Shown piece after piece: positions 1 through 64,000 of a stretch of 64,000 nucleotides of DNA; the stretch's first letter is position 1; each line of letters begins with the position of its first letter. The stretch lies in the IMG/VR virus record IMGVR_UViG_3300046792_000467; one strand, 5' to 3'. Source of the DNA: a virus. The notes under the pieces were generated by a model that ran no database searches, was not told where the DNA came from, and worked only from the letters and a program-made list of their open reading frames with translations. Made by a program: the position numbers and the translations under genes.

Positions 1-34
1 CAGCGGCGATGCGTGGCGGGATCCGGAGGGCCCC

Positions 35-262
35 GTGACGGCGACGCTCGAAGAAAAAGAGAACGAGACCGCCGAAGAGACGATCTCGAGGTGGCTCGAT
101 ACTGAGTACGTCTTTGCAGAAGACAGGATGGAGATCCTTTTGGCATGCGTGGTTATGGAGCTCATCGGATTGTCCGATGCCGAGCGGGGGCAGATGTGGG
201 TCGCGCTATCGGCGGTGGTCGAAAAGTACCAGACAGTCGAGAGCCGTGAGGACGCCAACTGA
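35..262 (+). CDS. hypothetical protein (75 aa, acidic)
   Basis: ORF track; its stop overlaps the start of the next gene at 262. Confidence 0.45.
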   Translation: MTATLEEKENETAEETISRWLDTEYVFAEDRMEILLACVVMELIGLSDAERGQMWVALSAVVEKYQTVESREDAN

Positions 263-1377
263 TGGCGCCGCGCGTCCGGCTCTACGGGACCGGGAACGGA
301 GAGGGTTCGTTCGTGCAGGTGACACGCGGCATGCGACGGGCACTCGAGGCGGCCGGCGAACTCGCGGGGTTTTGTGCGCTGGACGACGACGAGCAGACGG
401 CGGGGGCGAGCGCAGCCGTCTCGCTCAACATCGGCAACCCCAACCAGCTCCTCCGAGCGCATCGGGACGGAGAGCACAGGTCCCATTGGTTACTCCTTGC
501 CCCAAACGGAGAAACGCTGCCGTTCGGGTTCATGGACGGTCTTCTGAAGCCGTCGAAGGTACTGCCGAGAGGGATGCTCACCGGGGGCCTCTTAGCGCCG
601 AGTGCATGGGCCGCGTCCGTGCTCCGCCGCTACGTCCCAGCGACGCTGCCGGTCGTGGTGGCCCCGCACGGGGTGACGCCCGAGGTACACGTCCTCGACG
701 TTGCGCTCCGTACGCAGGCGACGCTCGAGTATCGAGGCGAGGCATTCAGCGTTCTTCACATGACGAGCAGCGAGACGGATCGCAAGGGAACGCAACAGCT
801 GCTGCGCGCATGGAAAGAGTCGAAGCGCCGCGGAACGATTCCAGGACGGGCCCGGCTCTATGTCGTGATGAATCCGGCTCACATGTCGAAGATCCGATGG
901 TGGTGTGCGGATCTTGGGCTCACCGATCTCGATGTCCCCACACGGCCCGGGCTCATCGAGAGCCAAGACGGGATCGCCAAGCTGTACGGTTCGATGCACG
1001 CCGTCTGTCAGCCAAGCCGCGGGGAGGGCTTCGGTCTCGTCCCGCTCGAAGCGCTCGCGTGCGGGGTCCCGGTGCTGGCGACGTCGTGCACTGGGCATTC
1101 GGAGTACCTCCGCGACGGGCATCCTGGGGTGTGCTTCGTCGAAGACGGGCCCCTTGCCCCGATGGACGACTTCCCTGGCTCAATGGCGCCGTCGGTAACG
1201 GTGGAGGCGATTTGTTCGGGGCTCGTGCGGCTCTACTCGAACTGGGAGAAGACCGCTCAGATGGCCGAGGCGAACGCCGCTCGGGTGCGCACGGAGTGGG
1301 CATGGGAAAAGAAGAACGCGGTGCCGATTCGGCAGATGCTACAAAGCGCGGAACAACAGATGGAGAATCAACGATGA
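262..1377 (+). CDS. GT-B fold glycosyltransferase (GT1/GT4-like)
   Basis: C-terminal motif CQPSRGEGFGLVPLEALACGVPVLAT...HSEYL is typical of GT4-type retaining glycosyltransferases. Confidence 0.8.
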   Translation: MAPRVRLYGTGNGEGSFVQVTRGMRRALEAAGELAGFCALDDDEQTAGASAAVSLNIGNPNQLLRAHRDGEHRSHWLLLAPNGETLPFGFMDGLLKPSKVLPRGMLTGGLLAPSAWAASVLRRYVPATLPVVVAPHGVTPEVHVLDVALRTQATLEYRGEAFSVLHMTSSETDRKGTQQLLRAWKESKRRGTIPGRARLYVVMNPAHMSKIRWWCADLGLTDLDVPTRPGLIESQDGIAKLYGSMHAVCQPSRGEGFGLVPLEALACGVPVLATSCTGHSEYLRDGHPGVCFVEDGPLAPMDDFPGSMAPSVTVEAICSGLVRLYSNWEKTAQMAEANAARVRTEWAWEKKNAVPIRQMLQSAEQQMENQR

Positions 1378-1712
1378 CAGACGTTGCTGAGCAAGGAACA
1401 ACCCCTCCTGGGACCGGGGACCGCCCGTCCGGATGGTTCGCTTTTCAGGAGAAGCCGGTGATGTTGCAGCTCGCCGAGCCGTACATCGCCTGCAGCTACT
1501 CGTACGCCCCGGTCCACGACAAGGAGGGCAACGTCCGGGCAACTCCGATCCTGCAGGGGATCCTCCACGTGGAGCCGGACGGCTCTGGCGGCGTGATGCT
1601 CGTCATAGAGATGCGGACTGGCAACGCGAACGACGTCGCGCTCATCGCCGTGAAACCGGGCGACGTGGTGTTCTGTTCGCACATCGTCCAGTCCTCGCTC
1701 ATCACGCAGTAG
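1374..1712 (+). CDS. hypothetical protein (112 aa)
   Basis: Internal ATG at 1374 of the 114..1712 frame; ATGA overlap with the stop of the GT gene; only this 3' part looks like real coding sequence. Confidence 0.5.
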   Translation: MTDVAEQGTTPPGTGDRPSGWFAFQEKPVMLQLAEPYIACSYSYAPVHDKEGNVRATPILQGILHVEPDGSGGVMLVIEMRTGNANDVALIAVKPGDVVFCSHIVQSSLITQ

Positions 1713-1717
1713 GACAC

Positions 1718-2383
1718 GTGCCGCGGGACACCTTTCGCACCTGGCTTGCGGGTTGTCTCCGAGGGACGAAGTTCGCCTCGATAGAGCTTAATGATGCCGA
1801 CATCGACAAGACGGCCAAGCGCCTGGGCGTCGATGTAGATCTGCTGCTCGAGGTCAGGGCAAAAGCGCTTATCGAATTGCATGCGCGTGGGCTAGCGCCT
1901 GCGCCCTCGAATAGCCGGACTGCTGCCGCGCGGAAGCTCCTGGGACAGCAGCTCAAAGAACAAATGCGCTGGACCTACCAGTTTCATTTTCGGATGCCGC
2001 CTGAGATCATCAGCATGTGGAAAGCCGAGTGCGAACTCCGGGGAGTCCACCCGCCAACGTTCATGCGAAGCCTCATCCATGAGTACCTCCTCGGTACGCG
2101 AGAGCCTAGGGCCGTGCACCACTGGAGCTGGCGCGGGAAGATCTACCCCGCGTACCGCGCAGGAACGCACGAGCCCACCGTCATCACGCAGGGGGCGCGC
2201 CGAGCACTCTTTCACCGTTCGTCCTCGCTCGGGACCAGCGCCTCGGCGGTCGTCAGGGGCCTCGTGCTGGAGGCCATGGAGGGGGAACACAGGGACATCC
2301 CGCTCGTAACTGCGGGCATGATGTATGACGACGAAACCCGCTACAATACCGTCCCGCTTGACCCCAACCGGCGACCCCGGTAG
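1718..2383 (+). CDS. hypothetical protein (start tentative, GTG 1718)
   Basis: In-frame GTG just after the upstream stop in ORF 1433..2383; start uncertain. Confidence 0.4.
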   Translation: MPRDTFRTWLAGCLRGTKFASIELNDADIDKTAKRLGVDVDLLLEVRAKALIELHARGLAPAPSNSRTAAARKLLGQQLKEQMRWTYQFHFRMPPEIISMWKAECELRGVHPPTFMRSLIHEYLLGTREPRAVHHWSWRGKIYPAYRAGTHEPTVITQGARRALFHRSSSLGTSASAVVRGLVLEAMEGEHRDIPLVTAGMMYDDETRYNTVPLDPNRRPR

Positions 2384-2394
2384 CCTTTCGAGCC

Positions 2395-2778
2395 ATGGCG
2401 TTTGCCGTCGGAGATCGGGCCCGAGTTCGGCTGTCGAGCGCAGCGCTGCTGGCCGGGACGTTGCAGCCGCAGCCGCCGCTTATTGGCCTCGTGCAAGACG
2501 TGACGGGTACGACGATCAAGGTGAGCTTCGGGGGAGCCGCGGCTGGCATTACCGTGGACGCCGCCTTCCTCGACCAGATCACCGATCTGGCGCCGAATAT
2601 TCGCAATGCGCTGATCGACAAGGTCGTTCTCGGCCTCGGCTATCAGTCGGCGTACACGGGCCGCGTCGTGGACGCGTACATCGTGGATGGGGACTTCAAG
2701 GTTTTGGTCCAGGTGCTCGAGAACGAGATGTTCTACGAGCTACTCTTCCTCAACGTCGACATTCTGGGAGACCGCTGA
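2395..2778 (+). CDS. hypothetical protein (127 aa)
   Basis: ORF track; tight spacing in a co-directional block. Confidence 0.55.
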   Translation: MAFAVGDRARVRLSSAALLAGTLQPQPPLIGLVQDVTGTTIKVSFGGAAAGITVDAAFLDQITDLAPNIRNALIDKVVLGLGYQSAYTGRVVDAYIVDGDFKVLVQVLENEMFYELLFLNVDILGDR

Positions 2779-2781
2779 GCC

Positions 2782-3219
2782 ATGGCCCAAGGTGACGTTA
2801 TCGCGGAGCGGATCAATCAGGTCTCTCCATCGACGATTCAGCCGCAGCCGGTCCACTTCGGCATCATCACGGCCCACGCGGCGCCAGGCGCACCGACGGT
2901 TCTCTGGGACACGGCGCTCATCGAAACCATGGCCGCGGCGGACGACGCCAGCCTGAACCTCGATGTCATCGAAAATGCGAGCGGGGCTAACGTCACCGCA
3001 TTCACGGGAAAGACGGTGCTCCGCATCGCTCCCGCCGGCGACGAGCCAGGAGACCCATCGGGGGGCACGTCGCGCGAGTTCGTTGCAACGGTCGTTTCGA
3101 TCTACAAGCGGACCCCGCTCGGGGACACTCCGGGATCGGGAGACGACTATCTGCTCGTGAAGAGTGGTGGCCTCTACTTCGAGGACTTGGCGACCCAGTT
3201 CACTCCGATCACCGTGTGA
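2782..3219 (+). CDS. hypothetical protein (145 aa)
   Basis: ORF track; starts 4 nt after the upstream stop. Confidence 0.55.
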   Translation: MAQGDVIAERINQVSPSTIQPQPVHFGIITAHAAPGAPTVLWDTALIETMAAADDASLNLDVIENASGANVTAFTGKTVLRIAPAGDEPGDPSGGTSREFVATVVSIYKRTPLGDTPGSGDDYLLVKSGGLYFEDLATQFTPITV

Positions 3220-3332
3220 ATGGCGCGCCCAGAAGAATCGACGACGTGGCTGGAACTCTTCGGCTTCTTCGCGCTCTGTATCATCGAAAAGCTGGTCGAC
3301 GGGTGATCGTGAGCGGCGCTCCGCTCCCTCAA

Positions 3333-3599
3333 TTACTCGGAGGTGCGCGCTACCCGTCGAGCAAGGGTGGGTCCTAGCGTGTCCGGGTTGCCGGTGTAGT
3401 CGCAGCCGTCTTTGATGCAGACGTAGTGCTCGAGACGGCAGCAGGTGTGGGTCCCGTCGAATGGGTAGCAGGAGGTCCCGAAGTATCCGCACGGATACGG
3501 AGTGCCTGGCCCGGTCTTCGGCGTAAGGAGCGTCCCTCCGCAGCCGGTGAGGGCGACTCCTACGACCAGGAGTAAGAACAGCCCGATGGCGCGGATCAT
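3333..3599 (-). CDS. small Cys-rich lipoprotein
   Basis: Signal peptide with lipobox (VALTGC) followed by a Cys-rich mature part; 4-nt overlap with the upstream gene. Confidence 0.6.
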   Translation of the reverse strand: MIRAIGLFLLLVVGVALTGCGGTLLTPKTGPGTPYPCGYFGTSCYPFDGTHTCCRLEHYVCIKDGCDYTGNPDTLGPTLARRVARTSE

Positions 3600-4303
3600 G
3601 ACCGCGCCATCCTACGAGCGGTCCGAGAGTACGGACTTGATTTCATGGCGGCGCGGTGCGGGCGCTCACGCGCCATCTCCCGAAAGTGCTCGGAGAATTC
3701 CTGGCTCGGGGCGCCGTTCGTTTCGATGACGATGTCGTAGCCCCCTGGAGTCCTGGCGGGTGCGGGGCCGGACAGTTTGCCCATGAAGTCGAACTTCTCG
3801 CCGGGTATGGGCGTGTCGCGGAAGTAGTTCGGGGTGACGAAGTTCGAGACGGTGACCATCGTGTCGCCGATCTGCTTCGAGTACGAGTCGTTCTCGACAG
3901 CGTCGCATAGCTCGAGGGCTCGCATCTTCCCGTCGGGGCATTGGTGCCACAGTGTGCACGAGGGATCGGCGAAGGCTTCGCAGAGTTCATGCGACAGGAC
4001 GCTAGAGACGGTCTGGCCATCGGCCAAGGCCGTTTTTGCAAAGATGAAGACGATGGGTTTCCCCTGATCGTCCACGTCATGAAACCCGAGCTCTCCGGGC
4101 GAGTCGGCGTCGTCCTTGACCTGGACCTGGTAGGCGTCCGCGTCTACGGCCCCGTTGTCGGAGAACTCCACGACCGGCGCCAGTCGTTCCCAGGTGGGCG
4201 CGACGTCTTCGCGGAGCTGCGCGGCGCAGCCGGCTGTGTCGAGCATCAGCTCCGCGTTGGTGCGGACCGTGCAGTCGTTTTGGATCTGGAACTTCATCGA
4301 CAA
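3596..4303 (-). CDS. hypothetical protein (235 aa)
   Basis: ORF track; flanked by and overlapping two lipoprotein genes. Confidence 0.55.
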   Translation of the reverse strand: MSMKFQIQNDCTVRTNAELMLDTAGCAAQLREDVAPTWERLAPVVEFSDNGAVDADAYQVQVKDDADSPGELGFHDVDDQGKPIVFIFAKTALADGQTVSSVLSHELCEAFADPSCTLWHQCPDGKMRALELCDAVENDSYSKQIGDTMVTVSNFVTPNYFRDTPIPGEKFDFMGKLSGPAPARTPGGYDIVIETNGAPSQEFSEHFREMARERPHRAAMKSSPYSRTARRMARS

Positions 4304-4560
4304 GAGCCTCCGCAGGTCAGGATGCGCGCAGCGCAGTACGGGTCGGGATTCGAGAGGTTCGTGACCACCGCCGGGCAGTCGGCGAGGCAGTGCTCCAAAG
4401 GAGCCATGGCGGTTCCCCCCGGGCAGGGCGTCTGCCGCGCAGTGGCGCAGGCGCTCGCGCAGCTTCCCGCGTCCTGGACGGGCGGCGGAGTGACCGGCGG
4501 CGGACTAGGCGCGGTTCGAGAACAGGTCATCAGAGCCAGGCCGAGCAAGGCGTGTTTCAT
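4294..4560 (-). CDS. small Cys-rich lipoprotein/secreted protein
   Basis: Internal Met start gives MKHALLGLALMTC (lipobox-like), then a Pro-rich linker and a Cys-rich domain. Confidence 0.5.
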   Translation of the reverse strand: MKHALLGLALMTCSRTAPSPPPVTPPPVQDAGSCASACATARQTPCPGGTAMAPLEHCLADCPAVVTNLSNPDPYCAARILTCGGSCR

Positions 4561-4596
4561 GTCTCTCGGAGGGAAGGATAGCACAGGTCACTCCGA

Positions 4597-4866
4597 TCAC
4601 CGCATGAGCCGAACGAAGCCCCACGGCGCCACCCGCGCGGCCCCTCGCTTGAGCTCGCGCCGCCGCTCGGCGCGACAGACGCGGCATTCCGGCCGGCGCC
4701 CGCCGGGGCTTGCGGCGTGTGGCGCGAAGTCCTCGACGGTCAGATCAGGTCTCGTGCACCAGGCGCATGCTCGGGGCGACTCCGGAGGGAGCGGCACCAC
4801 ACGATGATGCGGGGGGATCGGGGGGTATCCCGGAAGAAACTGACCGTTTACGGCGCGCGGCTTCAT
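4597..4866 (-). CDS. hypothetical Cys-containing protein (89 aa)
   Basis: ORF track; CxxC-type pairs (CAWC, CRVC) suggest a zinc ribbon. Confidence 0.4.
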   Translation of the reverse strand: MKPRAVNGQFLPGYPPIPPHHRVVPLPPESPRACAWCTRPDLTVEDFAPHAASPGGRRPECRVCRAERRRELKRGAARVAPWGFVRLMR

Positions 4867-4872
4867 GAGCGA

Positions 4873-7800
4873 CTAGAACGGCAACGTCATCGCCGCCATC
4901 ATCCGGATGGCGCTCGGTAGTACCTGCTCGGCGTTCGCGACGTAGTCCGCCCCGCACGCAAACGCCCCGACGGTCATGTACCGCGGCGGCGGCGCGTTCG
5001 GGACCATGTCGTCGCCCGATAGGTGATGCTCTCCGCCGACCGAGAGGAGCTCCTCCCAGGCGGACTCCTCGGGCTCCTCGATCTCGATCGGCTCTGCCTC
5101 CCGCACGGGCGTTCTACGCGCGCCCGCTGGCCTCCGGCGGACGACGGTGCCCCCCGGAGTGACGACGACCTGTCCGTCCTTGACGGCGCTTTTCGCGATC
5201 GCAGCCGCAACCTCTGGCGCCGGGAGCGCCACCTGGGCCCGCAGCGAATCGGACAGGAGGCCCGCTTCGATGACCTCGTCGGCGCTCTTCTCATCGAGTC
5301 CTTCCTCAATGACCAACCGGCGAAGCGCGCCTTCGTCCATGTCGCGATCGATACGGACGATCCGCTGGCTCGCTCGCCGGACCCCGTTGAGCCAGACCAT
5401 GCGAACGTCTTTGCCGGTGAGCTCGGCCGCCATCCGTGTTTCGATCTCGGCGGGGCACGGGAAGATCCAGGCCATGTACGAGAGCATCACGGAGTAGAGC
5501 ATGCTGTACTCCGACGACCGCTTCGGGCCGCGTTCGACGGGGATCCCGTGCCGCTTCACGTGCTCCCACATGCCGCGGGCGGCGCGACGGACGACGCACT
5601 CCGAATCGCGCCCGTCGTAGCTGAGAGCGAACTGCTCACGAAACTCCTTCGTGTGCGAGATGGTGTGCTTCGAGAGATCGAGTCGCAATGTGCTCGCGTC
5701 GAAGAGCCGGCTTTTCAGCACGTTGGGGTCGATCTCTTCGATGCCGATGTCGGGGAAGGCGTTGCCGAGGAGCCGCTCGATGGTCGCGTCCCGCTTCGAT
5801 CGCTTCTTCGTGGTCCCCTCCTTGAGGGCCTCTTTCGGATCTTGGACCCCGTACTCCTCAAGCTGCTCGACCAGGAACTTGCGGGTCCGCTCGATGCTCT
5901 CGCGCGCGTCCTTGTCTCCGCTGGCTGTGCGCAGTTGCTCGATCGTCTCGTAGTACTCCTTCAGGAGCTCTCGGGCCTGCGCGACGCGCCCGAGGCGCTC
6001 CTCGGTGGCGAACTCGAGCTCCTTCGTGATCGTGTCCTTTCGGACCTTCGTGAGCTTCTGTCCGGTGATGGCCCCGAGCCATTTCACGAACCAGTCCCAT
6101 TCGTCGCGGTGGTTCTCGTAGATGTCCCGTACCGGATCGTCGAGGACGAACCAGTCAGGGAGCTCTTCTGCGGGGCTCACGCCGATGACGGAGGCGTCGC
6201 GCCATGTCGCCTGAAACTCGACCCACTCCTCGTCGTCGAGGTCACTCTTCCCTCTCGGTCGCTCGATGTCCTCGAAGGCCCGGACCGTCGTCGTGTACCG
6301 GTCGGCGTTCAGTTCGAGCCAGGTGATGAGGTACTCCTCGTCGTGCGCCCGGATGTCCTTGCCGACGGTCGCCGACGCATCGAACGGGGCCCATCGGAAC
6401 TTGTGCTTCGTTCCTCGCTCGAGACCCTCGAGCATCTTCAGGAACGCGCCCCACCATCGATCGAGCCCGAACGCTTTCGTGGGGGAGGTGCGAAGCCATC
6501 GGGCGCGCATGTGCTCGACCGTCTCCCAGAGCTTCTTCGCGTGGATCGGTGCGAGCGCTGGATCCATTTGCTTGCGAGCGAGGACCGGCAGCGGCGGCAC
6601 GACGACGGCACGACGTGCGCCCGTCTTATCCCGCACCTCGACGGTCACCTCTCCGTTCGCGGACGAGGAGCCGCGAGCGAACCAGGGAAGGAGTGAGCTC
6701 TCGCCGATGCCGTAGTTGATTGGCCACGGATCGTAGTTTTCCTGGAGCCACGGATTCTGCTGGACGAGGTCCCGCTTGTCGCCTGGGAGGGCGAGGTTCG
6801 CGAGCTTCCGCCCCTTCGGGGTATCTCTCCGGAGGTTCACCCGGGAGAACTCGATCCGTTCCTGCTCTCCCGTGCGCTCGCCGGCTGCGACGCCCGCGGG
6901 GGGCGGCCGGAGCCCTGCGTACGCATGCACCGGCGAGGGGGGCGAGATGCCGTCCCGGACCTCCGATCCCGGCGGTACCGCCGGTCCCTCCGCCCCGACG
7001 GCCACGAGCCCCCGTCCGGTCGGGACAACGGCGTCAGGGGCCACCTTGGGCGACTGGGCCGGTAGCCCCTCCCGTACGAGACGCTCCAGCTCCCGGGTCG
7101 CCCGCGCCGGGCGCCGTTGGGGCCTCGGGGGCGCCCGAGGCCGCTCCGCTCGCGCAGGGACCGCGTACGTGTCGATGACGGGCTTGGACGCCCTCACGGG
7201 CGGCTGGCGGGGCGCCTCGGTGTCAGCCGGTGCCGGCGGCTCGTGGGCGGCGCCCGCGATGAAGTCGAGAATTTCATTCTGCCCGGAAAGCGCCTCTGTG
7301 CTCGTATCGGCCTCGACGTAGGTCTCGGTGGTCAGGATCGACTCGTGACCGAGCATGTGTTGGATCTCCCGGAGGGGTTTGCCCTTCCGGGACATGGCCG
7401 TCGCGGCGAAGTGCCGAAACGCGTGCGCGTGCACGAGGGCCTGCTCGTCCTCGGTGAACCCAGCCTTCTTCGCGATGCGCTTCAGCAGCGCGTCAGCGCC
7501 GTTCCTGGTCATCGGTCGCCGGTAGTCGGGCCGCGTGCTCCTGTTCGGTTTGAGCTCCTGGTAGTTGTGAGTCGAGTTCGCTCCCCAGAAGTGCACGGGA
7601 GGGAAGAGCGGCGCGTCGGGCTCTTCGGAGAGCAGCTTGTAGCGCCACCCGATCGCGCTCGGAGCGAGGTAGTGCAATCCCTTCGGATTGTCGCTCTGCG
7701 TCCCCTCGAGCGGCGCGTGCCGCGAGAGCTCCACCTGGAACGCGGTCAGGGCTTTGAGAGCGTACGGCGGAAAGGGGAGCCGCTGATGAAACCCGCGCTT

Positions 7801-8952
7801 CCTGACGAGCTCTACCGCCGGTGGGTTCGATCGCCCATCGTACCAGCCGGGCCACCGCATCACATCACTCGCCGGCGGCCGGTCCCGCCGAATGCGCAGG
7901 CTCTCGGTCACGCGCGCGCCCGTGAGGACGAGAAACCAGAGGAGGGCTGCGTCGCGCTTATCGGTGAGCTGCGGCCCGTCTGCGGCTTGCAGCATCCGCT
8001 CGACGAGCTGCGGGGACAGCTTCCCCTTCCGGGCGCGCCCGGCGCGCCTGTCGGCGCCGAGGCCCACGCGCACTCGGGCCCCGACGTCGGCGAACACGTT
8101 GTGGCGGATGAGCGCGCCCTCGCCGCTCGACGTGTCGGCCTCCATGAGCGCCTTCCAGAACGCGGAGAGGGCCGCGATCCGAACGACGATGGTCGTGCGC
8201 CCGACGGCGCGGGGGCGAGGCAGGGAGTAGGAGAAGATCTCGTCGAGTGGCACCTCGTGCCTCTGCTCTCCGTCAGGCACGATCACTACGAAGGTGGAGA
8301 TCCCGATGCGTGGGTCGTCGCGGCGGAGCTCCTCCATCGTCGGCGAGCGGACAAGGAGCCCATGGAGCACCATGCGACCGAGTTCGGCATGGAGCCACGG
8401 CCGATCGATGACGGCGCTGTTGCTCCGGGACGGGTGGGCGCTCGCGAGCCAGACAGGGACCTTCGTCACGATGCTCGTGATGTCGGTCGTGCCGAGTTCC
8501 TTCACGATGTCGTAGAGCGCGAGGCGCACGCGCTGGTCGCCATCGCGGAGCTTCTCTCCCTCGAGCGAGAAGGTTCGTGTCGCGAGCCACTCGACGTAAT
8601 CCTCTGCGTCCTTCCTCGTGACCTCAGGCGGCGAGACGACGCGCCCGTACTTCGTGGCGATCCACTCGAAGAACTCGGTCAGCGCCGCGGCGTAGACGCG
8701 TCTCGTCGCCGGCGAGTAGGTGCCGATGTACGCCTCGTACTCCGTCGACCCCTGCTGTTCCGATCTGCCCGTGAACCGAGAGAGGACGGAGGCGTACCGG
8801 TGGGAGGCCGCCTTGTCGCCGCCGGCAAAGGCCGTCGTCCACTTCTCGAGCGATTCCGGTGCGGTCTTCCCCCGGAAGAGGGCCAGCTCCGGCCGGTTCG
8901 GTTTGGGCATAGCGTTAACATAAACGCTCCGGCTTCCCGTTCCTAGCGCCAT
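4873..8952 (-). CDS. giant tyrosine-recombinase-domain protein (1359 aa)
   Basis: N-terminal SAM-like core-binding region (YAAALTEFFEWIA...AEDYVEWL). Catalytic motifs are LVLTGARVTE (box I Arg) and HAFRHFAATAM...LGHESILTTETY (HxxR...H...Y). These are followed by a Pro-rich linker and a C-terminal extension of about 750 aa with no motif I recognise. Confidence 0.85.
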   Translation of the reverse strand: MALGTGSRSVYVNAMPKPNRPELALFRGKTAPESLEKWTTAFAGGDKAASHRYASVLSRFTGRSEQQGSTEYEAYIGTYSPATRRVYAAALTEFFEWIATKYGRVVSPPEVTRKDAEDYVEWLATRTFSLEGEKLRDGDQRVRLALYDIVKELGTTDITSIVTKVPVWLASAHPSRSNSAVIDRPWLHAELGRMVLHGLLVRSPTMEELRRDDPRIGISTFVVIVPDGEQRHEVPLDEIFSYSLPRPRAVGRTTIVVRIAALSAFWKALMEADTSSGEGALIRHNVFADVGARVRVGLGADRRAGRARKGKLSPQLVERMLQAADGPQLTDKRDAALLWFLVLTGARVTESLRIRRDRPPASDVMRWPGWYDGRSNPPAVELVRKRGFHQRLPFPPYALKALTAFQVELSRHAPLEGTQSDNPKGLHYLAPSAIGWRYKLLSEEPDAPLFPPVHFWGANSTHNYQELKPNRSTRPDYRRPMTRNGADALLKRIAKKAGFTEDEQALVHAHAFRHFAATAMSRKGKPLREIQHMLGHESILTTETYVEADTSTEALSGQNEILDFIAGAAHEPPAPADTEAPRQPPVRASKPVIDTYAVPARAERPRAPPRPQRRPARATRELERLVREGLPAQSPKVAPDAVVPTGRGLVAVGAEGPAVPPGSEVRDGISPPSPVHAYAGLRPPPAGVAAGERTGEQERIEFSRVNLRRDTPKGRKLANLALPGDKRDLVQQNPWLQENYDPWPINYGIGESSLLPWFARGSSSANGEVTVEVRDKTGARRAVVVPPLPVLARKQMDPALAPIHAKKLWETVEHMRARWLRTSPTKAFGLDRWWGAFLKMLEGLERGTKHKFRWAPFDASATVGKDIRAHDEEYLITWLELNADRYTTTVRAFEDIERPRGKSDLDDEEWVEFQATWRDASVIGVSPAEELPDWFVLDDPVRDIYENHRDEWDWFVKWLGAITGQKLTKVRKDTITKELEFATEERLGRVAQARELLKEYYETIEQLRTASGDKDARESIERTRKFLVEQLEEYGVQDPKEALKEGTTKKRSKRDATIERLLGNAFPDIGIEEIDPNVLKSRLFDASTLRLDLSKHTISHTKEFREQFALSYDGRDSECVVRRAARGMWEHVKRHGIPVERGPKRSSEYSMLYSVMLSYMAWIFPCPAEIETRMAAELTGKDVRMVWLNGVRRASQRIVRIDRDMDEGALRRLVIEEGLDEKSADEVIEAGLLSDSLRAQVALPAPEVAAAIAKSAVKDGQVVVTPGGTVVRRRPAGARRTPVREAEPIEIEEPEESAWEELLSVGGEHHLSGDDMVPNAPPPRYMTVGAFACGADYVANAEQVLPSAIRMMAAMTLPF

Positions 8953-8971
8953 CCGGTAGGATGAGGGGACC

Positions 8972-9406
8972 GTGTCCGCCGCCAGCCGAATCGTTGATGG
9001 GCTCTGGGTCGGCGCGGCGCCCCCGCCCGGGGACTACACGGACCAGTTCGACGTCATCGTCTTCACGGCGGAGGAGTATCAGCCGCCGGCGTCGTACTTC
9101 CCTGGCGTGAAGGTGCGGCACTTCCCGTACGACGACAAGCAACCGCCGAGTCAGACAGATCTGATGACGGCGTGGTCTGGGGCGGAGGCGGTTGCCAGCG
9201 ACCTTCGCCGTGGTCGGAATGTCCTGGTCACCTGCAGGATGGGGCGGAATCGTTCGGCGCTCGTCGCGGCCCTCGCGCTCCACCTCGTGACGGGCGAGCC
9301 CGGTCGCGAGTGTCTCAGGATCGTACGGAGTAAGAGGACCGATCAGGAAGGGATCCGCGCGCTGTCGAACAAGGCGTTTCAGCAGTACCTGACGGCGCTG
9401 CCGTGA
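8972..9406 (+). CDS. dual-specificity/tyrosine protein phosphatase-like protein
   Basis: C-X5-R-S signature VLVTCRMGRNRSALV in a 144-aa protein. Confidence 0.7.
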   Translation: MSAASRIVDGLWVGAAPPPGDYTDQFDVIVFTAEEYQPPASYFPGVKVRHFPYDDKQPPSQTDLMTAWSGAEAVASDLRRGRNVLVTCRMGRNRSALVAALALHLVTGEPGRECLRIVRSKRTDQEGIRALSNKAFQQYLTALP

Positions 9407-9433
9407 GCCACAAGGATAGCGACCGAAAGGCCG

Positions 9434-9793
9434 CTAGTGGACTAGGTCGACCAGAACGGTGGTGAGGAATTGGACGACCGGAAGGAGCGGCCCTGTACCG
9501 GCGAGGATTTTCTGCCCTGCGATTGCAGTGAGCGCCGCCTGCGGCGCAAGTGCTGTTTGCCCAGCAAACATGAACGATGCATACGCCGTTCGAGCGGGGT
9601 AACGCCATGAGATGTCATGGGGGTTCATCGCTGCGGCCATCACTGCGGTGAGCGCCGCAGCGGTCACGACTGCGAAGTCCTGCTTGTCCGACCCACCCGG
9701 GTGATTCCGAGAGCGTTGAGAAAAAATCTTCGCAATGGTCACCACTGATGCTGGGTCTGAAACAACCGGAGCAGCTAAACCGAGTCCGTTCAT
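9434..9793 (-). CDS. hypothetical membrane protein
   Basis: ORF track; Ala-rich hydrophobic segments. Confidence 0.4.
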   Translation of the reverse strand: MNGLGLAAPVVSDPASVVTIAKIFSQRSRNHPGGSDKQDFAVVTAAALTAVMAAAMNPHDISWRYPARTAYASFMFAGQTALAPQAALTAIAGQKILAGTGPLLPVVQFLTTVLVDLVH

Positions 9794-9863
9794 GTGGGAA
9801 TGCCTCTGAAGGTCGACTCTACCCCCCCCTCTTTTTTGTCAACCTCTGAGTATGTGCGCGGGG

Positions 9864-10055
9864 TTACGGCGCTTTCCTTCGCATCCACGCGCTCGCCCCG
9901 CGCAGAGTCTTGAACGGGCGCGAGCGCACGAAAGCCGCGACTACGAATGTTCCGTCCGGCTGCTGAATGGTGTGAAGTACAATGTACTCGTCGTTCCGGT
10001 CGAGTGCCTTGCGGATCGCGGCGAGGGTGTTGCGCTTAGTCGGGTAGCCTCTCAT
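9864..10055 (-). CDS. hypothetical protein (63 aa)
   Basis: Internal Met (MRGYPTKRN...) whose start overlaps the stop of the upstream gene at 10052. Confidence 0.4.
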   Translation of the reverse strand: MRGYPTKRNTLAAIRKALDRNDEYIVLHTIQQPDGTFVVAAFVRSRPFKTLRGASAWMRRKAP

Positions 10056-10621
10056 GGTGTTGCTCCTTCCGTTAATCGCCAAGCCCTCGTGATGGCATCG
10101 GGCAGATTCTCCTTGGTGTACCGGAGCACGTTCGGGTGCGAGTAGCCCTCGTTCCACGGATGAGCGGGCATCAGCACCAATCCGCGCGGGCGCCATTCGA
10201 GCCAGCGATCGACGTACGCGGGCCAGTCGTCGACCAGAATCTTGCCATACACGAGGCCCTTGTCCTCGGTGATGGTCACCGGCACCGACGGTAGATGCTT
10301 GCGGCACCACTCGACCTTCTCTGTCCAGCAGCCGGCGTTGCGCTTCGACGGTCCCTTGGTGAGCACCATGAGACGGAAGCCGAGGACGCTGAGCGCTTCG
10401 ACAATTTCCAGTCCGAGTTCGAGCGGCTCGAGGTTCCTCCACCAGCCTGGCTGATCCTGGATGAGCTTCTTCCGTTCGATCATGTGCGCGGGCGCGTCGT
10501 CGTACCAGACGAGCTCTTCTCCGGGGCTTGCGATCTTCGCCATGTCGCGGCGCATCGCCCCGTCGTAGTCGCAGAGCGTTCCGTCCATGTCCACCAGCGC
10601 GATCAATTCGGATTCAGCCAT
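10052..10621 (-). CDS. HAD-superfamily 5'(3')-deoxyribonucleotidase-like protein
   Basis: DMDGTLCDY (DxDGT motif I) close to the N-terminus, and size and layout typical of NT5C-type nucleotidases; start set at MAESE. Confidence 0.7.
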   Translation of the reverse strand: MAESELIALVDMDGTLCDYDGAMRRDMAKIASPGEELVWYDDAPAHMIERKKLIQDQPGWWRNLEPLELGLEIVEALSVLGFRLMVLTKGPSKRNAGCWTEKVEWCRKHLPSVPVTITEDKGLVYGKILVDDWPAYVDRWLEWRPRGLVLMPAHPWNEGYSHPNVLRYTKENLPDAITRAWRLTEGATP

Positions 10622-11558
10622 CTGTTCCCTTCCTGCGCTGCGCTGCTTCTCGACGAGCCTCGAGCAACTCCGCCGCGGTTGGGTCGACGCCAAAGTTGAA
10701 CGCTTCGGACCAGCAGGAGCCGCAGAGTTCATTATGAGGCTCCGGCTCAAGACAGACCCCGCAGCCGCCGCATACATCGCGCTCGTGTGGCCCTATCCCT
10801 CCCTTGTTCTTGAAGCCAGGAAGGAAGAGCACGCCGACCGTGGCGAACACCGCCGGGCGCCAGACGTTCCCGCAGTTCTGGCAGGCGTGCGTGTGGTGCG
10901 GCTTCGTAGCGAACTCCCCGACGTCTTCGTGCATTGTGCTGCACGCGGGACAAGGGAGCCGCATCGGAAGCGGAGAGGGCTCCGATATGTTGTGTGTCGC
11001 AGTCGCAGGACCCAGAAACCGAAAACGCTCACGCCCGTCCTTCGGGGTCAGCCATCCGTCTGGGTCAGCTGCCGAGCCTCGCAGGGGGCGAATGTTGAGG
11101 GACTTCTTTGCGTGGGACCGGTACACCACAAAGAGCTCGCGAGTCTCGTGATGATACGCCAGGCCCGTGGCCGTATACCTGTCGCCCTTGTAGTGTTCGT
11201 ACTCCCCAAGAGGACAGTCCGAGTGGCTCGCGGCGTCTGTGCCGTGGTCGGAACGGGAGGACTGGGCCTCTTCGAGCACTGCGATGCGGTCCTGGGCGAG
11301 AATCAGTGCCTTTTCGGATGCGCGGTGAGCTTCCCATGCTTCATCGCGTGCCTTCGTCAGGCGGTCGACGTCGGAATGGTGTGAGGCGAGCCGTATGCGA
11401 AGCCCCCCTAGTTCGGTGAGCAGCGCGGTCTGTTCTGGCGTCCGGATGAGGTGCGCGCAGTACTCTTCCCGTTGTTCTTTAGTGAGAGCGTTAACGGTTC
11501 GCGCCAGCTCCTTCGGCTCGAGGGCAACATAGGCGGGGGAGGCAAGAACAAGTGTCAT
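10614..11558 (-). CDS. DUF1653-like domain protein with coiled coil and C-terminal Cys clusters
   Basis: YEHYKGDRYTATGLAYHHETRELFVVYR resembles the DUF1653 core; several CxxC pairs at the C-terminus; start set at MTLVL (ATGA overlap with the upstream ORF). Confidence 0.55.
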   Translation of the reverse strand: MTLVLASPAYVALEPKELARTVNALTKEQREEYCAHLIRTPEQTALLTELGGLRIRLASHHSDVDRLTKARDEAWEAHRASEKALILAQDRIAVLEEAQSSRSDHGTDAASHSDCPLGEYEHYKGDRYTATGLAYHHETRELFVVYRSHAKKSLNIRPLRGSAADPDGWLTPKDGRERFRFLGPATATHNISEPSPLPMRLPCPACSTMHEDVGEFATKPHHTHACQNCGNVWRPAVFATVGVLFLPGFKNKGGIGPHERDVCGGCGVCLEPEPHNELCGSCWSEAFNFGVDPTAAELLEARREAAQRRKGTDG

Positions 11559-11743
11559 GTGGTCCTCTTCGATTTTGGCGAGCGCGCCTTGTCGTTCCAT
11601 CGAATCTCTAGCCGCGGCCGTCCGTCGCGCGCGCAAACGAGTCGGATGCGCGCGCTCTCCGGCACCGGAACCGCGTCGTCTTTACTGTCGCGCACTACCA
11701 CCTCCAGGACGTGGCGCAGACTCAGATCGATTCCGCGCGTCAC
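11555..11743 (-). CDS. hypothetical protein (62 aa)
   Basis: 4-nt start/stop overlaps on both sides. Confidence 0.45.
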   Translation of the reverse strand: MTRGIDLSLRHVLEVVVRDSKDDAVPVPESARIRLVCARDGRPRLEIRWNDKARSPKSKRTT

Positions 11744-11970
11744 GGCGCCGCCTCCGTTTTAGACGATGGTAGCGTGCGCCGCGGCCAGTTCACGAGCGGC
11801 GTGTCGTAGGCCAGCATGAGCGGATGACGCGGCGACCCGTCCTTCGTCGTTCCGAAGCATCGCAGGGTCCCGCTTCGTCTCGACTTCACCCAGACGAGCG
11901 ATCTCTTCGAGATCTCGAAGAGCCACTTCGGTAGCGGCCCGCCCCACGCGGCAACGCACAACGGATTCAT
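11740..11970 (-). CDS. hypothetical protein (76 aa)
   Basis: By eye, this frame has much higher third-position GC than the competing frame 11759..11959; GTGA overlap with the downstream gene. Confidence 0.5.
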   Translation of the reverse strand: MNPLCVAAWGGPLPKWLFEISKRSLVWVKSRRSGTLRCFGTTKDGSPRHPLMLAYDTPLVNWPRRTLPSSKTEAAP

Positions 11971-12126
11971 GAGCGCGAGCCCGAGAAACTCGTCATTATG
12001 AGGCCCCCGCGCGTCGATTCGCGGGATGTCCTTGGGTTTCGTCGCGCGCCAGGCCAGGAGATTCGCGACCAGGATCCCTCCGCAGTGGTGACGCTTCGCG
12101 AACCCGATGCACTTCCGAATCGAGCG

Positions 12127-12645
12127 TCATTTGCAACCGAACCCTGGCGGCATTGAAAAGAGGCACCCGCAAACGCCCGCGAATGGGTTGTACGGGATCT
12201 GTCCGGGATCAACGCAGCAGGCTCCATCGGTGCAGTCCGGGCAGACGGTTACGCTGTAGATGTGGCCATCTGCTTCTCGCTTGCCGCAGCAGAAGGAGCC
12301 GCCCTGGGCGCGGCACGCGAGAACCGGATCGACGGGCGTCCGGCCGGCGTCAGGGGGCTCTGGTACGCCTCCCTCGACGCCCGCCCCGCCGGTTCCGGCT
12401 CCGCCGCTGCTGCCGGCAGCGCCCCCTGAGGCCACATGAGCCCCTCCGGACGCCACGGCGCGCCCTCCCCCACCGCTGGCGCCACCGGCGCCGCCCGAGC
12501 TTGGCCGGCCCCCTGACGGTAGGACGGCGCGCCCAGCGCCGCCGTCCCGGGAGCACTGGTAGCACGTGGTGAAGTCCGCTCCGCCGCACGACGTGAGCAG
12601 CCAGAGGAGGATGAGACAGAGAATAGCGATGATGAGTTTTGTCAT
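12127..12645 (-). CDS. Gly-rich lipoprotein with Cys-rich C-terminal domain
   Basis: Lipobox LLTSC followed by GGADFT, a long Gly/Ala/Ser tract and a Cys-rich tail; paralogue of 24886..25380. Confidence 0.65.
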   Translation of the reverse strand: MTKLIIAILCLILLWLLTSCGGADFTTCYQCSRDGGAGRAVLPSGGRPSSGGAGGASGGGGRAVASGGAHVASGGAAGSSGGAGTGGAGVEGGVPEPPDAGRTPVDPVLACRAQGGSFCCGKREADGHIYSVTVCPDCTDGACCVDPGQIPYNPFAGVCGCLFSMPPGFGCK

Positions 12646-13196
12646 GGGCTCCCCGGCGTTTCCTCGATCACGCCCCGCTCGCTCTTGAGCTCAGCGCGGA
12701 TCGCGTCCTGCAGTCTTGGGAAGGAGATCTTGGCCCAATGCTCGAGGCCTCGCGACATGCGATAGACGCCGAACTCGAAGGCCTCCTCGATCCGTGTCTC
12801 CGCGATCCAGTGGTGAAAGCCAACCTCCCCGTCGTCCTCGACGCTGCTGTTGGCCAGCGCCCATTCATGACGAGCCTGACTCTTCGAGAGGCCAAGCTCC
12901 CTCCTGGTCTTCAGGATGTAGGACTGGATGCGCTTCCGCGTTTCCTCCCCGTCGTAGACCTTCAGTTCTTCCCTCCGTCCGGAGCCGAACTTGGTAGCAA
13001 CGTAGTGCCAGTCAGCCTGCAACAGGAACTCACGGAAGTCCGAGTGCCCACAATGCTGCACGCTCCATCGGTAGCACCAGTCTCCGTAGTCCGAGCAGAC
13101 CGCGACCGTGCCCGTGGAGTCCACGAAGACGATGGACCAGGAGTCACGCCAGTCCGGGAGCGACGGCAGGTGATATCGGTAGGTGCTGACGGTCAT
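12642..13196 (-). CDS. hypothetical protein (184 aa)
   Basis: ORF track; 4-nt overlaps with both neighbours. Confidence 0.55.
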   Translation of the reverse strand: MTVSTYRYHLPSLPDWRDSWSIVFVDSTGTVAVCSDYGDWCYRWSVQHCGHSDFREFLLQADWHYVATKFGSGRREELKVYDGEETRKRIQSYILKTRRELGLSKSQARHEWALANSSVEDDGEVGFHHWIAETRIEEAFEFGVYRMSRGLEHWAKISFPRLQDAIRAELKSERGVIEETPGSP

Positions 13197-13483
13197 GGGT
13201 GGCCCAATGTCGGGTACAGATCAGGACGGTCACTCATGAATGGAATCGCGGTCCGGCGCGCCAGGCACTCTGAGACGCTGTCCGCCATCACGTCTTTGCC
13301 GTTAAGGAAGCCGCGATAGTAAGCGTCCTTCACGTTCCGCGCCGCCTGCGCCAGGAGTCGCTCCTTCTCCTTCTCGAACTCGGCTGTGACGCGGTCGAAC
13401 TCGCTCTTCATCGAGAGGCGCTCCGCCGCGACGGCTCGCGCGATGGCGTCATCTCTTTCTTGTTTCAGGTCGCGATATCTCAT
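13193..13483 (-). CDS. hypothetical protein (96 aa, coiled-coil-like)
   Basis: ORF track; overlap-coupled to the downstream gene. Confidence 0.5.
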   Translation of the reverse strand: MRYRDLKQERDDAIARAVAAERLSMKSEFDRVTAEFEKEKERLLAQAARNVKDAYYRGFLNGKDVMADSVSECLARRTAIPFMSDRPDLYPTLGHP

Positions 13484-13514
13484 CGTCGAACTCTCCTCGC
13501 CCGCCGCAGTCCTC

Positions 13515-13889
13515 TCAGGCCGCCGATTCGTGAACGAGCCCGAGCGCCTTCAGCATTGCGCCGACGACCGCGACGTAGACGTGGTCCTTCTGCTGTTGCT
13601 GTGCCGGCAGGTCTTCATAGCGAACGATGCACGGGTGCTCTTTCTTCTCCGGATCCTTGACGGGTCCATACCTCCACCCCGCTGCGTTTTTCTCGTTAAG
13701 CCAGGATTCGTGCGACTGCTCCGGCGTGTTTCCGGCCATGACGCCAAGCACGCCGTTGATAGCGCTTGACCGTTGCCACTCGGGCGCGTCCTCCCAGGAC
13801 GGCTGCGACGTGTCGCCGATGGCGATGCAGTAGGCGCGGTTCGTCTCGTGGACAGCTCGGGCACAGGCCTCGATCTTCGGGTTGTTCAT
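13515..13889 (-). CDS. RyR (ryanodine-receptor repeat) domain protein
   Basis: HESWLNEKNAAGWRYGPVKDPEKKEHPCIVRYEDLPAQQQQKD matches the W..K...GW.YG...D...K.HP.LVPY..L....K..D pattern of RyR-domain proteins found in phages. Confidence 0.7.
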   Translation of the reverse strand: MNNPKIEACARAVHETNRAYCIAIGDTSQPSWEDAPEWQRSSAINGVLGVMAGNTPEQSHESWLNEKNAAGWRYGPVKDPEKKEHPCIVRYEDLPAQQQQKDHVYVAVVGAMLKALGLVHESAA

Positions 13890-14165
13890 CTTCGGGTCCT
13901 TTCGGTGAATCAGGTCAAACGTTTCCGGAAGCTAGCGCACCCCCGCGGGGCGTCTCTCTCGGTGACCGTCGCGACGGCCCCAGCCCGAAGGCATGTTGAA
14001 CGAGAGAAACGTCGCTTCCCCGCGGGCTGGCACCGGAAGCACCTTGCGGCTCATACCCGGTGTTGTTCCATAGCCTATGCGAATCAGCCGGTGCTCCTTG
14101 GCGCGTTTCTGGGTAGCGCTCTCTCCCCTGAACCCAACGGCTCGTACTGTCGTCGCCAGTGCGCC

Positions 14166-14417
14166 TCACTTTGAAACGATGCCTCCCCGATCCATAGGAT
14201 GAGGAAGAATCGTAGTCCCGGATGAGTCGTGCTTTTGCCACTCCAGAGCATCTTCCAAGGTTTTCAACGCATCCTTCATTCGCACGACAGCAGTCGCCAC
14301 CGGAACCGTAATCCCTAACGGCTTACCGCAATGGGCGCACGACACCCATGCATAGGCAGAGCCGGGCCCCCGGCGCGCGATCTTGTGCTCGCACAGATTC
14401 TCACTTTCCTTGCTCAC
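14166..14417 (-). CDS. hypothetical zinc-ribbon-like protein (83 aa)
   Basis: GTG start with GTGA overlap to the upstream stop; CEH...CAHCG motif. Confidence 0.4.
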   Translation of the reverse strand: MSKESENLCEHKIARRGPGSAYAWVSCAHCGKPLGITVPVATAVVRMKDALKTLEDALEWQKHDSSGTTILPHPMDRGGIVSK

Positions 14418-14905
14418 GTCGATTGGTCCTTTCCGGGATCCAGAAGCGTACCGGCGCCGACCCATCGGAAAGCCTCGCCGTCGTGTTCCAAAACGCCAAG
14501 CGACGTGAGCGTCCTCAATATCATGTAGAGCGTGTCCCCGAGCGGGTTGGCGGACCAGAAAACCCACTTGTGTTCGCCCCATGCCGTGGCCTCCGGCCAC
14601 TCCGGCAGAAGACCGAGCACGACACCGAGATGGTACGCAGCAACGTCGAAGTCGGTCCACGTGGCGAGACGTGTCCGTAACGGCAAAACCAGCTCACCGA
14701 GCTTCGGTGTACTCGTTTCGCCCGCATCCGCGGGGCCGCCGTATGCTACGAGCAGCAAGACCTCGCGGACCATCTCCTTGCTCCAGGCCCAGTCGTCTAT
14801 GCGAAGGTGTTGATACACTAGACTCGCCCCGACTTCGTCGCAGATGCGTTGCGCCTGAAGACAGTCAGCGTCCGTGATGGGCCGGGTATGGAGGTCACTC
14901 GTCAT
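14414..14905 (-). CDS. hypothetical protein (163 aa)
   Basis: ORF track; co-directional block. Confidence 0.5.
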   Translation of the reverse strand: MTSDLHTRPITDADCLQAQRICDEVGASLVYQHLRIDDWAWSKEMVREVLLLVAYGGPADAGETSTPKLGELVLPLRTRLATWTDFDVAAYHLGVVLGLLPEWPEATAWGEHKWVFWSANPLGDTLYMILRTLTSLGVLEHDGEAFRWVGAGTLLDPGKDQST

Positions 14906-14907
14906 GG

Positions 14908-15159
14908 TCAGTATCCCTTGTTCGCGTCGCGCCGTAGATCGCCACCGAGCATCGCCGCGCCGAGTTCTTGCAAGACGTGCCCGAGCGCCATCAGTTCGCG
15001 CCCGGTGAGATTACCGGGCGTCTCCGGGTCGAAGGTATGGGTTAGACTCACGAAGGGCACCTCGAGGTGAACCGTGCGAATCGCATGGTCCTCCACCGTG
15101 GCGACGCCGAGGATTCTGACGCCACTCACCTTCGCGAGCTCGAATATCTGCTGGCTCAT
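14908..15159 (-). CDS. hypothetical protein (83 aa)
   Basis: ORF track; preceded by an intergenic region that carries GGCTAGCC boxes. Confidence 0.5.
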   Translation of the reverse strand: MSQQIFELAKVSGVRILGVATVEDHAIRTVHLEVPFVSLTHTFDPETPGNLTGRELMALGHVLQELGAAMLGGDLRRDANKGY

Positions 15160-15170
15160 GCGCCCACGTA

Positions 15171-15200
15171 TCTAGCACGAGCTAGCCACTCTGGCTAGCC
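15171..15200. promoter_or_regulatory. cluster of CTAG-centred palindromic boxes (TCTAGC, AGCTAGCC, GGCTAGCC)
   Basis: Read directly in the 52-nt intergenic gap upstream of the minus-strand gene 14908..15159. The same box architecture recurs at 27940, 40428, 54892 and 39037. Confidence 0.45.
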
Positions 15201-15211
15201 ACTTCGCGAAG

Positions 15212-15769
15212 TCAGTGGGACATGGCCCATTCGGCCTCTACCACCAGCGAGTCGAACTCCTTGGCGGCGTACTTCCCCAGCTCTTTCTTCACAATGGAGC
15301 GAGCGAGACCCCGCACCGTCCGCGGGTCGACGAGGAGAACGTAGAGGTCGCCGAGATCCTTGTCCTCCCGTCCCGCCATCATCTTGAGCGCGATCATGTA
15401 CTCGCGGGTGACGATGGGGATGCCGCCCTTCTCGAGCGGCTCCGCGTGCGAGCGCGCGTGCTCGAACAGCTCGTACCACTCGGAGTCTCGCTCCGGAACA
15501 ATGACGTCGATCTGCACCCCGTTCGGGAGCCGGCCGCTGTATCCCGGCACGATGGCGAGGGGCTTGTCGACCGGGACTCCGGGGATTGGCGCTTCCGCGA
15601 TGACGTCGATGTCGGCGGTCAGACGGTCGGAGCCGTAGATCTGCATCGCGATGCCGCCGGCGAGCGCGATGTCCAGTCCCTCCTCCAGCGCCAGCGCATG
15701 CACCTCGTCGATGCTCGAGTCGATGACGTCGGGGGACAGGAACTTGTTGGCGATGTAGCGGCGGGTCAT
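15212..15769 (-). CDS. nucleotidyltransferase-fold protein (AbiEii/MNT-like)
   Basis: GGIAMQIYGSDRLTADIDVI (G-G...Y-G..R.T.DID) and the later K..AGR.KD..D pattern are typical of minimal nucleotidyltransferase families. Confidence 0.5.
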   Translation of the reverse strand: MTRRYIANKFLSPDVIDSSIDEVHALALEEGLDIALAGGIAMQIYGSDRLTADIDVIAEAPIPGVPVDKPLAIVPGYSGRLPNGVQIDVIVPERDSEWYELFEHARSHAEPLEKGGIPIVTREYMIALKMMAGREDKDLGDLYVLLVDPRTVRGLARSIVKKELGKYAAKEFDSLVVEAEWAMSH

Positions 15770-16011
15770 TTGAGGCGCTCCCGAGCCAGCTCGTCCTCCA
15801 GAGCAATGACGGCGCGGCGGAGGCGCCAGACCTCACCCGCCAGGAGCCGCATCGCGAAGCTCCCCTCAATCCACGCTTGCTCCGTGAGCTGCTCGAGTGC
15901 TGCTACGGATAGCGGCGAGTAGGTGCCGTCTCGCAACAGGCGCTTGCGTTCTGTGACGCAGGCCTTGCAAAAGCACGGCTCCAGGGCTCGATGCGGCGGC
16001 GACTCCGTCAT
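15766..16011 (-). CDS. hypothetical protein (81 aa)
   Basis: ORF track; 4-nt overlaps with both neighbours. Confidence 0.45.
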   Translation of the reverse strand: MTESPPHRALEPCFCKACVTERKRLLRDGTYSPLSVAALEQLTEQAWIEGSFAMRLLAGEVWRLRRAVIALEDELARERLK

Positions 16012-16538
16012 CGTGGCCCCATCGAGATGGTGACCAGGGTACGGCCGCCGCGCTGGATCTCGAGGATGACGGCCTCCTGCCGAAGGTCGGTCGCCAAGAT
16101 CTCCGCCAGGTCTTCCATCTGCTTCTTGAAGACTGTGACCGATGTCCCGAGCTCCGGGGTGTTCAAGAGGAAGATCTGTGCTCCCTTCTCGTCGACCGTG
16201 AGGCGCTCGCCGTCCTCGGTCTCCGTGTGCGTGTAGATGCCACGCTGAAGCACGAACGTGGACGCCGGGTCACCGACTTGCTGCTTCCGGACTCGCCGCA
16301 CGATGCGGACGACGTCGTCCATGGTCCACCGGGGCTTTCGCCCGACGTTGAAGCCAACGATGATCCGGGCCGCGTAGAGGGCTTTCTTGGCGGACCAGTT
16401 CTTGACGTTCGGCGTCAGACGCTCTTCCTCCCCGTGCACGTAGAGCTTGCCGTTCGGGGAGAACCACCCGATGTCCCCCCGGTGGCCCCAGGAGAAGCGG
16501 CCGATGTTGGCCTCGAGCGAGATGTATTTTTTGCTCAT
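16008..16538 (-). CDS. hypothetical protein (176 aa)
   Basis: ORF track; overlap-coupled. Confidence 0.5.
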   Translation of the reverse strand: MSKKYISLEANIGRFSWGHRGDIGWFSPNGKLYVHGEEERLTPNVKNWSAKKALYAARIIVGFNVGRKPRWTMDDVVRIVRRVRKQQVGDPASTFVLQRGIYTHTETEDGERLTVDEKGAQIFLLNTPELGTSVTVFKKQMEDLAEILATDLRQEAVILEIQRGGRTLVTISMGPR

Positions 16539-16738
16539 GGCGACCCCGCAGTCTTCGGGTCGTCTGCGTCCGAAGCCACGATGCCGCCTTCGAGAAGCTT
16601 GAACAGGAATATTCGAGCCAGATCGACGCCGCCGTCCATTGGGATGTTCATGTAAACCGCGTTGAGGTGCGGCGCGCTCCGCTTCAAGAAAGCCACCGAG
16701 TCGTAGTGCGCTGGCGGCGGAGTATTGTTTTTGGTCAT
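16535..16738 (-). CDS. hypothetical protein (67 aa)
   Basis: ORF track; overlap-coupled. Confidence 0.45.
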   Translation of the reverse strand: MTKNNTPPPAHYDSVAFLKRSAPHLNAVYMNIPMDGGVDLARIFLFKLLEGGIVASDADDPKTAGSP

Positions 16739-16748
16739 GGTCGTTCCT

Positions 16749-17048
16749 TCAGTGTAACTCGAGGCTTGCGGCTGGACGTGACAGCTTCAGCCGGAGCTTG
16801 AACCGCGTCACCGTACGCCGCATCCGAGCTACCCACACCGGGTCTCGCCCCTCATGCCCCCTCCGATCGAGGTAGGCCTCCATTCGCGCGATGACGGGGA
16901 CCATGCGATGAAGCATCATCGCCGGCTCGCCACGAGTCAGGACGTCGTCCAGCAGGGAACAGGTTTCGATAAGAATGGCAGCGATTGCGCTCGCTTGCTC
17001 CCTCTCCTTCTCGTCAGCCAGCTTCGCTGCTGTCTTCTTCCGCGGCAT
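16749..17048 (-). CDS. hypothetical protein (start tentative)
   Basis: Internal Met (MPRKK) chosen to limit overlap with the upstream gene. Confidence 0.4.
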   Translation of the reverse strand: MPRKKTAAKLADEKEREQASAIAAILIETCSLLDDVLTRGEPAMMLHRMVPVIARMEAYLDRRGHEGRDPVWVARMRRTVTRFKLRLKLSRPAASLELH

Positions 17049-17400
17049 CGCCCCCTCCCTTCTTCCTCTTCGGCGCACCGTAGCCTGGGGGCTTCTCGAC
17101 TTCACGCAAGGGATAGTCGGGCGGGAAGGCGACGTAGGCCTTGGACTCGGCGCCCTCGCCAGTCTCCTTCCGGTAGCGGAGGAGGCGCTGGGCGAGCACG
17201 TGCCCGTCCGTCCGGCAGCGCTCCAGGGCCTGGAGGATGAAGCGATCGGCGGGGCGCATGAGAGCGACGCTCTGGAGCGACAGTTTCTTCCCGAGGCGCC
17301 GCACTGTGGGTGCGTCGCAGATCCGGTAGTACGTCGTGCCTGGGTCTCGGGTCAGCCGGTAGATCTTCCCCGGCTCCGCGTCGCGGGCAAAGACCGTCAT
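17014..17400 (-). CDS. hypothetical protein (128 aa)
   Basis: Internal Met MTVFARD; ATGA overlap with the stop of 17397..17930. Confidence 0.45.
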   Translation of the reverse strand: MTVFARDAEPGKIYRLTRDPGTTYYRICDAPTVRRLGKKLSLQSVALMRPADRFILQALERCRTDGHVLAQRLLRYRKETGEGAESKAYVAFPPDYPLREVEKPPGYGAPKRKKGGGDAAEEDSSEAG

Positions 17401-17930
17401 GCGTCGCCGCCCTTCGACATCGCGACCGGAACCCCAGCGTCTTCGACCCTGATCTTTTCCGGCCGCATCGCGTTCTCCATGGCTCGGATGTCCGTGTAGG
17501 CTGCCTCGTAACTCTCCCTCTCCGGGTACTGCCTCCGGAGCAGAGCGAGGGCGATGTGCCGAGCCACGGTCAGGACGAGAATCGTCTCCTCGAGCGTCGT
17601 CGCGCGGTCCCTGATGGCCTCTACGCATTCCGTGGCCGTGAAAGCAATCTGCTGCGCTGCCCCCTGGTTGAGCGGCATCATGGCCCGGTGGCGGCGGAGC
17701 TCTGTTTCCACAATGGCCGCGCCAAGGTCCGAATTGCCAGGGACAAACAACTCCGTCCAATCATGCTCGGGGGCCTCTTTGCTGAAGACAGCGAGGAGCG
17801 CCTGCGTCGCCAGGTTCAGCCCAGATAGCGCCCACAGCGGATCTCGGGCGGCCCGCAGCGCGGCTTCGAGCGCCCCTCTCATGATGGTCCATATCTCCTC
17901 GCTGTTCTTCAAGATCGTCTCGTCCGTCAT
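17397..17930 (-). CDS. hypothetical protein (177 aa)
   Basis: ORF track; overlap-coupled. Confidence 0.5.
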   Translation of the reverse strand: MTDETILKNSEEIWTIMRGALEAALRAARDPLWALSGLNLATQALLAVFSKEAPEHDWTELFVPGNSDLGAAIVETELRRHRAMMPLNQGAAQQIAFTATECVEAIRDRATTLEETILVLTVARHIALALLRRQYPERESYEAAYTDIRAMENAMRPEKIRVEDAGVPVAMSKGGDA

Positions 17931-18289
17931 GACTCGCTCTCCTTTGCCGTCGCGCGCAACACCGCGACCTCGTCCCGTGCGGCGGCCAGCTGGATGTACG
18001 CCTCGTCGAGGGCGCGAAGGAGCCCGCTCACGATGCGGGTCGCGTCTTCCGCCGACTGCTCGGTCCCTACCCTCTCCGTGTGGTGGCCGCCGTCCCGATG
18101 GATGACGGCGAGGAGGTCCCGAAACCAGCGGAGCTCTCCTCCCGCCGCGTCGCTCCCGGCCGAAGGAGGCTGGGAGATCCGGTAGCAGTGGGTGCGGAGC
18201 CGCTGAACGAGCGCTAGCAGCTCAGCCTCGCTCTCGGCCTCGAGCAGCTCAGCGATGAGCGATTCCGTTGTGTCCTGCTTGGCAGTCAT
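17927..18289 (-). CDS. hypothetical protein (120 aa)
   Basis: ORF track; overlap-coupled. Confidence 0.5.
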   Translation of the reverse strand: MTAKQDTTESLIAELLEAESEAELLALVQRLRTHCYRISQPPSAGSDAAGGELRWFRDLLAVIHRDGGHHTERVGTEQSAEDATRIVSGLLRALDEAYIQLAAARDEVAVLRATAKESES

Positions 18290-18858
18290 AGGGTAAACCC
18301 CCCGGTTCTCATGCGCAGGGCTAACAGCTCACGCTTCGCCTCGACAAGTTCCCTGCGCTCTCGGAGCACGCGTTCCCGGGCGTCGTAGACGGAGCGCGTA
18401 ACGCCGAGGCTTCGGGTGTGTTCGCCGCCGTCGTCGTGAACGAGGGCGAGAAGCCCCTCGAGCAACCCTTGGTAGTCCACTGGCTTTGCCGTCCGCCGTG
18501 CGTCATCGGTCTCTTCGTCGGTCACGGCTCCCAGAGGGGGTAGCGGATCCTCGACGATCTGACGCGCCGCCTCCTTCAGGATGCAGACGTAGCTCGAGGG
18601 GCTCGGACTGTCACCGTTGGCACGGAGCAGTTCGTCCACACCATGACAGGAACTCGCAAGCGCGTCCCATTTCTCGAGCGGGATATCGTTGAACGCCTCC
18701 CGTCCGCTTGTGGCGCTCTTGAGCAGCCGCTCCCTGCCGAAGGCAAAGAAGACGGCGGTCCAAACGCGACGAGTCACGTATTGGGCGTAGTATCGCCGGT
18801 GCAGAGCCGTGCCTTCGGGGCCCGCCGTGTAGTTGGCCATGTACTCAGCTCGCAACAT
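18286..18858 (-). CDS. hypothetical protein (190 aa)
   Basis: Start set at MLRAEY, which gives an ATGA overlap with the upstream stop. Confidence 0.5.
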   Translation of the reverse strand: MLRAEYMANYTAGPEGTALHRRYYAQYVTRRVWTAVFFAFGRERLLKSATSGREAFNDIPLEKWDALASSCHGVDELLRANGDSPSPSSYVCILKEAARQIVEDPLPPLGAVTDEETDDARRTAKPVDYQGLLEGLLALVHDDGGEHTRSLGVTRSVYDARERVLRERRELVEAKRELLALRMRTGGFTL

Positions 18859-19094
18859 CACTGCTCCTCTGTCCTTTGCGTTCGCCGCCGCCAAAACGGG
18901 TCGTACGCGAACGGGATATCGATCCATCGGAGGCCGTCGGTGCCGGTGAACGCCCTCGCATTCTTGGCCTCTGGGCCACCATGCGCACGAATGATCGCGT
19001 CCGCCTCTGGTGTCCAGCGGACGTACAGATCCGACTGGTGGTGGTCGAGCTGCTGTCCGGCGGCCTTGAGCTTGTCGTACAGACTTGCGCTCAT
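18858..19094 (-). CDS. hypothetical protein (78 aa)
   Basis: Internal Met MSASLYD preceded by AGGAAAGGAGAG (Shine-Dalgarno-like). Confidence 0.5.
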   Translation of the reverse strand: MSASLYDKLKAAGQQLDHHQSDLYVRWTPEADAIIRAHGGPEAKNARAFTGTDGLRWIDIPFAYDPFWRRRTQRTEEQ

Positions 19095-19184
19095 CGAACT
19101 CTCCTTTCCTGAACCGTGCGGCAGCGGGGGTCGTTCGAGTAGAGCCCCGGTACCCCGCGATTTAGCGCGAGCAGGTTGCATTGG

Positions 19185-19556
19185 TCACCGTCCTTCCGAT
19201 TGCGCATCCTTTCGGGACACGAGCGTTCCTCCTGTAGTCTCGCACCATTCCCTAAGCGCGAGAAGCGGGCGTTCTTTCACGAACACCAGATAGAGACAGG
19301 GCGCCGCCCAGCACTCCCGCCCGGCGCGACCGCAGCCCGGGCAGGGCTCCCCTTCTGACAGTCCGGCGTGCAGCTCGTGACCCTCCAGGAAGCGACGGTG
19401 GTGACTCTTGATTGCGACCTCGACCTGTGTCCAGAACACCCGGTAGCTTGGGTGCGCTCCGATCAGGTAGCGGAGCTTCTTGCGCAGGCGCAGGAGCGAC
19501 TCCTCGAGCCCGAGCGTGGCGATCCAGTCGTTGGCGAGCTGTTCGGGTGTTTTCAT
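19185..19556 (-). CDS. hypothetical protein (123 aa)
   Basis: ORF track. Confidence 0.5.
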   Translation of the reverse strand: MKTPEQLANDWIATLGLEESLLRLRKKLRYLIGAHPSYRVFWTQVEVAIKSHHRRFLEGHELHAGLSEGEPCPGCGRAGRECWAAPCLYLVFVKERPLLALREWCETTGGTLVSRKDAQSEGR

Positions 19557-20209
19557 TGTACCTCCGTCATGAATCGCTCGAGATCGATGAAGTCCGGAGA
19601 GCAGCGGTAGAGAGAGCGTAGCGCCATCGCCACTCGCTCAGTCTCTGCCGAGAATGCGTCCCATTGCGTCCGCACACTCGAGCCGCGCAAACTACTCTTC
19701 GCCAGTCCCAGTTTATCCGTTATTGCGTCCGACAGTGCGCCGGTCGCGAGGCCTATCTCATGGTAGGCGCACGAGGCCGGCGTGGCGCAGCACAGTCGGA
19801 GGTACCCCTGGTGCACCTCCTTAAATCGGCCGAATGCATGCGACCCCTCCCGCGCCGGCAGCCCCAGTCGGTCACGCAGCACCTGATCGCAGTAACTGGA
19901 GAACTTCCAGTATACGCCGTGCGGCTGCAGCAGCAGCGCTCCGCTGGAACCTCGGGGCGCCCAATGCCCCGCAGCGTAGACTGCTGCAGAGGCGAGCGCG
20001 AGCTCCTCCGAGGAGAGCTTCTCGAAGAGTGAACGAAGCAACGGAGCGGTCTCGGGCCATTGCGCATCTAGCGACTCGGGGTCTTGCCCGACGGATGCCG
20101 CGTGCCCATACATCACGCGGCCGAGCAGGTATTGTGCCTGCTCGGACAAGCTACCCCAGGCCGGCTCCGCCAGCTCCTTGTACGCTCGCTCGAAGTCGAA
20201 TTCTTTCAT
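19553..20209 (-). CDS. hypothetical protein (218 aa)
   Basis: ORF track; overlap-coupled. Confidence 0.5.
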   Translation of the reverse strand: MKEFDFERAYKELAEPAWGSLSEQAQYLLGRVMYGHAASVGQDPESLDAQWPETAPLLRSLFEKLSSEELALASAAVYAAGHWAPRGSSGALLLQPHGVYWKFSSYCDQVLRDRLGLPAREGSHAFGRFKEVHQGYLRLCCATPASCAYHEIGLATGALSDAITDKLGLAKSSLRGSSVRTQWDAFSAETERVAMALRSLYRCSPDFIDLERFMTEVQ

Positions 20210-20212
20210 GGC

Positions 20213-20608
20213 TCATTTCCCCTTTCGGCACTCGGCCCCGTCCGCCACTCCGCGAAGGTACGCTTTCATCTCGGCCAGCGTCATCCGCTCGTGGCGCCCT
20301 CCGAAGCTGGGCTGCCCGGTACCGCTCTCCGTGAGCACGCCGAGCGTGTAGCGGGCCGCAGGGCCACCGGCGTGGCCATTGTTGTCCATGACGAGGCACT
20401 CACCGGACGGTGGGCGCCACACGGAGAACGGGCAGTAGTAGCCGGTCACCTTGGCTTCTTTGGAGTGACCCGGGAGAACCTCACCCTCGCGGACGAATTT
20501 CCCGACCGGAACGCCCCATGCGCGAGCGCGCTCCTCGTTCACGCCCACGACACCGCGATCGGTCGCCTTGGCGGCGGAGAGCAGGAGAGCTTCGAGTTCC
20601 TTGTTCAT
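20213..20608 (-). CDS. hypothetical protein (131 aa)
   Basis: ORF track; GAGGAGG Shine-Dalgarno sequence upstream of the ATG at 20608. Confidence 0.55.
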   Translation of the reverse strand: MNKELEALLLSAAKATDRGVVGVNEERARAWGVPVGKFVREGEVLPGHSKEAKVTGYYCPFSVWRPPSGECLVMDNNGHAGGPAARYTLGVLTESGTGQPSFGGRHERMTLAEMKAYLRGVADGAECRKGK

Positions 20609-20790
20609 GACGGTGCAACCTCCTCAAGTTGGATGCGTACGCGTAGGCCGAGGCCTTTCGGCCTACGCGTAATTTTACTCATGATGGTCACGCCTTCTTG
20701 GTGCGTGCACGGCGTTGCCGTCAGGTATTCTTTGCGGCCCGTGCGTTCGTTGATCGCCACGACGTGGTACAGGCGCGTCGCGTCTTTCAT
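20605..20790 (-). CDS. hypothetical protein (61 aa)
   Basis: Internal Met MKDATR with ATGA overlap to the upstream stop; its 3' half contains the 14-bp perfect hairpin. Confidence 0.4.
   Translation of the reverse strand: MKDATRLYHVVAINERTGRKEYLTATPCTHQEGVTIMSKITRRPKGLGLRVRIQLEEVAPS
20638..20671. other. perfect 14-bp stem / 6-nt loop hairpin
   Basis: TACGCGTAGGCCGA-ggcctt-TCGGCCTACGCGTA read directly; followed on the plus strand by ATTTTAC. Confidence 0.6.
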
Positions 20791-21077
20791 GGGACGTCCC
20801 TGGAGTCGAGCTGGCCCACAATCGTGCAATTCGCCGCGTTGATCTTGCGCCACTTCAGCATTGGGTCCGCCGCTAGCTCCGCCGCCGTGAAGTCCTCCAG
20901 AGACTGACGAGGTTCGTCCACTGTGACGAATACGGAGCCGCTACTCCACTGCTTGACCTCAAGAACGGTCCACACCTTGCTGCCTTCGCCACCTACGGCT
21001 TGGCCGGTGTCCCGGAGAAACTTACCCGAGAGACGGACCCGGACCCCAGGCTCGAAGTGTCGGAACGCGCGCGTCAT
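20787..21077 (-). CDS. hypothetical protein (96 aa)
   Basis: ORF track; overlap-coupled. Confidence 0.5.
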   Translation of the reverse strand: MTRAFRHFEPGVRVRLSGKFLRDTGQAVGGEGSKVWTVLEVKQWSSGSVFVTVDEPRQSLEDFTAAELAADPMLKWRKINAANCTIVGQLDSRDVP

Positions 21078-21463
21078 GACGCCCCCAGGTTCAGCCCGCG
21101 CTCGGCCGCTTCGTTCTTCTGACGGCAGAGGTCCGCCAGCTCCGCTCTATAGACTCGGATGAGCCGATCCGCTTCGATGACGCCGAACGCATCGTCCTGC
21201 AGGGCAGCCGTGAACGTTCCAGCGGCGCAGCCGAGGCTATGAGCAATGCGCCACGACGGACCCATGTACGGGCAGGCGAGCCTCGCACAGTCGGCGTACC
21301 CTTTGAGGTATGCCATTGCGACGAGTGCTTTCTCTTGCGTCTCGGCGCTGTGCGCGCCGCACCCCTTGATGGCCTCGTCGAAACCCGTATCGTAGAGGGG
21401 CAGTCGTCCGAATTCGGACCAGAACTCCCGCAACGTGCGAAGTGTGCCGCTACTGATCGTCAT
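21074..21463 (-). CDS. hypothetical protein (129 aa)
   Basis: Internal Met MTISSG with ATGA overlap to the upstream stop. Confidence 0.5.
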   Translation of the reverse strand: MTISSGTLRTLREFWSEFGRLPLYDTGFDEAIKGCGAHSAETQEKALVAMAYLKGYADCARLACPYMGPSWRIAHSLGCAAGTFTAALQDDAFGVIEADRLIRVYRAELADLCRQKNEAAERGLNLGAS

Positions 21464-21825
21464 GAGACCACCTTTCCCTCCTGAGCCACGAGATCCACCC
21501 CACCGTAGGGCTTGCACGCCTTGGACAATCGCTCGCCTAGCTCGCCTAAGCCGCGATCCCAAAACCCCGTGCCGTGGCCGTTGCGCGTCAACCAAAAGTC
21601 ATGGCCGCACTGCCCCGCGTCGAGCTCGGACAAATCCTCGAGATTCGACTCCACGAAGTCCGCGCAGTCTTTCGTGAGCTCCGCCAGGAGCTTCTCGTCA
21701 AAGTCGCCCGTGTCGTAGTTCTCATCCAGGGGCGACCCCTCGCCGTTCTCGTCACAGTCCGTTGAGGACCACAGGGCGCACTCGAGAAAGGCCTCCACAA
21801 ATTCGGGCAAGTCGTCCAGTGTCAT
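21460..21825 (-). CDS. hypothetical acidic protein (121 aa)
   Basis: Internal Met MTLDDL with overlap coupling. Confidence 0.5.
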   Translation of the reverse strand: MTLDDLPEFVEAFLECALWSSTDCDENGEGSPLDENYDTGDFDEKLLAELTKDCADFVESNLEDLSELDAGQCGHDFWLTRNGHGTGFWDRGLGELGERLSKACKPYGGVDLVAQEGKVVS

Positions 21826-22133
21826 GGGGTACGCTCCTCTCTCAATCCGCCGAGTTTGCCCCGTCGGAAGCTTTTGCCGCCTTCCCACGTCTCGACCACG
21901 TATTCGGCCAGCGTCGCGGCGTACCTACGCGCCGCGACGAGCCCGCGGCCAAGATCATGCCGTGCGTTCGGGATCGGTCCCTGAACGTAGAAAGCCCAGT
22001 TCCACGCGGCATGCCTGCCTTGCGCGAGTCCGCATCGGGTGCCGTCGAGCCTGTAACGGATGACGCGGGCAATCTGCCCCACCCCGACGCGTTCTTGGGC
22101 CGCTTGGTAGGGTGTGTAGACTTTGAGTGCCAT
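21822..22133 (-). CDS. hypothetical protein (103 aa)
   Basis: Internal Met MALKVY. Confidence 0.45.
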   Translation of the reverse strand: MALKVYTPYQAAQERVGVGQIARVIRYRLDGTRCGLAQGRHAAWNWAFYVQGPIPNARHDLGRGLVAARRYAATLAEYVVETWEGGKSFRRGKLGGLREERTP

Positions 22134-22162
22134 AGCGCTTGGTCTCCCGTTGAACCTGCAGC

Positions 22163-22594
22163 TCATGAGGCTCGCGAAAACGCGCGCCCACCAGATAGAG
22201 TGTACTCGCCCACAATGGGCTCCCCGATGCCAGGCCTGCAGCGCGCCGAGAGACACTTGCGCGGTTCGCCGGCAACGCGCCGGATGACGGGGCGTGGTTC
22301 GGCCGGGCGCTTCCCTTCGCCGAACACGTAGAAGCTCCGCGGATCTGGGGGCGCGACGCGCGCCATGGCATGAGCGATCGCGCCGTTCATGTCCCGCACT
22401 CGGGCCGGTCCGACGCGCAGCACGGGTGCCGCGACAGAGGCGAGCGACCGTGCGCCGCGGTCAGTCACCGCGAAGACGACGATCGTGCGACCGTCGGAGA
22501 GAGATACTGACCAGGAAAGGAGCGTGCGGCCATTCGCTTGCGCCGTGCGGATTGCCCGGGCTTGCTCGGTCGCGAGTTTCGTTTCGGGGTTCAT
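22163..22594 (-). CDS. hypothetical protein, first gene of the leftward block (alternative start 22654)
   Basis: ATG at 22594 lies 10 nt downstream of the left arm of the 20-bp inverted repeat. The longer start at 22654 would put that arm inside the coding sequence. Confidence 0.45.
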   Translation of the reverse strand: MNPETKLATEQARAIRTAQANGRTLLSWSVSLSDGRTIVVFAVTDRGARSLASVAAPVLRVGPARVRDMNGAIAHAMARVAPPDPRSFYVFGEGKRPAEPRPVIRRVAGEPRKCLSARCRPGIGEPIVGEYTLSGGRAFSRAS

Positions 22595-22604
22595 GCCGTA
22601 CTTG

Positions 22605-22778
22605 GCCAGGAACAGGGGCGGGCCCTCTTCGGGACCGGGGGCTCGAGCCCTCATACGTTAACATAATGTTGTTTTTCCCAACGCTATACCATACCCGCGT
22701 TACTGTTTGCAATGGTTATCACAACGTGATAGTCTCCTGGCGCGGGACGCGCGGAAAAGGCCCGCCCCTGTTCCTGGC
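22605..22778. promoter_or_regulatory. divergent control region bracketed by a perfect 20-bp inverted repeat
   Basis: GCCAGGAACAGGGGCGGGCC (22605-22624) and its exact reverse complement GGCCCGCCCCTGTTCCTGGC (22759-22778) flank a 134-bp relatively AT-rich spacer between the leftward and rightward gene blocks. Confidence 0.7.
22717..22731. promoter_or_regulatory. operator-like palindrome TATCAC-AAC-GTGATA
   Basis: Perfect 6-bp arms read directly. It lies between a TTGCAA (22707-22712) and a TAGTCT (22730-22735) that could serve as -35/-10 for the rightward block. Confidence 0.4.
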
Positions 22779-22782
22779 GTAG

Positions 22783-23541
22783 TTGGGTGCCATGACGAAC
22801 CTGATGAAAACGGTCCCTGTGATTCGGGAAGCCGGTTACGGCGAGGAAGCCGGTTACTTGTTCTCCTTCGGTGCCTACGGCACGACGCATGTAGCGGTGC
22901 TCGGAGGAAGCCTGGAAGACGGGCTCGAAGCTTGCCAGGAATGGCTCGACGACAACGCCCCGGGCCTCCTCCACACTGTGAGCGAGGAAGACTACGCGGA
23001 CGCGGCCAAGGAACTCGGTCTCGAGTGGCCGTCAGAAGACGAGGACATCGTCTCGAAGGTTACCGAGCAGGCCGAAGCCGACATGACCATGGTCGGCCAC
23101 ACGACGTTAGAGCACGGGAACTGTATTCCGTCGTGGGAGTGGCACGTTCGAGATCTGGACGCCGCGGAGCTCGCAACGCTCATGCACCGGTTCTGCCGAG
23201 ACTGTGAGAGCGAGCTGAAGGAGAACGAGACGACGCTGTGCGCCGGGTGCATCGCGTTCCTGGTCACTGCCGTCGCGAGTGACTTGCGCGTGGAACGAGC
23301 GGGCCTCTCCCCGGAAGACTTCCCGGACGAGTATGACGGATGCGACGTGCGCCTACAGGTTTCCAAGTGGGGGAGCGATTGGGCAATCCGTGTGGGCGAT
23401 GCGAGCTACGATCAGGACCACCGCGGCGATTGGGGAGCGAGCTCGATCCGTCCGGACGACACGGATGCGGCAATCCGCTCCGTGGCGGAAGACTTGGTCG
23501 ACCAAGCGCTCGAAGCGGCTGCAATGAATGAGGAGGCCTAA
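22783..23541 (+). CDS. hypothetical acidic protein, first gene of the rightward block (alternative ATG 22792)
   Basis: ORF track. Confidence 0.5.
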   Translation: MGAMTNLMKTVPVIREAGYGEEAGYLFSFGAYGTTHVAVLGGSLEDGLEACQEWLDDNAPGLLHTVSEEDYADAAKELGLEWPSEDEDIVSKVTEQAEADMTMVGHTTLEHGNCIPSWEWHVRDLDAAELATLMHRFCRDCESELKENETTLCAGCIAFLVTAVASDLRVERAGLSPEDFPDEYDGCDVRLQVSKWGSDWAIRVGDASYDQDHRGDWGASSIRPDDTDAAIRSVAEDLVDQALEAAAMNEEA

Positions 23542-23544
23542 CCC

Positions 23545-23769
23545 ATGAAGCCCACGGATCGCTTTACTCCGGGACGATGCAACTACTGCAACGCTGCGTC
23601 GGTCGTCATGTTCCAGTACCAATCATACCTCGCGAGCTCACGGCCAGGGCGCCGCTGGCAGAAGCTCACTGTCCGCGCATGCGCGGAGCACGAAGGCTGC
23701 GTGAACTGGAACTCCATGCGCACCCTGCACCCGCATCGTCCTCTACTCCGCATCGCGAGGGCATCGTGA
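23545..23769 (+). CDS. hypothetical protein (74 aa)
   Basis: ORF track. Confidence 0.45.
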   Translation: MKPTDRFTPGRCNYCNAASVVMFQYQSYLASSRPGRRWQKLTVRACAEHEGCVNWNSMRTLHPHRPLLRIARAS

Positions 23770-24077
23770 GCGACTTTACTGACGCGATCGAACGGTGCGG
23801 GCTCCACTCTCTCCACGGTTTCAGCGTGGGCGCTTGCCCGGGGTGCGCCACATGCGGGCTCAGTGACGAGCCCACGGAGGAGGAACGTTGCCTGGCGGAC
23901 GAGGCGCACTTCTCGTGGCGCCGCTGCCCCGGATGCGGCTCTACCTTCGGTGGCGATCGACACCCGGCGCACTACCTCGACAGTGACAACGAGATCAACC
24001 ACACGGAAGTGTGTACGGATTGCCTGTACCTGGCCGCCAATGGCGACGAGCCGGAAGAGTGGAGCCAACACCCATGA
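23766..24077 (+). CDS. hypothetical Cys-rich protein (103 aa)
   Basis: GTG start with GTGA overlap; several CxxC pairs. Confidence 0.45.
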   Translation: MSDFTDAIERCGLHSLHGFSVGACPGCATCGLSDEPTEEERCLADEAHFSWRRCPGCGSTFGGDRHPAHYLDSDNEINHTEVCTDCLYLAANGDEPEEWSQHP

Positions 24078-24235
24078 GACAACCTCACCCTGGCTACGAG
24101 GCGGACAACGAAGCTTTCCCGGAGGAATGGAGCACGAGCCGGCTCGCCGCGCTCCGCGGTGCAATCGGATTCACCCGCATGCGACGCCGCAACGGCTCTT
24201 TCTCCCTGTTCGACTACGTCGAGGCCAAGTCATGA
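24074..24235 (+). CDS. hypothetical protein (53 aa)
   Basis: ATGA overlaps on both sides. Confidence 0.4.
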   Translation: MRQPHPGYEADNEAFPEEWSTSRLAALRGAIGFTRMRRRNGSFSLFDYVEAKS

Positions 24236-24552
24236 ATCAAACTTTCTCGTCCGGCCAGACCCCTGACGACGTCATCCGCGCAGCGGTGCGCAAGCAGTGT
24301 CCGGACGGGTACCCAATGAGGATCCGGTCCGCGCGTGAGTGGGCCGCGATCGCAGTGGCGTGGAACCAAGGGATCGACGCTCACCTAGAAGCGCTCACTG
24401 AGCGCTCCTCGGCGGACGGCAGCACTGGCGAGGTGCTCGTTCACCCGGACGAGCTCCACGTGCTCCTTCGTCGGTTCGCCGAAAGCGGTGACGAGGAAGC
24501 GGAGTCACTCCGTAGCTGCATTCTCTCTGCGCTGGACATCGAGGAAGTCTGA
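24232..24552 (+). CDS. hypothetical protein (106 aa)
   Basis: ATGA overlap with the upstream stop. Confidence 0.5.
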   Translation: MNQTFSSGQTPDDVIRAAVRKQCPDGYPMRIRSAREWAAIAVAWNQGIDAHLEALTERSSADGSTGEVLVHPDELHVLLRRFAESGDEEAESLRSCILSALDIEEV

Positions 24553-24565
24553 ACGACAGGAGCCC

Positions 24566-24889
24566 ATGATGCAGTTTTCCAATCACAAGAACGAGGTGGA
24601 GCGGCAGATCATCGTCCTTCTCGTCGAGGACTGCCTCGCCGCCGGCTACGCGCTCGGCGTCAACGACGGAGAAGAAACGACGCTCGTCGGGTCCACGGAC
24701 GACGTTGCCATCTTTAATGCAATGTCCACCACTGACGAGGACTTCCTCATCCTGACCAAGGGTGAGGCCAAGGGCTGGATCCGTCTCATCTACGGCAATG
24801 GAGCGGACGTGATCAGCGACTTCACCACGAACATTCCCGAGGCGGTGCTTGCCCGCGCGATCGAGCTTGCAGATAGGTTCCGACGATGA
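24566..24889 (+). CDS. hypothetical protein (107 aa)
   Basis: AGGAG Shine-Dalgarno sequence a few nt upstream of the ATG at 24566. Confidence 0.5.
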   Translation: MMQFSNHKNEVERQIIVLLVEDCLAAGYALGVNDGEETTLVGSTDDVAIFNAMSTTDEDFLILTKGEAKGWIRLIYGNGADVISDFTTNIPEAVLARAIELADRFRR

Positions 24890-25380
24890 CTATCCGACGT
24901 ACAGCCTTCGCTCTCTCCCTCTCACTTCTCGCCGCGGCATGCGGCGGGGCGGACTTCACGGCGGGCCAGTCACCGGACGGGACCCCGAACGCCGTCCCCT
25001 CCGACGCACCAATCGACTCCCCGAACGGGACCGGCGGCTCCGCCGGGGCTCAGGCGTCCACGGGCGGCTCCCCCTCGACGGGGGGCGTCGTGGGCTCCAC
25101 CGGGGGCGCCCAGCAGGGCACGGGCGGCGTGACCGCTACTGGCGGCACGGGCGGCGTCTCTGCAACAGGCGGAGCCGTCGGGACCACCGGCGGCGTACAG
25201 GGCACCGGCGGGGCGCCTAATGCTGGGCTCTGCGGAGCGGCCTTCCAGTGCCCAGATCCGGCGAAGTGCAGTGCCCTGATGGGTGTCTGCTGTCTCGGCG
25301 ACCCGGCGTTCCCGCCCACCGGTTGTGGGTGCGCCTATGCGTCGGGTGACCCGGCTCATCCGGGCTGCCGAGCGGAGTGA
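24886..25380 (+). CDS. Gly-rich lipoprotein with Cys-rich C-terminal domain
   Basis: Signal peptide ending LLAAAC-GGADFT, a Gly/Thr/Ser-rich tract and a Cys-rich tail; paralogue of 12127..12645. Confidence 0.6.
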   Translation: MTIRRTAFALSLSLLAAACGGADFTAGQSPDGTPNAVPSDAPIDSPNGTGGSAGAQASTGGSPSTGGVVGSTGGAQQGTGGVTATGGTGGVSATGGAVGTTGGVQGTGGAPNAGLCGAAFQCPDPAKCSALMGVCCLGDPAFPPTGCGCAYASGDPAHPGCRAE

Positions 25381-25652
25381 TCGCCATGAGCCTGTTCGCC
25401 ACCGTCCACCGGTTCTTCCGGCATCGACAGGAGGACGTGCTTGCGAGGCGTTCCTTCGAGCTCCGTGCGGTGTGCGCCGGCACCATTCCCTGTCCTCACT
25501 GCAAAGACACGGGGCCGCACGAGGACAACGCGGGGCTAGGCGGCGGGCTCGCCTTTCGCTGCCGGTTCTGTCGATCGCTCTTCAAGATGAAGGATTACGA
25601 CTGGGAGTGGGCCTGGAAGCAGCCCCGCTCGGAGAACGGAGAAGAAGCATGA
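25377..25652 (+). CDS. zinc-ribbon protein (91 aa)
   Basis: CPHCKD...CRFC pairs. Confidence 0.45.
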   Translation: MIAMSLFATVHRFFRHRQEDVLARRSFELRAVCAGTIPCPHCKDTGPHEDNAGLGGGLAFRCRFCRSLFKMKDYDWEWAWKQPRSENGEEA

Positions 25653-25758
25653 GCGCGAAGCCCTAGAAGCGTATCGGACGCTTGATTTTCCGGAGCGGCG
25701 CCTCTCCTCCAAGGGACGTCGCCCCGGGCAGTCCAGCCCGATCCAAGGAGAAACCACC

Positions 25759-26136
25759 ATGGCCAAGCAACGCACCATCACTCTCACAGCCGCCTCCCCA
25801 ATCAAGATCAACGAAGAAGCGTGGCCGCTCATCGCCAAGGGCGAGGACTATCCGGGGCAGTACGATTTCCAGGCATTTGATCTTGCTTGGATCAAGGTCC
25901 GGCGCCACGAGGATGGCCGCACGATCGTCTATGGAGGTGCGGGCGATGCCTCGCACGGAGGGCGACCGGAGCGCGAGAATCGTCGCGCAGGATACCTGCT
26001 CACCAATCCGACGCGGACCGTCGAGACTATCCGCATCGTCGTCGAGGAGTTGGCCGAAACCGCGTATTGTTCGGGTCTCGCCGAGGCCGCTGGGCGCCGC
26101 TGCATCGCGGATCTCCCGGCCGAGGAACTCTCGTGA
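25759..26136 (+). CDS. hypothetical protein (125 aa)
   Basis: ORF track. Confidence 0.5.
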   Translation: MAKQRTITLTAASPIKINEEAWPLIAKGEDYPGQYDFQAFDLAWIKVRRHEDGRTIVYGGAGDASHGGRPERENRRAGYLLTNPTRTVETIRIVVEELAETAYCSGLAEAAGRRCIADLPAEELS

Positions 26137-26138
26137 CC

Positions 26139-26348
26139 ATGACGACCTACCGCATCGTCCGCTTTTCGTTCAACAACGGCCGCGAGAACATCTTCGGCAT
26201 GGGCGGGCTCTCGCTCGACGAGGCCCAGGCTCATTGCCAGGATCCCGAGACGAGCAGCAGGACCGCGACGGGAGCGGACGCCTCGCGGCTCACCCGTAAG
26301 ATCGGACCGTGGTTCGACGGCTACGAAAAGGAGGATGACGGCGCATGA
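26139..26348 (+). CDS. hypothetical protein (69 aa; alternative GTG 26133)
   Basis: In-frame ATG directly after the upstream stop. Confidence 0.45.
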   Translation: MTTYRIVRFSFNNGRENIFGMGGLSLDEAQAHCQDPETSSRTATGADASRLTRKIGPWFDGYEKEDDGA

Positions 26349-26623
26349 CCCCCAACACCTGGGCCTTTCTCGCCGGCATTCTCGCCGGCAACATCTTCCT
26401 GCCGGCGCTCCTTTGCCGGCTCCGTCCTGGCGGGCGCTGGGACGGATGGATCGACGGACGTCGCAGCACACCGGCCAAGGGCCAGTTCGTACTTGTCTGC
26501 GAGCCGTCGAGCCAGACCATCCACGGCTACACCTTCGCCGGCAAAGAAGGTGCCACGGCGGGAGCAGAAATCTACTGGCGACCGCCGCCGCGTCCCCCTC
26601 TGCTTTTTCGGAGCCCACCATGA
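26345..26623 (+). CDS. hypothetical membrane protein (92 aa)
   Basis: ATGA overlap; hydrophobic N-terminus. Confidence 0.45.
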   Translation: MTPNTWAFLAGILAGNIFLPALLCRLRPGGRWDGWIDGRRSTPAKGQFVLVCEPSSQTIHGYTFAGKEGATAGAEIYWRPPPRPPLLFRSPP

Positions 26624-26982
26624 AACAGAAGCTGACACTCGAACTCGAACTCGAGGGGACCGCGGACGCCTACGCCGTCGTCGACCGCATCCTCGACGAG
26701 GGCCGCTTCCAGGAAGCGATCGAAGAGTTCGATTCGGACTTCGGGACGGGGCCGCTCCGGGTGCTCTCAGTACAGACGGTCGTTGCGTCCGAGCGGCCTC
26801 ACGCAATGCCGGAAGCGTTGCGCCTCTTCGCTGCCATGTCGACGAGCGAGCGCTGGGCGTACTGGGCGAACCAGTGCACACTCTACGATCTCTTCAAGAT
26901 AGCCATGCCGCCGCGGGACACACATATCCAGCTGGACGAGCTCATCAACACCTGGGTCGGCGACTCGAGCGACCGCGCGTGA
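26620..26982 (+). CDS. hypothetical protein (120 aa)
   Basis: ATGA overlap with the upstream stop. Confidence 0.5.
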   Translation: MKQKLTLELELEGTADAYAVVDRILDEGRFQEAIEEFDSDFGTGPLRVLSVQTVVASERPHAMPEALRLFAAMSTSERWAYWANQCTLYDLFKIAMPPRDTHIQLDELINTWVGDSSDRA

Positions 26983-27242
26983 CCCCTCACCTCTTCCGTC
27001 TCTGGGTGGGCCCAGACCATGTTGCTCTCGTCGCCGACGAGTGCCGCGAACAAGGGCTCTTTGTTCCGTTCGTTGGCTCAGAGCACGTGTACGTCCTCCA
27101 TCAGTCACTCGCCCCCGACTACTCGGAGCACCGCATCGTCCACCTGTTGCGGCCCTACCTCGCTCGTCCGCCCGTGCTCTGGGCCACGCTGACGCACGAG
27201 GACGCGGCGGCTTTGCGCCACCCACAGGAGCACCACGCATGA
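26979..27242 (+). CDS. hypothetical protein (87 aa)
   Basis: GTGA overlap with the upstream stop. Confidence 0.45.
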   Translation: MTPHLFRLWVGPDHVALVADECREQGLFVPFVGSEHVYVLHQSLAPDYSEHRIVHLLRPYLARPPVLWATLTHEDAAALRHPQEHHA

Positions 27243-27673
27243 CAGACAAAAGAACCCGCGCCGAGCTGCTGACCGAGAACTTCCATCTCTCCAACATCGC
27301 CGGCAATCTGGCCAAAGAGAACTCTCTTCTCCGGGCGCAGGTCGACAGCGGGGGCGTCGCGACCCTGCAAGCAACCATCGTCACGCTCGAGGCGCGCGTC
27401 GCTGAGCTCGAGGAGGCCCTCCGCGAGAAAGAGCTGGCCTACTCCCATCTGGCCAGCGACAGCGAGTCGTACGAGCAGGAGGCCCGGGATCTCGGGGAGC
27501 GCGTCGAGCAACTCGAGCAAGCGAGCGACCCGAACGAGATCTGCGATCATGTGCACGAGTTCCTTCGGTCCGAGCACCTCGTACCGGCGGCGCTGGATGC
27601 TCCCCTACGGCTCGCGCCCCACTCGTACCGCGTCGGTCTCCACGAGGCCATCCAGAAAGTCGTCAATCAATGA
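27239..27673 (+). CDS. coiled-coil protein (144 aa)
   Basis: ATGA overlap; heptad-like Leu/Glu-rich sequence. Confidence 0.5.
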   Translation: MTDKRTRAELLTENFHLSNIAGNLAKENSLLRAQVDSGGVATLQATIVTLEARVAELEEALREKELAYSHLASDSESYEQEARDLGERVEQLEQASDPNEICDHVHEFLRSEHLVPAALDAPLRLAPHSYRVGLHEAIQKVVNQ

Positions 27674-27954
27674 GCGCGACTCGCAACAAGAAACTCCGAT
27701 GGGTCAAAGGGCGCCTCGCCTCGGGTCCGTACAAGGGCCAGTTCTGGGCAGCCCAGCTTGACGCGGCGTTCCTGATGGTCGTCCCCGGGCATCCGCTCGG
27801 GCAGTACGAGGTCTGGTTCGCGGACATGGTGCTCGGCGAGAAGCCGACGGTACGGGAGGCGCAGGCGTTCGCTGAGGCGACGCTCCGGGGCTACATGGAC
27901 CGCATGGCCCGCGGGCTCTGCAAGCTCCTCGGCCCAGCCGGCTATCCCGGCTAG
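27670..27954 (+). CDS. hypothetical protein (94 aa)
   Basis: ATGA overlap; its stop codon TAG lies inside a GGCTAGCC box. Confidence 0.5.
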   Translation: MSATRNKKLRWVKGRLASGPYKGQFWAAQLDAAFLMVVPGHPLGQYEVWFADMVLGEKPTVREAQAFAEATLRGYMDRMARGLCKLLGPAGYPG

Positions 27955-27978
27955 CCATTGTGGCTAGCCCATGCTAAC
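27940..27978. promoter_or_regulatory. cluster of GGCTAGCC-type palindromic boxes
   Basis: GGCTATCC-C-GGCTAGCC-ATTGT-GGCTAGCC-CAT-GCTAAC read directly at a gene junction. Confidence 0.5.
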
Positions 27979-28234
27979 AGAAGGGACCGTGATGACAGTC
28001 CTCGACCCAGAAACCGACGCCCGCCTGTGGGCGCTCGCCTTCCGCATCTCCGATCTCGAGACGCCCGAGCAAGCCGGCGCGGTGGTTCCTGCGATCACGG
28101 TGCTTCTCGCAGAGCAGACCCCCGCAACCGTTGACCGCGTCTTCGCTCAGGTCAAGAAGATGCTCGTCGACTTCCAGGAGACGGACGCGTTCAGGGCCGC
28201 GAAGGCGCAAGCGGCGAGGAGGGCGCCGTCATGA
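27971..28234 (+). CDS. hypothetical protein (alternative start 27992)
   Basis: ORF track; GAAGGGA upstream of the ATG at 27992. Confidence 0.45.
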   Translation: MLTEGTVMTVLDPETDARLWALAFRISDLETPEQAGAVVPAITVLLAEQTPATVDRVFAQVKKMLVDFQETDAFRAAKAQAARRAPS

Positions 28235-28314
28235 TGCTCCTCGGCCACGTCCTCTCTGCGGCATGCATCCCGTTCACCGAAGCGAAAGCGGTAAGAGGAG
28301 GCGAACTCGAATGA
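28231..28314 (+). pseudogene. truncated 5' duplicate of the 28636..28869 gene (27 codons)
   Basis: MMLLGHVLSAACIPFTEAKAVRGG compared with MMLLGQALAVAGIPFTEAKAVRRG of the downstream gene; it ends after 27 codons. Confidence 0.4.
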
Positions 28315-28622
28315 ACGTCACCAGGGGCCCCGTTTGTCTTGCGGTCCGAATACAGGCGGCCGGAACAATTCAGAGGTGGACCGTTGTCGGTCTAACGGCA
28401 CGCTCTAAATATGGAGAATGTATCTTCGCGGCCCATTTTATGGCCACGTCTGCAGAGGAGGCTCGCGAGCAAGCCTTCGGTGCATTTTTGGATTTCCGGG
28501 CGCGCTTGGAGGTGGTCGTGTGTACCGCGGCCGATGGGGTTACGGAGGTTTTTTGCCTTGGGTCCGATCTCGCCCAAAGAGAAGGTGATCTCGAATGCTC
28601 CAACTCTCCTTCGACAACCTGA
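28311..28622 (+). CDS. hypothetical protein (103 aa) occupying the interior of the duplicated copy
   Basis: Strong AAGAGGAGG Shine-Dalgarno sequence 10 nt upstream of the ATG at 28311. Confidence 0.45.
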   Translation: MNVTRGPVCLAVRIQAAGTIQRWTVVGLTARSKYGECIFAAHFMATSAEEAREQAFGAFLDFRARLEVVVCTAADGVTEVFCLGSDLAQREGDLECSNSPSTT

Positions 28623-28635
28623 GGACGGCGCCATC

Positions 28636-28869
28636 ATGATGCTTCTCGGTCAAGCCCTCGCTGTGGCAGGCATCCCGTTCACTGAAGCGAAAGCGGTTCG
28701 CAGGGGCGCTCACGTGACCATCAAGTCGATCGTGCTCCGCTCCGAGGACGACCGGGAGGCCACACTAGCGATGCTCCAACTCTCCTTCGAGAATCCGACG
28801 ATCGAGGACGGCGCGATCCGTGTCGCGACCCCGGAAGAGATCGCCGAGTCGGACCGGTGGCAGGAATGA
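28636..28869 (+). CDS. hypothetical protein (77 aa), intact copy
   Basis: Internal double Met of ORF 28411..28869. Confidence 0.45.
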   Translation: MMLLGQALAVAGIPFTEAKAVRRGAHVTIKSIVLRSEDDREATLAMLQLSFENPTIEDGAIRVATPEEIAESDRWQE

Positions 28870-29066
28870 TCTACACCGGCAAGAAGACCAAGCTCGACTG
28901 GTCGGGGCGCATGGCTGCGCACGACGGACACCCGATCTGTCTCATCGAGGATGACTCCGGCAAGGTCACACACATGGTGCTCAGCACCGGTGGTGTAGTG
29001 CCAGGAAACTGGCAAGGGCGGCGCGTACGCATCACCGTGGAGGTCCTACCCGATCCACCGGCTTGA
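28866..29066 (+). CDS. hypothetical protein (66 aa)
   Basis: ATGA overlap with the upstream stop. Confidence 0.45.
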   Translation: MIYTGKKTKLDWSGRMAAHDGHPICLIEDDSGKVTHMVLSTGGVVPGNWQGRRVRITVEVLPDPPA

Positions 29067-29117
29067 AAACGCACCTGACTCAAAAGCCTTCACCAACAGT
29101 TGAGAGGAGCCCCTCGC

Positions 29118-29453
29118 ATGCACGAAACTCACTGCAAACAATGTGGCGCTATCGATGCGCACGAGCATCGCGAGCGCTGCGATGGATGCGGCAAACTGAT
29201 CAAGACGGACGCCCCTAGCTCATACGTGCAAATGCACATCGAGCAATCACACCGAAGGCTCAGCGAGAACGCCCGCGCGTACTGTCCGGAATGCACAGCG
29301 ATCGTACAAGCCTCTCTTCCGGCGTGGAGGTGCGCGCGCTGCGACCACCCTCGTCACATGCACAATAGAGGGTGCCTGATGCTCCTCGAGCCGCTCCCGA
29401 ACGGCGGCTATCAATCGTGCGATTGCAGCCACTTCGTGGCGCCAGATCGATAA
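29118..29453 (+). CDS. zinc-finger protein (111 aa)
   Basis: GAGGAG 9 nt upstream of the ATG; several CxxC/CxC pairs. Confidence 0.5.
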   Translation: MHETHCKQCGAIDAHEHRERCDGCGKLIKTDAPSSYVQMHIEQSHRRLSENARAYCPECTAIVQASLPAWRCARCDHPRHMHNRGCLMLLEPLPNGGYQSCDCSHFVAPDR

Positions 29454-29476
29454 TCCCATCACCGAAAGGAACCGAC

Positions 29477-29656
29477 ATGTCCGATGAAGAAGATCGAATC
29501 GATGCCGCCCTGGCGGCGCGTGAAATCGCCAGCGCCTTCTCCGTGTTGGCTGGCCTCCTGGAGAGCGGACAATCGGTCGCTCCCGAGACGCGGAACCAGC
29601 TCGCGGCGGCGTGCGGGGCGTTCCTTGGCGCCCTCGGCGCGCTAGTTGCGGAGTGA
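29477..29656 (+). CDS. hypothetical protein (59 aa)
   Basis: GAAAGGAA upstream of the ATG. Confidence 0.4.
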   Translation: MSDEEDRIDAALAAREIASAFSVLAGLLESGQSVAPETRNQLAAACGAFLGALGALVAE

Positions 29657-29658
29657 CC

Positions 29659-30435
29659 ATGCCAGCCAGTTACTGCGGGGACCACACCTCGCTCGCGATA
29701 ACGAAGTACGGCAATCTGATCTACGTCGACACTCGCGACACGTCGCTCGCTCCGCACCTCATGATGTCCGGCGACTGGGAGCCCTGGGTGACGAACGTCA
29801 TGGGCAAGACGCTCCTCAAGTACGAGGGCTGCACCTTCATCGACGTCGGGGCGAACGTCGGGTGGTACACGCTCCTCGCGTGCAAGCTCGGCGCCTCCCA
29901 CGTCTTCGCGTTCGAGCCGAACCCACGGATGTGCGAGCTCCTCCGGAAGACCATTGCGGTGAATGGATACCGTGAGCGCGTGACCTTGACGGAGGCGGCG
30001 TGCGGAGCCGAGGAGGGGCTCATGCGGCTGGAAGTCGATCCGACGGAAGCCGGCGGCGGACATGTCGTACCGCACCGACCTCGACTTCAGAACAAGGTCT
30101 TTGGAGAGTGCTCCGTTGTTCGTCTCGACAACGTTGTCTTCGGCGGCAACGTACCCACGGTCGACCCGCGCATCATCATGAAGATCGACGTCGAGGGCTT
30201 CGAGCCTGAGGTGCTCCGCGGCGGGAGAGAGATCCTAAAGCTCAACCCCATCATCTTTCTCGAGCACAACCAACAGGCGGCCCATTGTGCGATGTACCAC
30301 GATCTGCTCGACGCAGGCTTCGAGCTCCGTCATGCACACCACAAGGGCCATGCGGGGGAGCCACTGATCGTCAACCAAGTAATGGCGCTCGGTAACGCGG
30401 AGACCGTCATCTGCGCCATCAAAGGGGCCCTATGA
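29659..30435 (+). CDS. FkbM-family methyltransferase
   Basis: FIDVGANVGWYT...FAFEPNP...MKIDVEGFEPEVLRG pattern typical of the FkbM family. Confidence 0.75.
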   Translation: MPASYCGDHTSLAITKYGNLIYVDTRDTSLAPHLMMSGDWEPWVTNVMGKTLLKYEGCTFIDVGANVGWYTLLACKLGASHVFAFEPNPRMCELLRKTIAVNGYRERVTLTEAACGAEEGLMRLEVDPTEAGGGHVVPHRPRLQNKVFGECSVVRLDNVVFGGNVPTVDPRIIMKIDVEGFEPEVLRGGREILKLNPIIFLEHNQQAAHCAMYHDLLDAGFELRHAHHKGHAGEPLIVNQVMALGNAETVICAIKGAL

Positions 30436-30740
30436 TCGCCGCGGAGGTGCCGTCCGCAGATCCGGCGGCGCAGCTCTGCGGCCTTCTGCACTCGCGGGTC
30501 ACGCTCAGGACCTCTCTCCGGAGAACAGTCCGCGTCGAATACGCTCAGATTGGCACCATGTACCTCGTCGTCTGGACCGGGGGACAAGCAAGCCCCTGGT
30601 CCGAGCGCTGCCCGGAGCACTGCATTGCCCGCGTGGCGATGGGCAACATTCGCCAACAGACGTGGCTGTTCGGCGCCGCTGGTGCCCCCGCAACCTCGTC
30701 CGAGCTTGCTGCTGCTCTCGGGCAGGAGAGGGGCGACTGA
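30432..30740 (+). CDS. hypothetical protein (102 aa)
   Basis: ATGA overlap with the upstream stop. Confidence 0.45.
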   Translation: MIAAEVPSADPAAQLCGLLHSRVTLRTSLRRTVRVEYAQIGTMYLVVWTGGQASPWSERCPEHCIARVAMGNIRQQTWLFGAAGAPATSSELAAALGQERGD

Positions 30741-30742
30741 CC

Positions 30743-30928
30743 ATGGCCGACGACGACGCACGCGAGAAGAGCGTCCGGCTCACCGTCGGGCGCCTCCGAA
30801 CCATTCTGCGGGACGACCCTGAGGGCTTCTACCGGACCGTCGACAAGATCGTTGCCGAGTGCAACGACCCGACGACCCGGGAGTTCTGGATGGCTGTGAA
30901 GGCCTTCGCGAAAAGGACGGCGGACTGA
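30743..30928 (+). CDS. hypothetical protein (61 aa)
   Basis: In-frame ATG 3 nt after the upstream stop. Confidence 0.45.
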   Translation: MADDDAREKSVRLTVGRLRTILRDDPEGFYRTVDKIVAECNDPTTREFWMAVKAFAKRTAD

Positions 30929-31164
30929 TGCCCGTTCACGCGAAACCAGGGAGGGACGACTCCATCTACGGCGCACGACCGGCGGACGCCCAGGGCTCGA
31001 ACTCCCCGCGCCGGGTGCACTGGTGCGTCGGCGCCGTTCCATGTCCGGTACCGCACTGCCGCGCGGCGCGCGGAGATCTCTGCCTGGGTCGGCACGGACC
31101 GCACTGGGACACGCACTACATGCGCAGAGCCGCCGCGGTAGCCCAACGAAAGAGGCAACCATGA
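30928..31164 (+). CDS. zinc-finger-like protein (78 aa)
   Basis: C..PC..PHC....C....H...H pattern. Confidence 0.45.
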   Translation: MPVHAKPGRDDSIYGARPADAQGSNSPRRVHWCVGAVPCPVPHCRAARGDLCLGRHGPHWDTHYMRRAAAVAQRKRQP

Positions 31165-31370
31165 AGCGTCCCGAAGAGGACCAAGAGAGCCTATACCCCC
31201 TGCCCCGTCCAGCGGAGACCGGCGACGATCCTCGCTTCACTATCGGCCTCGACCTGGACGTCGCCGCCGTGCTGGTGAAGCACGGGTATCCGCCGGTGGC
31301 TTCGGGAGCGGACCTCCTCCGTCTTCAGATGGCCCTATTCGAGTTCCTCTACATCGATAGGCCACGATGA
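31161..31370 (+). CDS. hypothetical protein (69 aa)
   Basis: ATGA overlap. Confidence 0.45.
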   Translation: MKRPEEDQESLYPLPRPAETGDDPRFTIGLDLDVAAVLVKHGYPPVASGADLLRLQMALFEFLYIDRPR

Positions 31371-31576
31371 TGCCACGCTTTCGCCTCAGGACCGAAGAAG
31401 ACGCAGTGCGCTGCGACGTCTGCAATCGGGCTAGTCGCGCGCTCGGGTTCCGTTCGCTGGATGGCACCGAGTGGCTCGCGCTGTCCGGCGGGTGGCTCTT
31501 CTTTGTCCGCAACGGCATGATCATCGTCGCCTGCAGCTCGTCCTGTGCGGACGGCTATGCGGAGGCAGTCAAGTGA
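31367..31576 (+). CDS. hypothetical Cys-containing protein (69 aa)
   Basis: ATGA overlap. Confidence 0.45.
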   Translation: MMPRFRLRTEEDAVRCDVCNRASRALGFRSLDGTEWLALSGGWLFFVRNGMIIVACSSSCADGYAEAVK

Positions 31577-31782
31577 CACACACAGGGAAGTCTCTTGCTA
31601 GTTCTCTAATCAGCGAGCTCCGTCACGCCGCTGACCAAGCGATCTCCGAAGGGGATTACGAAGCCCACCCGGAGTACCACGTCATCTTTCAGCGACTCGC
31701 GACACCGAAGCTTGTAAGGGCGATCTGCGAAGCACTATTGAATCGGCGGGACGGAAAGGATGAGGAATCGCCATGGCGTTGA
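31573..31782 (+). CDS. hypothetical protein (69 aa)
   Basis: GTGA overlap. Confidence 0.4.
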   Translation: MTHTGKSLASSLISELRHAADQAISEGDYEAHPEYHVIFQRLATPKLVRAICEALLNRRDGKDEESPWR

Positions 31783-32369
31783 TACAGAAGTTCCTGGACT
31801 GGTTCCGTGAGCCTCCGGCGATCCGGCCCGACCCGGGGAAGCAGGCGCTCCAGATCCTCCAGCGCGGCGAAAACTGTGACTGGTACAGCATCCACAAGAC
31901 GGGCGAGATGCACGAGTCGTTCGACTGCCTCGAGATCTACTGGCGCAGCCGTGTCGCAGTGGGGGTACCGAATGGCGGCTACAGTCGCTTCGAGGATCGT
32001 GCGGGATTCCGCGTGCGGTGGCACGTTGCGGCGACGCATCACAGCTATATCGAGTCCGTCGGCATGGATCTTATGGACACAATTCTGCAAGCGAGGACGC
32101 TGGCCGACCAGCACGTCGCGCGCAACGAGCTCGTGGCCGCAATGGGCGACAAACATCCGCTGCTCGAGGCGTGGAAGGCCCGCGGACCAGACCGGACGTA
32201 TTCGTTCCATGGCCTGAGTCTCGACAAGTGGAGCGTGCGGCTCGACTACCCAGGCGGGCTCAGCTGGGCAGACCACGCCGACCTGGACCAAGCAGTGCAC
32301 GAAGCGTTAAAGCAGACGCCGTGCGATGTGTCCGACGGACAACCGTTCCCGTCAGGCGGACCACCGTGA
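31773..32369 (+). CDS. hypothetical protein (198 aa)
   Basis: ORF track. Confidence 0.5.
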   Translation: MALIQKFLDWFREPPAIRPDPGKQALQILQRGENCDWYSIHKTGEMHESFDCLEIYWRSRVAVGVPNGGYSRFEDRAGFRVRWHVAATHHSYIESVGMDLMDTILQARTLADQHVARNELVAAMGDKHPLLEAWKARGPDRTYSFHGLSLDKWSVRLDYPGGLSWADHADLDQAVHEALKQTPCDVSDGQPFPSGGPP

Positions 32370-32605
32370 GTATCTCTTGGAAGAGCTACTTCACGACAGT
32401 CGCGATCTACGCCGCACTGCTCTCCCCGATTGCGATCGCGGTAGCGTGGTCTCAGGGACATGCAGCTGGCTACGACGATGCTTGGAAGGAGTGCCTGGCG
32501 GCGCGCCGAGACATCTGTACCCGCATGGACCCAAAGCCACAGGTCGGCTTGCTAAAATCGCTTGACACCCGCTGCGGCAGGCTGCATCCTCCTGCTTCAC
32601 CATGA
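32366..32605 (+). CDS. small membrane protein (79 aa)
   Basis: GTGA overlap; N-terminal hydrophobic helix YFTTVAIYAALLSPIAIAVAW. Confidence 0.45.
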   Translation: MSISWKSYFTTVAIYAALLSPIAIAVAWSQGHAAGYDDAWKECLAARRDICTRMDPKPQVGLLKSLDTRCGRLHPPASP

Positions 32606-32766
32606 AACGTCGAAAGTTAACTCCACCCGAGATCCTCCGCGTCGCCGCGGAAGCCGAGGTCGACCCCCGGTCTGTTCGTAAGTGGCTCGCGGGTGGCAAC
32701 AAAATGATGCCCAACGTCGAGGCGCGGATCGTGCGGGCGGTAAAGACGCTCGGGTTTAGCCCATGA
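32602..32766 (+). CDS. 54-aa helix-turn-helix-like protein (below the ORF-track size cut-off)
   Basis: Hand-translated: MKRRKLTPPEILRVAAEAEVDPRSVRKWLAGGNKMMPNVEARIVRAVKTLGFSP. ATGA overlaps with both the upstream gene and the effector gene. Confidence 0.5.
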   Translation: MKRRKLTPPEILRVAAEAEVDPRSVRKWLAGGNKMMPNVEARIVRAVKTLGFSP

Positions 32767-34514
32767 CAAAAAGCCGCAACGACCCCCGAGGGGGTGTTCC
32801 TGTGAAAAAAGGGCGCTTCCATTCGCCCAAAAACGGGGCCAACGGCCACCGTAAGGACAGACGTAGGTCGTCCACCACAACTACCAGGAACACCCCCTCG
32901 GCGGCCGATGCGGCTCGCCGCGAATGGCTGCTCGAGATAGCCGCCAAGTGCAACCTTCCAGTGCCTGACGCCGCCCTGTCGTCGACCGGGGGCACTTGGC
33001 AGCTAACGAGCCGCGGTCGGGCGATTGGGCGTCTCAAAGCCGAAGCTGTAGAGAGCGGGAAAGCGGATCTCGTCGAGAAACTCTGTGAGCAGGTCTTCGT
33101 TGTGAAGGCCGACGTCGGGCGTGCTCTCGATGCGCCGTGGCAGGAGATCAGCGGCAACCTACACGCGGCCCGCGAGCGTATTGACGCGATCGTCAATGCT
33201 TGCACCCGTGCGCTCATCCTGCATGAACTTAGCGGTGGGGCGGCCCCGAACCTCTACGAGATAGCCACGAAAACGGACGCCCAAATGCGTGCGGCTGCGG
33301 CTATCAAACTCGAAGAGCTCAATCGCAAGAAACCGCCGAAAGACGAAGATGCTGAGACGCGTTCCAAACGAGAGAGCACCGCTGCCCGACTCGCGACGAC
33401 GGCGGCGTTTAGCTTCTCGGGGGCGACGCGCAGCATGCTCACGCAACGCGCCCAGAGCTCTTTCATCAAGTGGACCAAGCACAAGCGCGACGAGCGATTC
33501 CCCCACGCGACGCGAGGGCAACCAATTCCATTGCGAGCCGCCGACGGATGGGGGCTCGCTCTTGAGAAGGGGAGCTTCGTTCTCGAGTTCAAGATCGGCG
33601 AGGGGGAAACTTGCCGGTATCGCGTCAAGGTTCACCCTAGCGGCGGAAGTGCCATCGCCGCGGCCCGCGAGCTTGCTGAGGGCAAGGCCAGCAGGCGCGA
33701 CGCCAAATTGTTTTGGGACGAAGCGCGAAAGCGATGGATCGTCGCGATGACGATGGGGCGCCGGCGTCAGCCGCCGCCTGATCTCGGTGCGAACCCGCTT
33801 ACCATGGTCGTCCGGATCGGTATGCGTAAATTGCTCGGCGCGTGGTTCAGCGACTCGTCTTACGCGGAGATTGTGGCTGGCGGGCGCACAGGTTCGACAT
33901 TGCTCGCGCTGCTACGGCGAAAGCAGCAGTTACTCGATGCTAAACGCGTTCGCCAACGAGGTATCTCTGAGATGGCGCGTGGACCGAATGCGGTGCGCAA
34001 GAAGAACCGTAGAAAGCTCGGTGCGCTCGGGCGAGCAGAGCGCGCATTCGTCGATACGACCTGCAAACAGATAGCCGCCAACGTCGCCAACGTCGCCGCT
34101 CACAGCGGAGCAACTCGCATCATCGTACAGGTCCCCACAAAGCCGTTCAGTGACGAGGACGCCAAATATCTGGATCCGTGGCTCCTCGCGTGTATCCGCC
34201 GGTTTCCTTTGGGTGAGCTGTCGTCTCGCATCGTCTGGGCCCTCGACAAGCGAGGGCTACCGAGCGAGGTGAACGACATCGGCTACGACGCCTGCACTTG
34301 CCCGGACTGCGGCAAGATTGACGGGGGAAGCCACGATCCTGCCAAGCATTATTTCGACTGTACCAACGAAGCGTGCGAGCTTGAAGGCAACGCCGATTAC
34401 ATCGCGGCGATCAACGCCATGGCCCGTTCGGGGGTGCCTACGGAGGATCTCAAGCGTATGCTCCAGGCCGCGCACCTTATCGCCCGTGAACTACGGAAGA
34501 AGCGGGCTGCTTGA
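32763..34514 (+). CDS. compact type V CRISPR effector (Cas12/TnpB-family, 583 aa), subtype unassigned
   Basis: C-terminal CTCPDCG...FDCTNEAC zinc ribbon followed by GNADYIAAINA (RuvC-III-type). TRIIVQVP sits at the RuvC-II position and VVRIGMRKLLGAWFSD at the RuvC-I position. A co-oriented CRISPR array lies 0.7 kb downstream. Confidence 0.8.
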   Translation: MTKSRNDPRGGVPVKKGRFHSPKNGANGHRKDRRRSSTTTTRNTPSAADAARREWLLEIAAKCNLPVPDAALSSTGGTWQLTSRGRAIGRLKAEAVESGKADLVEKLCEQVFVVKADVGRALDAPWQEISGNLHAARERIDAIVNACTRALILHELSGGAAPNLYEIATKTDAQMRAAAAIKLEELNRKKPPKDEDAETRSKRESTAARLATTAAFSFSGATRSMLTQRAQSSFIKWTKHKRDERFPHATRGQPIPLRAADGWGLALEKGSFVLEFKIGEGETCRYRVKVHPSGGSAIAAARELAEGKASRRDAKLFWDEARKRWIVAMTMGRRRQPPPDLGANPLTMVVRIGMRKLLGAWFSDSSYAEIVAGGRTGSTLLALLRRKQQLLDAKRVRQRGISEMARGPNAVRKKNRRKLGALGRAERAFVDTTCKQIAANVANVAAHSGATRIIVQVPTKPFSDEDAKYLDPWLLACIRRFPLGELSSRIVWALDKRGLPSEVNDIGYDACTCPDCGKIDGGSHDPAKHYFDCTNEACELEGNADYIAAINAMARSGVPTEDLKRMLQAAHLIARELRKKRAA

Positions 34515-35149
34515 ACGAAAGGAAGGTAACCTTGGACGACGGACCCCCCATGAACAAAAAAGAAGCAATCAAAAGGTTTGGAACCGAAGACCTGAGTCAG
34601 GTGCTATCCATACTCATCGAAGCGCGAAACAAGGTAGACGTCGCTGAACACGAGTTCTTGCTTCTCGTTGAGGCTTTCGAGGTGAGCGAAATTTGGCGCG
34701 CACTTTCGAGCGGTACCTTCGAGCAGGCACTGGACCTCACACATGTCTGCGATTCAAAACGCTACACACGGTGGCGTCGCGCGCGGGCTGAGCTAGGCGA
34801 CAACGTCGTCTCTGAAGTAGGAGTCTCTGGATCTACTCAGGCTGTGCGTATCGAAAGCCCCGCCAACAGGCAGAAGGCGATCGACACCATGCGTGCGACC
34901 GTAGCCAAAGAGGGCGCAGTAATAAGCGAGCGCACCGCTCGCTCGATCGTGGCTAGGCTCTTGCCCTTCAAATCGCGAGTACTAGACGGTGCCAAGCGGT
35001 CGGCTGAGCTCGAACGAGAGAACGCCGTCCTTAGGCGGCGCGTGAAAGAGTTAGAGCAAGAGGTCGCCGTGCTGCGCGACCGGTTACGCGGCAAACCGCC
35101 GCCCACGCCAAAAACCAGCAAGAATCGGAGGCAAGCTCGACCATCATGA
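34511..35149 (+). CDS. unknown protein between effector and array (212 aa from TTG 34511, or 199 aa from ATG 34550)
   Basis: ORF track; overlaps the effector stop; C-terminal coiled coil (ELERENAVLRRRVKELEQEVAVLRDRL) and a basic tail. Confidence 0.5.
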   Translation: MNERKVTLDDGPPMNKKEAIKRFGTEDLSQVLSILIEARNKVDVAEHEFLLLVEAFEVSEIWRALSSGTFEQALDLTHVCDSKRYTRWRRARAELGDNVVSEVGVSGSTQAVRIESPANRQKAIDTMRATVAKEGAVISERTARSIVARLLPFKSRVLDGAKRSAELERENAVLRRRVKELEQEVAVLRDRLRGKPPPTPKTSKNRRQARPS

Positions 35150-35207
35150 CGACCCTCTCGCAAACCGTCTTTTAAATACGCGAATTTGCTGTTCGCGTAC
35201 GTGGCGG
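35150..35207 (+). promoter_or_regulatory. putative CRISPR leader
   Basis: Locally AT-richer stretch (TCTTTTAAATACGCGAATTTGCTG) directly upstream of repeat 1. The degenerate terminal repeat is at the opposite end of the array. Confidence 0.4.
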
Positions 35208-36674
35208 CTCGAGAGCGACGTAACGAAGTTGTGGGAACGGAAGTGGCATTCTCGGCCATCGCGGCGCGCGTGCGCACCCCCTCGAGAGCGACGTAACGAA
35301 GTTGTGGGAACGGAAGTTCAGGAGGGCGCGGATCGGCGACAGGTAGAGCACCGCTCGAGAGCGACGTAACGAAGTTGTGGGAACGGAAGATCGTACCGAT
35401 GACCGGACGCACCCAGTCACGAAGGCTCGAGAGCGACGTAACGAAGTTGTGGGAACGGAAGGACGGGTGACCCCAGGCGTCGCGGATGGCGTTCTCAACG
35501 GCTCGAGAGCGACGTAACGAAGTTGTGGGAACGGAAGTCGCCCGCGGCCCCCGTCACGAACGTGTTCGGGAGCTCGAGAGCGACGTAACGAAGTTGTGGG
35601 AACGGAAGATGGTCGGCGCGACCGAGGTGCGCATGCCGGCGCGGGCTCGAGAGCGACGTAACGAAGTTGTGGGAACGGAAGTTGCTCCGACGAATGATTG
35701 TGTCGGCGCGCTCGTGATCTCGAGAACGACGTAACGAAGTTGTGGGAACGGAAGCAGGTAATCAAGTCGTACGAATCGGAGCCGGCGGACCTCGAGAGCG
35801 ACGTAACGAAGTTGTGGGAATGGAAGCGCCTATGCGCCCCGCCACCTCCCGGCGAGTCATCCTCTCGAGAGCGACGTAACGAAGTTGTGGGAATGGAAGG
35901 CGAGTCACTGGGTCCTCGCTGGCGGCGACGAAGTTGTGGGAATGGAAGGCAGGAGTTTGCGCAGGCGCAGCGCGCTCCGTGCGCGCCGAGAGTGATATGA
36001 CGAAGTTGTGGACATGGAAGATGGCCTCCGACGTGTCCTCCGTCGTCGTGGTCTTCGTCGAGAGCGACATGACGAAGTTGTGGACATGGAAGTGACTAGC
36101 CCACGGAGTGCGCGCCGGAGGTTCGCGGTGGTCGAGAGCGACATGACGAAGTTGTGGACATGGAAGATAGTCAGCGGTCCTGCCGTCACTCCGGTCACCG
36201 CGGTCGAGAGCGACATGACGAAGTTGTGGACATGGAAGGCGCTGGTCCGCGAAAGCGCAAGGGATCACGAAGAGGGTCGAGAGCGACATGACGAAGTTGT
36301 GGACATGGAAGGAGAACAGCGAAATTCGTCGGGTTGTCGACCAGCATGGAGGTCGAGAGCGACATGACGAAGTTGTGGACATGGAAGAGGCCGCGTCCGG
36401 GTTGTTCGGCACGCGTCCCGCCTGAGTCGAGAGCGACATGACGAAGTTGTGGACATGGAAGCAGCCGAACGCGAAGCTCGGGCGGTTTCCGAGGCTCGCG
36501 CGGGTCGAGAGCGACGTGACGAAGTTGTGGACATGGAAGTTCCGCGCACCCGGCAGATTCTGGAAACGCACGTCCGGTCGAGAGCGACGTGACGAAGTTG
36601 TGGAAATGGAAGGCCACGATGGCGGACACGTCTGCTAGACCGAGAGCGACGCGAAGAAGTTGTGGGAATGGAAG
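35208..36674 (+). CRISPR. CRISPR array: 21 repeats of 36 nt (one truncated) and 20 spacers
   Basis: Repeats 1-10 are CTCGAGAGCGACGTAACGAAGTTGTGGGAA[C/T]GGAAG. Repeats 12-20 are GTCGAGAGCGAC[A/G]TGACGAAGTTGTGGA[C/A]ATGGAAG. The terminal repeat is degenerate. Full spacers are 35-42 nt and all differ; the other two are the roughly 24-nt remnant in the truncated 48-nt unit at 35900-35947 and the 26-nt last spacer. Confidence 0.95.
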
Positions 36675-36753
36675 GTCATGCGGGATGTGCATTGGCGCCG
36701 TGAAGGCGGCGCTCGGTGGGACCTAAGTTGGGCCCGGCGAGCGAAACTATACG

Positions 36754-36795
36754 GCTGCTCGAGGCCTATAACGTCGAGACAAGGCCTCGAGCAGC
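36754..36795 (+). terminator. 13-bp perfect stem-loop downstream of the array
   Basis: GCTGCTCGAGGCC-(16 nt)-GGCCTCGAGCAGC read directly; only a weak U-tract (TAGTT) follows. Confidence 0.4.
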
Positions 36796-36846
36796 TAGTT
36801 CGGACAGCTGTCGCGGCGGCTATCGAATTAGCGTAGACTTCCTGCC

Positions 36847-37959
36847 ATGCGCCGGAACGACTCCGCGACTGCCCCGGTGCCCCGCGCTCTTGTCGATCGC
36901 GCAGCGCAGCGCGCGGCTCGCAAGTTCGGCCCGATGGGCAGAGTCGAGCTGCCGGTGATGCCGGCGAACCTGCAGCACATCGCCGAAGGCATCGCGTGGT
37001 CGTCGTTCATTGCCGCGAACCTGGATAGGTTTCAGCGCACGCTCGATGTCCCGCTCGGAGCCGAGCTCGGGTGTGGGCGGTTTGGGTGCGTCTTCGCGAG
37101 CGAAGAGCCGTGGGTCATCAAAATCACACGAGACGAATCCGAAGGCCCCGTGTGGCGCTACCAGCAGGAACTCCTCAACAAGCCCGACGAGGGCTTCGAG
37201 GAGCTACCGGAGTTGCTCCCGGCGTTTCTGCAAGTGCATGACGTCGTGCGCGTCACCCCCGACGTCATCTTCAATGGGGAGTCGCAGCCGGTCTACGGCA
37301 TCGTGCGGGAGTCGGCGGCGCCCATCTTCACGCAAGTAGCGGTGCGCAATCCGTTCAACGACACACCGACGTACAAGATGGCGCTCTCCGAGGAGACGGA
37401 GCGGAAGATCGGTCTCTCGCCGGTCGCCCTGAAACGCGTGGGGCTTCCGTCGCCGGTCCTCTACTCCTCCCTGTCCGAAGCGATCGCTCGGTTCCATCCT
37501 GGGGTACAGAAAAAGTTCTCCCTCCTCCACCAGACGCTGGAGGCCACCAGGCGCTATAGGATGGCCGCCGACCGCTTCGGGAACCTCCGCTGGGTGCCGA
37601 TGCGCCTGAAGGAGGGAGGCGGCACCAAGCGCGAGCAGGAAGCCGCTGCTGAGCTCGCCGACGACGCACTCCGGGACATGGCGGTCGCCTGGCGGGAGCT
37701 CCAGAGAAACCCCCTCGGAGCCGAGCTCGGGCTCACCCTCGAGACGGCGCTCAATTCCGCAGATCTCGCCTTCCGAGATCTACACGCGTTCAACATCGGC
37801 TGGCGCACCCACGAGGTGATCGACGGCGTGACTCGCCCCATGTGTATGGTCATTCTGGACCCGGGCGCGATGGCCACGCCGGTGCAGCCGGACATCCGAG
37901 AGGTCGAGCTCCTCGAGAACGCGGGGCGGTACCTGAGGAACGCAGGCCTCATCCGGTGA
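36847..37959 (+). CDS. protein-kinase-like protein
   Basis: Gly-loop LGCGRFGCVF, then WVIKI (Lys), FRDLHAFNIGW (D-L-H-x-x-N catalytic-loop-like) and VILDPG (DFG-like). Confidence 0.5.
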   Translation: MRRNDSATAPVPRALVDRAAQRAARKFGPMGRVELPVMPANLQHIAEGIAWSSFIAANLDRFQRTLDVPLGAELGCGRFGCVFASEEPWVIKITRDESEGPVWRYQQELLNKPDEGFEELPELLPAFLQVHDVVRVTPDVIFNGESQPVYGIVRESAAPIFTQVAVRNPFNDTPTYKMALSEETERKIGLSPVALKRVGLPSPVLYSSLSEAIARFHPGVQKKFSLLHQTLEATRRYRMAADRFGNLRWVPMRLKEGGGTKREQEAAAELADDALRDMAVAWRELQRNPLGAELGLTLETALNSADLAFRDLHAFNIGWRTHEVIDGVTRPMCMVILDPGAMATPVQPDIREVELLENAGRYLRNAGLIR

Positions 37960-37962
37960 CTG

Positions 37963-38340
37963 TCATACGTAATCCGGAACGAGCCCAATTTTCTCCTTGA
38001 GCTTCTCGAGCCACGCCTTCGCTCTCCGTCTGATGCCGTTGTCCTCGTCTTCGATGATCGTCACCGTGTCGTCGTCCCCGAGACGCCAGCTCTTTTCGAT
38101 GAGCTGCTCTGCGTTGAGCACCGCGTGCGCTACGTTATCGCATTCGAGCTGAATCTCCTGCTGCGGAACGTCGAAGATCAGGCGCTCGCCAGCTGAGCCG
38201 CAGTACTGAAGAAAACTGTCCGTGTTGTTCGCCTCGACGATGACGAAGGGGTGCACCGCCGGGTCTTTCGCCATCATCCGCTCGAGGGCAGCGGTGAGCG
38301 GGTACCGGAGATGTTTTACCGCGACGACTTGCTTCTGCAT
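37963..38340 (-). CDS. hypothetical protein (125 aa)
   Basis: Internal Met MQKQVV of ORF 37963..38505. Confidence 0.45.
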   Translation of the reverse strand: MQKQVVAVKHLRYPLTAALERMMAKDPAVHPFVIVEANNTDSFLQYCGSAGERLIFDVPQQEIQLECDNVAHAVLNAEQLIEKSWRLGDDDTVTIIEDEDNGIRRRAKAWLEKLKEKIGLVPDYV

Positions 38341-38342
38341 CC

Positions 38343-38522
38343 TTAGTACCCGCCCGACTTGTACCACCCAGGCCCGTTCAGGATGAACGCGCTCTTCGAG
38401 ATGAGGCGCATCGCCGTATCCTGTTGCCCGCATTCGGGACACTTCTTGCTCGGCGGATCCGTGATCTTCTGCTCTTCTTCCCACGTGTGGCCGCACGCGC
38501 GGCACTGGTACTCATAGGTCAT
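38343..38522 (-). CDS. FmdB-family zinc-ribbon protein (59 aa, below the ORF-track cut-off)
   Basis: Hand-translated: MTYEYQCRACGHTWEEEQKITDPPSKKCPECGQQDTAMRLISKSAFILNGPGWYKSGGY, matching the YEY.C..CGH.FE...CP.CG pattern. Confidence 0.6.
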   Translation of the reverse strand: MTYEYQCRACGHTWEEEQKITDPPSKKCPECGQQDTAMRLISKSAFILNGPGWYKSGGY

Positions 38523-38767
38523 CGCGCCCGGAGCTCCCTATGCAGGGCCCAAATGATTTCTCCGGGGATCCACACGAACCAGACTACCGCTCGCACGACG
38601 AAGATCCCCGCAATGACCGAGCACGCCGCAAAGCGTCGCCATGCCTCCACGGGATCTCCGCAGCACGGACAGCGGCGCCTCCACGTGTTCCGGAGCGCCT
38701 TCCACATCACCGGCACGGCGATGAGCGCCGTTGCGATACCAACCGAGACGTAGAGTCGCCAGATCAC
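38519..38767 (-). CDS. small two-TM membrane protein (holin candidate)
   Basis: GTG start overlapping the stop of the SLT gene; two hydrophobic helices with a CPCCGD loop. Confidence 0.4.
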   Translation of the reverse strand: MIWRLYVSVGIATALIAVPVMWKALRNTWRRRCPCCGDPVEAWRRFAACSVIAGIFVVRAVVWFVWIPGEIIWALHRELRAR

Positions 38768-39429
38768 GTCGCCGCCTTGAGCCACTTTGGCTTCGCCGTG
38801 AGCCCAGCAATCACCGCCGCGGCATAGAGCCCGGCCCCTCCGACAGCGAGACCGAGCAGCGTCCGCCCGTACCGCGGGCTCATGTCGAGATACATGACGG
38901 CGGTGTTGTTCCACTTGATGACCGAGCCGGCGTAGTCGCCTGCCATCGCGAGGTTCCATGCATTGCGACCGGTGTCGCACACGCGTCCGCTGTTGTAGGC
39001 CGCCGCCATCTCCGGAAGCTGACCATCGCGCAGATTGGCTAGCTTGGCTAGCAGTTCAGCACCGACGCGAATATTTGCCTTCGGGTCGTACATGTCGTCC
39101 GGCGTCGCACCGAACCCAGCTGCCGTCGCCGGCATGATCTGCATGACGCCGATGGCGCCCGCGCCAGAGACCTTCGAGGCTTGGTCGCTCGGGTTCTCGG
39201 ACCAGAGGCCCGTCTCCTCGGTGGCGATGGCGAGAAGCCATGCGGGCGGGACTCCCGTGCTACCACCCGCGTCCAAAAACAATCCCCCCCAGTTGGCCCA
39301 CGTCTGCTCCATCTGTCGGAATTGAATGGTTCCTGGAGCGAAGAACGGCGTTCCTTGGCCTTGGACGGCGATGAGGCCGTCTCCCTGCATTTCCCAAGCG
39401 AGGCCGCCACAGGTGTTCGTAAAGGCCAC
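38764..39429 (-). CDS. SLT-domain lytic transglycosylase with C-terminal hydrophobic anchor
   Basis: ATEETGLWSE (catalytic Glu), GVMQIMP and AAYNSG motifs; C-terminal LLGLAVGGAGLYAAAVIAGL. Confidence 0.8.
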   Translation of the reverse strand: MAFTNTCGGLAWEMQGDGLIAVQGQGTPFFAPGTIQFRQMEQTWANWGGLFLDAGGSTGVPPAWLLAIATEETGLWSENPSDQASKVSGAGAIGVMQIMPATAAGFGATPDDMYDPKANIRVGAELLAKLANLRDGQLPEMAAAYNSGRVCDTGRNAWNLAMAGDYAGSVIKWNNTAVMYLDMSPRYGRTLLGLAVGGAGLYAAAVIAGLTAKPKWLKAAT

Positions 39430-39473
39430 GGCTACGGATTCTAGCGCAAGTCCCTCTGTGATAGCATCCCGGG

Positions 39474-40043
39474 GTGGATCGACGCTGGCTTCTCGGGGGT
39501 CTTCTGATCGCCAGCGGCGTTGGCCTGGCCGCGCTCGCCACCCGACGGCCCAAGATCACCGCCGCCTCCCGGGTCCTCCTGATCGGCGACAGCCTCGCGC
39601 TCGGGCTCACGACTCCGATGAAGCAGCTGGCCGAAGAGTCCGGGGTCTCCGGCTTTCTTGGCCACGGCATCGTCGGGACCCGGATCCCCGACTGGGCCGG
39701 GTCCGACTGGCTCGACCAGGCGCTCGTCGACTTCGAGCCGACGTTGATCTTGGTATCGCTCGGGACGAACGACGAGAAGACCGCGCCTGGCGCCGTCGGA
39801 CGCGAAGAGCCGTCGTTCCACGATCTCCTCGGGAAACTCCAAGGAACGGGCGCGCAAATCGTTTGGATTGGCCCACCGGAACTTCCGTTCCCACGCCAAG
39901 GCGTGTCGGACATGGTCAGAGCGGTCGTGCCTCACTACTTCGATAGCGAGCAGCTCGACATCCCGCGTTCACCCGACGGGCTTCACCCGAACGCAGCGGG
40001 GTACGCCGGATGGGCCGGCGCCATCTGGCAATGGCTCACGTAG
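39474..40043 (+). CDS. SGNH/GDSL hydrolase with N-terminal signal/anchor
   Basis: LLIGDSLALG (GDS block), SLGTNDE and DGLHPNAAGY (DxxH) blocks. Confidence 0.75.
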   Translation: MDRRWLLGGLLIASGVGLAALATRRPKITAASRVLLIGDSLALGLTTPMKQLAEESGVSGFLGHGIVGTRIPDWAGSDWLDQALVDFEPTLILVSLGTNDEKTAPGAVGREEPSFHDLLGKLQGTGAQIVWIGPPELPFPRQGVSDMVRAVVPHYFDSEQLDIPRSPDGLHPNAAGYAGWAGAIWQWLT

Positions 40044-40050
40044 GCGGACC

Positions 40051-40422
40051 ATGGCAAACGACAGAGCCGCCTTCGACGCCACCCTCAAACTCGCAGACAA
40101 GGCCCTGGGGGAGATCCAGGCACTTCTCGATCTCTTCGATCGCCCTGGCACCATCAAGCGTCTCCGCGATATCGCCGACCGATTCGACCGATTGCCTCAC
40201 CTCGAAAACGACATCGGGCTCCTCCGCTCTCGAATTCGCTCGATGATGTCAAGCGATCCTGACCGGACCCCCGTCACCGGCATCTCGAGCGAGATCGCAG
40301 CCGTTCGCGCCAGGTCCCGGGAACTCACCAAGCCCGGGGGGGTCACGCCAGCCCCCGAGGCCGTTCGCGTCATTCCTCGGCCGATCTCGCGCGGCGACCC
40401 CGAAGATCCGAAGAAAACATAG
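40051..40422 (+). CDS. hypothetical protein (123 aa)
   Basis: In-frame ATG after the upstream stop. Confidence 0.45.
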   Translation: MANDRAAFDATLKLADKALGEIQALLDLFDRPGTIKRLRDIADRFDRLPHLENDIGLLRSRIRSMMSSDPDRTPVTGISSEIAAVRARSRELTKPGGVTPAPEAVRVIPRPISRGDPEDPKKT

Positions 40423-40427
40423 CCCTT

Positions 40428-40457
40428 GGCTAGCCTGGATAGCTCTGCTAGCCTAAC
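40428..40457. promoter_or_regulatory. cluster of GGCTAGCC-type boxes
   Basis: GGCTAGCC-T-GGATAGCT-C-TGCTAGCC-TAAC directly upstream of the GTG start at 40463. Confidence 0.5.
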
Positions 40458-40462
40458 TCCCT

Positions 40463-40660
40463 GTGCCGCCCAAGAAAAAGCCCCCCGTGTCCACTCCCGG
40501 CATGTCCCGCGGGAGGCGGGGCATGTTCTTGCGCCTTCCACTCGACGTGTACCAGAAGCTGGAACGCATGACCCTGGCTCAGGTCTCTGAAGGGAACCGA
40601 GGGACGATCCAGGGCACGGTCATCAACTTGATCCAGCAGGCAAAAGAGAAGCGGGCGTAG
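40463..40660 (+). CDS. ribbon-helix-helix-like small DNA-binding protein
   Basis: Basic N-terminus, then LRLPLDVYQKLERMT... typical of the RHH/CopG strand-helix pattern. Confidence 0.45.
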   Translation: MPPKKKPPVSTPGMSRGRRGMFLRLPLDVYQKLERMTLAQVSEGNRGTIQGTVINLIQQAKEKRA

Positions 40661-40661
40661 C

Positions 40662-40889
40662 GTGGGCGCGCACATCATCGAGGGCGAGTTTCAAAGCGAC
40701 AAATATCCGACCTGCCCCCGCGGCAAGGTCCCGCTGTCGGTGAAGGATACAACAGCGCAAGACCTTTTGTGGGAGTACGCACAACGTCGGCGGGCCATGG
40801 ATGCGGAGTTCGCGGATGATCTGGAACTCGCCCTTCGGAACGCAGGTTACGAACCCGGGTTGCGGAGAGAGCTAACTAGCCCTGGATGA
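40662..40889 (+). CDS. hypothetical protein (75 aa)
   Basis: ORF track. Confidence 0.4.
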   Translation: MGAHIIEGEFQSDKYPTCPRGKVPLSVKDTTAQDLLWEYAQRRRAMDAEFADDLELALRNAGYEPGLRRELTSPG

Positions 40890-41757
40890 CGCGGAAGAGA
40901 CCCGAGGCGGTCCCTACTCCGCCGGCTGGGGTTATCACCCGGAAGCCGATCCTGTCGAGCAACGTCGGAGCGGCAGTGGCTGACGTCGGAAGGAGCAAGC
41001 CGAGCGTCGGCAGCGCGATGTTCTCATCCTCGTTCGCCCCTTCGACCTGAGCGACGATCGAGGCGATCACCTGAGGTGTTCCGAGCGGGTCATAGACCAC
41101 CTCCACGGTCACCGGTGCCGGGAATGCGTCCGCGCCAGTGAGCGTCACTGTCACGCTTGCGTCGATCGCTGCGAGGAGACCAACGCTTCCGTGGTACTGC
41201 AACTGTTGAGCAGTCAAGAGCGAGAACTTACCGTTCGAGAACAGCGACGCCATGTCGAGGATGTTCTCGGTAGCAGCAACGAGACTTCCGGAGAGATCGC
41301 CGGAAGCAAACGACGAGTTGGCGTTGCTCGGGATCTCCGCAAGTCCGAAGACGGACATCCCCATGAACACGGTTCCTTTGCTGCTACCCGCTAGCTCCTC
41401 GCCTATGAGGACGTAGGGGAGGGTAGCGGGCGGCGGATTCGGATTCGTGAGCGGAGGGGGCACCCCGGCGGCTGTCTTCGCCACCGCGAGCTCTTCTCCG
41501 GACCCGGCTTCGTAAAAGATCACTGGTGTGACTGCGCTGCTTGCCGGAAGGCCGCCTTCCACATCGACGGAAGGAGCGGACTCGATCAGGACGACGAAGG
41601 TATGGCCATCCCCTGCACCAGCGAGACTGATGCTGGCGATCGCGCCCGTGGTGGCGTCGATCGCCGCGTTGACTTTGGCCTGCAAGTCTTCTGCATCGGC
41701 ACTCTGAATGAAGAGGGCGGTGGCTGCGGCCGGGTCGGTGATGGTTCCGAAATTCAT
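40876..41757 (-). CDS. fibre-family paralogue without collagen repeats (293 aa)
   Basis: Shares the N-terminal module (AEDLQAKVNAAI...[14 protein letters not shown]...AGSSKGT.FMGM) with five other genes. Confidence 0.6.
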   Translation of the reverse strand: MNFGTITDPAAATALFIQSADAEDLQAKVNAAIDATTGAIASISLAGAGDGHTFVVLIESAPSVDVEGGLPASSAVTPVIFYEAGSGEELAVAKTAAGVPPPLTNPNPPPATLPYVLIGEELAGSSKGTVFMGMSVFGLAEIPSNANSSFASGDLSGSLVAATENILDMASLFSNGKFSLLTAQQLQYHGSVGLLAAIDASVTVTLTGADAFPAPVTVEVVYDPLGTPQVIASIVAQVEGANEDENIALPTLGLLLPTSATAAPTLLDRIGFRVITPAGGVGTASGLFRVIQG

Positions 41758-41779
41758 TGGGAGGCTCCTCCCCGAGAGA

Positions 41780-42274
41780 TTACCGTCTGAGGAGGTGCCT
41801 GGCGAGAGCTACCCCGCCGCCGGCGAGCGCGAGCCCTAAAATCACGCGCGGCGCGGGTCGGTCGAAGAAGGGGCGGTCTTCCGGCCACTCTCCAGAAAAG
41901 GCTGGACATTCCGCCCCTGTTGGGCAGATGTCGTGCATCGCCACGTCCGGGTGCCACTCGAAATGCCCCGGATCTTGCGGCACCTTCCAGTCCCCTCCCC
42001 AGACGCCCCCGAGCCGCTTCCAGTAGTCCCCGAGGATAGCGTAGTCACTGAAGGGCCCCGCGATCTGCAAGTCCGCGGCGCGCCCCCAGACGTGCCAGGA
42101 CTGGCAGCCCGCCACCGTCGTCGCGACCCCTGCCCCTCCCTCGTAGATGGCGTTCTGTTCGGAGCACGTCCGGAGCGTAGAGATGACCTTCGCGTCGATG
42201 CCCTGATTGGCCGCGAATTGCAGAAGCTGGGACAGCTTCTGCTCCATCCATGGCGTGAGGCCGGTGTCCGACAT
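41780..42274 (-). CDS. peptidase M15 (VanY/L-Ala-D-Glu peptidase-like) endolysin with C-terminal hydrophobic anchor
   Basis: SWHVWGRAADL (SxHxxGxAxD) and DPGHFEWH motifs; C-terminal VILGLALAGGGVALA. Confidence 0.75.
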   Translation of the reverse strand: MSDTGLTPWMEQKLSQLLQFAANQGIDAKVISTLRTCSEQNAIYEGGAGVATTVAGCQSWHVWGRAADLQIAGPFSDYAILGDYWKRLGGVWGGDWKVPQDPGHFEWHPDVAMHDICPTGAECPAFSGEWPEDRPFFDRPAPRVILGLALAGGGVALARHLLRR

Positions 42275-42768
42275 CAGTCGTCCGCGAACTCATCGAGCGG
42301 TGAACCGTCTTCGTCTTCTTCGTAAAACACCGGCTCGGCCCGCGGCATTTCCTTCCTCAGTGGCGCGCCTGTCATGGGATCGTACATCCAACCCATGGCG
42401 TCGACCATTGGGCGCTGCATCGGCATCCGCTCGGAGAGCGGCCCTGTCTCTTCGATTTCGGCGGCCACCACACGCGTGCTCCGCCGCTGCACCTTGCCCG
42501 GAGGGAGCCGGTTGGCCCGGAGGGCTTGCGTAACGTTCTGCCCGGTCCCCGCCGCGTACTGAGCCACGAGCTGGAAGTTCCGAGAACGCGGGCTCGTCGT
42601 GACCGACCGGTCGTGCTTCCCCTCGGTCGCACCGATGCGGGCGAGCGACTTCGCCGCCTCGAGCCCGAGCGGCTTGTTGTTCACCTGGCGGATCGGTTTC
42701 TTCCTATCCCGGATCGCCATCTCGAAGACGAAGTACTTCTCGTTCGCGGCGGTTGCTCTCTTGGTCAT
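42274..42768 (-). CDS. hypothetical basic protein (164 aa)
   Basis: ORF track. Confidence 0.5.
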   Translation of the reverse strand: MTKRATAANEKYFVFEMAIRDRKKPIRQVNNKPLGLEAAKSLARIGATEGKHDRSVTTSPRSRNFQLVAQYAAGTGQNVTQALRANRLPPGKVQRRSTRVVAAEIEETGPLSERMPMQRPMVDAMGWMYDPMTGAPLRKEMPRAEPVFYEEDEDGSPLDEFADD

Positions 42769-42780
42769 CTTGGTTTCTCC

Positions 42781-43620
42781 TCAGGCCGCAATGAGCGCGG
42801 ATGCCTCGACGGCCCAGTCGAGCACCACGTCCTTCGGATAGTTCGGGCCGCAGTCGACGTGCGTCCCGAGATCTGGGTACGCATGCGTCACGTCGATGTG
42901 CTCGCAGAGCCCCCGCTTACCGGCGAGGATATCCTCAGGCGTGAGCCAGACGAGCGGGATACCGAACTCCTTCGCCTTGTGCGCCACGAGCGCGGCAACG
43001 AGGCGCAGCATGCGCTGCCCGTACGGATCCAGCCACTCGGCCCTCGTCTGCTTCGCGTACCCAGCCTGCTCGATACCGATCGAGCGGGGGTTCACTCCGG
43101 GCGCGTGGAACGCAATGTGCTCGTCCCGCACGCACTGAATGATTGAATCGTCATCCACGACGTACCCGGACGAGCTCGGCTTCACCGGGCCCAACTTGAA
43201 GTACGCAGCGACCGATTCCGCACTCGAGTGAAACTCGCCGATCTCCGCTGAGTGAAGCGTGAGAATGTCCACCGTTGTGCGCGCGGCGTAGCGCCAATCC
43301 CGCGCCTGCACGAATGGAATCGAGGGGAGCTCAGGCCAGACCGGCACAACCACCGGATCCTCGAAGAGCGTCGGATCGAGGAGCGACCGCGTTCGGACTC
43401 CGACAACGCCGTCATCCGCGATCCCGCGGCGTACCTGGAAGGCTTTCGTCGCCAGAGTGGTCATGGGCCCGAACGACCCATCCACCGAGATCGGCCACCT
43501 CGCGGGCCAGGCCGGCGGGAAAGCCTCCCCCTGCTGCGATGCTTGCCACGCCGCGACATCGTGCCCCGTCATCCCGCCCTTCAGGACTCGCCACGTGGAC
43601 GGGGCAGGCTTGATCGGCAT
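42781..43620 (-). CDS. N-acetylmuramoyl-L-alanine amidase (amidase_2/PGRP) with N-terminal PG-binding domain
   Basis: DGSFGPMTTLATKAFQVRRGIADDGVVG (PG_binding_1-like), then LHSAE...AFHAPGVNPRSIGIEQAG; start set at MPIKP. Confidence 0.75.
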   Translation of the reverse strand: MPIKPAPSTWRVLKGGMTGHDVAAWQASQQGEAFPPAWPARWPISVDGSFGPMTTLATKAFQVRRGIADDGVVGVRTRSLLDPTLFEDPVVVPVWPELPSIPFVQARDWRYAARTTVDILTLHSAEIGEFHSSAESVAAYFKLGPVKPSSSGYVVDDDSIIQCVRDEHIAFHAPGVNPRSIGIEQAGYAKQTRAEWLDPYGQRMLRLVAALVAHKAKEFGIPLVWLTPEDILAGKRGLCEHIDVTHAYPDLGTHVDCGPNYPKDVVLDWAVEASALIAA

Positions 43621-43838
43621 GAATATGCATGGTACCCGATTCGTCCAAGCTAGCCAATGCTGAACCCCGTCGTGGTCGTGGCCATCGCCTGGATCGCCTT
43701 CCCTTTCGCCTGGGGCCTTGCCCGCCTCTGGCGGAGCGCCCCGTGACGGCGTCGCTCGCGTACCTCCTTGGGTGGCTCTCCGGTGGCCTCTGCGGTATTT
43801 TGGTCGGAGCCTGGTGGGAAGCCCGACAGTCCGTCCAG

Positions 43839-45014
43839 CTACGTCGTAGAGAGAGCGTTCCAGCGGAGAGTGGCGACGACGCGGATCACACTCGCTAGTG
43901 CGTTGGTGACCGTGAGCACCATCGTCGCGCCGGAAGCGGAGGCTACGACCGATGCTCCGATGGAACCAGGATCCGTTCCCTCGGACGTCGTCTGGCCGTC
44001 TACCACGAAGGCGCCACCCGTCTGGTGAGCGTCCACCTTGAGCTTCGCCGACTGCCCGGCAACCGCCGGTGATACCTTGCTCGCATACGTGAGCTCGATC
44101 CAGAACGTGTAGTTGAAATCGTTTTCTCCGGTCCAGGCCGCCGTGCCGAGCGCATCCGCCAGTACCCCTGTGGTACTGGCCCCCACCTCCACGTGATACG
44201 TCACCGCCCCGCTCTGGATCCCGCCGTGCGCGAACCCACCGAACGCTTCGCCGCCGCCGCGCACTTCCTCCGCCGCGTGCCCCTGCCCGGTCTGGCCAGT
44301 GACGGCACCCCATCCGGACGCGGACGCGGCAAACGCCTGGGCTCGCGCGTTGTAGTTTCGAGCGTGGCTCGCCTCCTCCGAGGCCACGCCTCCGAATCCT
44401 TCCGAGTGCGACGACTCCCCAGAAGCGATACCGTTGTAGCCCTCGGCATGCGCGCCATTGTCGCCCGACGCGATATTCTCTCTCCCCTCCGCGTGCGCGC
44501 CAGGGTTGCCGCTAGCGGTGCAACCCACCCCTTCCACGTGGCACTGAGGGCCGCTTGCCGTACCGTTTTTGCCTTCCGCGTGAGAGGATAGGCCGGTCGC
44601 GACCGAGGTGTCTCCCTCCGCGTGAGCGGCGGCGCCGCGGGCGGCGTCCACGATGCTCCCCCCAGTGGTCGTCGTGTCGATCGCCGATGAGATGCTGAAC
44701 GTGGTGTTACCAGCGGCGAACGCAGGCACGCTCGTGATAGTCCGCGACACGACGTCCTGGATGACTGGCGTGCTGGGCTTGATCCTGGCCATGTCGCCGT
44801 TCACGAAAAATGCGGTCACATCTCCGGCAATCGTCACCGTCGTTCCGTTGGCCGCGATCGTGAACGTCGAAGGGGCGTCTCCGGCTCTCGAGAGCGACCC
44901 CTCTGCTCTCGAGTTATTCCCAGACGCGACCGTGCGATCGTTCGACGCGTTCGCGTTCATCCCCAACGTGAGGACGAGGTTCTTCGCGTACCCGATTCCA
45001 GAGTCGTCGTTCAT
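43839..45014 (-). CDS. tail-fibre/adhesin-like protein with AHAEG-type repeats
   Basis: Reiterated AHAEG..N.ASG / SHAEG / SHSEG motifs resemble YadA-head (Hep_Hag)-like repeats; start set at MNDDSG. Confidence 0.6.
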   Translation of the reverse strand: MNDDSGIGYAKNLVLTLGMNANASNDRTVASGNNSRAEGSLSRAGDAPSTFTIAANGTTVTIAGDVTAFFVNGDMARIKPSTPVIQDVVSRTITSVPAFAAGNTTFSISSAIDTTTTGGSIVDAARGAAAHAEGDTSVATGLSSHAEGKNGTASGPQCHVEGVGCTASGNPGAHAEGRENIASGDNGAHAEGYNGIASGESSHSEGFGGVASEEASHARNYNARAQAFAASASGWGAVTGQTGQGHAAEEVRGGGEAFGGFAHGGIQSGAVTYHVEVGASTTGVLADALGTAAWTGENDFNYTFWIELTYASKVSPAVAGQSAKLKVDAHQTGGAFVVDGQTTSEGTDPGSIGASVVASASGATMVLTVTNALASVIRVVATLRWNALSTT

Positions 45015-45022
45015 GATCGCCT

Positions 45023-46282
<1,260 letters not shown>

Positions 46283-46292
46283 TCAACCATGG

Positions 46293-47609
46293 CTAGAAGT
46301 AAGGACGGCGCAACGCCCAGTCTGTAAACCGCCAGCCTGAGTTTCCTCCGTTGTCAACTCCAAACCGACCGGTCCACCATCGAGCGCCACCGGTCACATA
46401 CACGTCTGTCACCGAGAGCGCGGTTGCTTTCTGCTCGTTCGTCGCGACGCTCCACGTAGTCGGAGAACCAGGAGTGTCGGATGCGAGAGTGCATGGAGAT
46501 CCTGCCGTCCCTACAGCCGAGAACAAAGAGCATGTGTTCGTCACCCCGGCCTTGCTGATGATGCCGCACCCATCCTTTTGAATCTTCACCGGCTTTGTCC
46601 CGGAAAATGTATCGAGCAGTTGCACCGTGTTGGTTCCGACTGTCGCGAGGATGTTGAGCTGGAACGTCGCGGAGAGTCCCGCCATCGTTATGGTCTGGAG
46701 TCCCGTTCCACGCGCCGTGATTGTCGTCGCATTCGTCAGCGCCATTCCCGCAACGAACACCAGGTTACCCAGAAAGCTGGTTCCGAGCGTCTCGTTCCAC
46801 GTTCCCAGGAACCCCGTAAAGTCTATGTTTCGGAAAACCCCGTTGCCAACTGTCACGATTGAGGCGCCCGGGCTTGAGCATAGCAAGTCACGGTAGAGTA
46901 GGCTCTGCCCAGACAACGTGAAGCCACCTGCTCCTCCTAAGAACTCGATGTCGTCGTAAGCTTGTCCCGACGCCCCGCCGACCAGCATCGTCGTCAGCGC
47001 CACCCCACCGTTGAAGGTCAATTTCGACGCTCCACCGTGCGTCAAGGTCAGGTTTGTCTGGTTCGTCGCAGAATCCCACGAAATCCCTGTGCCCGCAATA
47101 ATGCCGTGTGAATTAGTCAGCTTCAGCGTCTTGGTCCCCACTGAGAGATTGAAAAGATTGGTAGTCCACTGCTGGTTATTTGTGTCAAGCGTTCCATTCG
47201 TCAGATTGATCTGTCCGGACCAAAAAGTGTCCGCAAATTGCACCGTTCCGCCCGCCCCATTCACTTTCAGGGCCGCTAATTGGATGTCCTTGCCGGCGGA
47301 TGTAAAAACCTGTGTCCCGCTCGTTCCCACACAGGTCCAAGTGCCCGAATACGTAATGGTACCCCCCAGTGTGACATTCCCCGAGGTACTCAGGGCTTGA
47401 GACCCCGAAAACGTCCCCGTGTATCCCGTCATGTCCAGAATCGCGCACGCCGAGGCGACGTTAATCGCGATGTTCGCTGCGCTGTTGAGGTTCGCGGTAT
47501 CACCAGCGACAGGAAATGAGGCGCCCGAAGCACCTCCGTTGGAGGCTGACCAATTAGTGGTGCTGTTCCAGTTTCCGTTTCCCCCCGTGACAAGCCAACG
47601 GGTTGCCAT
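46293..47609 (-). CDS. beta-helix-like fibre/receptor-binding candidate (438 aa)
   Basis: Gly/Thr/Asn/Ser-rich with repetitive short beta-strand-like segments; embedded in the fibre gene cluster. Confidence 0.5.
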   Translation of the reverse strand: MATRWLVTGGNGNWNSTTNWSASNGGASGASFPVAGDTANLNSAANIAINVASACAILDMTGYTGTFSGSQALSTSGNVTLGGTITYSGTWTCVGTSGTQVFTSAGKDIQLAALKVNGAGGTVQFADTFWSGQINLTNGTLDTNNQQWTTNLFNLSVGTKTLKLTNSHGIIAGTGISWDSATNQTNLTLTHGGASKLTFNGGVALTTMLVGGASGQAYDDIEFLGGAGGFTLSGQSLLYRDLLCSSPGASIVTVGNGVFRNIDFTGFLGTWNETLGTSFLGNLVFVAGMALTNATTITARGTGLQTITMAGLSATFQLNILATVGTNTVQLLDTFSGTKPVKIQKDGCGIISKAGVTNTCSLFSAVGTAGSPCTLASDTPGSPTTWSVATNEQKATALSVTDVYVTGGARWWTGRFGVDNGGNSGWRFTDWALRRPYF

Positions 47610-47610
47610 T

Positions 47611-49105
<1,495 letters not shown>

Positions 49106-49164
49106 CAGAAGCAGGATACCAGGACTTCTCCCGCAACAACAGCTGCTGTAGGATAGGGCTCAAG

Positions 49165-49449
49165 GTGCAGCGGTTTTCTCCGGATATTCCCTGGGTCCTC
49201 ATCTGGCGCGAGCCGCGGGGGCCTCTATTCTCGCTACGCTGTGAGGTGTGCGGGGGGAGCGATGTCGGGGACTTGGACGAGGCCAACCGCTTCGCTGCGG
49301 CCCACCGCGTTCACGCGGCCCCCCAGGGCTCACTCCGGCTCGGCGACGCATTCGCCACAGTCGCAAAGCCCGTCGCGCGCGCCTTCGGGCGCGCTCCCTG
49401 CACCCCATGCGAAGCCCGCCGGCGGGCACTAAACTCTCTCAAATTCTGA
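49165..49449 (+). CDS. hypothetical protein (94 aa, GTG start tentative)
   Basis: High third-position GC in this frame by eye; AGGATAGGG upstream. Confidence 0.4.
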   Translation: MQRFSPDIPWVLIWREPRGPLFSLRCEVCGGSDVGDLDEANRFAAAHRVHAAPQGSLRLGDAFATVAKPVARAFGRAPCTPCEARRRALNSLKF

Positions 49450-49465
49450 AGGAGCACGAACGAGC

Positions 49466-49759
49466 ATGGAATCCAGAGGCGTCTCCGATCACCCCGGTCC
49501 GGTTCTCGATCCACTCATCGCCATCCTGTCTGCACAGGCCGCGGCCAGCGAGAAGCAGACCGAGGCGCTCGGAGCGCTCGGACGGCTTGTCGCGAATCTC
49601 GATCGGACGCATGAGGCGGAACTGAGCAAGGTCCAGAAGGCGCTCAGAGATCTCGCCGCTGACGTACGAACAGCATTGGACCGACTCGGCCCTCTCGAGC
49701 TCGAGGTCGACTTTCTGAGAACCGAGCGCCGCATGCGAGACAACGGTCACCATGGCTAA
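49466..49759 (+). CDS. hypothetical coiled-coil protein (97 aa)
   Basis: ORF track. Confidence 0.45.
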   Translation: MESRGVSDHPGPVLDPLIAILSAQAAASEKQTEALGALGRLVANLDRTHEAELSKVQKALRDLAADVRTALDRLGPLELEVDFLRTERRMRDNGHHG

Positions 49760-50174
49760 GAAGCACGGGATCGATCCCGCCGTGGGCCGCTCCCTCGGCG
49801 AGTCCGCGAAGCACAATGCCGAGCAACGACGACTGATCTCTGATCTTGCCCGAAGCCGAGGGACGGTTGTCCCCGAGGAGCACGCGCCGCATCCGTTGCC
49901 CTCGAACTGGCAAGAGGAGCTGACTCCGATCCAGAACGACCTCGAAGAACTGAAGCGGCAGATGGGCGCGCGCCCTCAGCAAGCCTCACATCCGGAGTTC
50001 TCGGTCCGCGCTCCCTGGGGCACTGGACTTCGTCTTGCCGGGATAGCCGGCTGGCAGATCGCCGCGGTCGCGATTTCCCTCGGGGCGATTGCCGCGTGGG
50101 CCTGGGTGGCGACGCACTCGATTACGATTGCGACACCGGTGACACTGCCTGCCCCGGCACCGCGGCCTTCTTAG
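49752..50174 (+). CDS. membrane-anchored protein (140 aa)
   Basis: C-terminal TM segment GWQIAAVAISLGAIAAWAWV. Confidence 0.45.
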   Translation: MAKKHGIDPAVGRSLGESAKHNAEQRRLISDLARSRGTVVPEEHAPHPLPSNWQEELTPIQNDLEELKRQMGARPQQASHPEFSVRAPWGTGLRLAGIAGWQIAAVAISLGAIAAWAWVATHSITIATPVTLPAPAPRPS

Positions 50175-50334
50175 GCAAGCGCGAATACGGGGTTCGCGAG
50201 TACGCGTACTCGTGCACGGTCACGTTCTGTCCAGCGGCCCACTTCTCGATCCCTTCCAAGGGCTCCCGCTCGAGGACATGTTCGCTGCCGTTGTCGTGAA
50301 AGATCACCCGATACATCTTCGGTGGATGAGTCAT
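50122..50334 (-). CDS. hypothetical protein (70 aa)
   Basis: Internal Met MTHPPK with ATGA overlap. Confidence 0.4.
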   Translation of the reverse strand: MTHPPKMYRVIFHDNGSEHVLEREPLEGIEKWAAGQNVTVHEYAYSRTPYSRLPKKAAVPGQAVSPVSQS

Positions 50335-50588
50335 TGTGCGCTCCCGCTTGCGCGCCAGACCGACGATCCGAACGGTGCCGTCTCGCTGAACACGCGGACG
50401 TCCAGGTCGCTGTATCGTTTCCGATTCTCGCGCCAAGCCGTGATAATTAGCGTCTGCTCTTCGTCCGTCAAGCGTTCGCCTCGCTTGGCGCGACACCGCA
50501 GCCGGAACACGTCAACCCACTGACTTTCGGTCAGGCACGGACTCGATTGTCGAATGCTCTTGCTCCCTTCGCGCTTCACTTTGGCCAT
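50331..50588 (-). CDS. hypothetical protein (85 aa)
   Basis: Internal Met MAKVKR. Confidence 0.4.
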   Translation of the reverse strand: MAKVKREGSKSIRQSSPCLTESQWVDVFRLRCRAKRGERLTDEEQTLIITAWRENRKRYSDLDVRVFSETAPFGSSVWRASGSAQ

Positions 50589-50782
50589 TTGCGTCTCCCG
50601 TCCGAGTCGTACTCGCCGCCGCACTGCCAACAACGACGCACGTACCCTCGAGCGGTTACTACGTGCTGCAATGTAGCCTGCCTGCCGTGCGCCGCGCAGT
50701 GCGGGCACTTTCTGGTGCGCCACTCACGGCGCCAGGTGAGCGCTGTCTGCCAGATCGCGCCAACGAGCCCGCCGTCGGACAT
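50576..50782 (-). CDS. zinc-ribbon protein (68 aa)
   Basis: CPHC...CWQCG pairs. Confidence 0.45.
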   Translation of the reverse strand: MSDGGLVGAIWQTALTWRREWRTRKCPHCAAHGRQATLQHVVTARGYVRRCWQCGGEYDSDGRRKWPK

Positions 50783-50805
50783 CTATTGCTCGTACTTTCT
50801 CGGTG

Positions 50806-51354
50806 TCATCGGAGGCCCTTTCTTCTCGGTCGTCGTCCTCGATCAAAACACTGGAGCTCACAGGGCCCGCAGTACCCGACGAGGTGCCCCGTGTAGCGCT
50901 CCGCAATGGCGTCCGCCGTTCGTTCAATCGAATCCGAGTCCCGACGCTGCCAGGCGTTCATCCGAGCGAGATTCGCTTGCTCGGCCTTCTTGTTGATGAG
51001 CTTGGCGGGGACCCGAGGCAGCCGCACGAGCTCCCCGTCGTCGATGAGCACGAACTCGGCCGGGTAGAGAAAGTCCGTCGCGTGTCCGAACTCATGACTC
51101 AAAATAGCGAGCAGCGTCTCCTCTGGTAGCTCCGCGATCTCGGGCGCGACCACCATGCGCCGTCCCGTGTCCTCGCAGGCCGCGAAGTGGCGCGCCGAGT
51201 CGTGGATCCAAGGCGCCACCTCGAACCTCACTTTCTTGCACCGCTCCGCCCCCGCCTTCACGAAGGTCTCCTGTACCGCCAGGAAGTACGGCTCGATGAC
51301 GGCTTCCGCTTCCTCGTCCGTGCGCGAGGAGCGGATCTCAGGACATGCGCTCAA
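50806..51354 (-). CDS. zinc metallopeptidase-like protein (HEXXH)
   Basis: ILSHEFGHATDF motif. Confidence 0.55.
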   Translation of the reverse strand: MSACPEIRSSRTDEEAEAVIEPYFLAVQETFVKAGAERCKKVRFEVAPWIHDSARHFAACEDTGRRMVVAPEIAELPEETLLAILSHEFGHATDFLYPAEFVLIDDGELVRLPRVPAKLINKKAEQANLARMNAWQRRDSDSIERTADAIAERYTGHLVGYCGPCELQCFDRGRRPRRKGLR

Positions 51355-51373
51355 TTCTGCTCCCGTTCTTCGA

Positions 51374-51610
51374 TCATGGCGCCACCACGGTCGGCCTGAA
51401 GGGGACCCTCTTGTTTCGGTGAGCCTTGCAATAGGCGGCGTACTCCTCCCGGCCCCACATCTCGAGCTCCCCGTAGCCGTCCATTCCGGTCCGCAGCACG
51501 CGAAGCCAGCCCCACGCGATTAACATGTTCGCGGGGATAGCCTCCCCGTGCCTCGTTCCCGTCGGCGTCTTGACCGGGAAGCACAGAACTACCGATGGGC
51601 GGGCCTTCAT
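51374..51610 (-). CDS. hypothetical protein (78 aa)
   Basis: Internal Met MKARPS. Confidence 0.4.
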   Translation of the reverse strand: MKARPSVVLCFPVKTPTGTRHGEAIPANMLIAWGWLRVLRTGMDGYGELEMWGREEYAAYCKAHRNKRVPFRPTVVAP

Positions 51611-51645
51611 TTTCCGATCTCCGCCTTGAGGGACACCGGACAGAA

Positions 51646-52107
51646 TCAACCACCCCGCTGTTGCCGATACATCGTGACCTGCTGCTTCCATTGCGCGAGC
51701 AGGTTTGGATCGATGAGGTTCTGAGAGAGAGCGTCATTCACTCGCGCCCGAGCCTCGTCGGGGGTGATCTGCGGACAGAGAAATCCGTCTGGGCACTTTG
51801 AACACTTGATGTTCGCCGGATAGAGCTTCCCGTTGTTCTGGCTGTACTGCCAGCCGTTGGGAAGGAGGAGCGATGCCCCGGGGAGCCCGTTCGTGCCCGC
51901 GATGTAGAGCTCCTGCCATTCGAGCGTGACATCGTGCTCCTTACCGCACGACCGACAGTTCATCCGGATCTTCAATCCCTCCGGACTGATCTCTTCCTTC
52001 AGGCCGTCGTAGTCCTCGATGCCGAGGCCGCCGAATACGCCCGCGTCGTCCTTTCTGAGGACGTCATCGAAGTAATCAACCCCTGGGTCTCGTGATCCCT
52101 TGAACAT
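51646..52107 (-). CDS. hypothetical zinc-ribbon protein (153 aa)
   Basis: Internal Met MFKGSR; CRSCG...CSKCPDGFLC. Confidence 0.45.
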   Translation of the reverse strand: MFKGSRDPGVDYFDDVLRKDDAGVFGGLGIEDYDGLKEEISPEGLKIRMNCRSCGKEHDVTLEWQELYIAGTNGLPGASLLLPNGWQYSQNNGKLYPANIKCSKCPDGFLCPQITPDEARARVNDALSQNLIDPNLLAQWKQQVTMYRQQRGG

Positions 52108-52159
52108 GGCGTCGTTCCCTTTCAGCAAAAACTGTCGGACATTTTCGAGACGAAAGCGC

Positions 52160-53026
52160 TCAGGGCGTGGTGCCCGTTTGCATGTAGATGCCGAGATCTC
52201 GGAGCAGAGGATGGGTCCCGTTCCCGGTCCCGTAGATGTTGGAGAACGCAAGGTCGAGATCGGGGCTCGTAAAATCCCACACGTCCGCCGGATCGGTCGT
52301 CGCATTCGTGCGCGTCGCGAGAATGATGAGCTCGTCGCCTTCCGCGTCCGTCCAGAACGGCATGAAGATCGGCATGCTCGCAGCGCCCGAGTCCGCGCCA
52401 AGCGTCGCCGGGTCCATGACGCCCTGCTGAATAACCCCGGGGCGCCCGTCTCGAAGAATTGGCTGCAGGAACTGCGTGACCGAGTCCATCGTCGGCGTGA
52501 TTTGCTCCACGCGGATGACGAGGTTTCCGGCTCCCGTGGCGGGCTCCGTTTGCTCGTACGCGATCACATGCCACGAGGCGGGGAGTGTCGAGCGGGGGAG
52601 CGCGGGGCCGCTCGAGGTATCCGGCGCCCCGGGGGTCTGGCGAGGAAAGTGGTAGGGAGCGCGCTTGTGCTTCACCGCCGGATCCCGGAACCCGCCGAGG
52701 TTCTGGTAGCGCCAGATCAATCTGTAACTGTAGAACTGAAACGGAAAGAGGGCGTTTCCCGGCGGCACCGGAGAGAAACAGATCGGCAGCCACAAGATGA
52801 CGCGGGCGCCTTCTGGGACCGGGATCCCTGCGAGTAAATCCGGATCGAATCCAGCGGACTGAGCGCGGGCGCGAGGATCACGCTCTCCCGGGAAGGCAAT
52901 CGGAGTGAGAGCCTGTCGTCCCTGGTACCGAGCCTCGAATCCCTCGAATGGCTTCAGTACTCTCACATTCGTGAGCTGTGCATCGACCATCGTGGCCCCA
53001 GAGGGGGCGCCTGCTGCATCTCCCAT
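52160..53026 (-). CDS. hypothetical protein (288 aa), possibly structural
   Basis: ORF track; located within the structural gene region. Confidence 0.5.
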   Translation of the reverse strand: MGDAAGAPSGATMVDAQLTNVRVLKPFEGFEARYQGRQALTPIAFPGERDPRARAQSAGFDPDLLAGIPVPEGARVILWLPICFSPVPPGNALFPFQFYSYRLIWRYQNLGGFRDPAVKHKRAPYHFPRQTPGAPDTSSGPALPRSTLPASWHVIAYEQTEPATGAGNLVIRVEQITPTMDSVTQFLQPILRDGRPGVIQQGVMDPATLGADSGAASMPIFMPFWTDAEGDELIILATRTNATTDPADVWDFTSPDLDLAFSNIYGTGNGTHPLLRDLGIYMQTGTTP

Positions 53027-53035
53027 CGAGTGCTC

Positions 53036-54196
<1,161 letters not shown>

Positions 54197-54241
54197 CTGA
54201 ATTCATTCCTTTCAGGCATCGAAGAAGATCCCTCTGTTCGG

Positions 54242-54805
54242 CTACGGACCACCCGTCGGGCCTGTCGAACCCGTCGGACCCGTGGGGCCCGTTGCTGCCG
54301 TTGGGCCAGTCGGACCCGTTGCGCCAGTGCGTCCTGTGGGGCCGGTGGAACCCGTCGCACCGGTCTCGGACGATGGGCCAGTCGGCCCAGAGGGAGTGAT
54401 CGGTGTCGGCGTACCGAGCACCAACATTCCCATGAAGAGGGTCCCCTTGGACCCCCCCGCAATCTGCGAATCGCTCACCGTGCCGGAGGTCGGCGCGACG
54501 ACGTCGCGCGCAATGGCGAGCGCCTCCGCTTCGGCCGCCATGTAGCACGACACGCTGGGCGCCGACGGGAAGCCGCCCTGAATGAGATCTGCTCCGAGTG
54601 CGGCCTCGATCGTCACGGTGAAGGCGTCCCCGCTGCCCGCTGCGGCGAGAGTAATCGCAATCACCTGGTAGGAACCAGCGAGCGCGTAGATCGCGTCGAG
54701 GGCGTCGTTCGTGAGCGCCTGCAAGTCGTCCGGAGTCTCAGCCTGCACGATGCGGGTAACCAACGACGACGCACTCGCGAGGGTCACGCTTCCGAAGCGA
54801 CTCAT
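54242..54805 (-). CDS. short collagen-like fibre-family protein (187 aa)
   Basis: Tandem paralogue of 53633..54196. Confidence 0.7.
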
Positions 54806-54889
54806 AAGCAGAGACGGTACCTGAACTTCATAACTCGAGGAAGGGAGAACTTTTCGGCCCCAAAAACCTCTAGCTTTTAGGGAACAAAC

Positions 54890-57004
54890 ATGGCTAGCTG
54901 GCTATCCATGTCCGACCGAGATGCGGGGTCTCCCGAGTGCCCGAGGCTTGTCCTCTGCCTGATGGTGAAGAACGAGGAGAAGATCATCGAGCGGTGCCTG
55001 CGTTCGGTTCTTCCTCACGTTGACGGGGTCGTCGTGTGCTGGAACGGCACCGACGAGACGCGCGCCATCGCGAACCGCATCCTCTCAGAGTGGGACCGCG
55101 ACGCGGCGTTTCGCTCCTTCCATTTCGAGTACCACGAGTGGGTGAACTTCGGACACAACCGATCGCTGTCCGCGAAGGCCGCGAAGGGATGGGTCAGGGA
55201 AATGCATCGGGAGTGGCCCCTCGACTCCACCTACCTCCTCTTCATGGACGCGGATATGGAGCTCGTTGTCGAGCCGGGCTTCGACCGGAAGATGCTCACG
55301 GCGCCGGGGCACTACCTCATCCAGCTGAACCACGGCGAGTTCTACCCGAACCTCCGTCTCGCGCGGCTCTCTCACGACTGGCGCGCGGTCAGCGTCACAC
55401 ATGAATACTGGGCGGCGACGCCGGACATCGGTGACCCTCCGGAGATCGGCCGGCAGTACATGTGGCTCCGCGATCACGACGACGGCGGCTCGAAGAGCGA
55501 CAAGACCGAGCGGGACATTCGTCTCCTCGAGCAGGGGCTCATCGACGAGCCAGGAAACGTCCGCTACATGTTTTACCTCGCGCGGGCGTACGCGGACAGT
55601 GGGAAGCACGAGCAGGCCGTTGCGCTCTACCGCAAACGCCGCGACGCGGGAGGCTGGGATCAAGAGGCGTGGTACGCGCATTACAGGGAGGGGCTGTCCC
55701 TCCTCGCGCTCGGACGGGAAGCGGAGGGGGTCGGTACCCTCGTCGCCGCCTACCAGCGGCGCCCGTCGCGGGTGGAGCCGCTCGTGAACCTAGCGTCCCA
55801 CCATAGAGAGAGGGGACGCAATCACGCGGCGCTCCTATTCGCTCGACAGGCGAGCAAGATCCCGCTCCCGAGCACCGGTCTCTTCGTCTGGGCAGATGCG
55901 TACCAGACGGCTCCTCTGAAAGAGATTGCGATCTCTGCCTACTACACGGAGCACCAGGACGAAGGGATCGCTGCCGCAGAAAAGCTCATTGGCGCCCGCG
56001 ACTGCGATGCGCATACGCAAGCCCACATGCTTCAGACGCTGAGCTTCTATGTGAAGCCGATGCTCGGGCAGGCCAACCGCATGGGCGTTTTTGCCGTATC
56101 CGAAAAGCTCCGGACGTCGTCCGCAAAGTTCCTCGGGCTCACCGAGCCGAACACCACCGAGTACGTCCCGAAGAACCCGGCCATCGTCACGTACCGCGGC
56201 ACGGTCTACGCCAACCTCTCGCTCGTCAACTACTACCACGAGCGCGGAGTCGTCTTCGCTCCGAAGGATCCAGACGGGATCGTTCGCACGAGGAACGTCG
56301 TCGTGCGCCCGATGGAGCCTCCGTTCGTCGGCGACGTGGAGACGACGCCTCTCTGGTGGCCCAGCGGCTGGAATCCCGATGTTCATGTTCGCGGGCTCGA
56401 AGATCAGCGATGGGTCGTGCACGAAGATCGGATCTGGTTTACCGCGACGTGCTTTCATCCGGCCGGGCGCCCCGAGGTCGTCCTCGGCAGGCTAAACACG
56501 ACCGTTCGCGACATCGAGTTCCTCACGACGCTGAAGTGCCCGCTCGCCGGGCCGTGCGAGAAAAACTGGGTACCGTGGGAGACGGGCAGGGGGCTGCTGC
56601 TCATCTACGGGTTCGATCCGTTCACATTGCTGCGGCCTGACTGCGTCACCGGAGAGTGTGAGGTGTACTCCCGCTCTCCCTCCCCCGTGAACGCCTCCTC
56701 CTGGCGCGGCGGCACGCCCCCAGTGAGAGCCCCATGGGGACGGTGGGTGATGCTCGTCCATGTCGTGGCGCACTTCGATGATCATCGTGTCTACATGCAC
56801 CGATGGGTGGAACTCGCCGAACACCGACCGATCAGTCGTTGGAGCACTCTCGTGGCTTTTGGCCACGTCGGCGTCGAGTACGCGACCGGGCTACTCGACA
56901 AAGGCGACACAGTTCTCGTCGCCTTCGGTTCCGAAGAGCGCGAGGCATGCTGGATGGAATTCGACTGGAGCACGATCGATAAATTGCTAGAGGAGAGAAA
57001 ATGA
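54890..57004 (+). CDS. family-2 glycosyltransferase with TPR region and large C-terminal domain (alternative start 54908)
   Basis: N-terminal [28 protein letters not shown]...DADME (GT-A DxD-type); TPR-like [25 protein letters not shown]. Confidence 0.65.
54892..54907. promoter_or_regulatory. pair of GGCTAGCC-type boxes
   Basis: GGCTAGCT-GGCTATCC read directly; lies between the first ATG (54890) and second ATG (54908) of the GT2 ORF. Confidence 0.4.
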
Positions 57005-58326
57005 TACTCGGGATCCCGACTCTGAATCGCTACGACCTGCTCGATAGGCTCATCGCCTCCGCGGAGGCCGGAACGGTGAAGCCTGACCGTTACGTCATTA
57101 TCGACAACGGAGGGAAGTATCGGCTTCCTGAGGCATTTCGTGCTCGCGACGACTTCGAGCTCGTGTCCCCGGGGAAAAACCTGGGCGTCGCGGCGTCGTG
57201 GAACCTCTTACTCGAGATGGCCGACGCCGATTCGATCGTGATCTCGAACGACGACATCGAGCTTCAACCGGATGCGCTCGAGAAATTCGCGGACGCATTC
57301 GAGTCCGGGCACGCGTTCATCGGCGCCTGCGGTGGCTGGGCGCTCTTCGGCCAAGCGCCCTCCGTTGCGGAGAAGATCGGTCTCTACGACGAGAACTTCG
57401 GCATGGCGTACTATGAGGACTGCGACTACTTGCTCCGTCTCCGCGCTGCCGGCATTCCCGTTCACGACCTCGGCTACATCGGGGCGCACGTCGGGAACGC
57501 TTCGACCCATGGCGGGACAGCGGAGGAGCAGGCTCTCGTCGCTCATAGCCGGGAGCGGAACTACGCCTACTTCGTCGCGAAGTGGGGCGCCGATAGCCCG
57601 CGCTGGGGCAATCCTCACGTGAAGAACTTCGCTGAGCCGTTTGATGGCATGCCTCCGCGCGGCTGGGCCAACAGGACGAACATGCGCGACATCATTGCGC
57701 CGATGCGCTGGGATGTCCTGAACTACATCGCGAAGAAGATCGGCGCGAAACGGTATCTCGAAATCGGAGTCGCGGACGGCTCTTGCATGCGTCGGATCGA
57801 GGTCGAAGAGAAATGGGGGGTCGATCCCAATCCGCAGCCGGGAGCCGTGTCCGCCTCGACGATATTCGTGCCCCGAACGAGCGACTTTTTCTTCGAGCGG
57901 CTTGCCTCGACATCGGGGCAATTCGATCTCGTCTTCATCGACGGCGACCATCGTGCCGAGCAGGTCTATCGGGAGGTACATGCAGCGGTGACGGTCCTGA
58001 GCCCGAAGGGCGTCATCTGTCTCCACGACTGTAACCCGCACTCGGAAGAGATGCAGCAGGTGCCGCTCGCCTCCGGATGGCAATGGACGGGTGATGTCTG
58101 GAAAGCCATCGCGCGTCTTCGGAGCGAGGAGGAGCACCGCGTACGAGTCATCCCGTCGGACTACGGAATCGGGATTGTGCTCCCCGGACGCCCTTGTTCT
58201 GCACCAAAGCTCCCTGCCGAATGGGACCGGTTGCTCTGGCGAGATCTCGTTGCGGGGCGCCGGGAGATCCTCGGTCTCATCGCTCCAGGGGAATGGCGTG
58301 AATACCTGGACAGTCAGCTCCAGTAG
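57001..58326 (+). CDS. fusion of a GT2 glycosyltransferase and a class I SAM-dependent methyltransferase
   Basis: N-terminal [13 protein letters not shown]...VIIDNGG...ISNDDIEL. C-terminal YLEIGVADGS...DLVFIDGDHRAEQVYRE...GVICLHD. Confidence 0.7.
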   Translation: MILGIPTLNRYDLLDRLIASAEAGTVKPDRYVIIDNGGKYRLPEAFRARDDFELVSPGKNLGVAASWNLLLEMADADSIVISNDDIELQPDALEKFADAFESGHAFIGACGGWALFGQAPSVAEKIGLYDENFGMAYYEDCDYLLRLRAAGIPVHDLGYIGAHVGNASTHGGTAEEQALVAHSRERNYAYFVAKWGADSPRWGNPHVKNFAEPFDGMPPRGWANRTNMRDIIAPMRWDVLNYIAKKIGAKRYLEIGVADGSCMRRIEVEEKWGVDPNPQPGAVSASTIFVPRTSDFFFERLASTSGQFDLVFIDGDHRAEQVYREVHAAVTVLSPKGVICLHDCNPHSEEMQQVPLASGWQWTGDVWKAIARLRSEEEHRVRVIPSDYGIGIVLPGRPCSAPKLPAEWDRLLWRDLVAGRREILGLIAPGEWREYLDSQLQ

Positions 58327-61532
<3,206 letters not shown>

Positions 61533-61536
61533 CCGA

Positions 61537-62361
61537 TCACTCCTTCACGAGCACGGATACCCCGATCTTGCCCTCGGCGTGGTTCTCGACCAGCGCCAAA
61601 AACCGTCCATCCGACGTCTCCTCTTTTGTCCCGAGCTTGAACTTGTCCGAGGCGGCGCTCAGCCCAGCAATCAGCGACACGGCCTCGTCGCTGAATTCGC
61701 TCGGCAGCGCTCGCCGGTACCCCTTCACCGGGCTCCGATCCGGGCGGAGCGCAATCGCCGCGTTCCATTTGTCGGCGCGAGCCCAGTCGCGTTCGCTCGG
61801 ACGGCAGTTGCCCCCGGTCGCATAGGCCGCAAATACCTTGGCGACCTTCGCTCGATCTGCGCGCTGCCCAGACCAAACCCCGCACTGCCGCGCCTGCGCG
61901 ACCCAAATCCGCGCCGTCGCTGCTGCACACAATTCAATCGCCTCGTCGGCCGTTCCGACCATCTTGTTCCACTCTTCTTCTGGCACCAGTTGCGAGACGT
62001 GGATCTGACCGAAGCAGTGCGCCTTGCCGTTGTCCTGCGTCCATTTGGGATGCTTGACTCCGGCCTGCACGCGCTCATCGAACAGCGTCTCCGCGTGCCA
62101 GAGCTCCAGCATCGCGAGCGAGAACTCTGTCGCGGTCCAGGCTTGCCCATTTGCATACGGCTCTGTCGCGTGAGCGAGCGCCGTCGTCATTCCCTGAAGC
62201 CTCATCTTGTACTCGGCCCGGGTTTCTCCAGGCGCCGACGAATGCGGCATCTTTTCCGCGGTTGCATAGAGCCACACGGCAAGCTTGTTCGGAGACGTCG
62301 CCGTCGCCTCGAATGCGACCAGGGCGATTGCCAGAGCGAGCAGAACTGTAATGCGCTTCAT
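61537..62361 (-). CDS. secreted protein, possibly lysozyme-like/SLT fold
   Basis: Signal peptide MKRITVLLALAIALVAFEATA. WHAETLF, GQIHV and AAYATGGN loosely follow the ES.F / GLMQ / AYNAG spacing. Confidence 0.4.
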   Translation of the reverse strand: MKRITVLLALAIALVAFEATATSPNKLAVWLYATAEKMPHSSAPGETRAEYKMRLQGMTTALAHATEPYANGQAWTATEFSLAMLELWHAETLFDERVQAGVKHPKWTQDNGKAHCFGQIHVSQLVPEEEWNKMVGTADEAIELCAAATARIWVAQARQCGVWSGQRADRAKVAKVFAAYATGGNCRPSERDWARADKWNAAIALRPDRSPVKGYRRALPSEFSDEAVSLIAGLSAASDKFKLGTKEETSDGRFLALVENHAEGKIGVSVLVKE

Positions 62362-62395
62362 GACGCGAAGCCTTGCACGTCTTCGCTGAGCCTGT

Positions 62396-62950
62396 CTACT
62401 TTCTGCTGCGCTTGGATTTTATCGGTTTGCCTAGCTGGTTACCAAACTGAATCCATCCTCGTCGCCGCTTCCGCGCGAAGAGCTCCACGTGCGGACCTTT
62501 CGTCAGCTTCTTCACGATCTTGTAGAACTCGTCGGGCTTCTCCGAGTGCGCGCCGAGCGGGGCATCGAACATCGAACGGATACTGCGGTTCGTCACCTTC
62601 CCCTTCCCGCGGCGGCCGATCAGGCACACCTCGTGACACATGCGTGTGTAGCGCCCCATGCCGAAGGCGAGCTTCCCGCTCTTCGTGAGCTTCCTCCACA
62701 CAATCTCGGACTTCGGAGTGAACCCCCAGGCCCGCATCACCGCGTAGGCCTCCTCTCCCATCGCGGATACGCGCCAAAGAAAGAGGATGGCGTCATCCGC
62801 GATCTTGATCTCAGGATGGTCCGTCAGGAACGTGAGGATACGACCATGCTTCTGCGTCCTGTAGTTCTTGGCAGCCCCACGCGTCTTTCCTGGCAGCTTG
62901 TCGCCGAACTGCCACGCCGGATCTGCAACGACAACCTTCGCGCGCCTCAA
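62396..62950 (-). CDS. MT-A70 family N6-adenine DNA methyltransferase
   Basis: VVADPAWQF (DPPW-type catalytic motif), LFLWR, VWRK and SEKPDEFY blocks. Confidence 0.8.
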   Translation of the reverse strand: MRRAKVVVADPAWQFGDKLPGKTRGAAKNYRTQKHGRILTFLTDHPEIKIADDAILFLWRVSAMGEEAYAVMRAWGFTPKSEIVWRKLTKSGKLAFGMGRYTRMCHEVCLIGRRGKGKVTNRSIRSMFDAPLGAHSEKPDEFYKIVKKLTKGPHVELFARKRRRGWIQFGNQLGKPIKSKRSRK

Positions 62951-63114
62951 TGCCCCGTCCCCTTGTAGGCGAAGAACACGAGGACGAAGAGAAGCTCACC
63001 GGGATGTAGTCCGCGGCGCCAAGTGCTGCACTTCTGGCAGATTTTCAGATCTCCTCGACGCACGAACTCGTGGGCGCACGCTTCCTGCTCTGGCGTCTCC
63101 TTGATCCACTTCAT
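62947..63114 (-). CDS. small zinc-ribbon/membrane protein (55 aa)
   Basis: Internal Met MKWIKE with ATGA overlaps on both sides. Confidence 0.35.
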   Translation of the reverse strand: MKWIKETPEQEACAHEFVRRGDLKICQKCSTWRRGLHPGELLFVLVFFAYKGTGH

Positions 63115-63386
63115 GGCCACTCCGAGCACGCGATCACGCGCGGCGAGCGTCCTGTCAGGAACTCTCCCCACATCGAGCGAGATTCGCCGTTGCTTCCGTT
63201 GAAGCGCAGGCGCTCCGCTCGCTCTGTCTCGCATTCCACGATAATGGCCTCCTCGATATCCTCCGGATCGGAACCCTGCTCCTCCCCCGTCTCGTACAAT
63301 AGTTCCAGCACGTGCCGCGGGTGCAGCGCCGAGACCCAATACGTGGCGCCCCCGACCTTCGCCTCGTAAAGCTTCGTTTCGACCAT
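63111..63386 (-). CDS. hypothetical protein (91 aa)
   Basis: ORF track; overlap-coupled. Confidence 0.45.
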   Translation of the reverse strand: MVETKLYEAKVGGATYWVSALHPRHVLELLYETGEEQGSDPEDIEEAIIVECETERAERLRFNGSNGESRSMWGEFLTGRSPRVIACSEWP

Positions 63387-63691
63387 CAGCCGATCTCCCC
63401 CCAGCTCAGGTGTCCGCGTCCATGCTTCGCGATCCAGTCGCGGACCGGCCCGCTCTCGTCGTCCTCCTCCCCCTCATCGACGGTCAGGATCTCGTCCGGC
63501 CCGAGCGTCTGCCACGTCCAATCCGGTGGGTCGTATCCCTCCTGCCGTTCCGCTTCGGAAAAGCCTTCTTTTTCTCGATACTCGGCCAGCAGCTTCTCGG
63601 CTGCCTCCTGGCTCTCCGCGATCACCCAGTGCGCCTCGTAGATGTCGTGATCGTGCGCGACGAACATCTGAAGTTCGAGAGCGTCGGTCAT
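63386..63691 (-). CDS. hypothetical acidic protein (101 aa)
   Basis: ORF track. Confidence 0.45.
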   Translation of the reverse strand: MTDALELQMFVAHDHDIYEAHWVIAESQEAAEKLLAEYREKEGFSEAERQEGYDPPDWTWQTLGPDEILTVDEGEEDDESGPVRDWIAKHGRGHLSWGEIG

Positions 63692-63990
63692 CCGAGCGTC
63701 CTCGGTAGGGTCCCGGAGAGCGGAAGAGGGAGCGGCTTGATTCGTCCCTCAGCCAGATCATCTACGCCGACCGGCTTCGAGCCGATGAATTTGCGATCCC
63801 ACTCGCATTCGAGTTCGTGAAATAAGTGCCACGCCACCCGCTCGAGATTCACGGCCGACAGAGGCAGCAGGAGATTCCATCGCAGGCACTCTTCGCCTTC
63901 GGCGAGACCAAAATACACCACGCGCGCGCCGAGCCGGATGAGCTCCTCTCTATCCGCAGTGAGGACGTCGTAGTCCCCGGTGTCTCGCAA
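63688..63990 (-). CDS. hypothetical protein (100 aa; start close to the window edge)
   Basis: ORF track. Confidence 0.4.
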   Translation of the reverse strand: MRDTGDYDVLTADREELIRLGARVVYFGLAEGEECLRWNLLLPLSAVNLERVAWHLFHELECEWDRKFIGSKPVGVDDLAEGRIKPLPLPLSGTLPRTLG

Positions 63991-64000
63991 TCGCTGGTAG

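Follow-up and report, generated by a model that had tools for sequence, protein, structure and literature searches.

Organisation of the locus

The window, a 64,000-nt stretch of viral DNA (IMGVR_UViG_3300046792_000467), carries a type V CRISPR-Cas locus in which an effector gene, a second protein gene and a CRISPR array follow one another on the same strand. Its features are:

32602..32766, + strand: 54-aa ORF, candidate small HTH regulator; its stop codon overlaps the cas12 start in an ATGA
32763..34514, + strand: effector, a 583-aa protein assigned to the Cas12f lineage, with a degenerate RuvC site
34532..35149, + strand: conserved partner gene, about 205 aa; alternative starts at 34511 and 34550
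35150..35207, + strand: leader of 58 nt, from the partner stop codon to the first repeat
35208..35899, + strand: array part A, ten variant 1 repeats with spacers 1-9
35900..35984, + strand: junction of the array parts, with short spacer 10, a 22-nt truncated repeat (35927-35948) and spacer 11
35985..36674, + strand: array part B, nine variant 2 repeats, a degenerate last copy (36639-36674) and spacers 12-20
36754..36795, + strand: perfect 13-bp inverted repeat (GCTGCTCGAGGCC...GGCCTCGAGCAGC) 3' of the array, from direct reading of the sequence

An earlier note on this DNA had proposed a genuine type V CRISPR-Cas locus, which the fold and profile matches of the effector and the adjacent array support. 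The note had also placed it at the distal end of a 14-kb block of rightward genes, and all called genes between 22.8 and 35.2 kb indeed lie on the + strand. The locus had further been described as minimal, with 0.7 kb between the effector ORF and the array. The distance is correct, but the interval is not empty: it contains a second conserved protein gene (34532-35149), and in this respect the locus is not minimal. The TTG start of this partner gene at 34532 is preceded by an RBS (AAGGAAGG, 34519-34526).

The 4-nt coupling of the 54-aa ORF to the effector was confirmed as the ATGA overlap, while its description as an HTH protein is only weakly backed (NCBIfam BldC, E 0.026). The ORF may encode a small HTH regulator. 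A tblastn search found no homologue beside the effector in the other loci, and by this comparison the ORF is particular to the query phage. GC3 is 0.70 in cas12 and 0.63 in the partner gene, against 0.79-0.86 in three neighbouring or nearby genes; an endolysin gene has 0.71. Judged by composition, the lower GC3 of cas12 and the partner is the signature of a mobile module.

The leader shares the motif CTCGCAAACCG with the leader of a related locus (L008), and a promoter scan detected no sigma-70-like promoter in it. In two other loci (L004 and L006) only 7 nt separate the partner stop codon from the first repeat, which implies that the array is co-transcribed with the operon. The 13-bp inverted repeat may form a transcript-end or processing hairpin; it was not called by the terminator scan because it lacks a T-run.

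The effector protein

The 583-aa ORF was confirmed with its zinc ribbon (C513, C516, C533 and C538 in a CxxC...CxxxxC arrangement, within 34299-34376) and the NADYIAAINA motif that follows. L004 and L006 also keep the N-terminal basic tail, and its conservation favours the ATG at 32763 as the start codon. PADLOC assigns the protein to Cas12u3 (2e-12) and Cas12f (6e-10), and a profile of the effector family matches AsCas12f in the PDB across its full length with an E-value of 5e-65. The AF2 model (pLDDT 88.7) has AsCas12f as its top Foldseek match (1e-20). Ranks 1-15 are all Cas12f, and dCas12f (1e-12) and Cas12m2 (1e-11) also match. Of the 74 matches with E <= 0.001, the best 50 are all of Cas12, TnpB or Fanzor type. 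The RuvC/TnpB fold anticipated for 32763-34514 was thus found: a single protein with a TnpB-type split RuvC and a zinc-ribbon/TNB insertion, as in type V effectors. On profile and model evidence, the effector is a true Cas12 of the Cas12f lineage.

The earlier label of a miniature "Cas12f/Cas12m-like" effector therefore holds for the size and for Cas12f, and fails for Cas12m. Cas12m2 (8hhl/8hio) matches the family profile with an E-value of 9e-4 over about 70 zinc-ribbon residues only, and ranks below the Cas12f entries in Foldseek. Cas12j was rejected, as its matches are confined to the C-terminus (E 2e-7 to 1e-6, family profile against the PDB). Nor is the effector a Cas12o or Cas12p.

A degenerate RuvC site

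The canonical Asp-Glu-Asp triad of Cas12f is absent. The RuvC-I Asp is replaced by Arg351 (codon 33813-33815) and the RuvC-II Glu by Gln456 (34128-34130), while the RuvC-III Asp545 (34395-34397) is retained, as is the zinc ribbon, so that of three metal-binding carboxylates a single one is left. When aligned by HMM, the family 'vvHrG' lies over 'gIDlG' of AsCas12f (D225), with R351 of the query in that column; Q456 aligns with E324 and D545 with D401. Four sequences at 54-64% identity show no departure from the motifs 'MVVRIGMR' and 'IVQ[VI]P'. Across 130 full-length relatives the RuvC-I Asp never occurs (0/130), its place being taken by His in 76 and Arg in 40. In this wider family the RuvC-II Glu is present in 99/130 and the RuvC-III Asp in 107/130.

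In RNase H-fold nucleases, the first Asp bridges both metals. The replacement of the RuvC-I Asp and the RuvC-II Glu indicates that the effector is probably no DNA cutter, and we propose that it is probably nuclease-dead and binds its targets without cutting. The RuvC-III motif had previously been read as the sign of an ordinary Cas12 nuclease, which is not borne out, since the close family always has R351 and Q456. In Cas12m2 the triad is His-Asp-Asp, and this protein leaves the DNA that it binds uncut while silencing transcription; it binds one Mg, restoring a DED triad failed to rescue cleavage, and other Cas12m clades carry HQK triads (PMC10442227). The loss of the RuvC-I Asp in the present family would be independent of, and convergent with, that in Cas12m. 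Directly after the RuvC-II strand, E465 and D466 are invariant, and one of these may be a relocated catalytic acid.

The partner gene

The partner is predicted to begin with an all-helical domain and to end in a long coiled coil (residues 156-193, 212-aa numbering; AF2 pLDDT 82). Homologues sharing 40-66% identity occupy the interval from effector to array in L001-3, L004, L006 and L008. The gene holds this place in all five close loci, and distant homologues adjoin the effector in L009, L011 and L012, three of the four distant viral loci from IMG/VR. No significant fold match was found in the PDB or BFVD; Foldseek returned a faint ParB/Spo0J/Noc-like match (prob 0.44, E 1.4). Pfam gave only coiled-coil noise, and searches of Pfam, NCBIfam, PADLOC and PHROGs gave no sigma-70, nuclease or NTPase match. 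The partner could also merely regulate the locus, outside an effector complex.

The CRISPR array and its guide RNA

The array (35208-36674, + strand) comprises 20 full 36-nt repeats and the truncated 22-nt copy at 35927-35948, which bears out the earlier count of 21. It is co-oriented with the 583-aa ORF, as had been reported. The about 20 (20-21) spacers are all different, with a GC content of 55-78%, and are mostly 35-42 nt long apart from two of 26-27 nt, which agrees with the first description of them. The units measure between 71 and 78 nt and thus maintain no frame, which rules out a coding tandem repeat. Two repeat variants are present: copies 1-10 read CTCGAGAGCGACGTAACGAAGTTGTGGGAACGGAAG and the following nine GTCGAGAGCGACATGACGAAGTTGTGGACATGGAAG, while the final, degenerate copy marks the distal end. 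The layout of the junction suggests that two arrays were fused or recombined. Spacers 13-17 are missing in the same phage from two other samples (L019 and L020); between these samples only loss, and no gain, of spacers was observed.

Cas12f enzymes normally require a tracrRNA. Neither a duplex scan nor a Watson-Crick/GU run scan of the window and four other loci found an anti-repeat above background, in line with the earlier statement that no repeat-complementary segment could be seen, and the intergenic space in the locus is too small for a tracrRNA or anti-repeat. As a structure check found no conserved pairing within the repeats, an unseen partner RNA is still conceivable. The proposed search for spacer targets and a PAM was run and returned no protospacer in the window (where none had been noticed before), about 14 kb of additional phage sequence, GenBank phages or PLSDB, nor in IMG/VR for the three spacers searched there.

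Conservation and phage context

In all five close and four distant IMG/VR loci the array adjoins the effector and has unique spacers; in every close locus it lies downstream and is co-oriented. The repeats of these loci are related. They co-vary with the effector, yet their 3' ends have a purine-rich sequence in common (...GTGGnAnnGGAAG for the close loci). Five loci at 51-64% identity show undisrupted effector and partner ORFs with many invariant columns. Within the public data searched, this probably dead Cas12 lineage is found on viral and metagenomic contigs.

The surroundings are phage-like, as first supposed: PHROGs identified a collagen-like tail fibre, a lytic transglycosylase, endolysins and an integrase around the locus, which is borne by a large, high-GC phage. 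The absence of cas1, cas2, cas4, Tn7-type genes and TnpA was upheld, as none of these families occurs among the Pfam hits of called genes over about 1-45.6 kb (the array itself excepted) and 47-64 kb of the window.

Relationship to known systems

Both in sequence and in fold, the effector matches Cas12f/type V-F (AsCas12f1, formerly V-U3) best. The two share the WED-REC-RuvC-zinc-ribbon order, the miniature size and 36-nt repeats whose purine-rich 3' end is unstructured. Unlike Cas12f, the effector has about 110 extra N-terminal residues, comprising the basic tail and a small alpha/beta domain, and carries Arg at RuvC-I and Gln at RuvC-II. The locus further differs in having no detected tracrRNA or anti-repeat, a conserved partner, a phage setting and no cas1, cas2 or cas4.

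The locus probably corresponds to V-U24, a provisional group mentioned in one sentence by Altae-Tran et al. 2023 (PMC10691335), as judged from its description. This description fits the wider family here, in which RuvC-I never has Asp and a helical partner is conserved. The HTH feature of V-U24 is only hinted at in our partner, by ParB/Noc-like Foldseek matches with prob <= 0.44. The subclade of the query differs in lacking the RuvC-II Glu as well. The main text as searched gives neither a viral setting nor an experiment for V-U24 (PMC10691335), and the other literature searched does not mention the group. The novelty of the locus is tempered by that one sentence.

Cas12m/type V-M (Cas12m2, 596 aa) is similar in size and also has a non-canonical RuvC triad (HDD and HQK clades). 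It provides a functional model, with a crRNA-only guide, binding without cutting and silenced transcription (PMC10442227). However, it belongs to another lineage, with similarity confined to the zinc ribbon (E 9e-4), and has no partner gene; by these alignments the resemblance is convergent.

A nuclease-dead Cas12f derivative that acts with, or lies beside, a second protein is also seen in dCas12f-sigmaE and the CRISPR-linked dCas12f of Bacteroidota (PMC13472631), and the dCas12f structure 9n9c matches our effector significantly (profile 1e-13, Foldseek 1e-12). There, the partner is an ECF sigma factor, the guides are single omega-like gRNAs, arrays have mostly been lost, and the genes lie on a Bacteroidota chromosome (PMC13472631), whereas here a 20-spacer array is carried by a high-GC phage. 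Membership was rejected, because the partner lacks sigma-70 matches (Pfam, NCBIfam) and a sigma-like fold, and because D545, the ribbon and the array are present. TldR was rejected as well: it has no array and uses a single omega-RNA-type guide beside a host regulon gene, in contrast to the multi-spacer array and phage context found here.

As phage loci made up of a compact effector and an array without an adaptation module, CasPhi/Cas12j, Cas12r (Thermus Lalka phages) and MvCas12m (myxophage MV-1) are comparable. Cas12r targets competing integrative elements, and its interference requires D238. Unlike the query, these three retain the complete DED triad, and no partner gene accompanies them; they also differ in repeat lengths and lineage.

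Proposed mechanism and alternatives

With moderate confidence, we propose that this phage-borne, adaptation-less type V locus directs crRNA-guided DNA binding without cleavage, assisted by the partner. The small ORF, effector, partner and array would form one rightward operon. The effector would descend from Cas12f and keep its WED/REC/RuvC/zinc-ribbon fold. The array would be transcribed with the operon and then cut into repeat-spacer crRNAs. A crRNA-loaded effector would bind complementary high-GC DNA, leave it uncut and, by analogy with Cas12m and Cas12c, block transcription or replication of the target. The likeliest targets would be competing mobile elements or prophages, or alternatively host genes. 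The coiled-coil partner of about 205 aa would take part either by assisting the bound complex as a co-factor or by serving as its output module. Only tentatively do we go further and suggest a phage-specific two-protein RNA-guided system that merits its own type V subtype. This would be a Cas12f derivative that lost catalysis convergently with Cas12m, brings a new coiled-coil DNA- or RNAP-interacting protein to crRNA-set sites and may dispense with a tracrRNA, so that phages reprogramme or silence rivals or the host instead of cutting.

Had the effector kept nuclease activity, DNA or RNA would be cut by a RuvC site that is non-canonical or rearranged (with His/Arg at RuvC-I, or with recruited acids such as E465/D466), and the locus would serve conventional interference against competing elements, like CasPhi or Cas12r. 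The retained D545 and zinc ribbon fit this, and the frequent RuvC-II Glu and RuvC-III Asp among the 130 relatives suggest a constrained site and not free decay. TnpB proteins whose active sites are rearranged and yet functional are documented in PMC10691335, and the phage Cas12r, which is about as large, works as an active nuclease. We nevertheless regard residual cleavage as rather unlikely, as the metal-bridging Asp is missing in 130/130 relatives, the query has lost the RuvC-II Glu too, and Cas12m2, with His at the same position, does not cut even with a restored triad (PMC10442227).

Alternatively, the dead Cas12f would be no roadblock but a platform that puts the partner on the target, where it recruits or excludes RNA polymerase (with activation as dCas12f-sigmaE achieves it), spreads along the DNA or attracts a nuclease of the host. 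The strict synteny of the partner in the close loci and its presence in three of the four distant ones are consistent with such a role, as are its helical domain, its presumably dimerising coiled coil and the faint ParB/Spo0J/Noc-like match. There are also precedents for partner-dependent dead Cas12/TnpB proteins, namely dCas12f-sigmaE (PMC13472631) and Cas12m with Cas3 (PMC10910872). However, the partner has neither a significant fold match nor a sigma-70, nuclease or NTPase match, and an array of 20 unique spacers, none of which matches the phage's own sequence, resembles defence or competition more than gene regulation; we consider recruitment as the main function unlikely. A decaying relic, or a decoy that mimics a host system and soaks up guide RNAs or Cas proteins, appears very improbable. 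The lost catalytic residues, the absent adaptation module and the deletion of spacers 13-17 in two samples could be taken in this sense, and an inactivated phage-borne Cas9 has been proposed as an anti-CRISPR (PMC10910872), but intact ORFs with invariant columns, repeats that track the effector, long arrays with unique spacers and a well-folded AF2 model all speak against it.

Naturally nuclease-dead Cas12 systems (V-M, V-C, dCas12f-sigmaE and TldR) have recently become an active topic, and to our knowledge all those characterised are chromosomal or plasmid-borne. If correct, binding without cleavage would add a viral and metagenomic dead lineage in which the RuvC-I Asp was lost independently and convergently, and an obligatory accessory protein without a known homologue or fold match. 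The long array would mean that phages invest in programmable binding, which raises the questions of what a virus gains from targeting DNA that it leaves uncut, and what the partner contributes. In practical terms, a natural dCas12f of roughly 540-580 aa that may need only a short crRNA could then offer a compact scaffold for CRISPRi or recruitment.

As a separate observation, the module of L006 adjoins an Acb2/Tad1-type anti-defence gene.

An effector of the Cas12f lineage

The locus is a real, rare type V variant carried by phages. Its elements are arranged as follows:

32763-34514 (+), effector (cas12), ORF of 583 aa
34532-35149 (+), partner, ORF of ~205 aa, start TTG 34532, RBS AAGGAAGG upstream of the start
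35208-36674, array of 36-nt direct repeats
35927-35948, truncated repeat copy of 22 nt, between the array's two halves
36754-36795, perfect 13-bp hairpin, downstream of the array

The effector ORF, with its zinc ribbon and NADYIAAINA motif, proved to be exactly as the earlier note had described it. Searches with the single sequence returned weak matches only.

Single-sequence matches of the effector
Pfam: Cas12f1-like TNB, E 2e-4, under the curated cut-off
NCBIfam: guided_TnpB, E 2e-4
PADLOC: Cas12u3, E 2e-12; Cas12f, E 6e-10
PDB sequences: AsCas12f, E 3e-4

HMMER, run exhaustively against 1.84 billion representative proteins, recovered 183 relatives of 450-650 aa. The family profile built from 46 of these aligned with AsCas12f over nearly the whole length (E 5e-65); matches to Un1Cas12f (about 1e-31) and to the sigma-E system's dCas12f (1e-13) were weaker, and Cas12m2 was matched through the zinc ribbon only (9e-4). 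The AlphaFold2 model, built on the family alignment (pLDDT 88.7, pTM 0.81), gave the same leading match when compared with the PDB by Foldseek: AsCas12f (1e-20), then other Cas12f proteins, dCas12f (1e-12) and Cas12m2 (1e-11). By family profile and predicted fold, both of which rank AsCas12f best, the effector belongs to the Cas12f (V-F/V-U3) lineage and not to Cas12m, Cas12j, Cas12o or Cas12p. The profile and structure searches that the earlier note had proposed thus agree on Cas12f, and of its label "Cas12f/Cas12m-like" the first half stands while the second falls. Cas12m, first suspected from the protein's size and non-canonical RuvC site, was ruled out because profile and fold place the effector with AsCas12f. 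Cas12o/p, Cas12j, Cas12g and Cas12k gave weak, partial matches only, by profile and by Foldseek.

At its N-terminus, the effector carries ~110 extra residues that form a disordered basic tail and a small alpha/beta unit. The basic tail is kept at the protein level in the related loci L004 and L006, which supports ATG 32763 as the start codon rather than the GTG of the public gene call.

The RuvC active site

In the HMM alignment, the RuvC-I segment of the family ("vvHrG") falls on "gIDlG" of AsCas12f, whose Asp is D225 once a 10-residue tag offset is removed; the effector has R351 at this position. At RuvC-II, "IIVQVP" aligns on "IQMEDL", placing Q456 where AsCas12f has E324, and at RuvC-III "NADY" aligns on "NADY", so that D545 corresponds to D401. 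Of the 130 full-length relatives compared, 76 carry His in the RuvC-I column, 40 Arg, five Asn and none Asp; the RuvC-II Glu is present in 99 and the RuvC-III Asp in 107. The R-Q-D combination is a mark of the effector's own subclade, and the effector and three homologues (54-64% identity) show no variation in the motifs "MVVRIGMR" and "IVQ[VI]P".

Nucleases of the RNase H fold use the first Asp to bridge their two metal ions. Cas12m2 carries His at the RuvC-I position; it binds a single Mg and silences through tight binding, without cutting DNA, and reinstating DED does not bring cleavage back (PMC10442227). From the aligned residues and this precedent, we infer that the effector would not cleave DNA, although an alternative acid such as E465 or D466 may have been recruited.

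A conserved partner gene

The array lies 0.7 kb downstream of the effector, as the earlier note had it; the stretch between them is not empty and holds the conserved partner ORF. Every close locus has a homologue with 40-66% identity between its effector and array: those from JGI (L004 and L008), Logan (L001-3) and ENA (L006). Of the four wider-family loci from IMG/VR, three have a distant homologue next to the effector (26% identity, E 5e-10). AlphaFold2 predicts an all-helical partner (pLDDT 82) that carries a coiled coil of 38 residues at its C-terminus. Pfam, NCBIfam, PADLOC and PHROGs yielded coiled-coil noise only, and neither PDB nor BFVD held a significant Foldseek match; ParB/Spo0J/Noc HTH regions came closest, at a non-significant prob <= 0.44. 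A partner-based scan of IMG/VR gave no match, and one of JGI metagenomes gave coiled-coil look-alikes, none with an effector nearby. Of all elements in the locus, the partner is the most novel.

Composition and dynamics of the array

Repeat finding and fuzzy search bore out a 36-nt repeat array in which no two spacers are alike, with 20 full copies besides the truncated one. The spacers are mostly 35-42 nt long, with two of 26-27 nt, and have a GC content of 55-78%. Because the repeat-spacer unit varies between 71 and 78 nt, no reading frame is preserved, and the long ORFs drawn across the array by a mechanical ORF list are artefacts of the repeats. The first half contains CTCGAGAGCGACGTAACGAAGTTGTGGGAACGGAAG ten times; the second contains GTCGAGAGCGACATGACGAAGTTGTGGACATGGAAG nine times, then a degenerate terminal copy. 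The truncated repeat at the junction suggests that two arrays once fused or recombined.

Spacers 13-17 are missing from the same phage in two other samples, SRR26077553 and SRR26077546 (window 36093-36425 compared with L019:1-608 and L020:1-608), so that five repeat-spacer units have been deleted there. Loss thus makes the array polymorphic between samples; assemblies break at the array, and spacer loss is the only change that this comparison shows.

Array expression and repeat RNA

Several features point to transcription of the array on the plus strand within the operon, with the repeat 3' end adjoining the guide. Only 7 nt separate the partner stop codon from the first repeat in L004 and L006; the 58-nt leader of the window contains no sigma-70-like promoter; the degenerate repeat marks the distal end of the array, and the hairpin follows downstream. 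In other type V systems, too, the repeat 3' end adjoins the guide. This end is common to the arrays of all five close loci, though the repeats have diverged: ...GAAGTTGTGGGAACGGAAG in the window, ...GAAGGTCGTGGTAGTGGAAG in L004, ...GAAGGTCGTGGAAGTGGAAG in L006, ...GCAGTAGAAGTGGAAG in L008 and ...GTTGTGGGTAGTGGAAG in L001. Mini-arrays of 3-12 repeats adjoin the effector in all four IMG/VR loci.

RNAalifold found no conserved pairs within nine family repeats, and single repeats folded no better than shuffled sequence. An RNAduplex scan of the whole window for a tracrRNA anti-repeat gave local scores within the GC-rich background, and scans for Watson-Crick/GU runs in the window, L001, L004, L006 and L008 revealed no positionally consistent anti-repeat. 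The earlier note, too, had seen no anti-repeat in the flanks that it read. Rfam gave no match in the window at the gathering threshold and none in the locus at E <= 1. The genes are packed so closely that a tracrRNA gene would have no obvious space. That no anti-repeat turned up is unexpected for a Cas12f descendant.

One segment, CTTCCGTTCCCACG (window 39882-39895, +), is perfectly complementary over 13 nt to the 3' end of repeat variant 1, where an anti-repeat would pair. It has no counterpart in the other loci. Since the segment falls within a GDSL-lipase-like gene (39474-40043), at a distance of 3.2 kb downstream from the array, and chance alone predicts ~0.05 matches of this kind, it was set aside as a chance match.

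Spacer targets

As the earlier note had observed for the window, no protospacers were found there, nor in ~14 kb of additional sequence from the same phage, the other fetched loci or GenBank phages. PLSDB plasmids gave a single 30-nt match at E 0.1, and the 5' 22-mers of spacers 1-3 had no match in IMG/VR. The high GC content of the spacers fits possible targets in the host or its other mobile elements.

Proposed function

The reading we favour, and consider reasonably probable, is crRNA-guided DNA binding without cleavage. Here, the operon transcript would be processed into crRNAs, and the Cas12f-derived effector, predicted to be cleavage-dead, would bind complementary DNA. The bound complex would then act as a block to transcription or replication, an effect already shown with Cas12m and Cas12c, with the coiled-coil partner serving as co-factor or output module. 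The phage would likely use this to exclude competing phages or integrative elements, by analogy with Cas12r of Thermus phages, for which exclusion of competing elements has been shown, or to silence host genes.

A still-active, non-canonical nuclease is an unlikely alternative reading of the same active site. An alternative acid, for example E465 or D466, could possibly be recruited, and D545 is in place; against this stand the column without a single Asp and the DED-restored Cas12m2, which still does not cleave. It is improbable, and ranks next, that the effector works through the partner as a platform for recruitment or activation, a reading with which the constant position of the partner is compatible; the partner's searches returned nothing that would identify such an output. 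That the locus is a relic or decoy is very improbable given the invariant effector motifs and the recurring partner, even with spacer loss as the change seen in the array. Binding without cleavage remains our preferred reading.

Relation to known systems

The locus departs from each established relative. Type V-F requires the canonical triad and V-M full-length Cas12m homology, both of which the effector lacks. The dCas12f-sigmaE systems are defined by a sigma factor, C-terminal truncation and array loss, none of which applies here, and the locus likewise lacks the defining features of TldR and Cas12j. The 2025 CRISPR-Cas classification lists V-C, V-M, V-O and V-P as dead type V subtypes, and the present family is not among them. 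The protein that a 2026 preprint presents as the first phage Cas12m is distinct from this effector, since it has 610 aa, a DED triad and eight spacers in its array. Judged by sequence, the family combines a predicted, convergent inactivation of the nuclease with an apparently obligatory partner of no recognised family.

One sentence on V-U24, a provisional type V group in Altae-Tran et al. 2023 (PMC10691335), probably refers to the wider family, matched by its description only. This sentence is the sole match to the family in the literature searched, where V-U24 is named in no other paper.

Phage context and distribution

A narrow motif scan of IMG/VR recovered the four wider-family members, and two scans of the same kind, which are weak evidence of absence, found none in 185,579 GTDB species genomes; this suggests that the effector family is virus-associated. 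No close effector relatives were found in IMG/VR, and the effector search of GenBank phages gave only a TnpB match at 24% identity. One distant member, with a 5-repeat mini-array and a partner homologue upstream, resides on a jumbo-phage-sized viral contig of 297.7 kb (L012, IMGVR_UViG_3300033233_000001).

PHROGs matches identify the window as phage DNA and confirm the phage-like flanks noticed earlier. They include a 974-aa collagen-like tail fibre (E 1e-114), a lytic transglycosylase, two endolysin-type genes, methyltransferases and a 1359-aa integrase-domain protein. Precomputed Pfam matches to called genes, covering ~1-45.6 kb outside the array and 47-64 kb, contained no Cas1, Cas2, Cas4, TnpA or Tn7 genes, in keeping with the earlier note. 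JGI contigs of 96.6 and 120.6 kb (the latter Ga0495553_0000015) carry the same phage sequence at 100% identity, which puts the phage genome at about 120 kb or more. Among GenBank phages, homologues of the lysin and one methyltransferase came from actinophages only (30-37% identity), weak evidence for a putative Actinomycetota host.

The GC3 of the effector (0.70) and partner (0.63), which together span window 32763-35149, lies below that of three neighbouring or nearby genes (0.79-0.86), on which basis the module may have been acquired later than the phage backbone; the endolysin has 0.71. In L006, a gene of the Acb2/Tad1-hairpin (anti-CBASS/anti-Thoeris sponge) family and a DUF3310 gene (L006:218-960) lie directly upstream of the effector-partner-array module, which is therefore part of a phage counter-defence neighbourhood.

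Further genes of this phage were observed:

4873-8952 (-), the unusually large 1359-aa protein, tyrosine-integrase domain N-terminal only (PHROG residues 251-575; Pfam Phage_integrase), remainder unassigned
45023-46273, 47611-48522 and 58327-61251 (-), collagen-like (Gly-X-Y) tail-fibre genes
262-1377, glycosyltransferase
54890-57004 (+), 704-aa protein with a glycosyltransferase match and faint TPR matches
57001-58326 (+), adjoining 441-aa fused glycosyltransferase-methyltransferase
L016:1151-1771 and 6658-6951 (same phage, upstream of the window start), DnaJ-domain and Cpn10/GroES-like proteins

The collagen-like genes carry tandem repeats of 9, 18, 57 and 114 nt, which account for most tandem repeats listed outside the CRISPR array. 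The three glycosyltransferase genes may have host-surface or DNA-modification functions.

Follow-up and report, generated by a model that had tools for sequence, protein, structure and literature searches.

A phage-borne, Cas12f-related type V CRISPR locus with a non-canonical RuvC triad and a conserved partner gene

Described systems closest to the locus

The closest solved relative of the effector described here is AsCas12f from Acidibacillus sulfuroxidans (type V-F; PDB 8j12/8dzj/7wju), which has a D-E-D triad, cuts DNA and requires a tracrRNA; Cas12f is characterised by an asymmetric homodimer assembled on a single guide RNA. The working analogy, however, is Cas12m (type V-M), a miniature, CRISPR-associated and crRNA-only Cas12 with a non-canonical RuvC site, which binds dsDNA without cutting it and silences transcription (PMC10442227, PMC11013384, bioRxiv 10.64898/2026.03.26.714355). 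Specifically, Cas12m2, whose triad is H-D-D, binds its target without cleavage and silences transcription, and cleavage was still absent when DED was restored (PMC10442227). In the same study, HDD and NED triads were also reported, direct binding of the non-target strand was proposed for the HEK and HQK clades, and the discussion notes that several Cas12 enzymes process pre-crRNA in RuvC. The Cas12m proteins considered here were Cas12m2 (PDB 8hhl, H-D-D) and MmCas12m, GoCas12m and PmCas12m with N-D-D.

Further naturally nuclease-dead relatives of TnpB and Cas12f, namely dCas12f-sigma-E, CRISPR-adjacent dCas12f and TldR, act by RNA-guided DNA binding (PMC13472631, PMC10705468), and dCas12f lineages associate with sigma-E and HTH proteins (PMC13472631). 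Subtype V-U24 was presented by Altae-Tran et al. [quoted passage not shown] The same text reports TnpB lineages in which a residue from elsewhere takes over from the lost RuvC-II Glu, presumably with activity kept. Phage-borne type V systems are known as well, Cas12m included, and have been proposed to serve in conflicts between mobile elements (bioRxiv 10.64898/2026.09.14.751636, 10.64898/2026.04.20.719267). Cas12r of the Thermus Lalka phages, MvCas12m of the myxophage MV-1, CasPhi and Cas-lambda are compact phage-borne Cas12 proteins with an array and no adaptation genes.

We analysed a window of 64,000 nucleotides, the whole stretch of DNA taken from the IMG/VR virus record IMGVR_UViG_3300046792_000467. 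We put at roughly 0.6 the probability that it encodes a three-part phage-borne type V system, in which a Cas12f-related effector, a helical HTH/coiled-coil partner and a 21-repeat array serve RNA-guided binding without canonical RuvC cleavage.

The effector and its RuvC site

The effector gene lies on the + strand at 32763..34514 in the open reading frame list and encodes 583 aa with the triad R351-Q456-D545; in public assemblies the start is called at the GTG at 32802, which gives 570 aa. As a single sequence, the protein matched Pfam PF07282, NCBIfam guided_TnpB and Cas12f entries in the PDB, all at a weak TnpB/Cas12f level. On the other hand, the profile of its family matched AsCas12f over the full length (E 1e-69), and the AlphaFold (AF2) model was of high confidence (pLDDT 89.9). 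When this model was searched with Foldseek, the best 50 matches were all Cas12, TnpB or Fanzor, and ranks 1-16 were Cas12f, with AsCas12f (8j12/8j3r/8dzj/7wju) best at E ~1e-20 and a TM of 0.57-0.60 per target; CnCas12f1 (8hr5) and OsCas12f (9nzq) were the other Cas12f structures compared. The model shows the RuvC-like RNase H fold split by a zinc-ribbon/TNB domain and preceded by WED/REC that marks the TnpB/Cas12 superfamily. The effector retains the Cas12f architecture in full (WED/REC, RuvC fold and zinc ribbon); its domains follow the same order as in Cas12f, and like Cas12f it is miniature, CRISPR-associated and equipped with a zinc ribbon. The zinc ribbon, a Cas12f1-like TNB domain in PF07282, reads C513-x2-C516 ... 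C533-x4-C538 (34299..34376, + strand), and over 90 sequences C513 and C533 were invariant and C516 and C538 nearly so. Given the confident fold and the intact zinc ribbon, the effector is under strong constraint and is no pseudogene.

Unlike Cas12f, the effector has an extra N-terminal domain ahead of the Cas12f-like core, at approximately residues 45-107 (32895..33083, + strand), which in the AF2 model, as delimited by secondary structure and pLDDT, consists of one helix, three strands and two short helices; residues 1-33 are disordered. This domain is missing in AsCas12f and in many family members: the hhalign alignment to AsCas12f begins at effector residue 116, and in many family members the match to the profile does not start until about position 76-80. 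Membership in Cas12m was considered and rejected, as the profile matched only the C-terminal 70 residues (zinc-finger/RuvC-III; E 2e-4 for 8hhl and 2e-9 for 23vu), and the Foldseek TM to Cas12m was 0.31-0.35. The two families are nevertheless alike in that His occurs at RuvC-I, and some Cas12m clades have Gln at RuvC-II. The family profile also matched dCas12f (PDB 9n9c) at E 7e-16; however, dCas12f-sigma-E and TldR proteins are shorter and C-terminally truncated with loss of RuvC-III, whereas the effector keeps RuvC-III and the zinc ribbon.

We then assigned the RuvC residues one by one. The RuvC-I strand T347-M-V-V-R351, followed by I352-G353, is encoded at 33801..33821 (+ strand), and both the family profile against AsCas12f and hhalign of the effector's clade (probability 94.7 %) aligned V349-V350-R351-I352-G353 with G-I-D-L-G. 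R351 (33813-33815) is therefore at the position of the catalytic Asp, and the conserved Gly of DxG corresponds to G353. In RuvC-II (strand R452-I-I-V-Q456, 34116..34130, + strand), phmmer against the PDB paired the effector's 'RIIVQVP' with 'TIQMEDL' of AsCas12f, which places Q456 (cag, 34128-34130) at the catalytic Glu. The RuvC-III Asp is kept: D545 (gat, 34395..34397, + strand) aligned with 'NADY' of AsCas12f, the phmmer pairing being 'GNADY' with 'ANADY'. In the AF2 model, R351 closes strand 347-351 (beta1), Q456 closes strand 452-456 (beta4) and D545 opens helix 544-555, the RuvC-III helix, as expected for an RNase H fold. The effector thus has R-Q-D where type V effectors, AsCas12f among them, have the catalytic D-E-D, and with Arg at the metal-bridging Asp and Gln at the Glu, canonical two-metal DNA cleavage should be impossible.

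A sequence-only reading of the same DNA had located R351-I-G-M-R355 (33813-33827), Q456 and D545 at exactly these coordinates. Its view that RuvC-I lacks an Asp was borne out, although its register was two residues off, as it had put the catalytic position at G353 rather than R351; the phmmer alignment agrees with the Gln that it proposed at the RuvC-II Glu, and the retention of the RuvC-III Asp and the zinc ribbon holds too. It had further raised the question of whether the substitutions are conserved in homologues, and R351, G353, Q456, D545 and C513/C516/C533/C538 were invariant in homologues at 63 % and 54 % identity. On the other hand, it had explained RuvC-I as a decayed motif, single nucleotide changes away from GIDLG, and the wider family contradicts this. 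Among 132 diverged family representatives, the residue at column 351 was His in 78, Arg in 39, Asn in 6 and Lys in 3, and in none Asp (0/132), indicating that the substitution is ancient and conserved.

This family is Cas12f-related and was found in metagenomes only. R-Q-D was unchanged in the three closest homologues, 'MVVRIGM' is among the best-conserved stretches of the effector, and 279 relatives share a non-canonical RuvC-I. The commonest triad in the family was HED, and the next neighbours of the effector had RQD, RQQ, RAD and RGD. In the family representatives, the RuvC-II column was occupied by Glu (97), Asp (11), Ala (8), Gly (6) and Gln (5), and the RuvC-III column by Asp in 111 of 132. 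Approximately 24 representatives had no acidic RuvC-II residue, and these formed no fewer than three distinct clusters (the RQD group, a RAD cluster and HGD members). A RuvC-I without Asp throughout, together with repeated loss at RuvC-II, suggests that the family is independent of RuvC catalysis. Note that a profile search of a 5.8-billion-protein index with a 90-sequence alignment yielded nothing beyond the three known homologues, that pattern scans of IMG/VR, GTDB genomes and JGI metagenome contigs gave no close relatives, and that a metagenome scan with the repeat core gave single chance matches only.

Partner gene, CRISPR array and phage context

A conserved accessory gene of 212 aa (34511..35149, + strand; 205 aa by the public gene call) overlaps the effector stop and has homologues at related loci; this gene had been overlooked in the sequence-only reading. 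The protein is all-helical, with an HTH-like N-terminal half, a leucine-zipper-like C-terminal coiled coil and a basic tail. Partner homologues adjoin the effector in the window and at loci L001-L004, L005, L007, L008, L010, L011 and L013 (hmmsearch E 1e-89 to 2e-8), and the partner in L009 is truncated. A partner of about 200 aa was thus present at every related locus with enough flank, over loci of ~20-60 % identity, and in one locus it lies upstream. The AF2 model of the partner was of moderate confidence (pLDDT 70.7), with helices 61-103 looking HTH-like, and searches of Pfam, PDB sequences and Foldseek returned coiled-coil noise only, with no Pfam HTH match and no fold match. The partner may be essential to the mechanism. 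Such a linked gene sets the effector family apart from Cas12f systems. Cas12m, too, lacks a conserved partner gene, and it occurs mostly on plasmids and chromosomes whereas the present family occurs on phage contigs. Since the noncanonical RuvC-I of V-U24 occurs here and the partner may correspond to its HTH protein, the family probably represents this uncharacterised subtype, with which it was compared by published description.

Downstream of the partner gene, a CRISPR array of 21 repeats of 36 nt and 20 spacers occupies 35208..36674 (+ strand). The array core motif occurs 21 times against 0.04 expected, the spacers are mostly 35-42 nt, and all 20 are distinct. Repeats 1-11 are of variant A (CTCGAGAGCGACGTAACGAAGTTGTGGGAACGGAAG) and repeats 12-20 of variant B (GTCGAGAGCGACATGACGAAGTTGTGGACATGGAAG); repeat 11 is truncated at its 5' end and the last repeat is degenerate. 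A putative leader of 58 nt (35150..35207, + strand) separates the accessory gene from the first repeat, and the degenerate terminal repeat is at the end of the array far from it. No sigma-70-like promoter was found in the putative leader, and a promoter/terminator scan of the locus was uninformative. The effector has an array of 36-nt repeats next to it in the window and at L004, L006, L007, L008 and L013, degenerate mini-arrays are found at L001/L003 and L009, and the repeat 3' end ...GTGG..A.GGAAG is common to the arrays of the homologous loci L004, L001/L003 and L009. In contrast to this 21-repeat array, dCas12f-sigma-E and TldR systems are mostly array-less with a single fixed guide and are chromosomal in Bacteroidetes, with sigma-E as a partner (or fliC/oppF adjacent); no sigma factor is adjacent to the effector.

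We next looked for a guide RNA and for spacer targets. Whereas AsCas12f requires a tracrRNA, no anti-repeat rose above the shuffled background at six loci of the effector family (the window and five others) in RNAduplex and complementarity scans, with two exceptions, a match of 13-14 nt that falls within a lipase gene and one of 17 nt at the L007 edge. A search of Rfam for a guide RNA gave no match, and the repeats have little self-structure. Spacer targets were found neither in the window and the fetched loci nor in INPHARED, and the first 20 nt of spacers 1-3 had no match in IMG/VR.

The genes of the window are phage-like: they include an SLT transglycosylase, two genes of the endolysin type, proteins resembling tail fibres and numerous ORFans. 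Neither a capsid nor a terminase gene was identified within the window. Relatives lie on IMG/VR contigs, on a contig that also carries genes for terminase, portal and a Mu-like capsid, and in the GenBank phage Rctr197k. Indeed, Virus Rctr197k was the only match when the effector was compared by tblastn with 50,697 phage records; with respect to homology to Cas12r, this same result comes from a collection that may predate deposition of the Lalka phages. Unlike type V-K CAST, in which Tn7-like genes are beside Cas12k, no transposase or Tn7 genes (tnsB, tnsC, tniQ) were found near the effector, which is surrounded by small ORFans and the partner gene; the sole recombinase, a tyrosine-integrase domain, is 24 kb away. 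The phage-borne Cas12r, MvCas12m, CasPhi and Cas-lambda keep D-E-D and have no partner gene, in contrast to R-Q-D with a partner here; Cas12r, moreover, has 29-bp repeats and loses interference in the D238A mutant, as against 36-nt repeats and R-Q-D. The genuine CRISPR array, the absence of transposition genes nearby and the phage context, all of which the sequence-only reading had put forward, are upheld by these results. Its statement that the combination had not been described was too strong, given that V-U24, probably this family, is already catalogued in the main text of Altae-Tran et al. (PMC10691335) and that binding by Cas12m and phage-borne type V systems are known.

Possible modes of action

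Most likely, the effector works like Cas12m, together with the partner. We infer that it binds DNA without cutting and silences, with the partner taking a part, in the following way. The array would be transcribed on the + strand and give crRNAs with a repeat-derived 5' handle ending in ...GGAAG, and the effector-crRNA complex would form an R-loop on a matching target and stay bound. The displaced strand would probably be gripped by the former active site, which is positively charged (R351, with D545 still present), in line with what has been proposed for Cas12m. By staying on the target, these complexes would keep it from being transcribed or replicated; a rival mobile element or a host gene is the most plausible target. 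The partner would act as a helper of this blockade (co-repressor or dimeriser) or as a regulator of the locus. The targets and the silencing role are conjecture, because no protospacer was found for any spacer in the searches described above. The retained D545 might indicate a residual one-metal activity, for example RNA processing.

If the RNP binds without cutting, the family would represent another independent loss of nuclease activity in a Cas12 lineage, within the Cas12f branch, and none before it would have been linked to phages and to an obligate partner protein; phages would then use programmable DNA binding, beyond cleavage, against hosts or rival elements. The effector would belong to a family of naturally dead, AsCas12f-sized (~450-580 aa) and probably crRNA-only binders with hundreds of diverged members, possibly of use as compact scaffolds for CRISPRi, base editors or epigenome editors. 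The graded triads of the family (HED, RED, HDD, HGD, RAD and RQD) would offer a natural series for the role of a post-catalytic RuvC pocket.

We consider it conceivable, though less likely than not, that the effector and its HTH/coiled-coil partner are a two-protein, RNA-programmed device for transcription control with a multi-spacer array, in which the dead effector supplies the address and the partner the output, be it repression, activation or replication control of genes of the host or of rival elements. If true, phages would here carry a natural, multiplexed CRISPRi/CRISPRa in which one subunit is dedicated to the effector role; Cas12m differs from it in lacking a partner, and dCas12f-sigma-E in lacking an array and in being chromosomal. 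A reading in which the effector is a targeting module only, and the partner gives the real output as a transcription factor or recruiter under RNA guidance, whether for repression or for activation, appears unlikely to us; the phage would then reprogramme the expression of host or phage genes rather than exclude competitors, comparable to dCas12f with sigma-E/HTH partners. The linkage of effector and partner across diverged loci is strict, their genes overlap in an operon-like manner, and in the partner a helical half resembling an HTH is combined with a coiled coil and a basic tail; dCas12f with sigma-E/HTH (PMC13472631) and, according to the main text, V-U24 with its HTH partner (PMC10691335) are precedents. 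However, the partner model is of limited pLDDT and has no fold or family match, 20 diverse spacers resemble a fixed regulon less than a repertoire for immunity or conflict, none of them matches the window of the phage itself, and one partner (L009) is truncated.

To return to binding without canonical cleavage, we also weighed whether the effector could still be a nuclease with a rearranged or non-canonical site, cutting DNA or at least processing its own pre-crRNA in the RuvC pocket, with E465/D466 or E502 replacing the Glu and with Arg351 in a one-metal mechanism; we regard this as improbable. Just past the RuvC-II strand lies an acidic cluster, D464-E465-D466 ... D471 (34152..34175, + strand), the one place nearby that could hold a relocated acidic residue. 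E465, D466 and D471 are invariant in the close clade, as are D545 and the D464-E465-D466 run as a whole, and an alternative hhalign alignment puts E465-D466 on the catalytic E-D of AsCas12f ('MED'). The compensated RuvC-II rearrangements reported for TnpBs in the main text of PMC10691335 and the pre-crRNA processing by other Cas12 enzymes (PMC10442227, discussion) fit such a site. However, the RuvC-I Asp, which bridges both metals, is gone family-wide, with Arg here, and the D464-D471 cluster matches a second acidic cluster at +9/+10 that is present beside the canonical ED in HED members and missing in the Glu-less members P0005-P0008, so that it is not a specific compensation; since HED members carry both clusters, E465/D466 were judged unlikely as a relocated catalytic pair. 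E502 (beta5) was likewise rejected as a compensating Glu. Its enrichment among Glu-less members was first hinted at by MAFFT columns, and a register-free motif check overturned the hint: E502 belongs to a family-wide 'xEV' motif ('G-h-x-h-x-E-V') that is common with or without the canonical Glu and is missing in the Glu-less members P0006-P0008. The failure of restored DED to give cleavage in Cas12m2 (PMC10442227) also speaks against a rearranged nuclease.

Finally, that the locus is a decaying, non-functional Cas12f remnant passively carried by the phage is hardly credible and already largely refuted by conservation, for although catalytic residues are lost, one repeat is truncated and the terminal one degenerate, and mini-arrays at L001/L003 and L009 are degenerate, the open reading frames are intact and of similar length in all homologues, the altered motifs are invariant and the same non-canonical RuvC-I recurs in the 279 relatives, the fold is predicted with high confidence, and the conserved partner gene stands beside a long array with 20 distinct spacers.

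RuvC residues of a Cas12f-related effector

The effector gene (32763..34514, + strand) encodes 583 aa, whereas in public annotation it begins at GTG 32802 and is 570 aa long. A 54-aa ORF (32602-32766), annotated as a gene in public assemblies, overlaps the effector ATG (ATGA); it had no family match, and the homologous effectors of the related loci L001 and L004 are not preceded by a conserved counterpart. Single-sequence searches gave weak matches to the C-terminal third only (PF07282, E 2e-4; NCBIfam guided_TnpB, 2e-4; AsCas12f structures, 3e-4), whereas a 90-sequence family profile matched AsCas12f (8j12, 8dzj and 7wju) over the whole length with E ~1e-69. An AlphaFold2 model with the 90-sequence alignment as input (pLDDT 89.9, pTM 0.84) was compared with the PDB by Foldseek, in which AsCas12f ranked first (E ~1e-20, TM 0.57-0.60 per target) ahead of CnCas12f1, OsCas12f and others. 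The effector is a Cas12f relative by descent; membership of Cas12m was rejected, as the match to Cas12m2 was much weaker (TM 0.31-0.35). An extra N-terminal alpha/beta domain (residues ~45-107; 32895-33083, + strand), modelled with high confidence, is missing from AsCas12f and many family members but occurs in the query clade and in a small number of further subgroups (representatives P0005, P0006, P0041 and P0136).

The sequence-only reading had located RIGMR (residues 351-355), Gln456 (cag, 34128-34130) and Asp545 (gat, 34395-34397) exactly. It had also correctly seen no Asp at RuvC-I, but its register, with the Asp position at G353, was two residues off. Specifically, hhalign of the query clade paired V349-V350-R351-I352-G353 with G-I-D-L-G of AsCas12f (probability 94.7%), and the 90-sequence family profile paired 'vlvVHRGv' with 'imgIDLGV'; on these alignments the catalytic RuvC-I Asp position is Arg351. 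By phmmer, 'RIIVQVP' paired with AsCas12f 'TIQMEDL' and 'GNADY' with 'ANADY', placing Gln456 where the catalytic RuvC-II Glu is expected and retaining the RuvC-III Asp545, both as first proposed. In the model, R351 and Q456 end strands 347-351 and 452-456, and D545 starts helix 544-555. The four cysteines of the zinc ribbon, a domain noted earlier as retained, are invariant together with R351, G353, Q456 and D545 in the three close homologues, which were the only ones among 5.8 billion proteins (identity 100, 63 and 54%), and 'MVVRIGM' ranks among the best-conserved stretches of the effector.

When 1.84 billion cluster representatives were searched with a profile, 279 relatives emerged (137 with E < 1e-10), and the 132 of at least 400 aa were aligned. 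All ten representatives looked up came from metagenome collections (Logan, ENA, JGI/IMG), none with an NCBI accession. Asp was found in 0 of 132 sequences at RuvC-I (H78/R39/N6/K3); the RuvC-II column read E97/D11/A8/G6/Q5, and Asp occupied RuvC-III in 111/132. The triads, written in the order RuvC-I, -II and -III, were HED (63), RED (13), RAD (7), REE (6), NED (6), HGD (5), HDD (5) and RQD (4), and the nearest neighbours of the effector carried RQD, RQQ, RAD and RGD. The RuvC-I substitution is ancient and conserved, and the suggested decay of the motif through single-nucleotide steps is not supported. Furthermore, the RuvC-II carboxylate was lost repeatedly in a family that retains arrays and fold, which argues that the family would not depend on RuvC catalysis.

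Acidic residues in the FSD and SDEDAKY stretches had been named as possible substitutes in the active site. E465 and D466 are indeed invariant in the close clade, and an alternative hhalign alignment sets them on the E-D of AsCas12f. However, HED members carry the canonical ED plus a second acidic cluster at +9/+10 ('IEDYGGIxPxEDR'), and E465/D466 are therefore taken as this second cluster, which is not kept in other Glu-less members (P0005-P0008). E502 (the beta5 Glu) appeared enriched among Glu-less members in MAFFT columns, but a register-free check identified it as a family-wide 'xEV' residue, and it was rejected as a specific compensation. A rearranged acidic active site in the effector seems unlikely; the stronger argument against rescue is that the RuvC-I Asp, a metal-bridging residue, is absent family-wide and replaced by a cationic Arg in the effector.

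Partner gene and CRISPR array

The effector stop overlaps the start of a 212-aa partner gene (34511..35149, + strand), which the sequence-only reading overlooked. An HMM of this protein detected, wherever a related locus had enough flank, a homologue adjacent to the effector (the window, L001-L004, L005, L007, L008, L010, L011 and L013; E-values 1e-89 to 2e-8), and a truncated copy in L009. The partner lies downstream of the effector in the window and upstream in L013. The predicted fold of the partner consists of helices only and comprises an N-terminal half resembling an HTH, a coiled coil of leucine-zipper type and a basic tail; family and fold searches gave no match. The partner probably belongs to the effector's mechanism.

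The full CRISPR array noted earlier was found 58 bases past the partner gene (35208-36674, + strand), with 21 repeats of 36 nt and spacers that are mostly 35-42 nt long; 21 copies of the repeat core GTTGTGGnnAnGGAAG were counted where 0.04 would be expected. The array is composite, with variant A in repeats 1-11 and variant B in repeats 12-20 differing at 5 positions, and 14 nt are missing from the 5' end of repeat 11, which is preceded by a spacer remnant of 13-27 nt. This composition looks like two arrays joined by recombination. The larger ORFs scanned included no cas1, cas2 or cas4. Arrays with 36-nt repeats were present in 3 of 4 IMG/VR family contigs (L005-L008); the shared repeat 3' end reads ...GTGG..A.GGAAG in the query clade and ...GGTGGAG in HED loci. 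The repeats have little self-structure, no tracrRNA anti-repeat rose above shuffled background in six loci, and no Rfam match was obtained; the system is probably crRNA-only, unlike AsCas12f. No spacer had a match in the window, in the fetched loci or among INPHARED phages, nor did the first 20 nt of spacers 1-3 in IMG/VR.

Several smaller repeat-like elements were also observed. ACTTCCGTTCCCAC (39881-39894, + strand), which lies 3.2 kb downstream of the array within a lipase gene of the GDSL/SGNH type (39474..40043), is perfectly complementary over 13-14 nt to the variant A repeat 3' end (GTGGGAACGGAAGT; chance expectation ~0.05); it may be a coincidence, an anti-repeat or an orphan fragment of a repeat on the - strand. 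In L007, a perfect 17-nt complement of that locus's repeat 3' end (20-36), placed 6 kb upstream of the effector right at the edge of the contig, might represent an anti-repeat or else a second array in inverted orientation. L009, the locus of the RQD relative P0005, holds a degenerate mini-array (4796-5110) of ~5 repeat-like units (...GGATGTGGATyGrCTGGAAG) spaced by 72-75 nt, overlapping a truncated 121-aa partner-gene remnant. Finally, a perfect 14-bp inverted repeat (36754-36795; GCTGCTCGAGGCCT / AGGCCTCGAGCAGC) with a 14-nt loop and no T-run, 80 nt past the last repeat, could mark a transcript end or a protein-binding site.

Proposed function and relation to known systems

We favor, with a probability of roughly 0.6, the reading that the effector is an RNA-guided DNA binder without canonical RuvC cleavage. 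The former RuvC pocket would be reused for holding the displaced strand, and interference would come from a block of transcription or replication. This mode of action has been demonstrated for Cas12m2 (H-D-D) and put forward as a proposal for the Cas12m clade with HQK (PMC10442227; see also PMC11013384). The earlier interpretation is partly supported: a nuclease-dead binder on a phage is plausible, and the decay reading was overstated. A serious if improbable rival is that the partner itself provides the output, much as dCas12f is served by sigma-E and HTH proteins (PMC13472631). Less likely still is that the effector keeps some non-canonical activity, as a nuclease or in RNA processing, and simple decay of the locus is very improbable.

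On the proposed binder reading, the effector would work in the manner of Cas12m, although its ancestry lies in the Cas12f branch. The locus differs from Cas12k/CAST in having no Tn7 genes, and from TldR and dCas12f-sigma-E in keeping the array, RuvC-III and the zinc ribbon, with no sigma factor at the locus. Cas12r has D-E-D and 29-bp repeats (bioRxiv 10.64898/2026.04.20.719267), and the myxophage MvCas12m has D-E-D (bioRxiv 10.64898/2026.09.14.751636), both unlike the effector. The description of type V-U24 by Altae-Tran et al. (2023; PMC10691335) fits both family hallmarks, a noncanonical RuvC-I and an HTH-like partner, so that the family is probably already catalogued and the claim of an undescribed combination was overstated; the main text of that paper describes no function for it. 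The family is thus proposed to be a dead Cas12 binder of Cas12f lineage, phage-borne and with an obligate partner, the query clade having additionally lost the RuvC-II Glu.

Phage context and neighboring genes

Family members lie on viral contigs from IMG/VR that measure 59-112 kb (L005-L008), and the 56-kb contig that carries P0005 also has genes for terminase, portal and a Mu-like capsid. In the GenBank phage Virus Rctr197k (L013, KX853510.1), the stretch 2889-5452 holds an HED effector (Rctr197k_117, 'transposase-like protein'), the partner (Rctr197k_118, 'hypothetical protein') and, next to this effector, an annotated 4-repeat CRISPR; the CRISPR-Cas system as such is missing from the annotation. 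No capsid or terminase gene was found within the window, and the case for a phage nature is therefore good for the family and reasonable for the window element. The window holds lysis-type genes on the - strand (SLT transglycosylase, 164-aa endolysin-like and 510-aa endolysin; 38764-39429 and 41780-44313), tail-fibre-like Gly-rich proteins (45156-46148 and 59057-61057), a glycosyltransferase/methyltransferase block (54890-58326) and many ORFans. An unusually large 1359-aa protein (4873-8952, - strand) has a tyrosine-integrase catalytic domain (residues ~250-575; PF00589, E 7e-18) as its only recognisable part, the other ~800 residues being without assignment.

The effector is preceded at a distance of a few kb by an FkbM-type methyltransferase (PF05050; 29611-30435), and another is found upstream in the locus of the distant member P0011, after an N6/N4 DNA methyltransferase (FkbM/methyltransferase coordinates in other loci: L010 713-1564; L012 6858-7634). 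This may represent a shared anti-restriction neighborhood.
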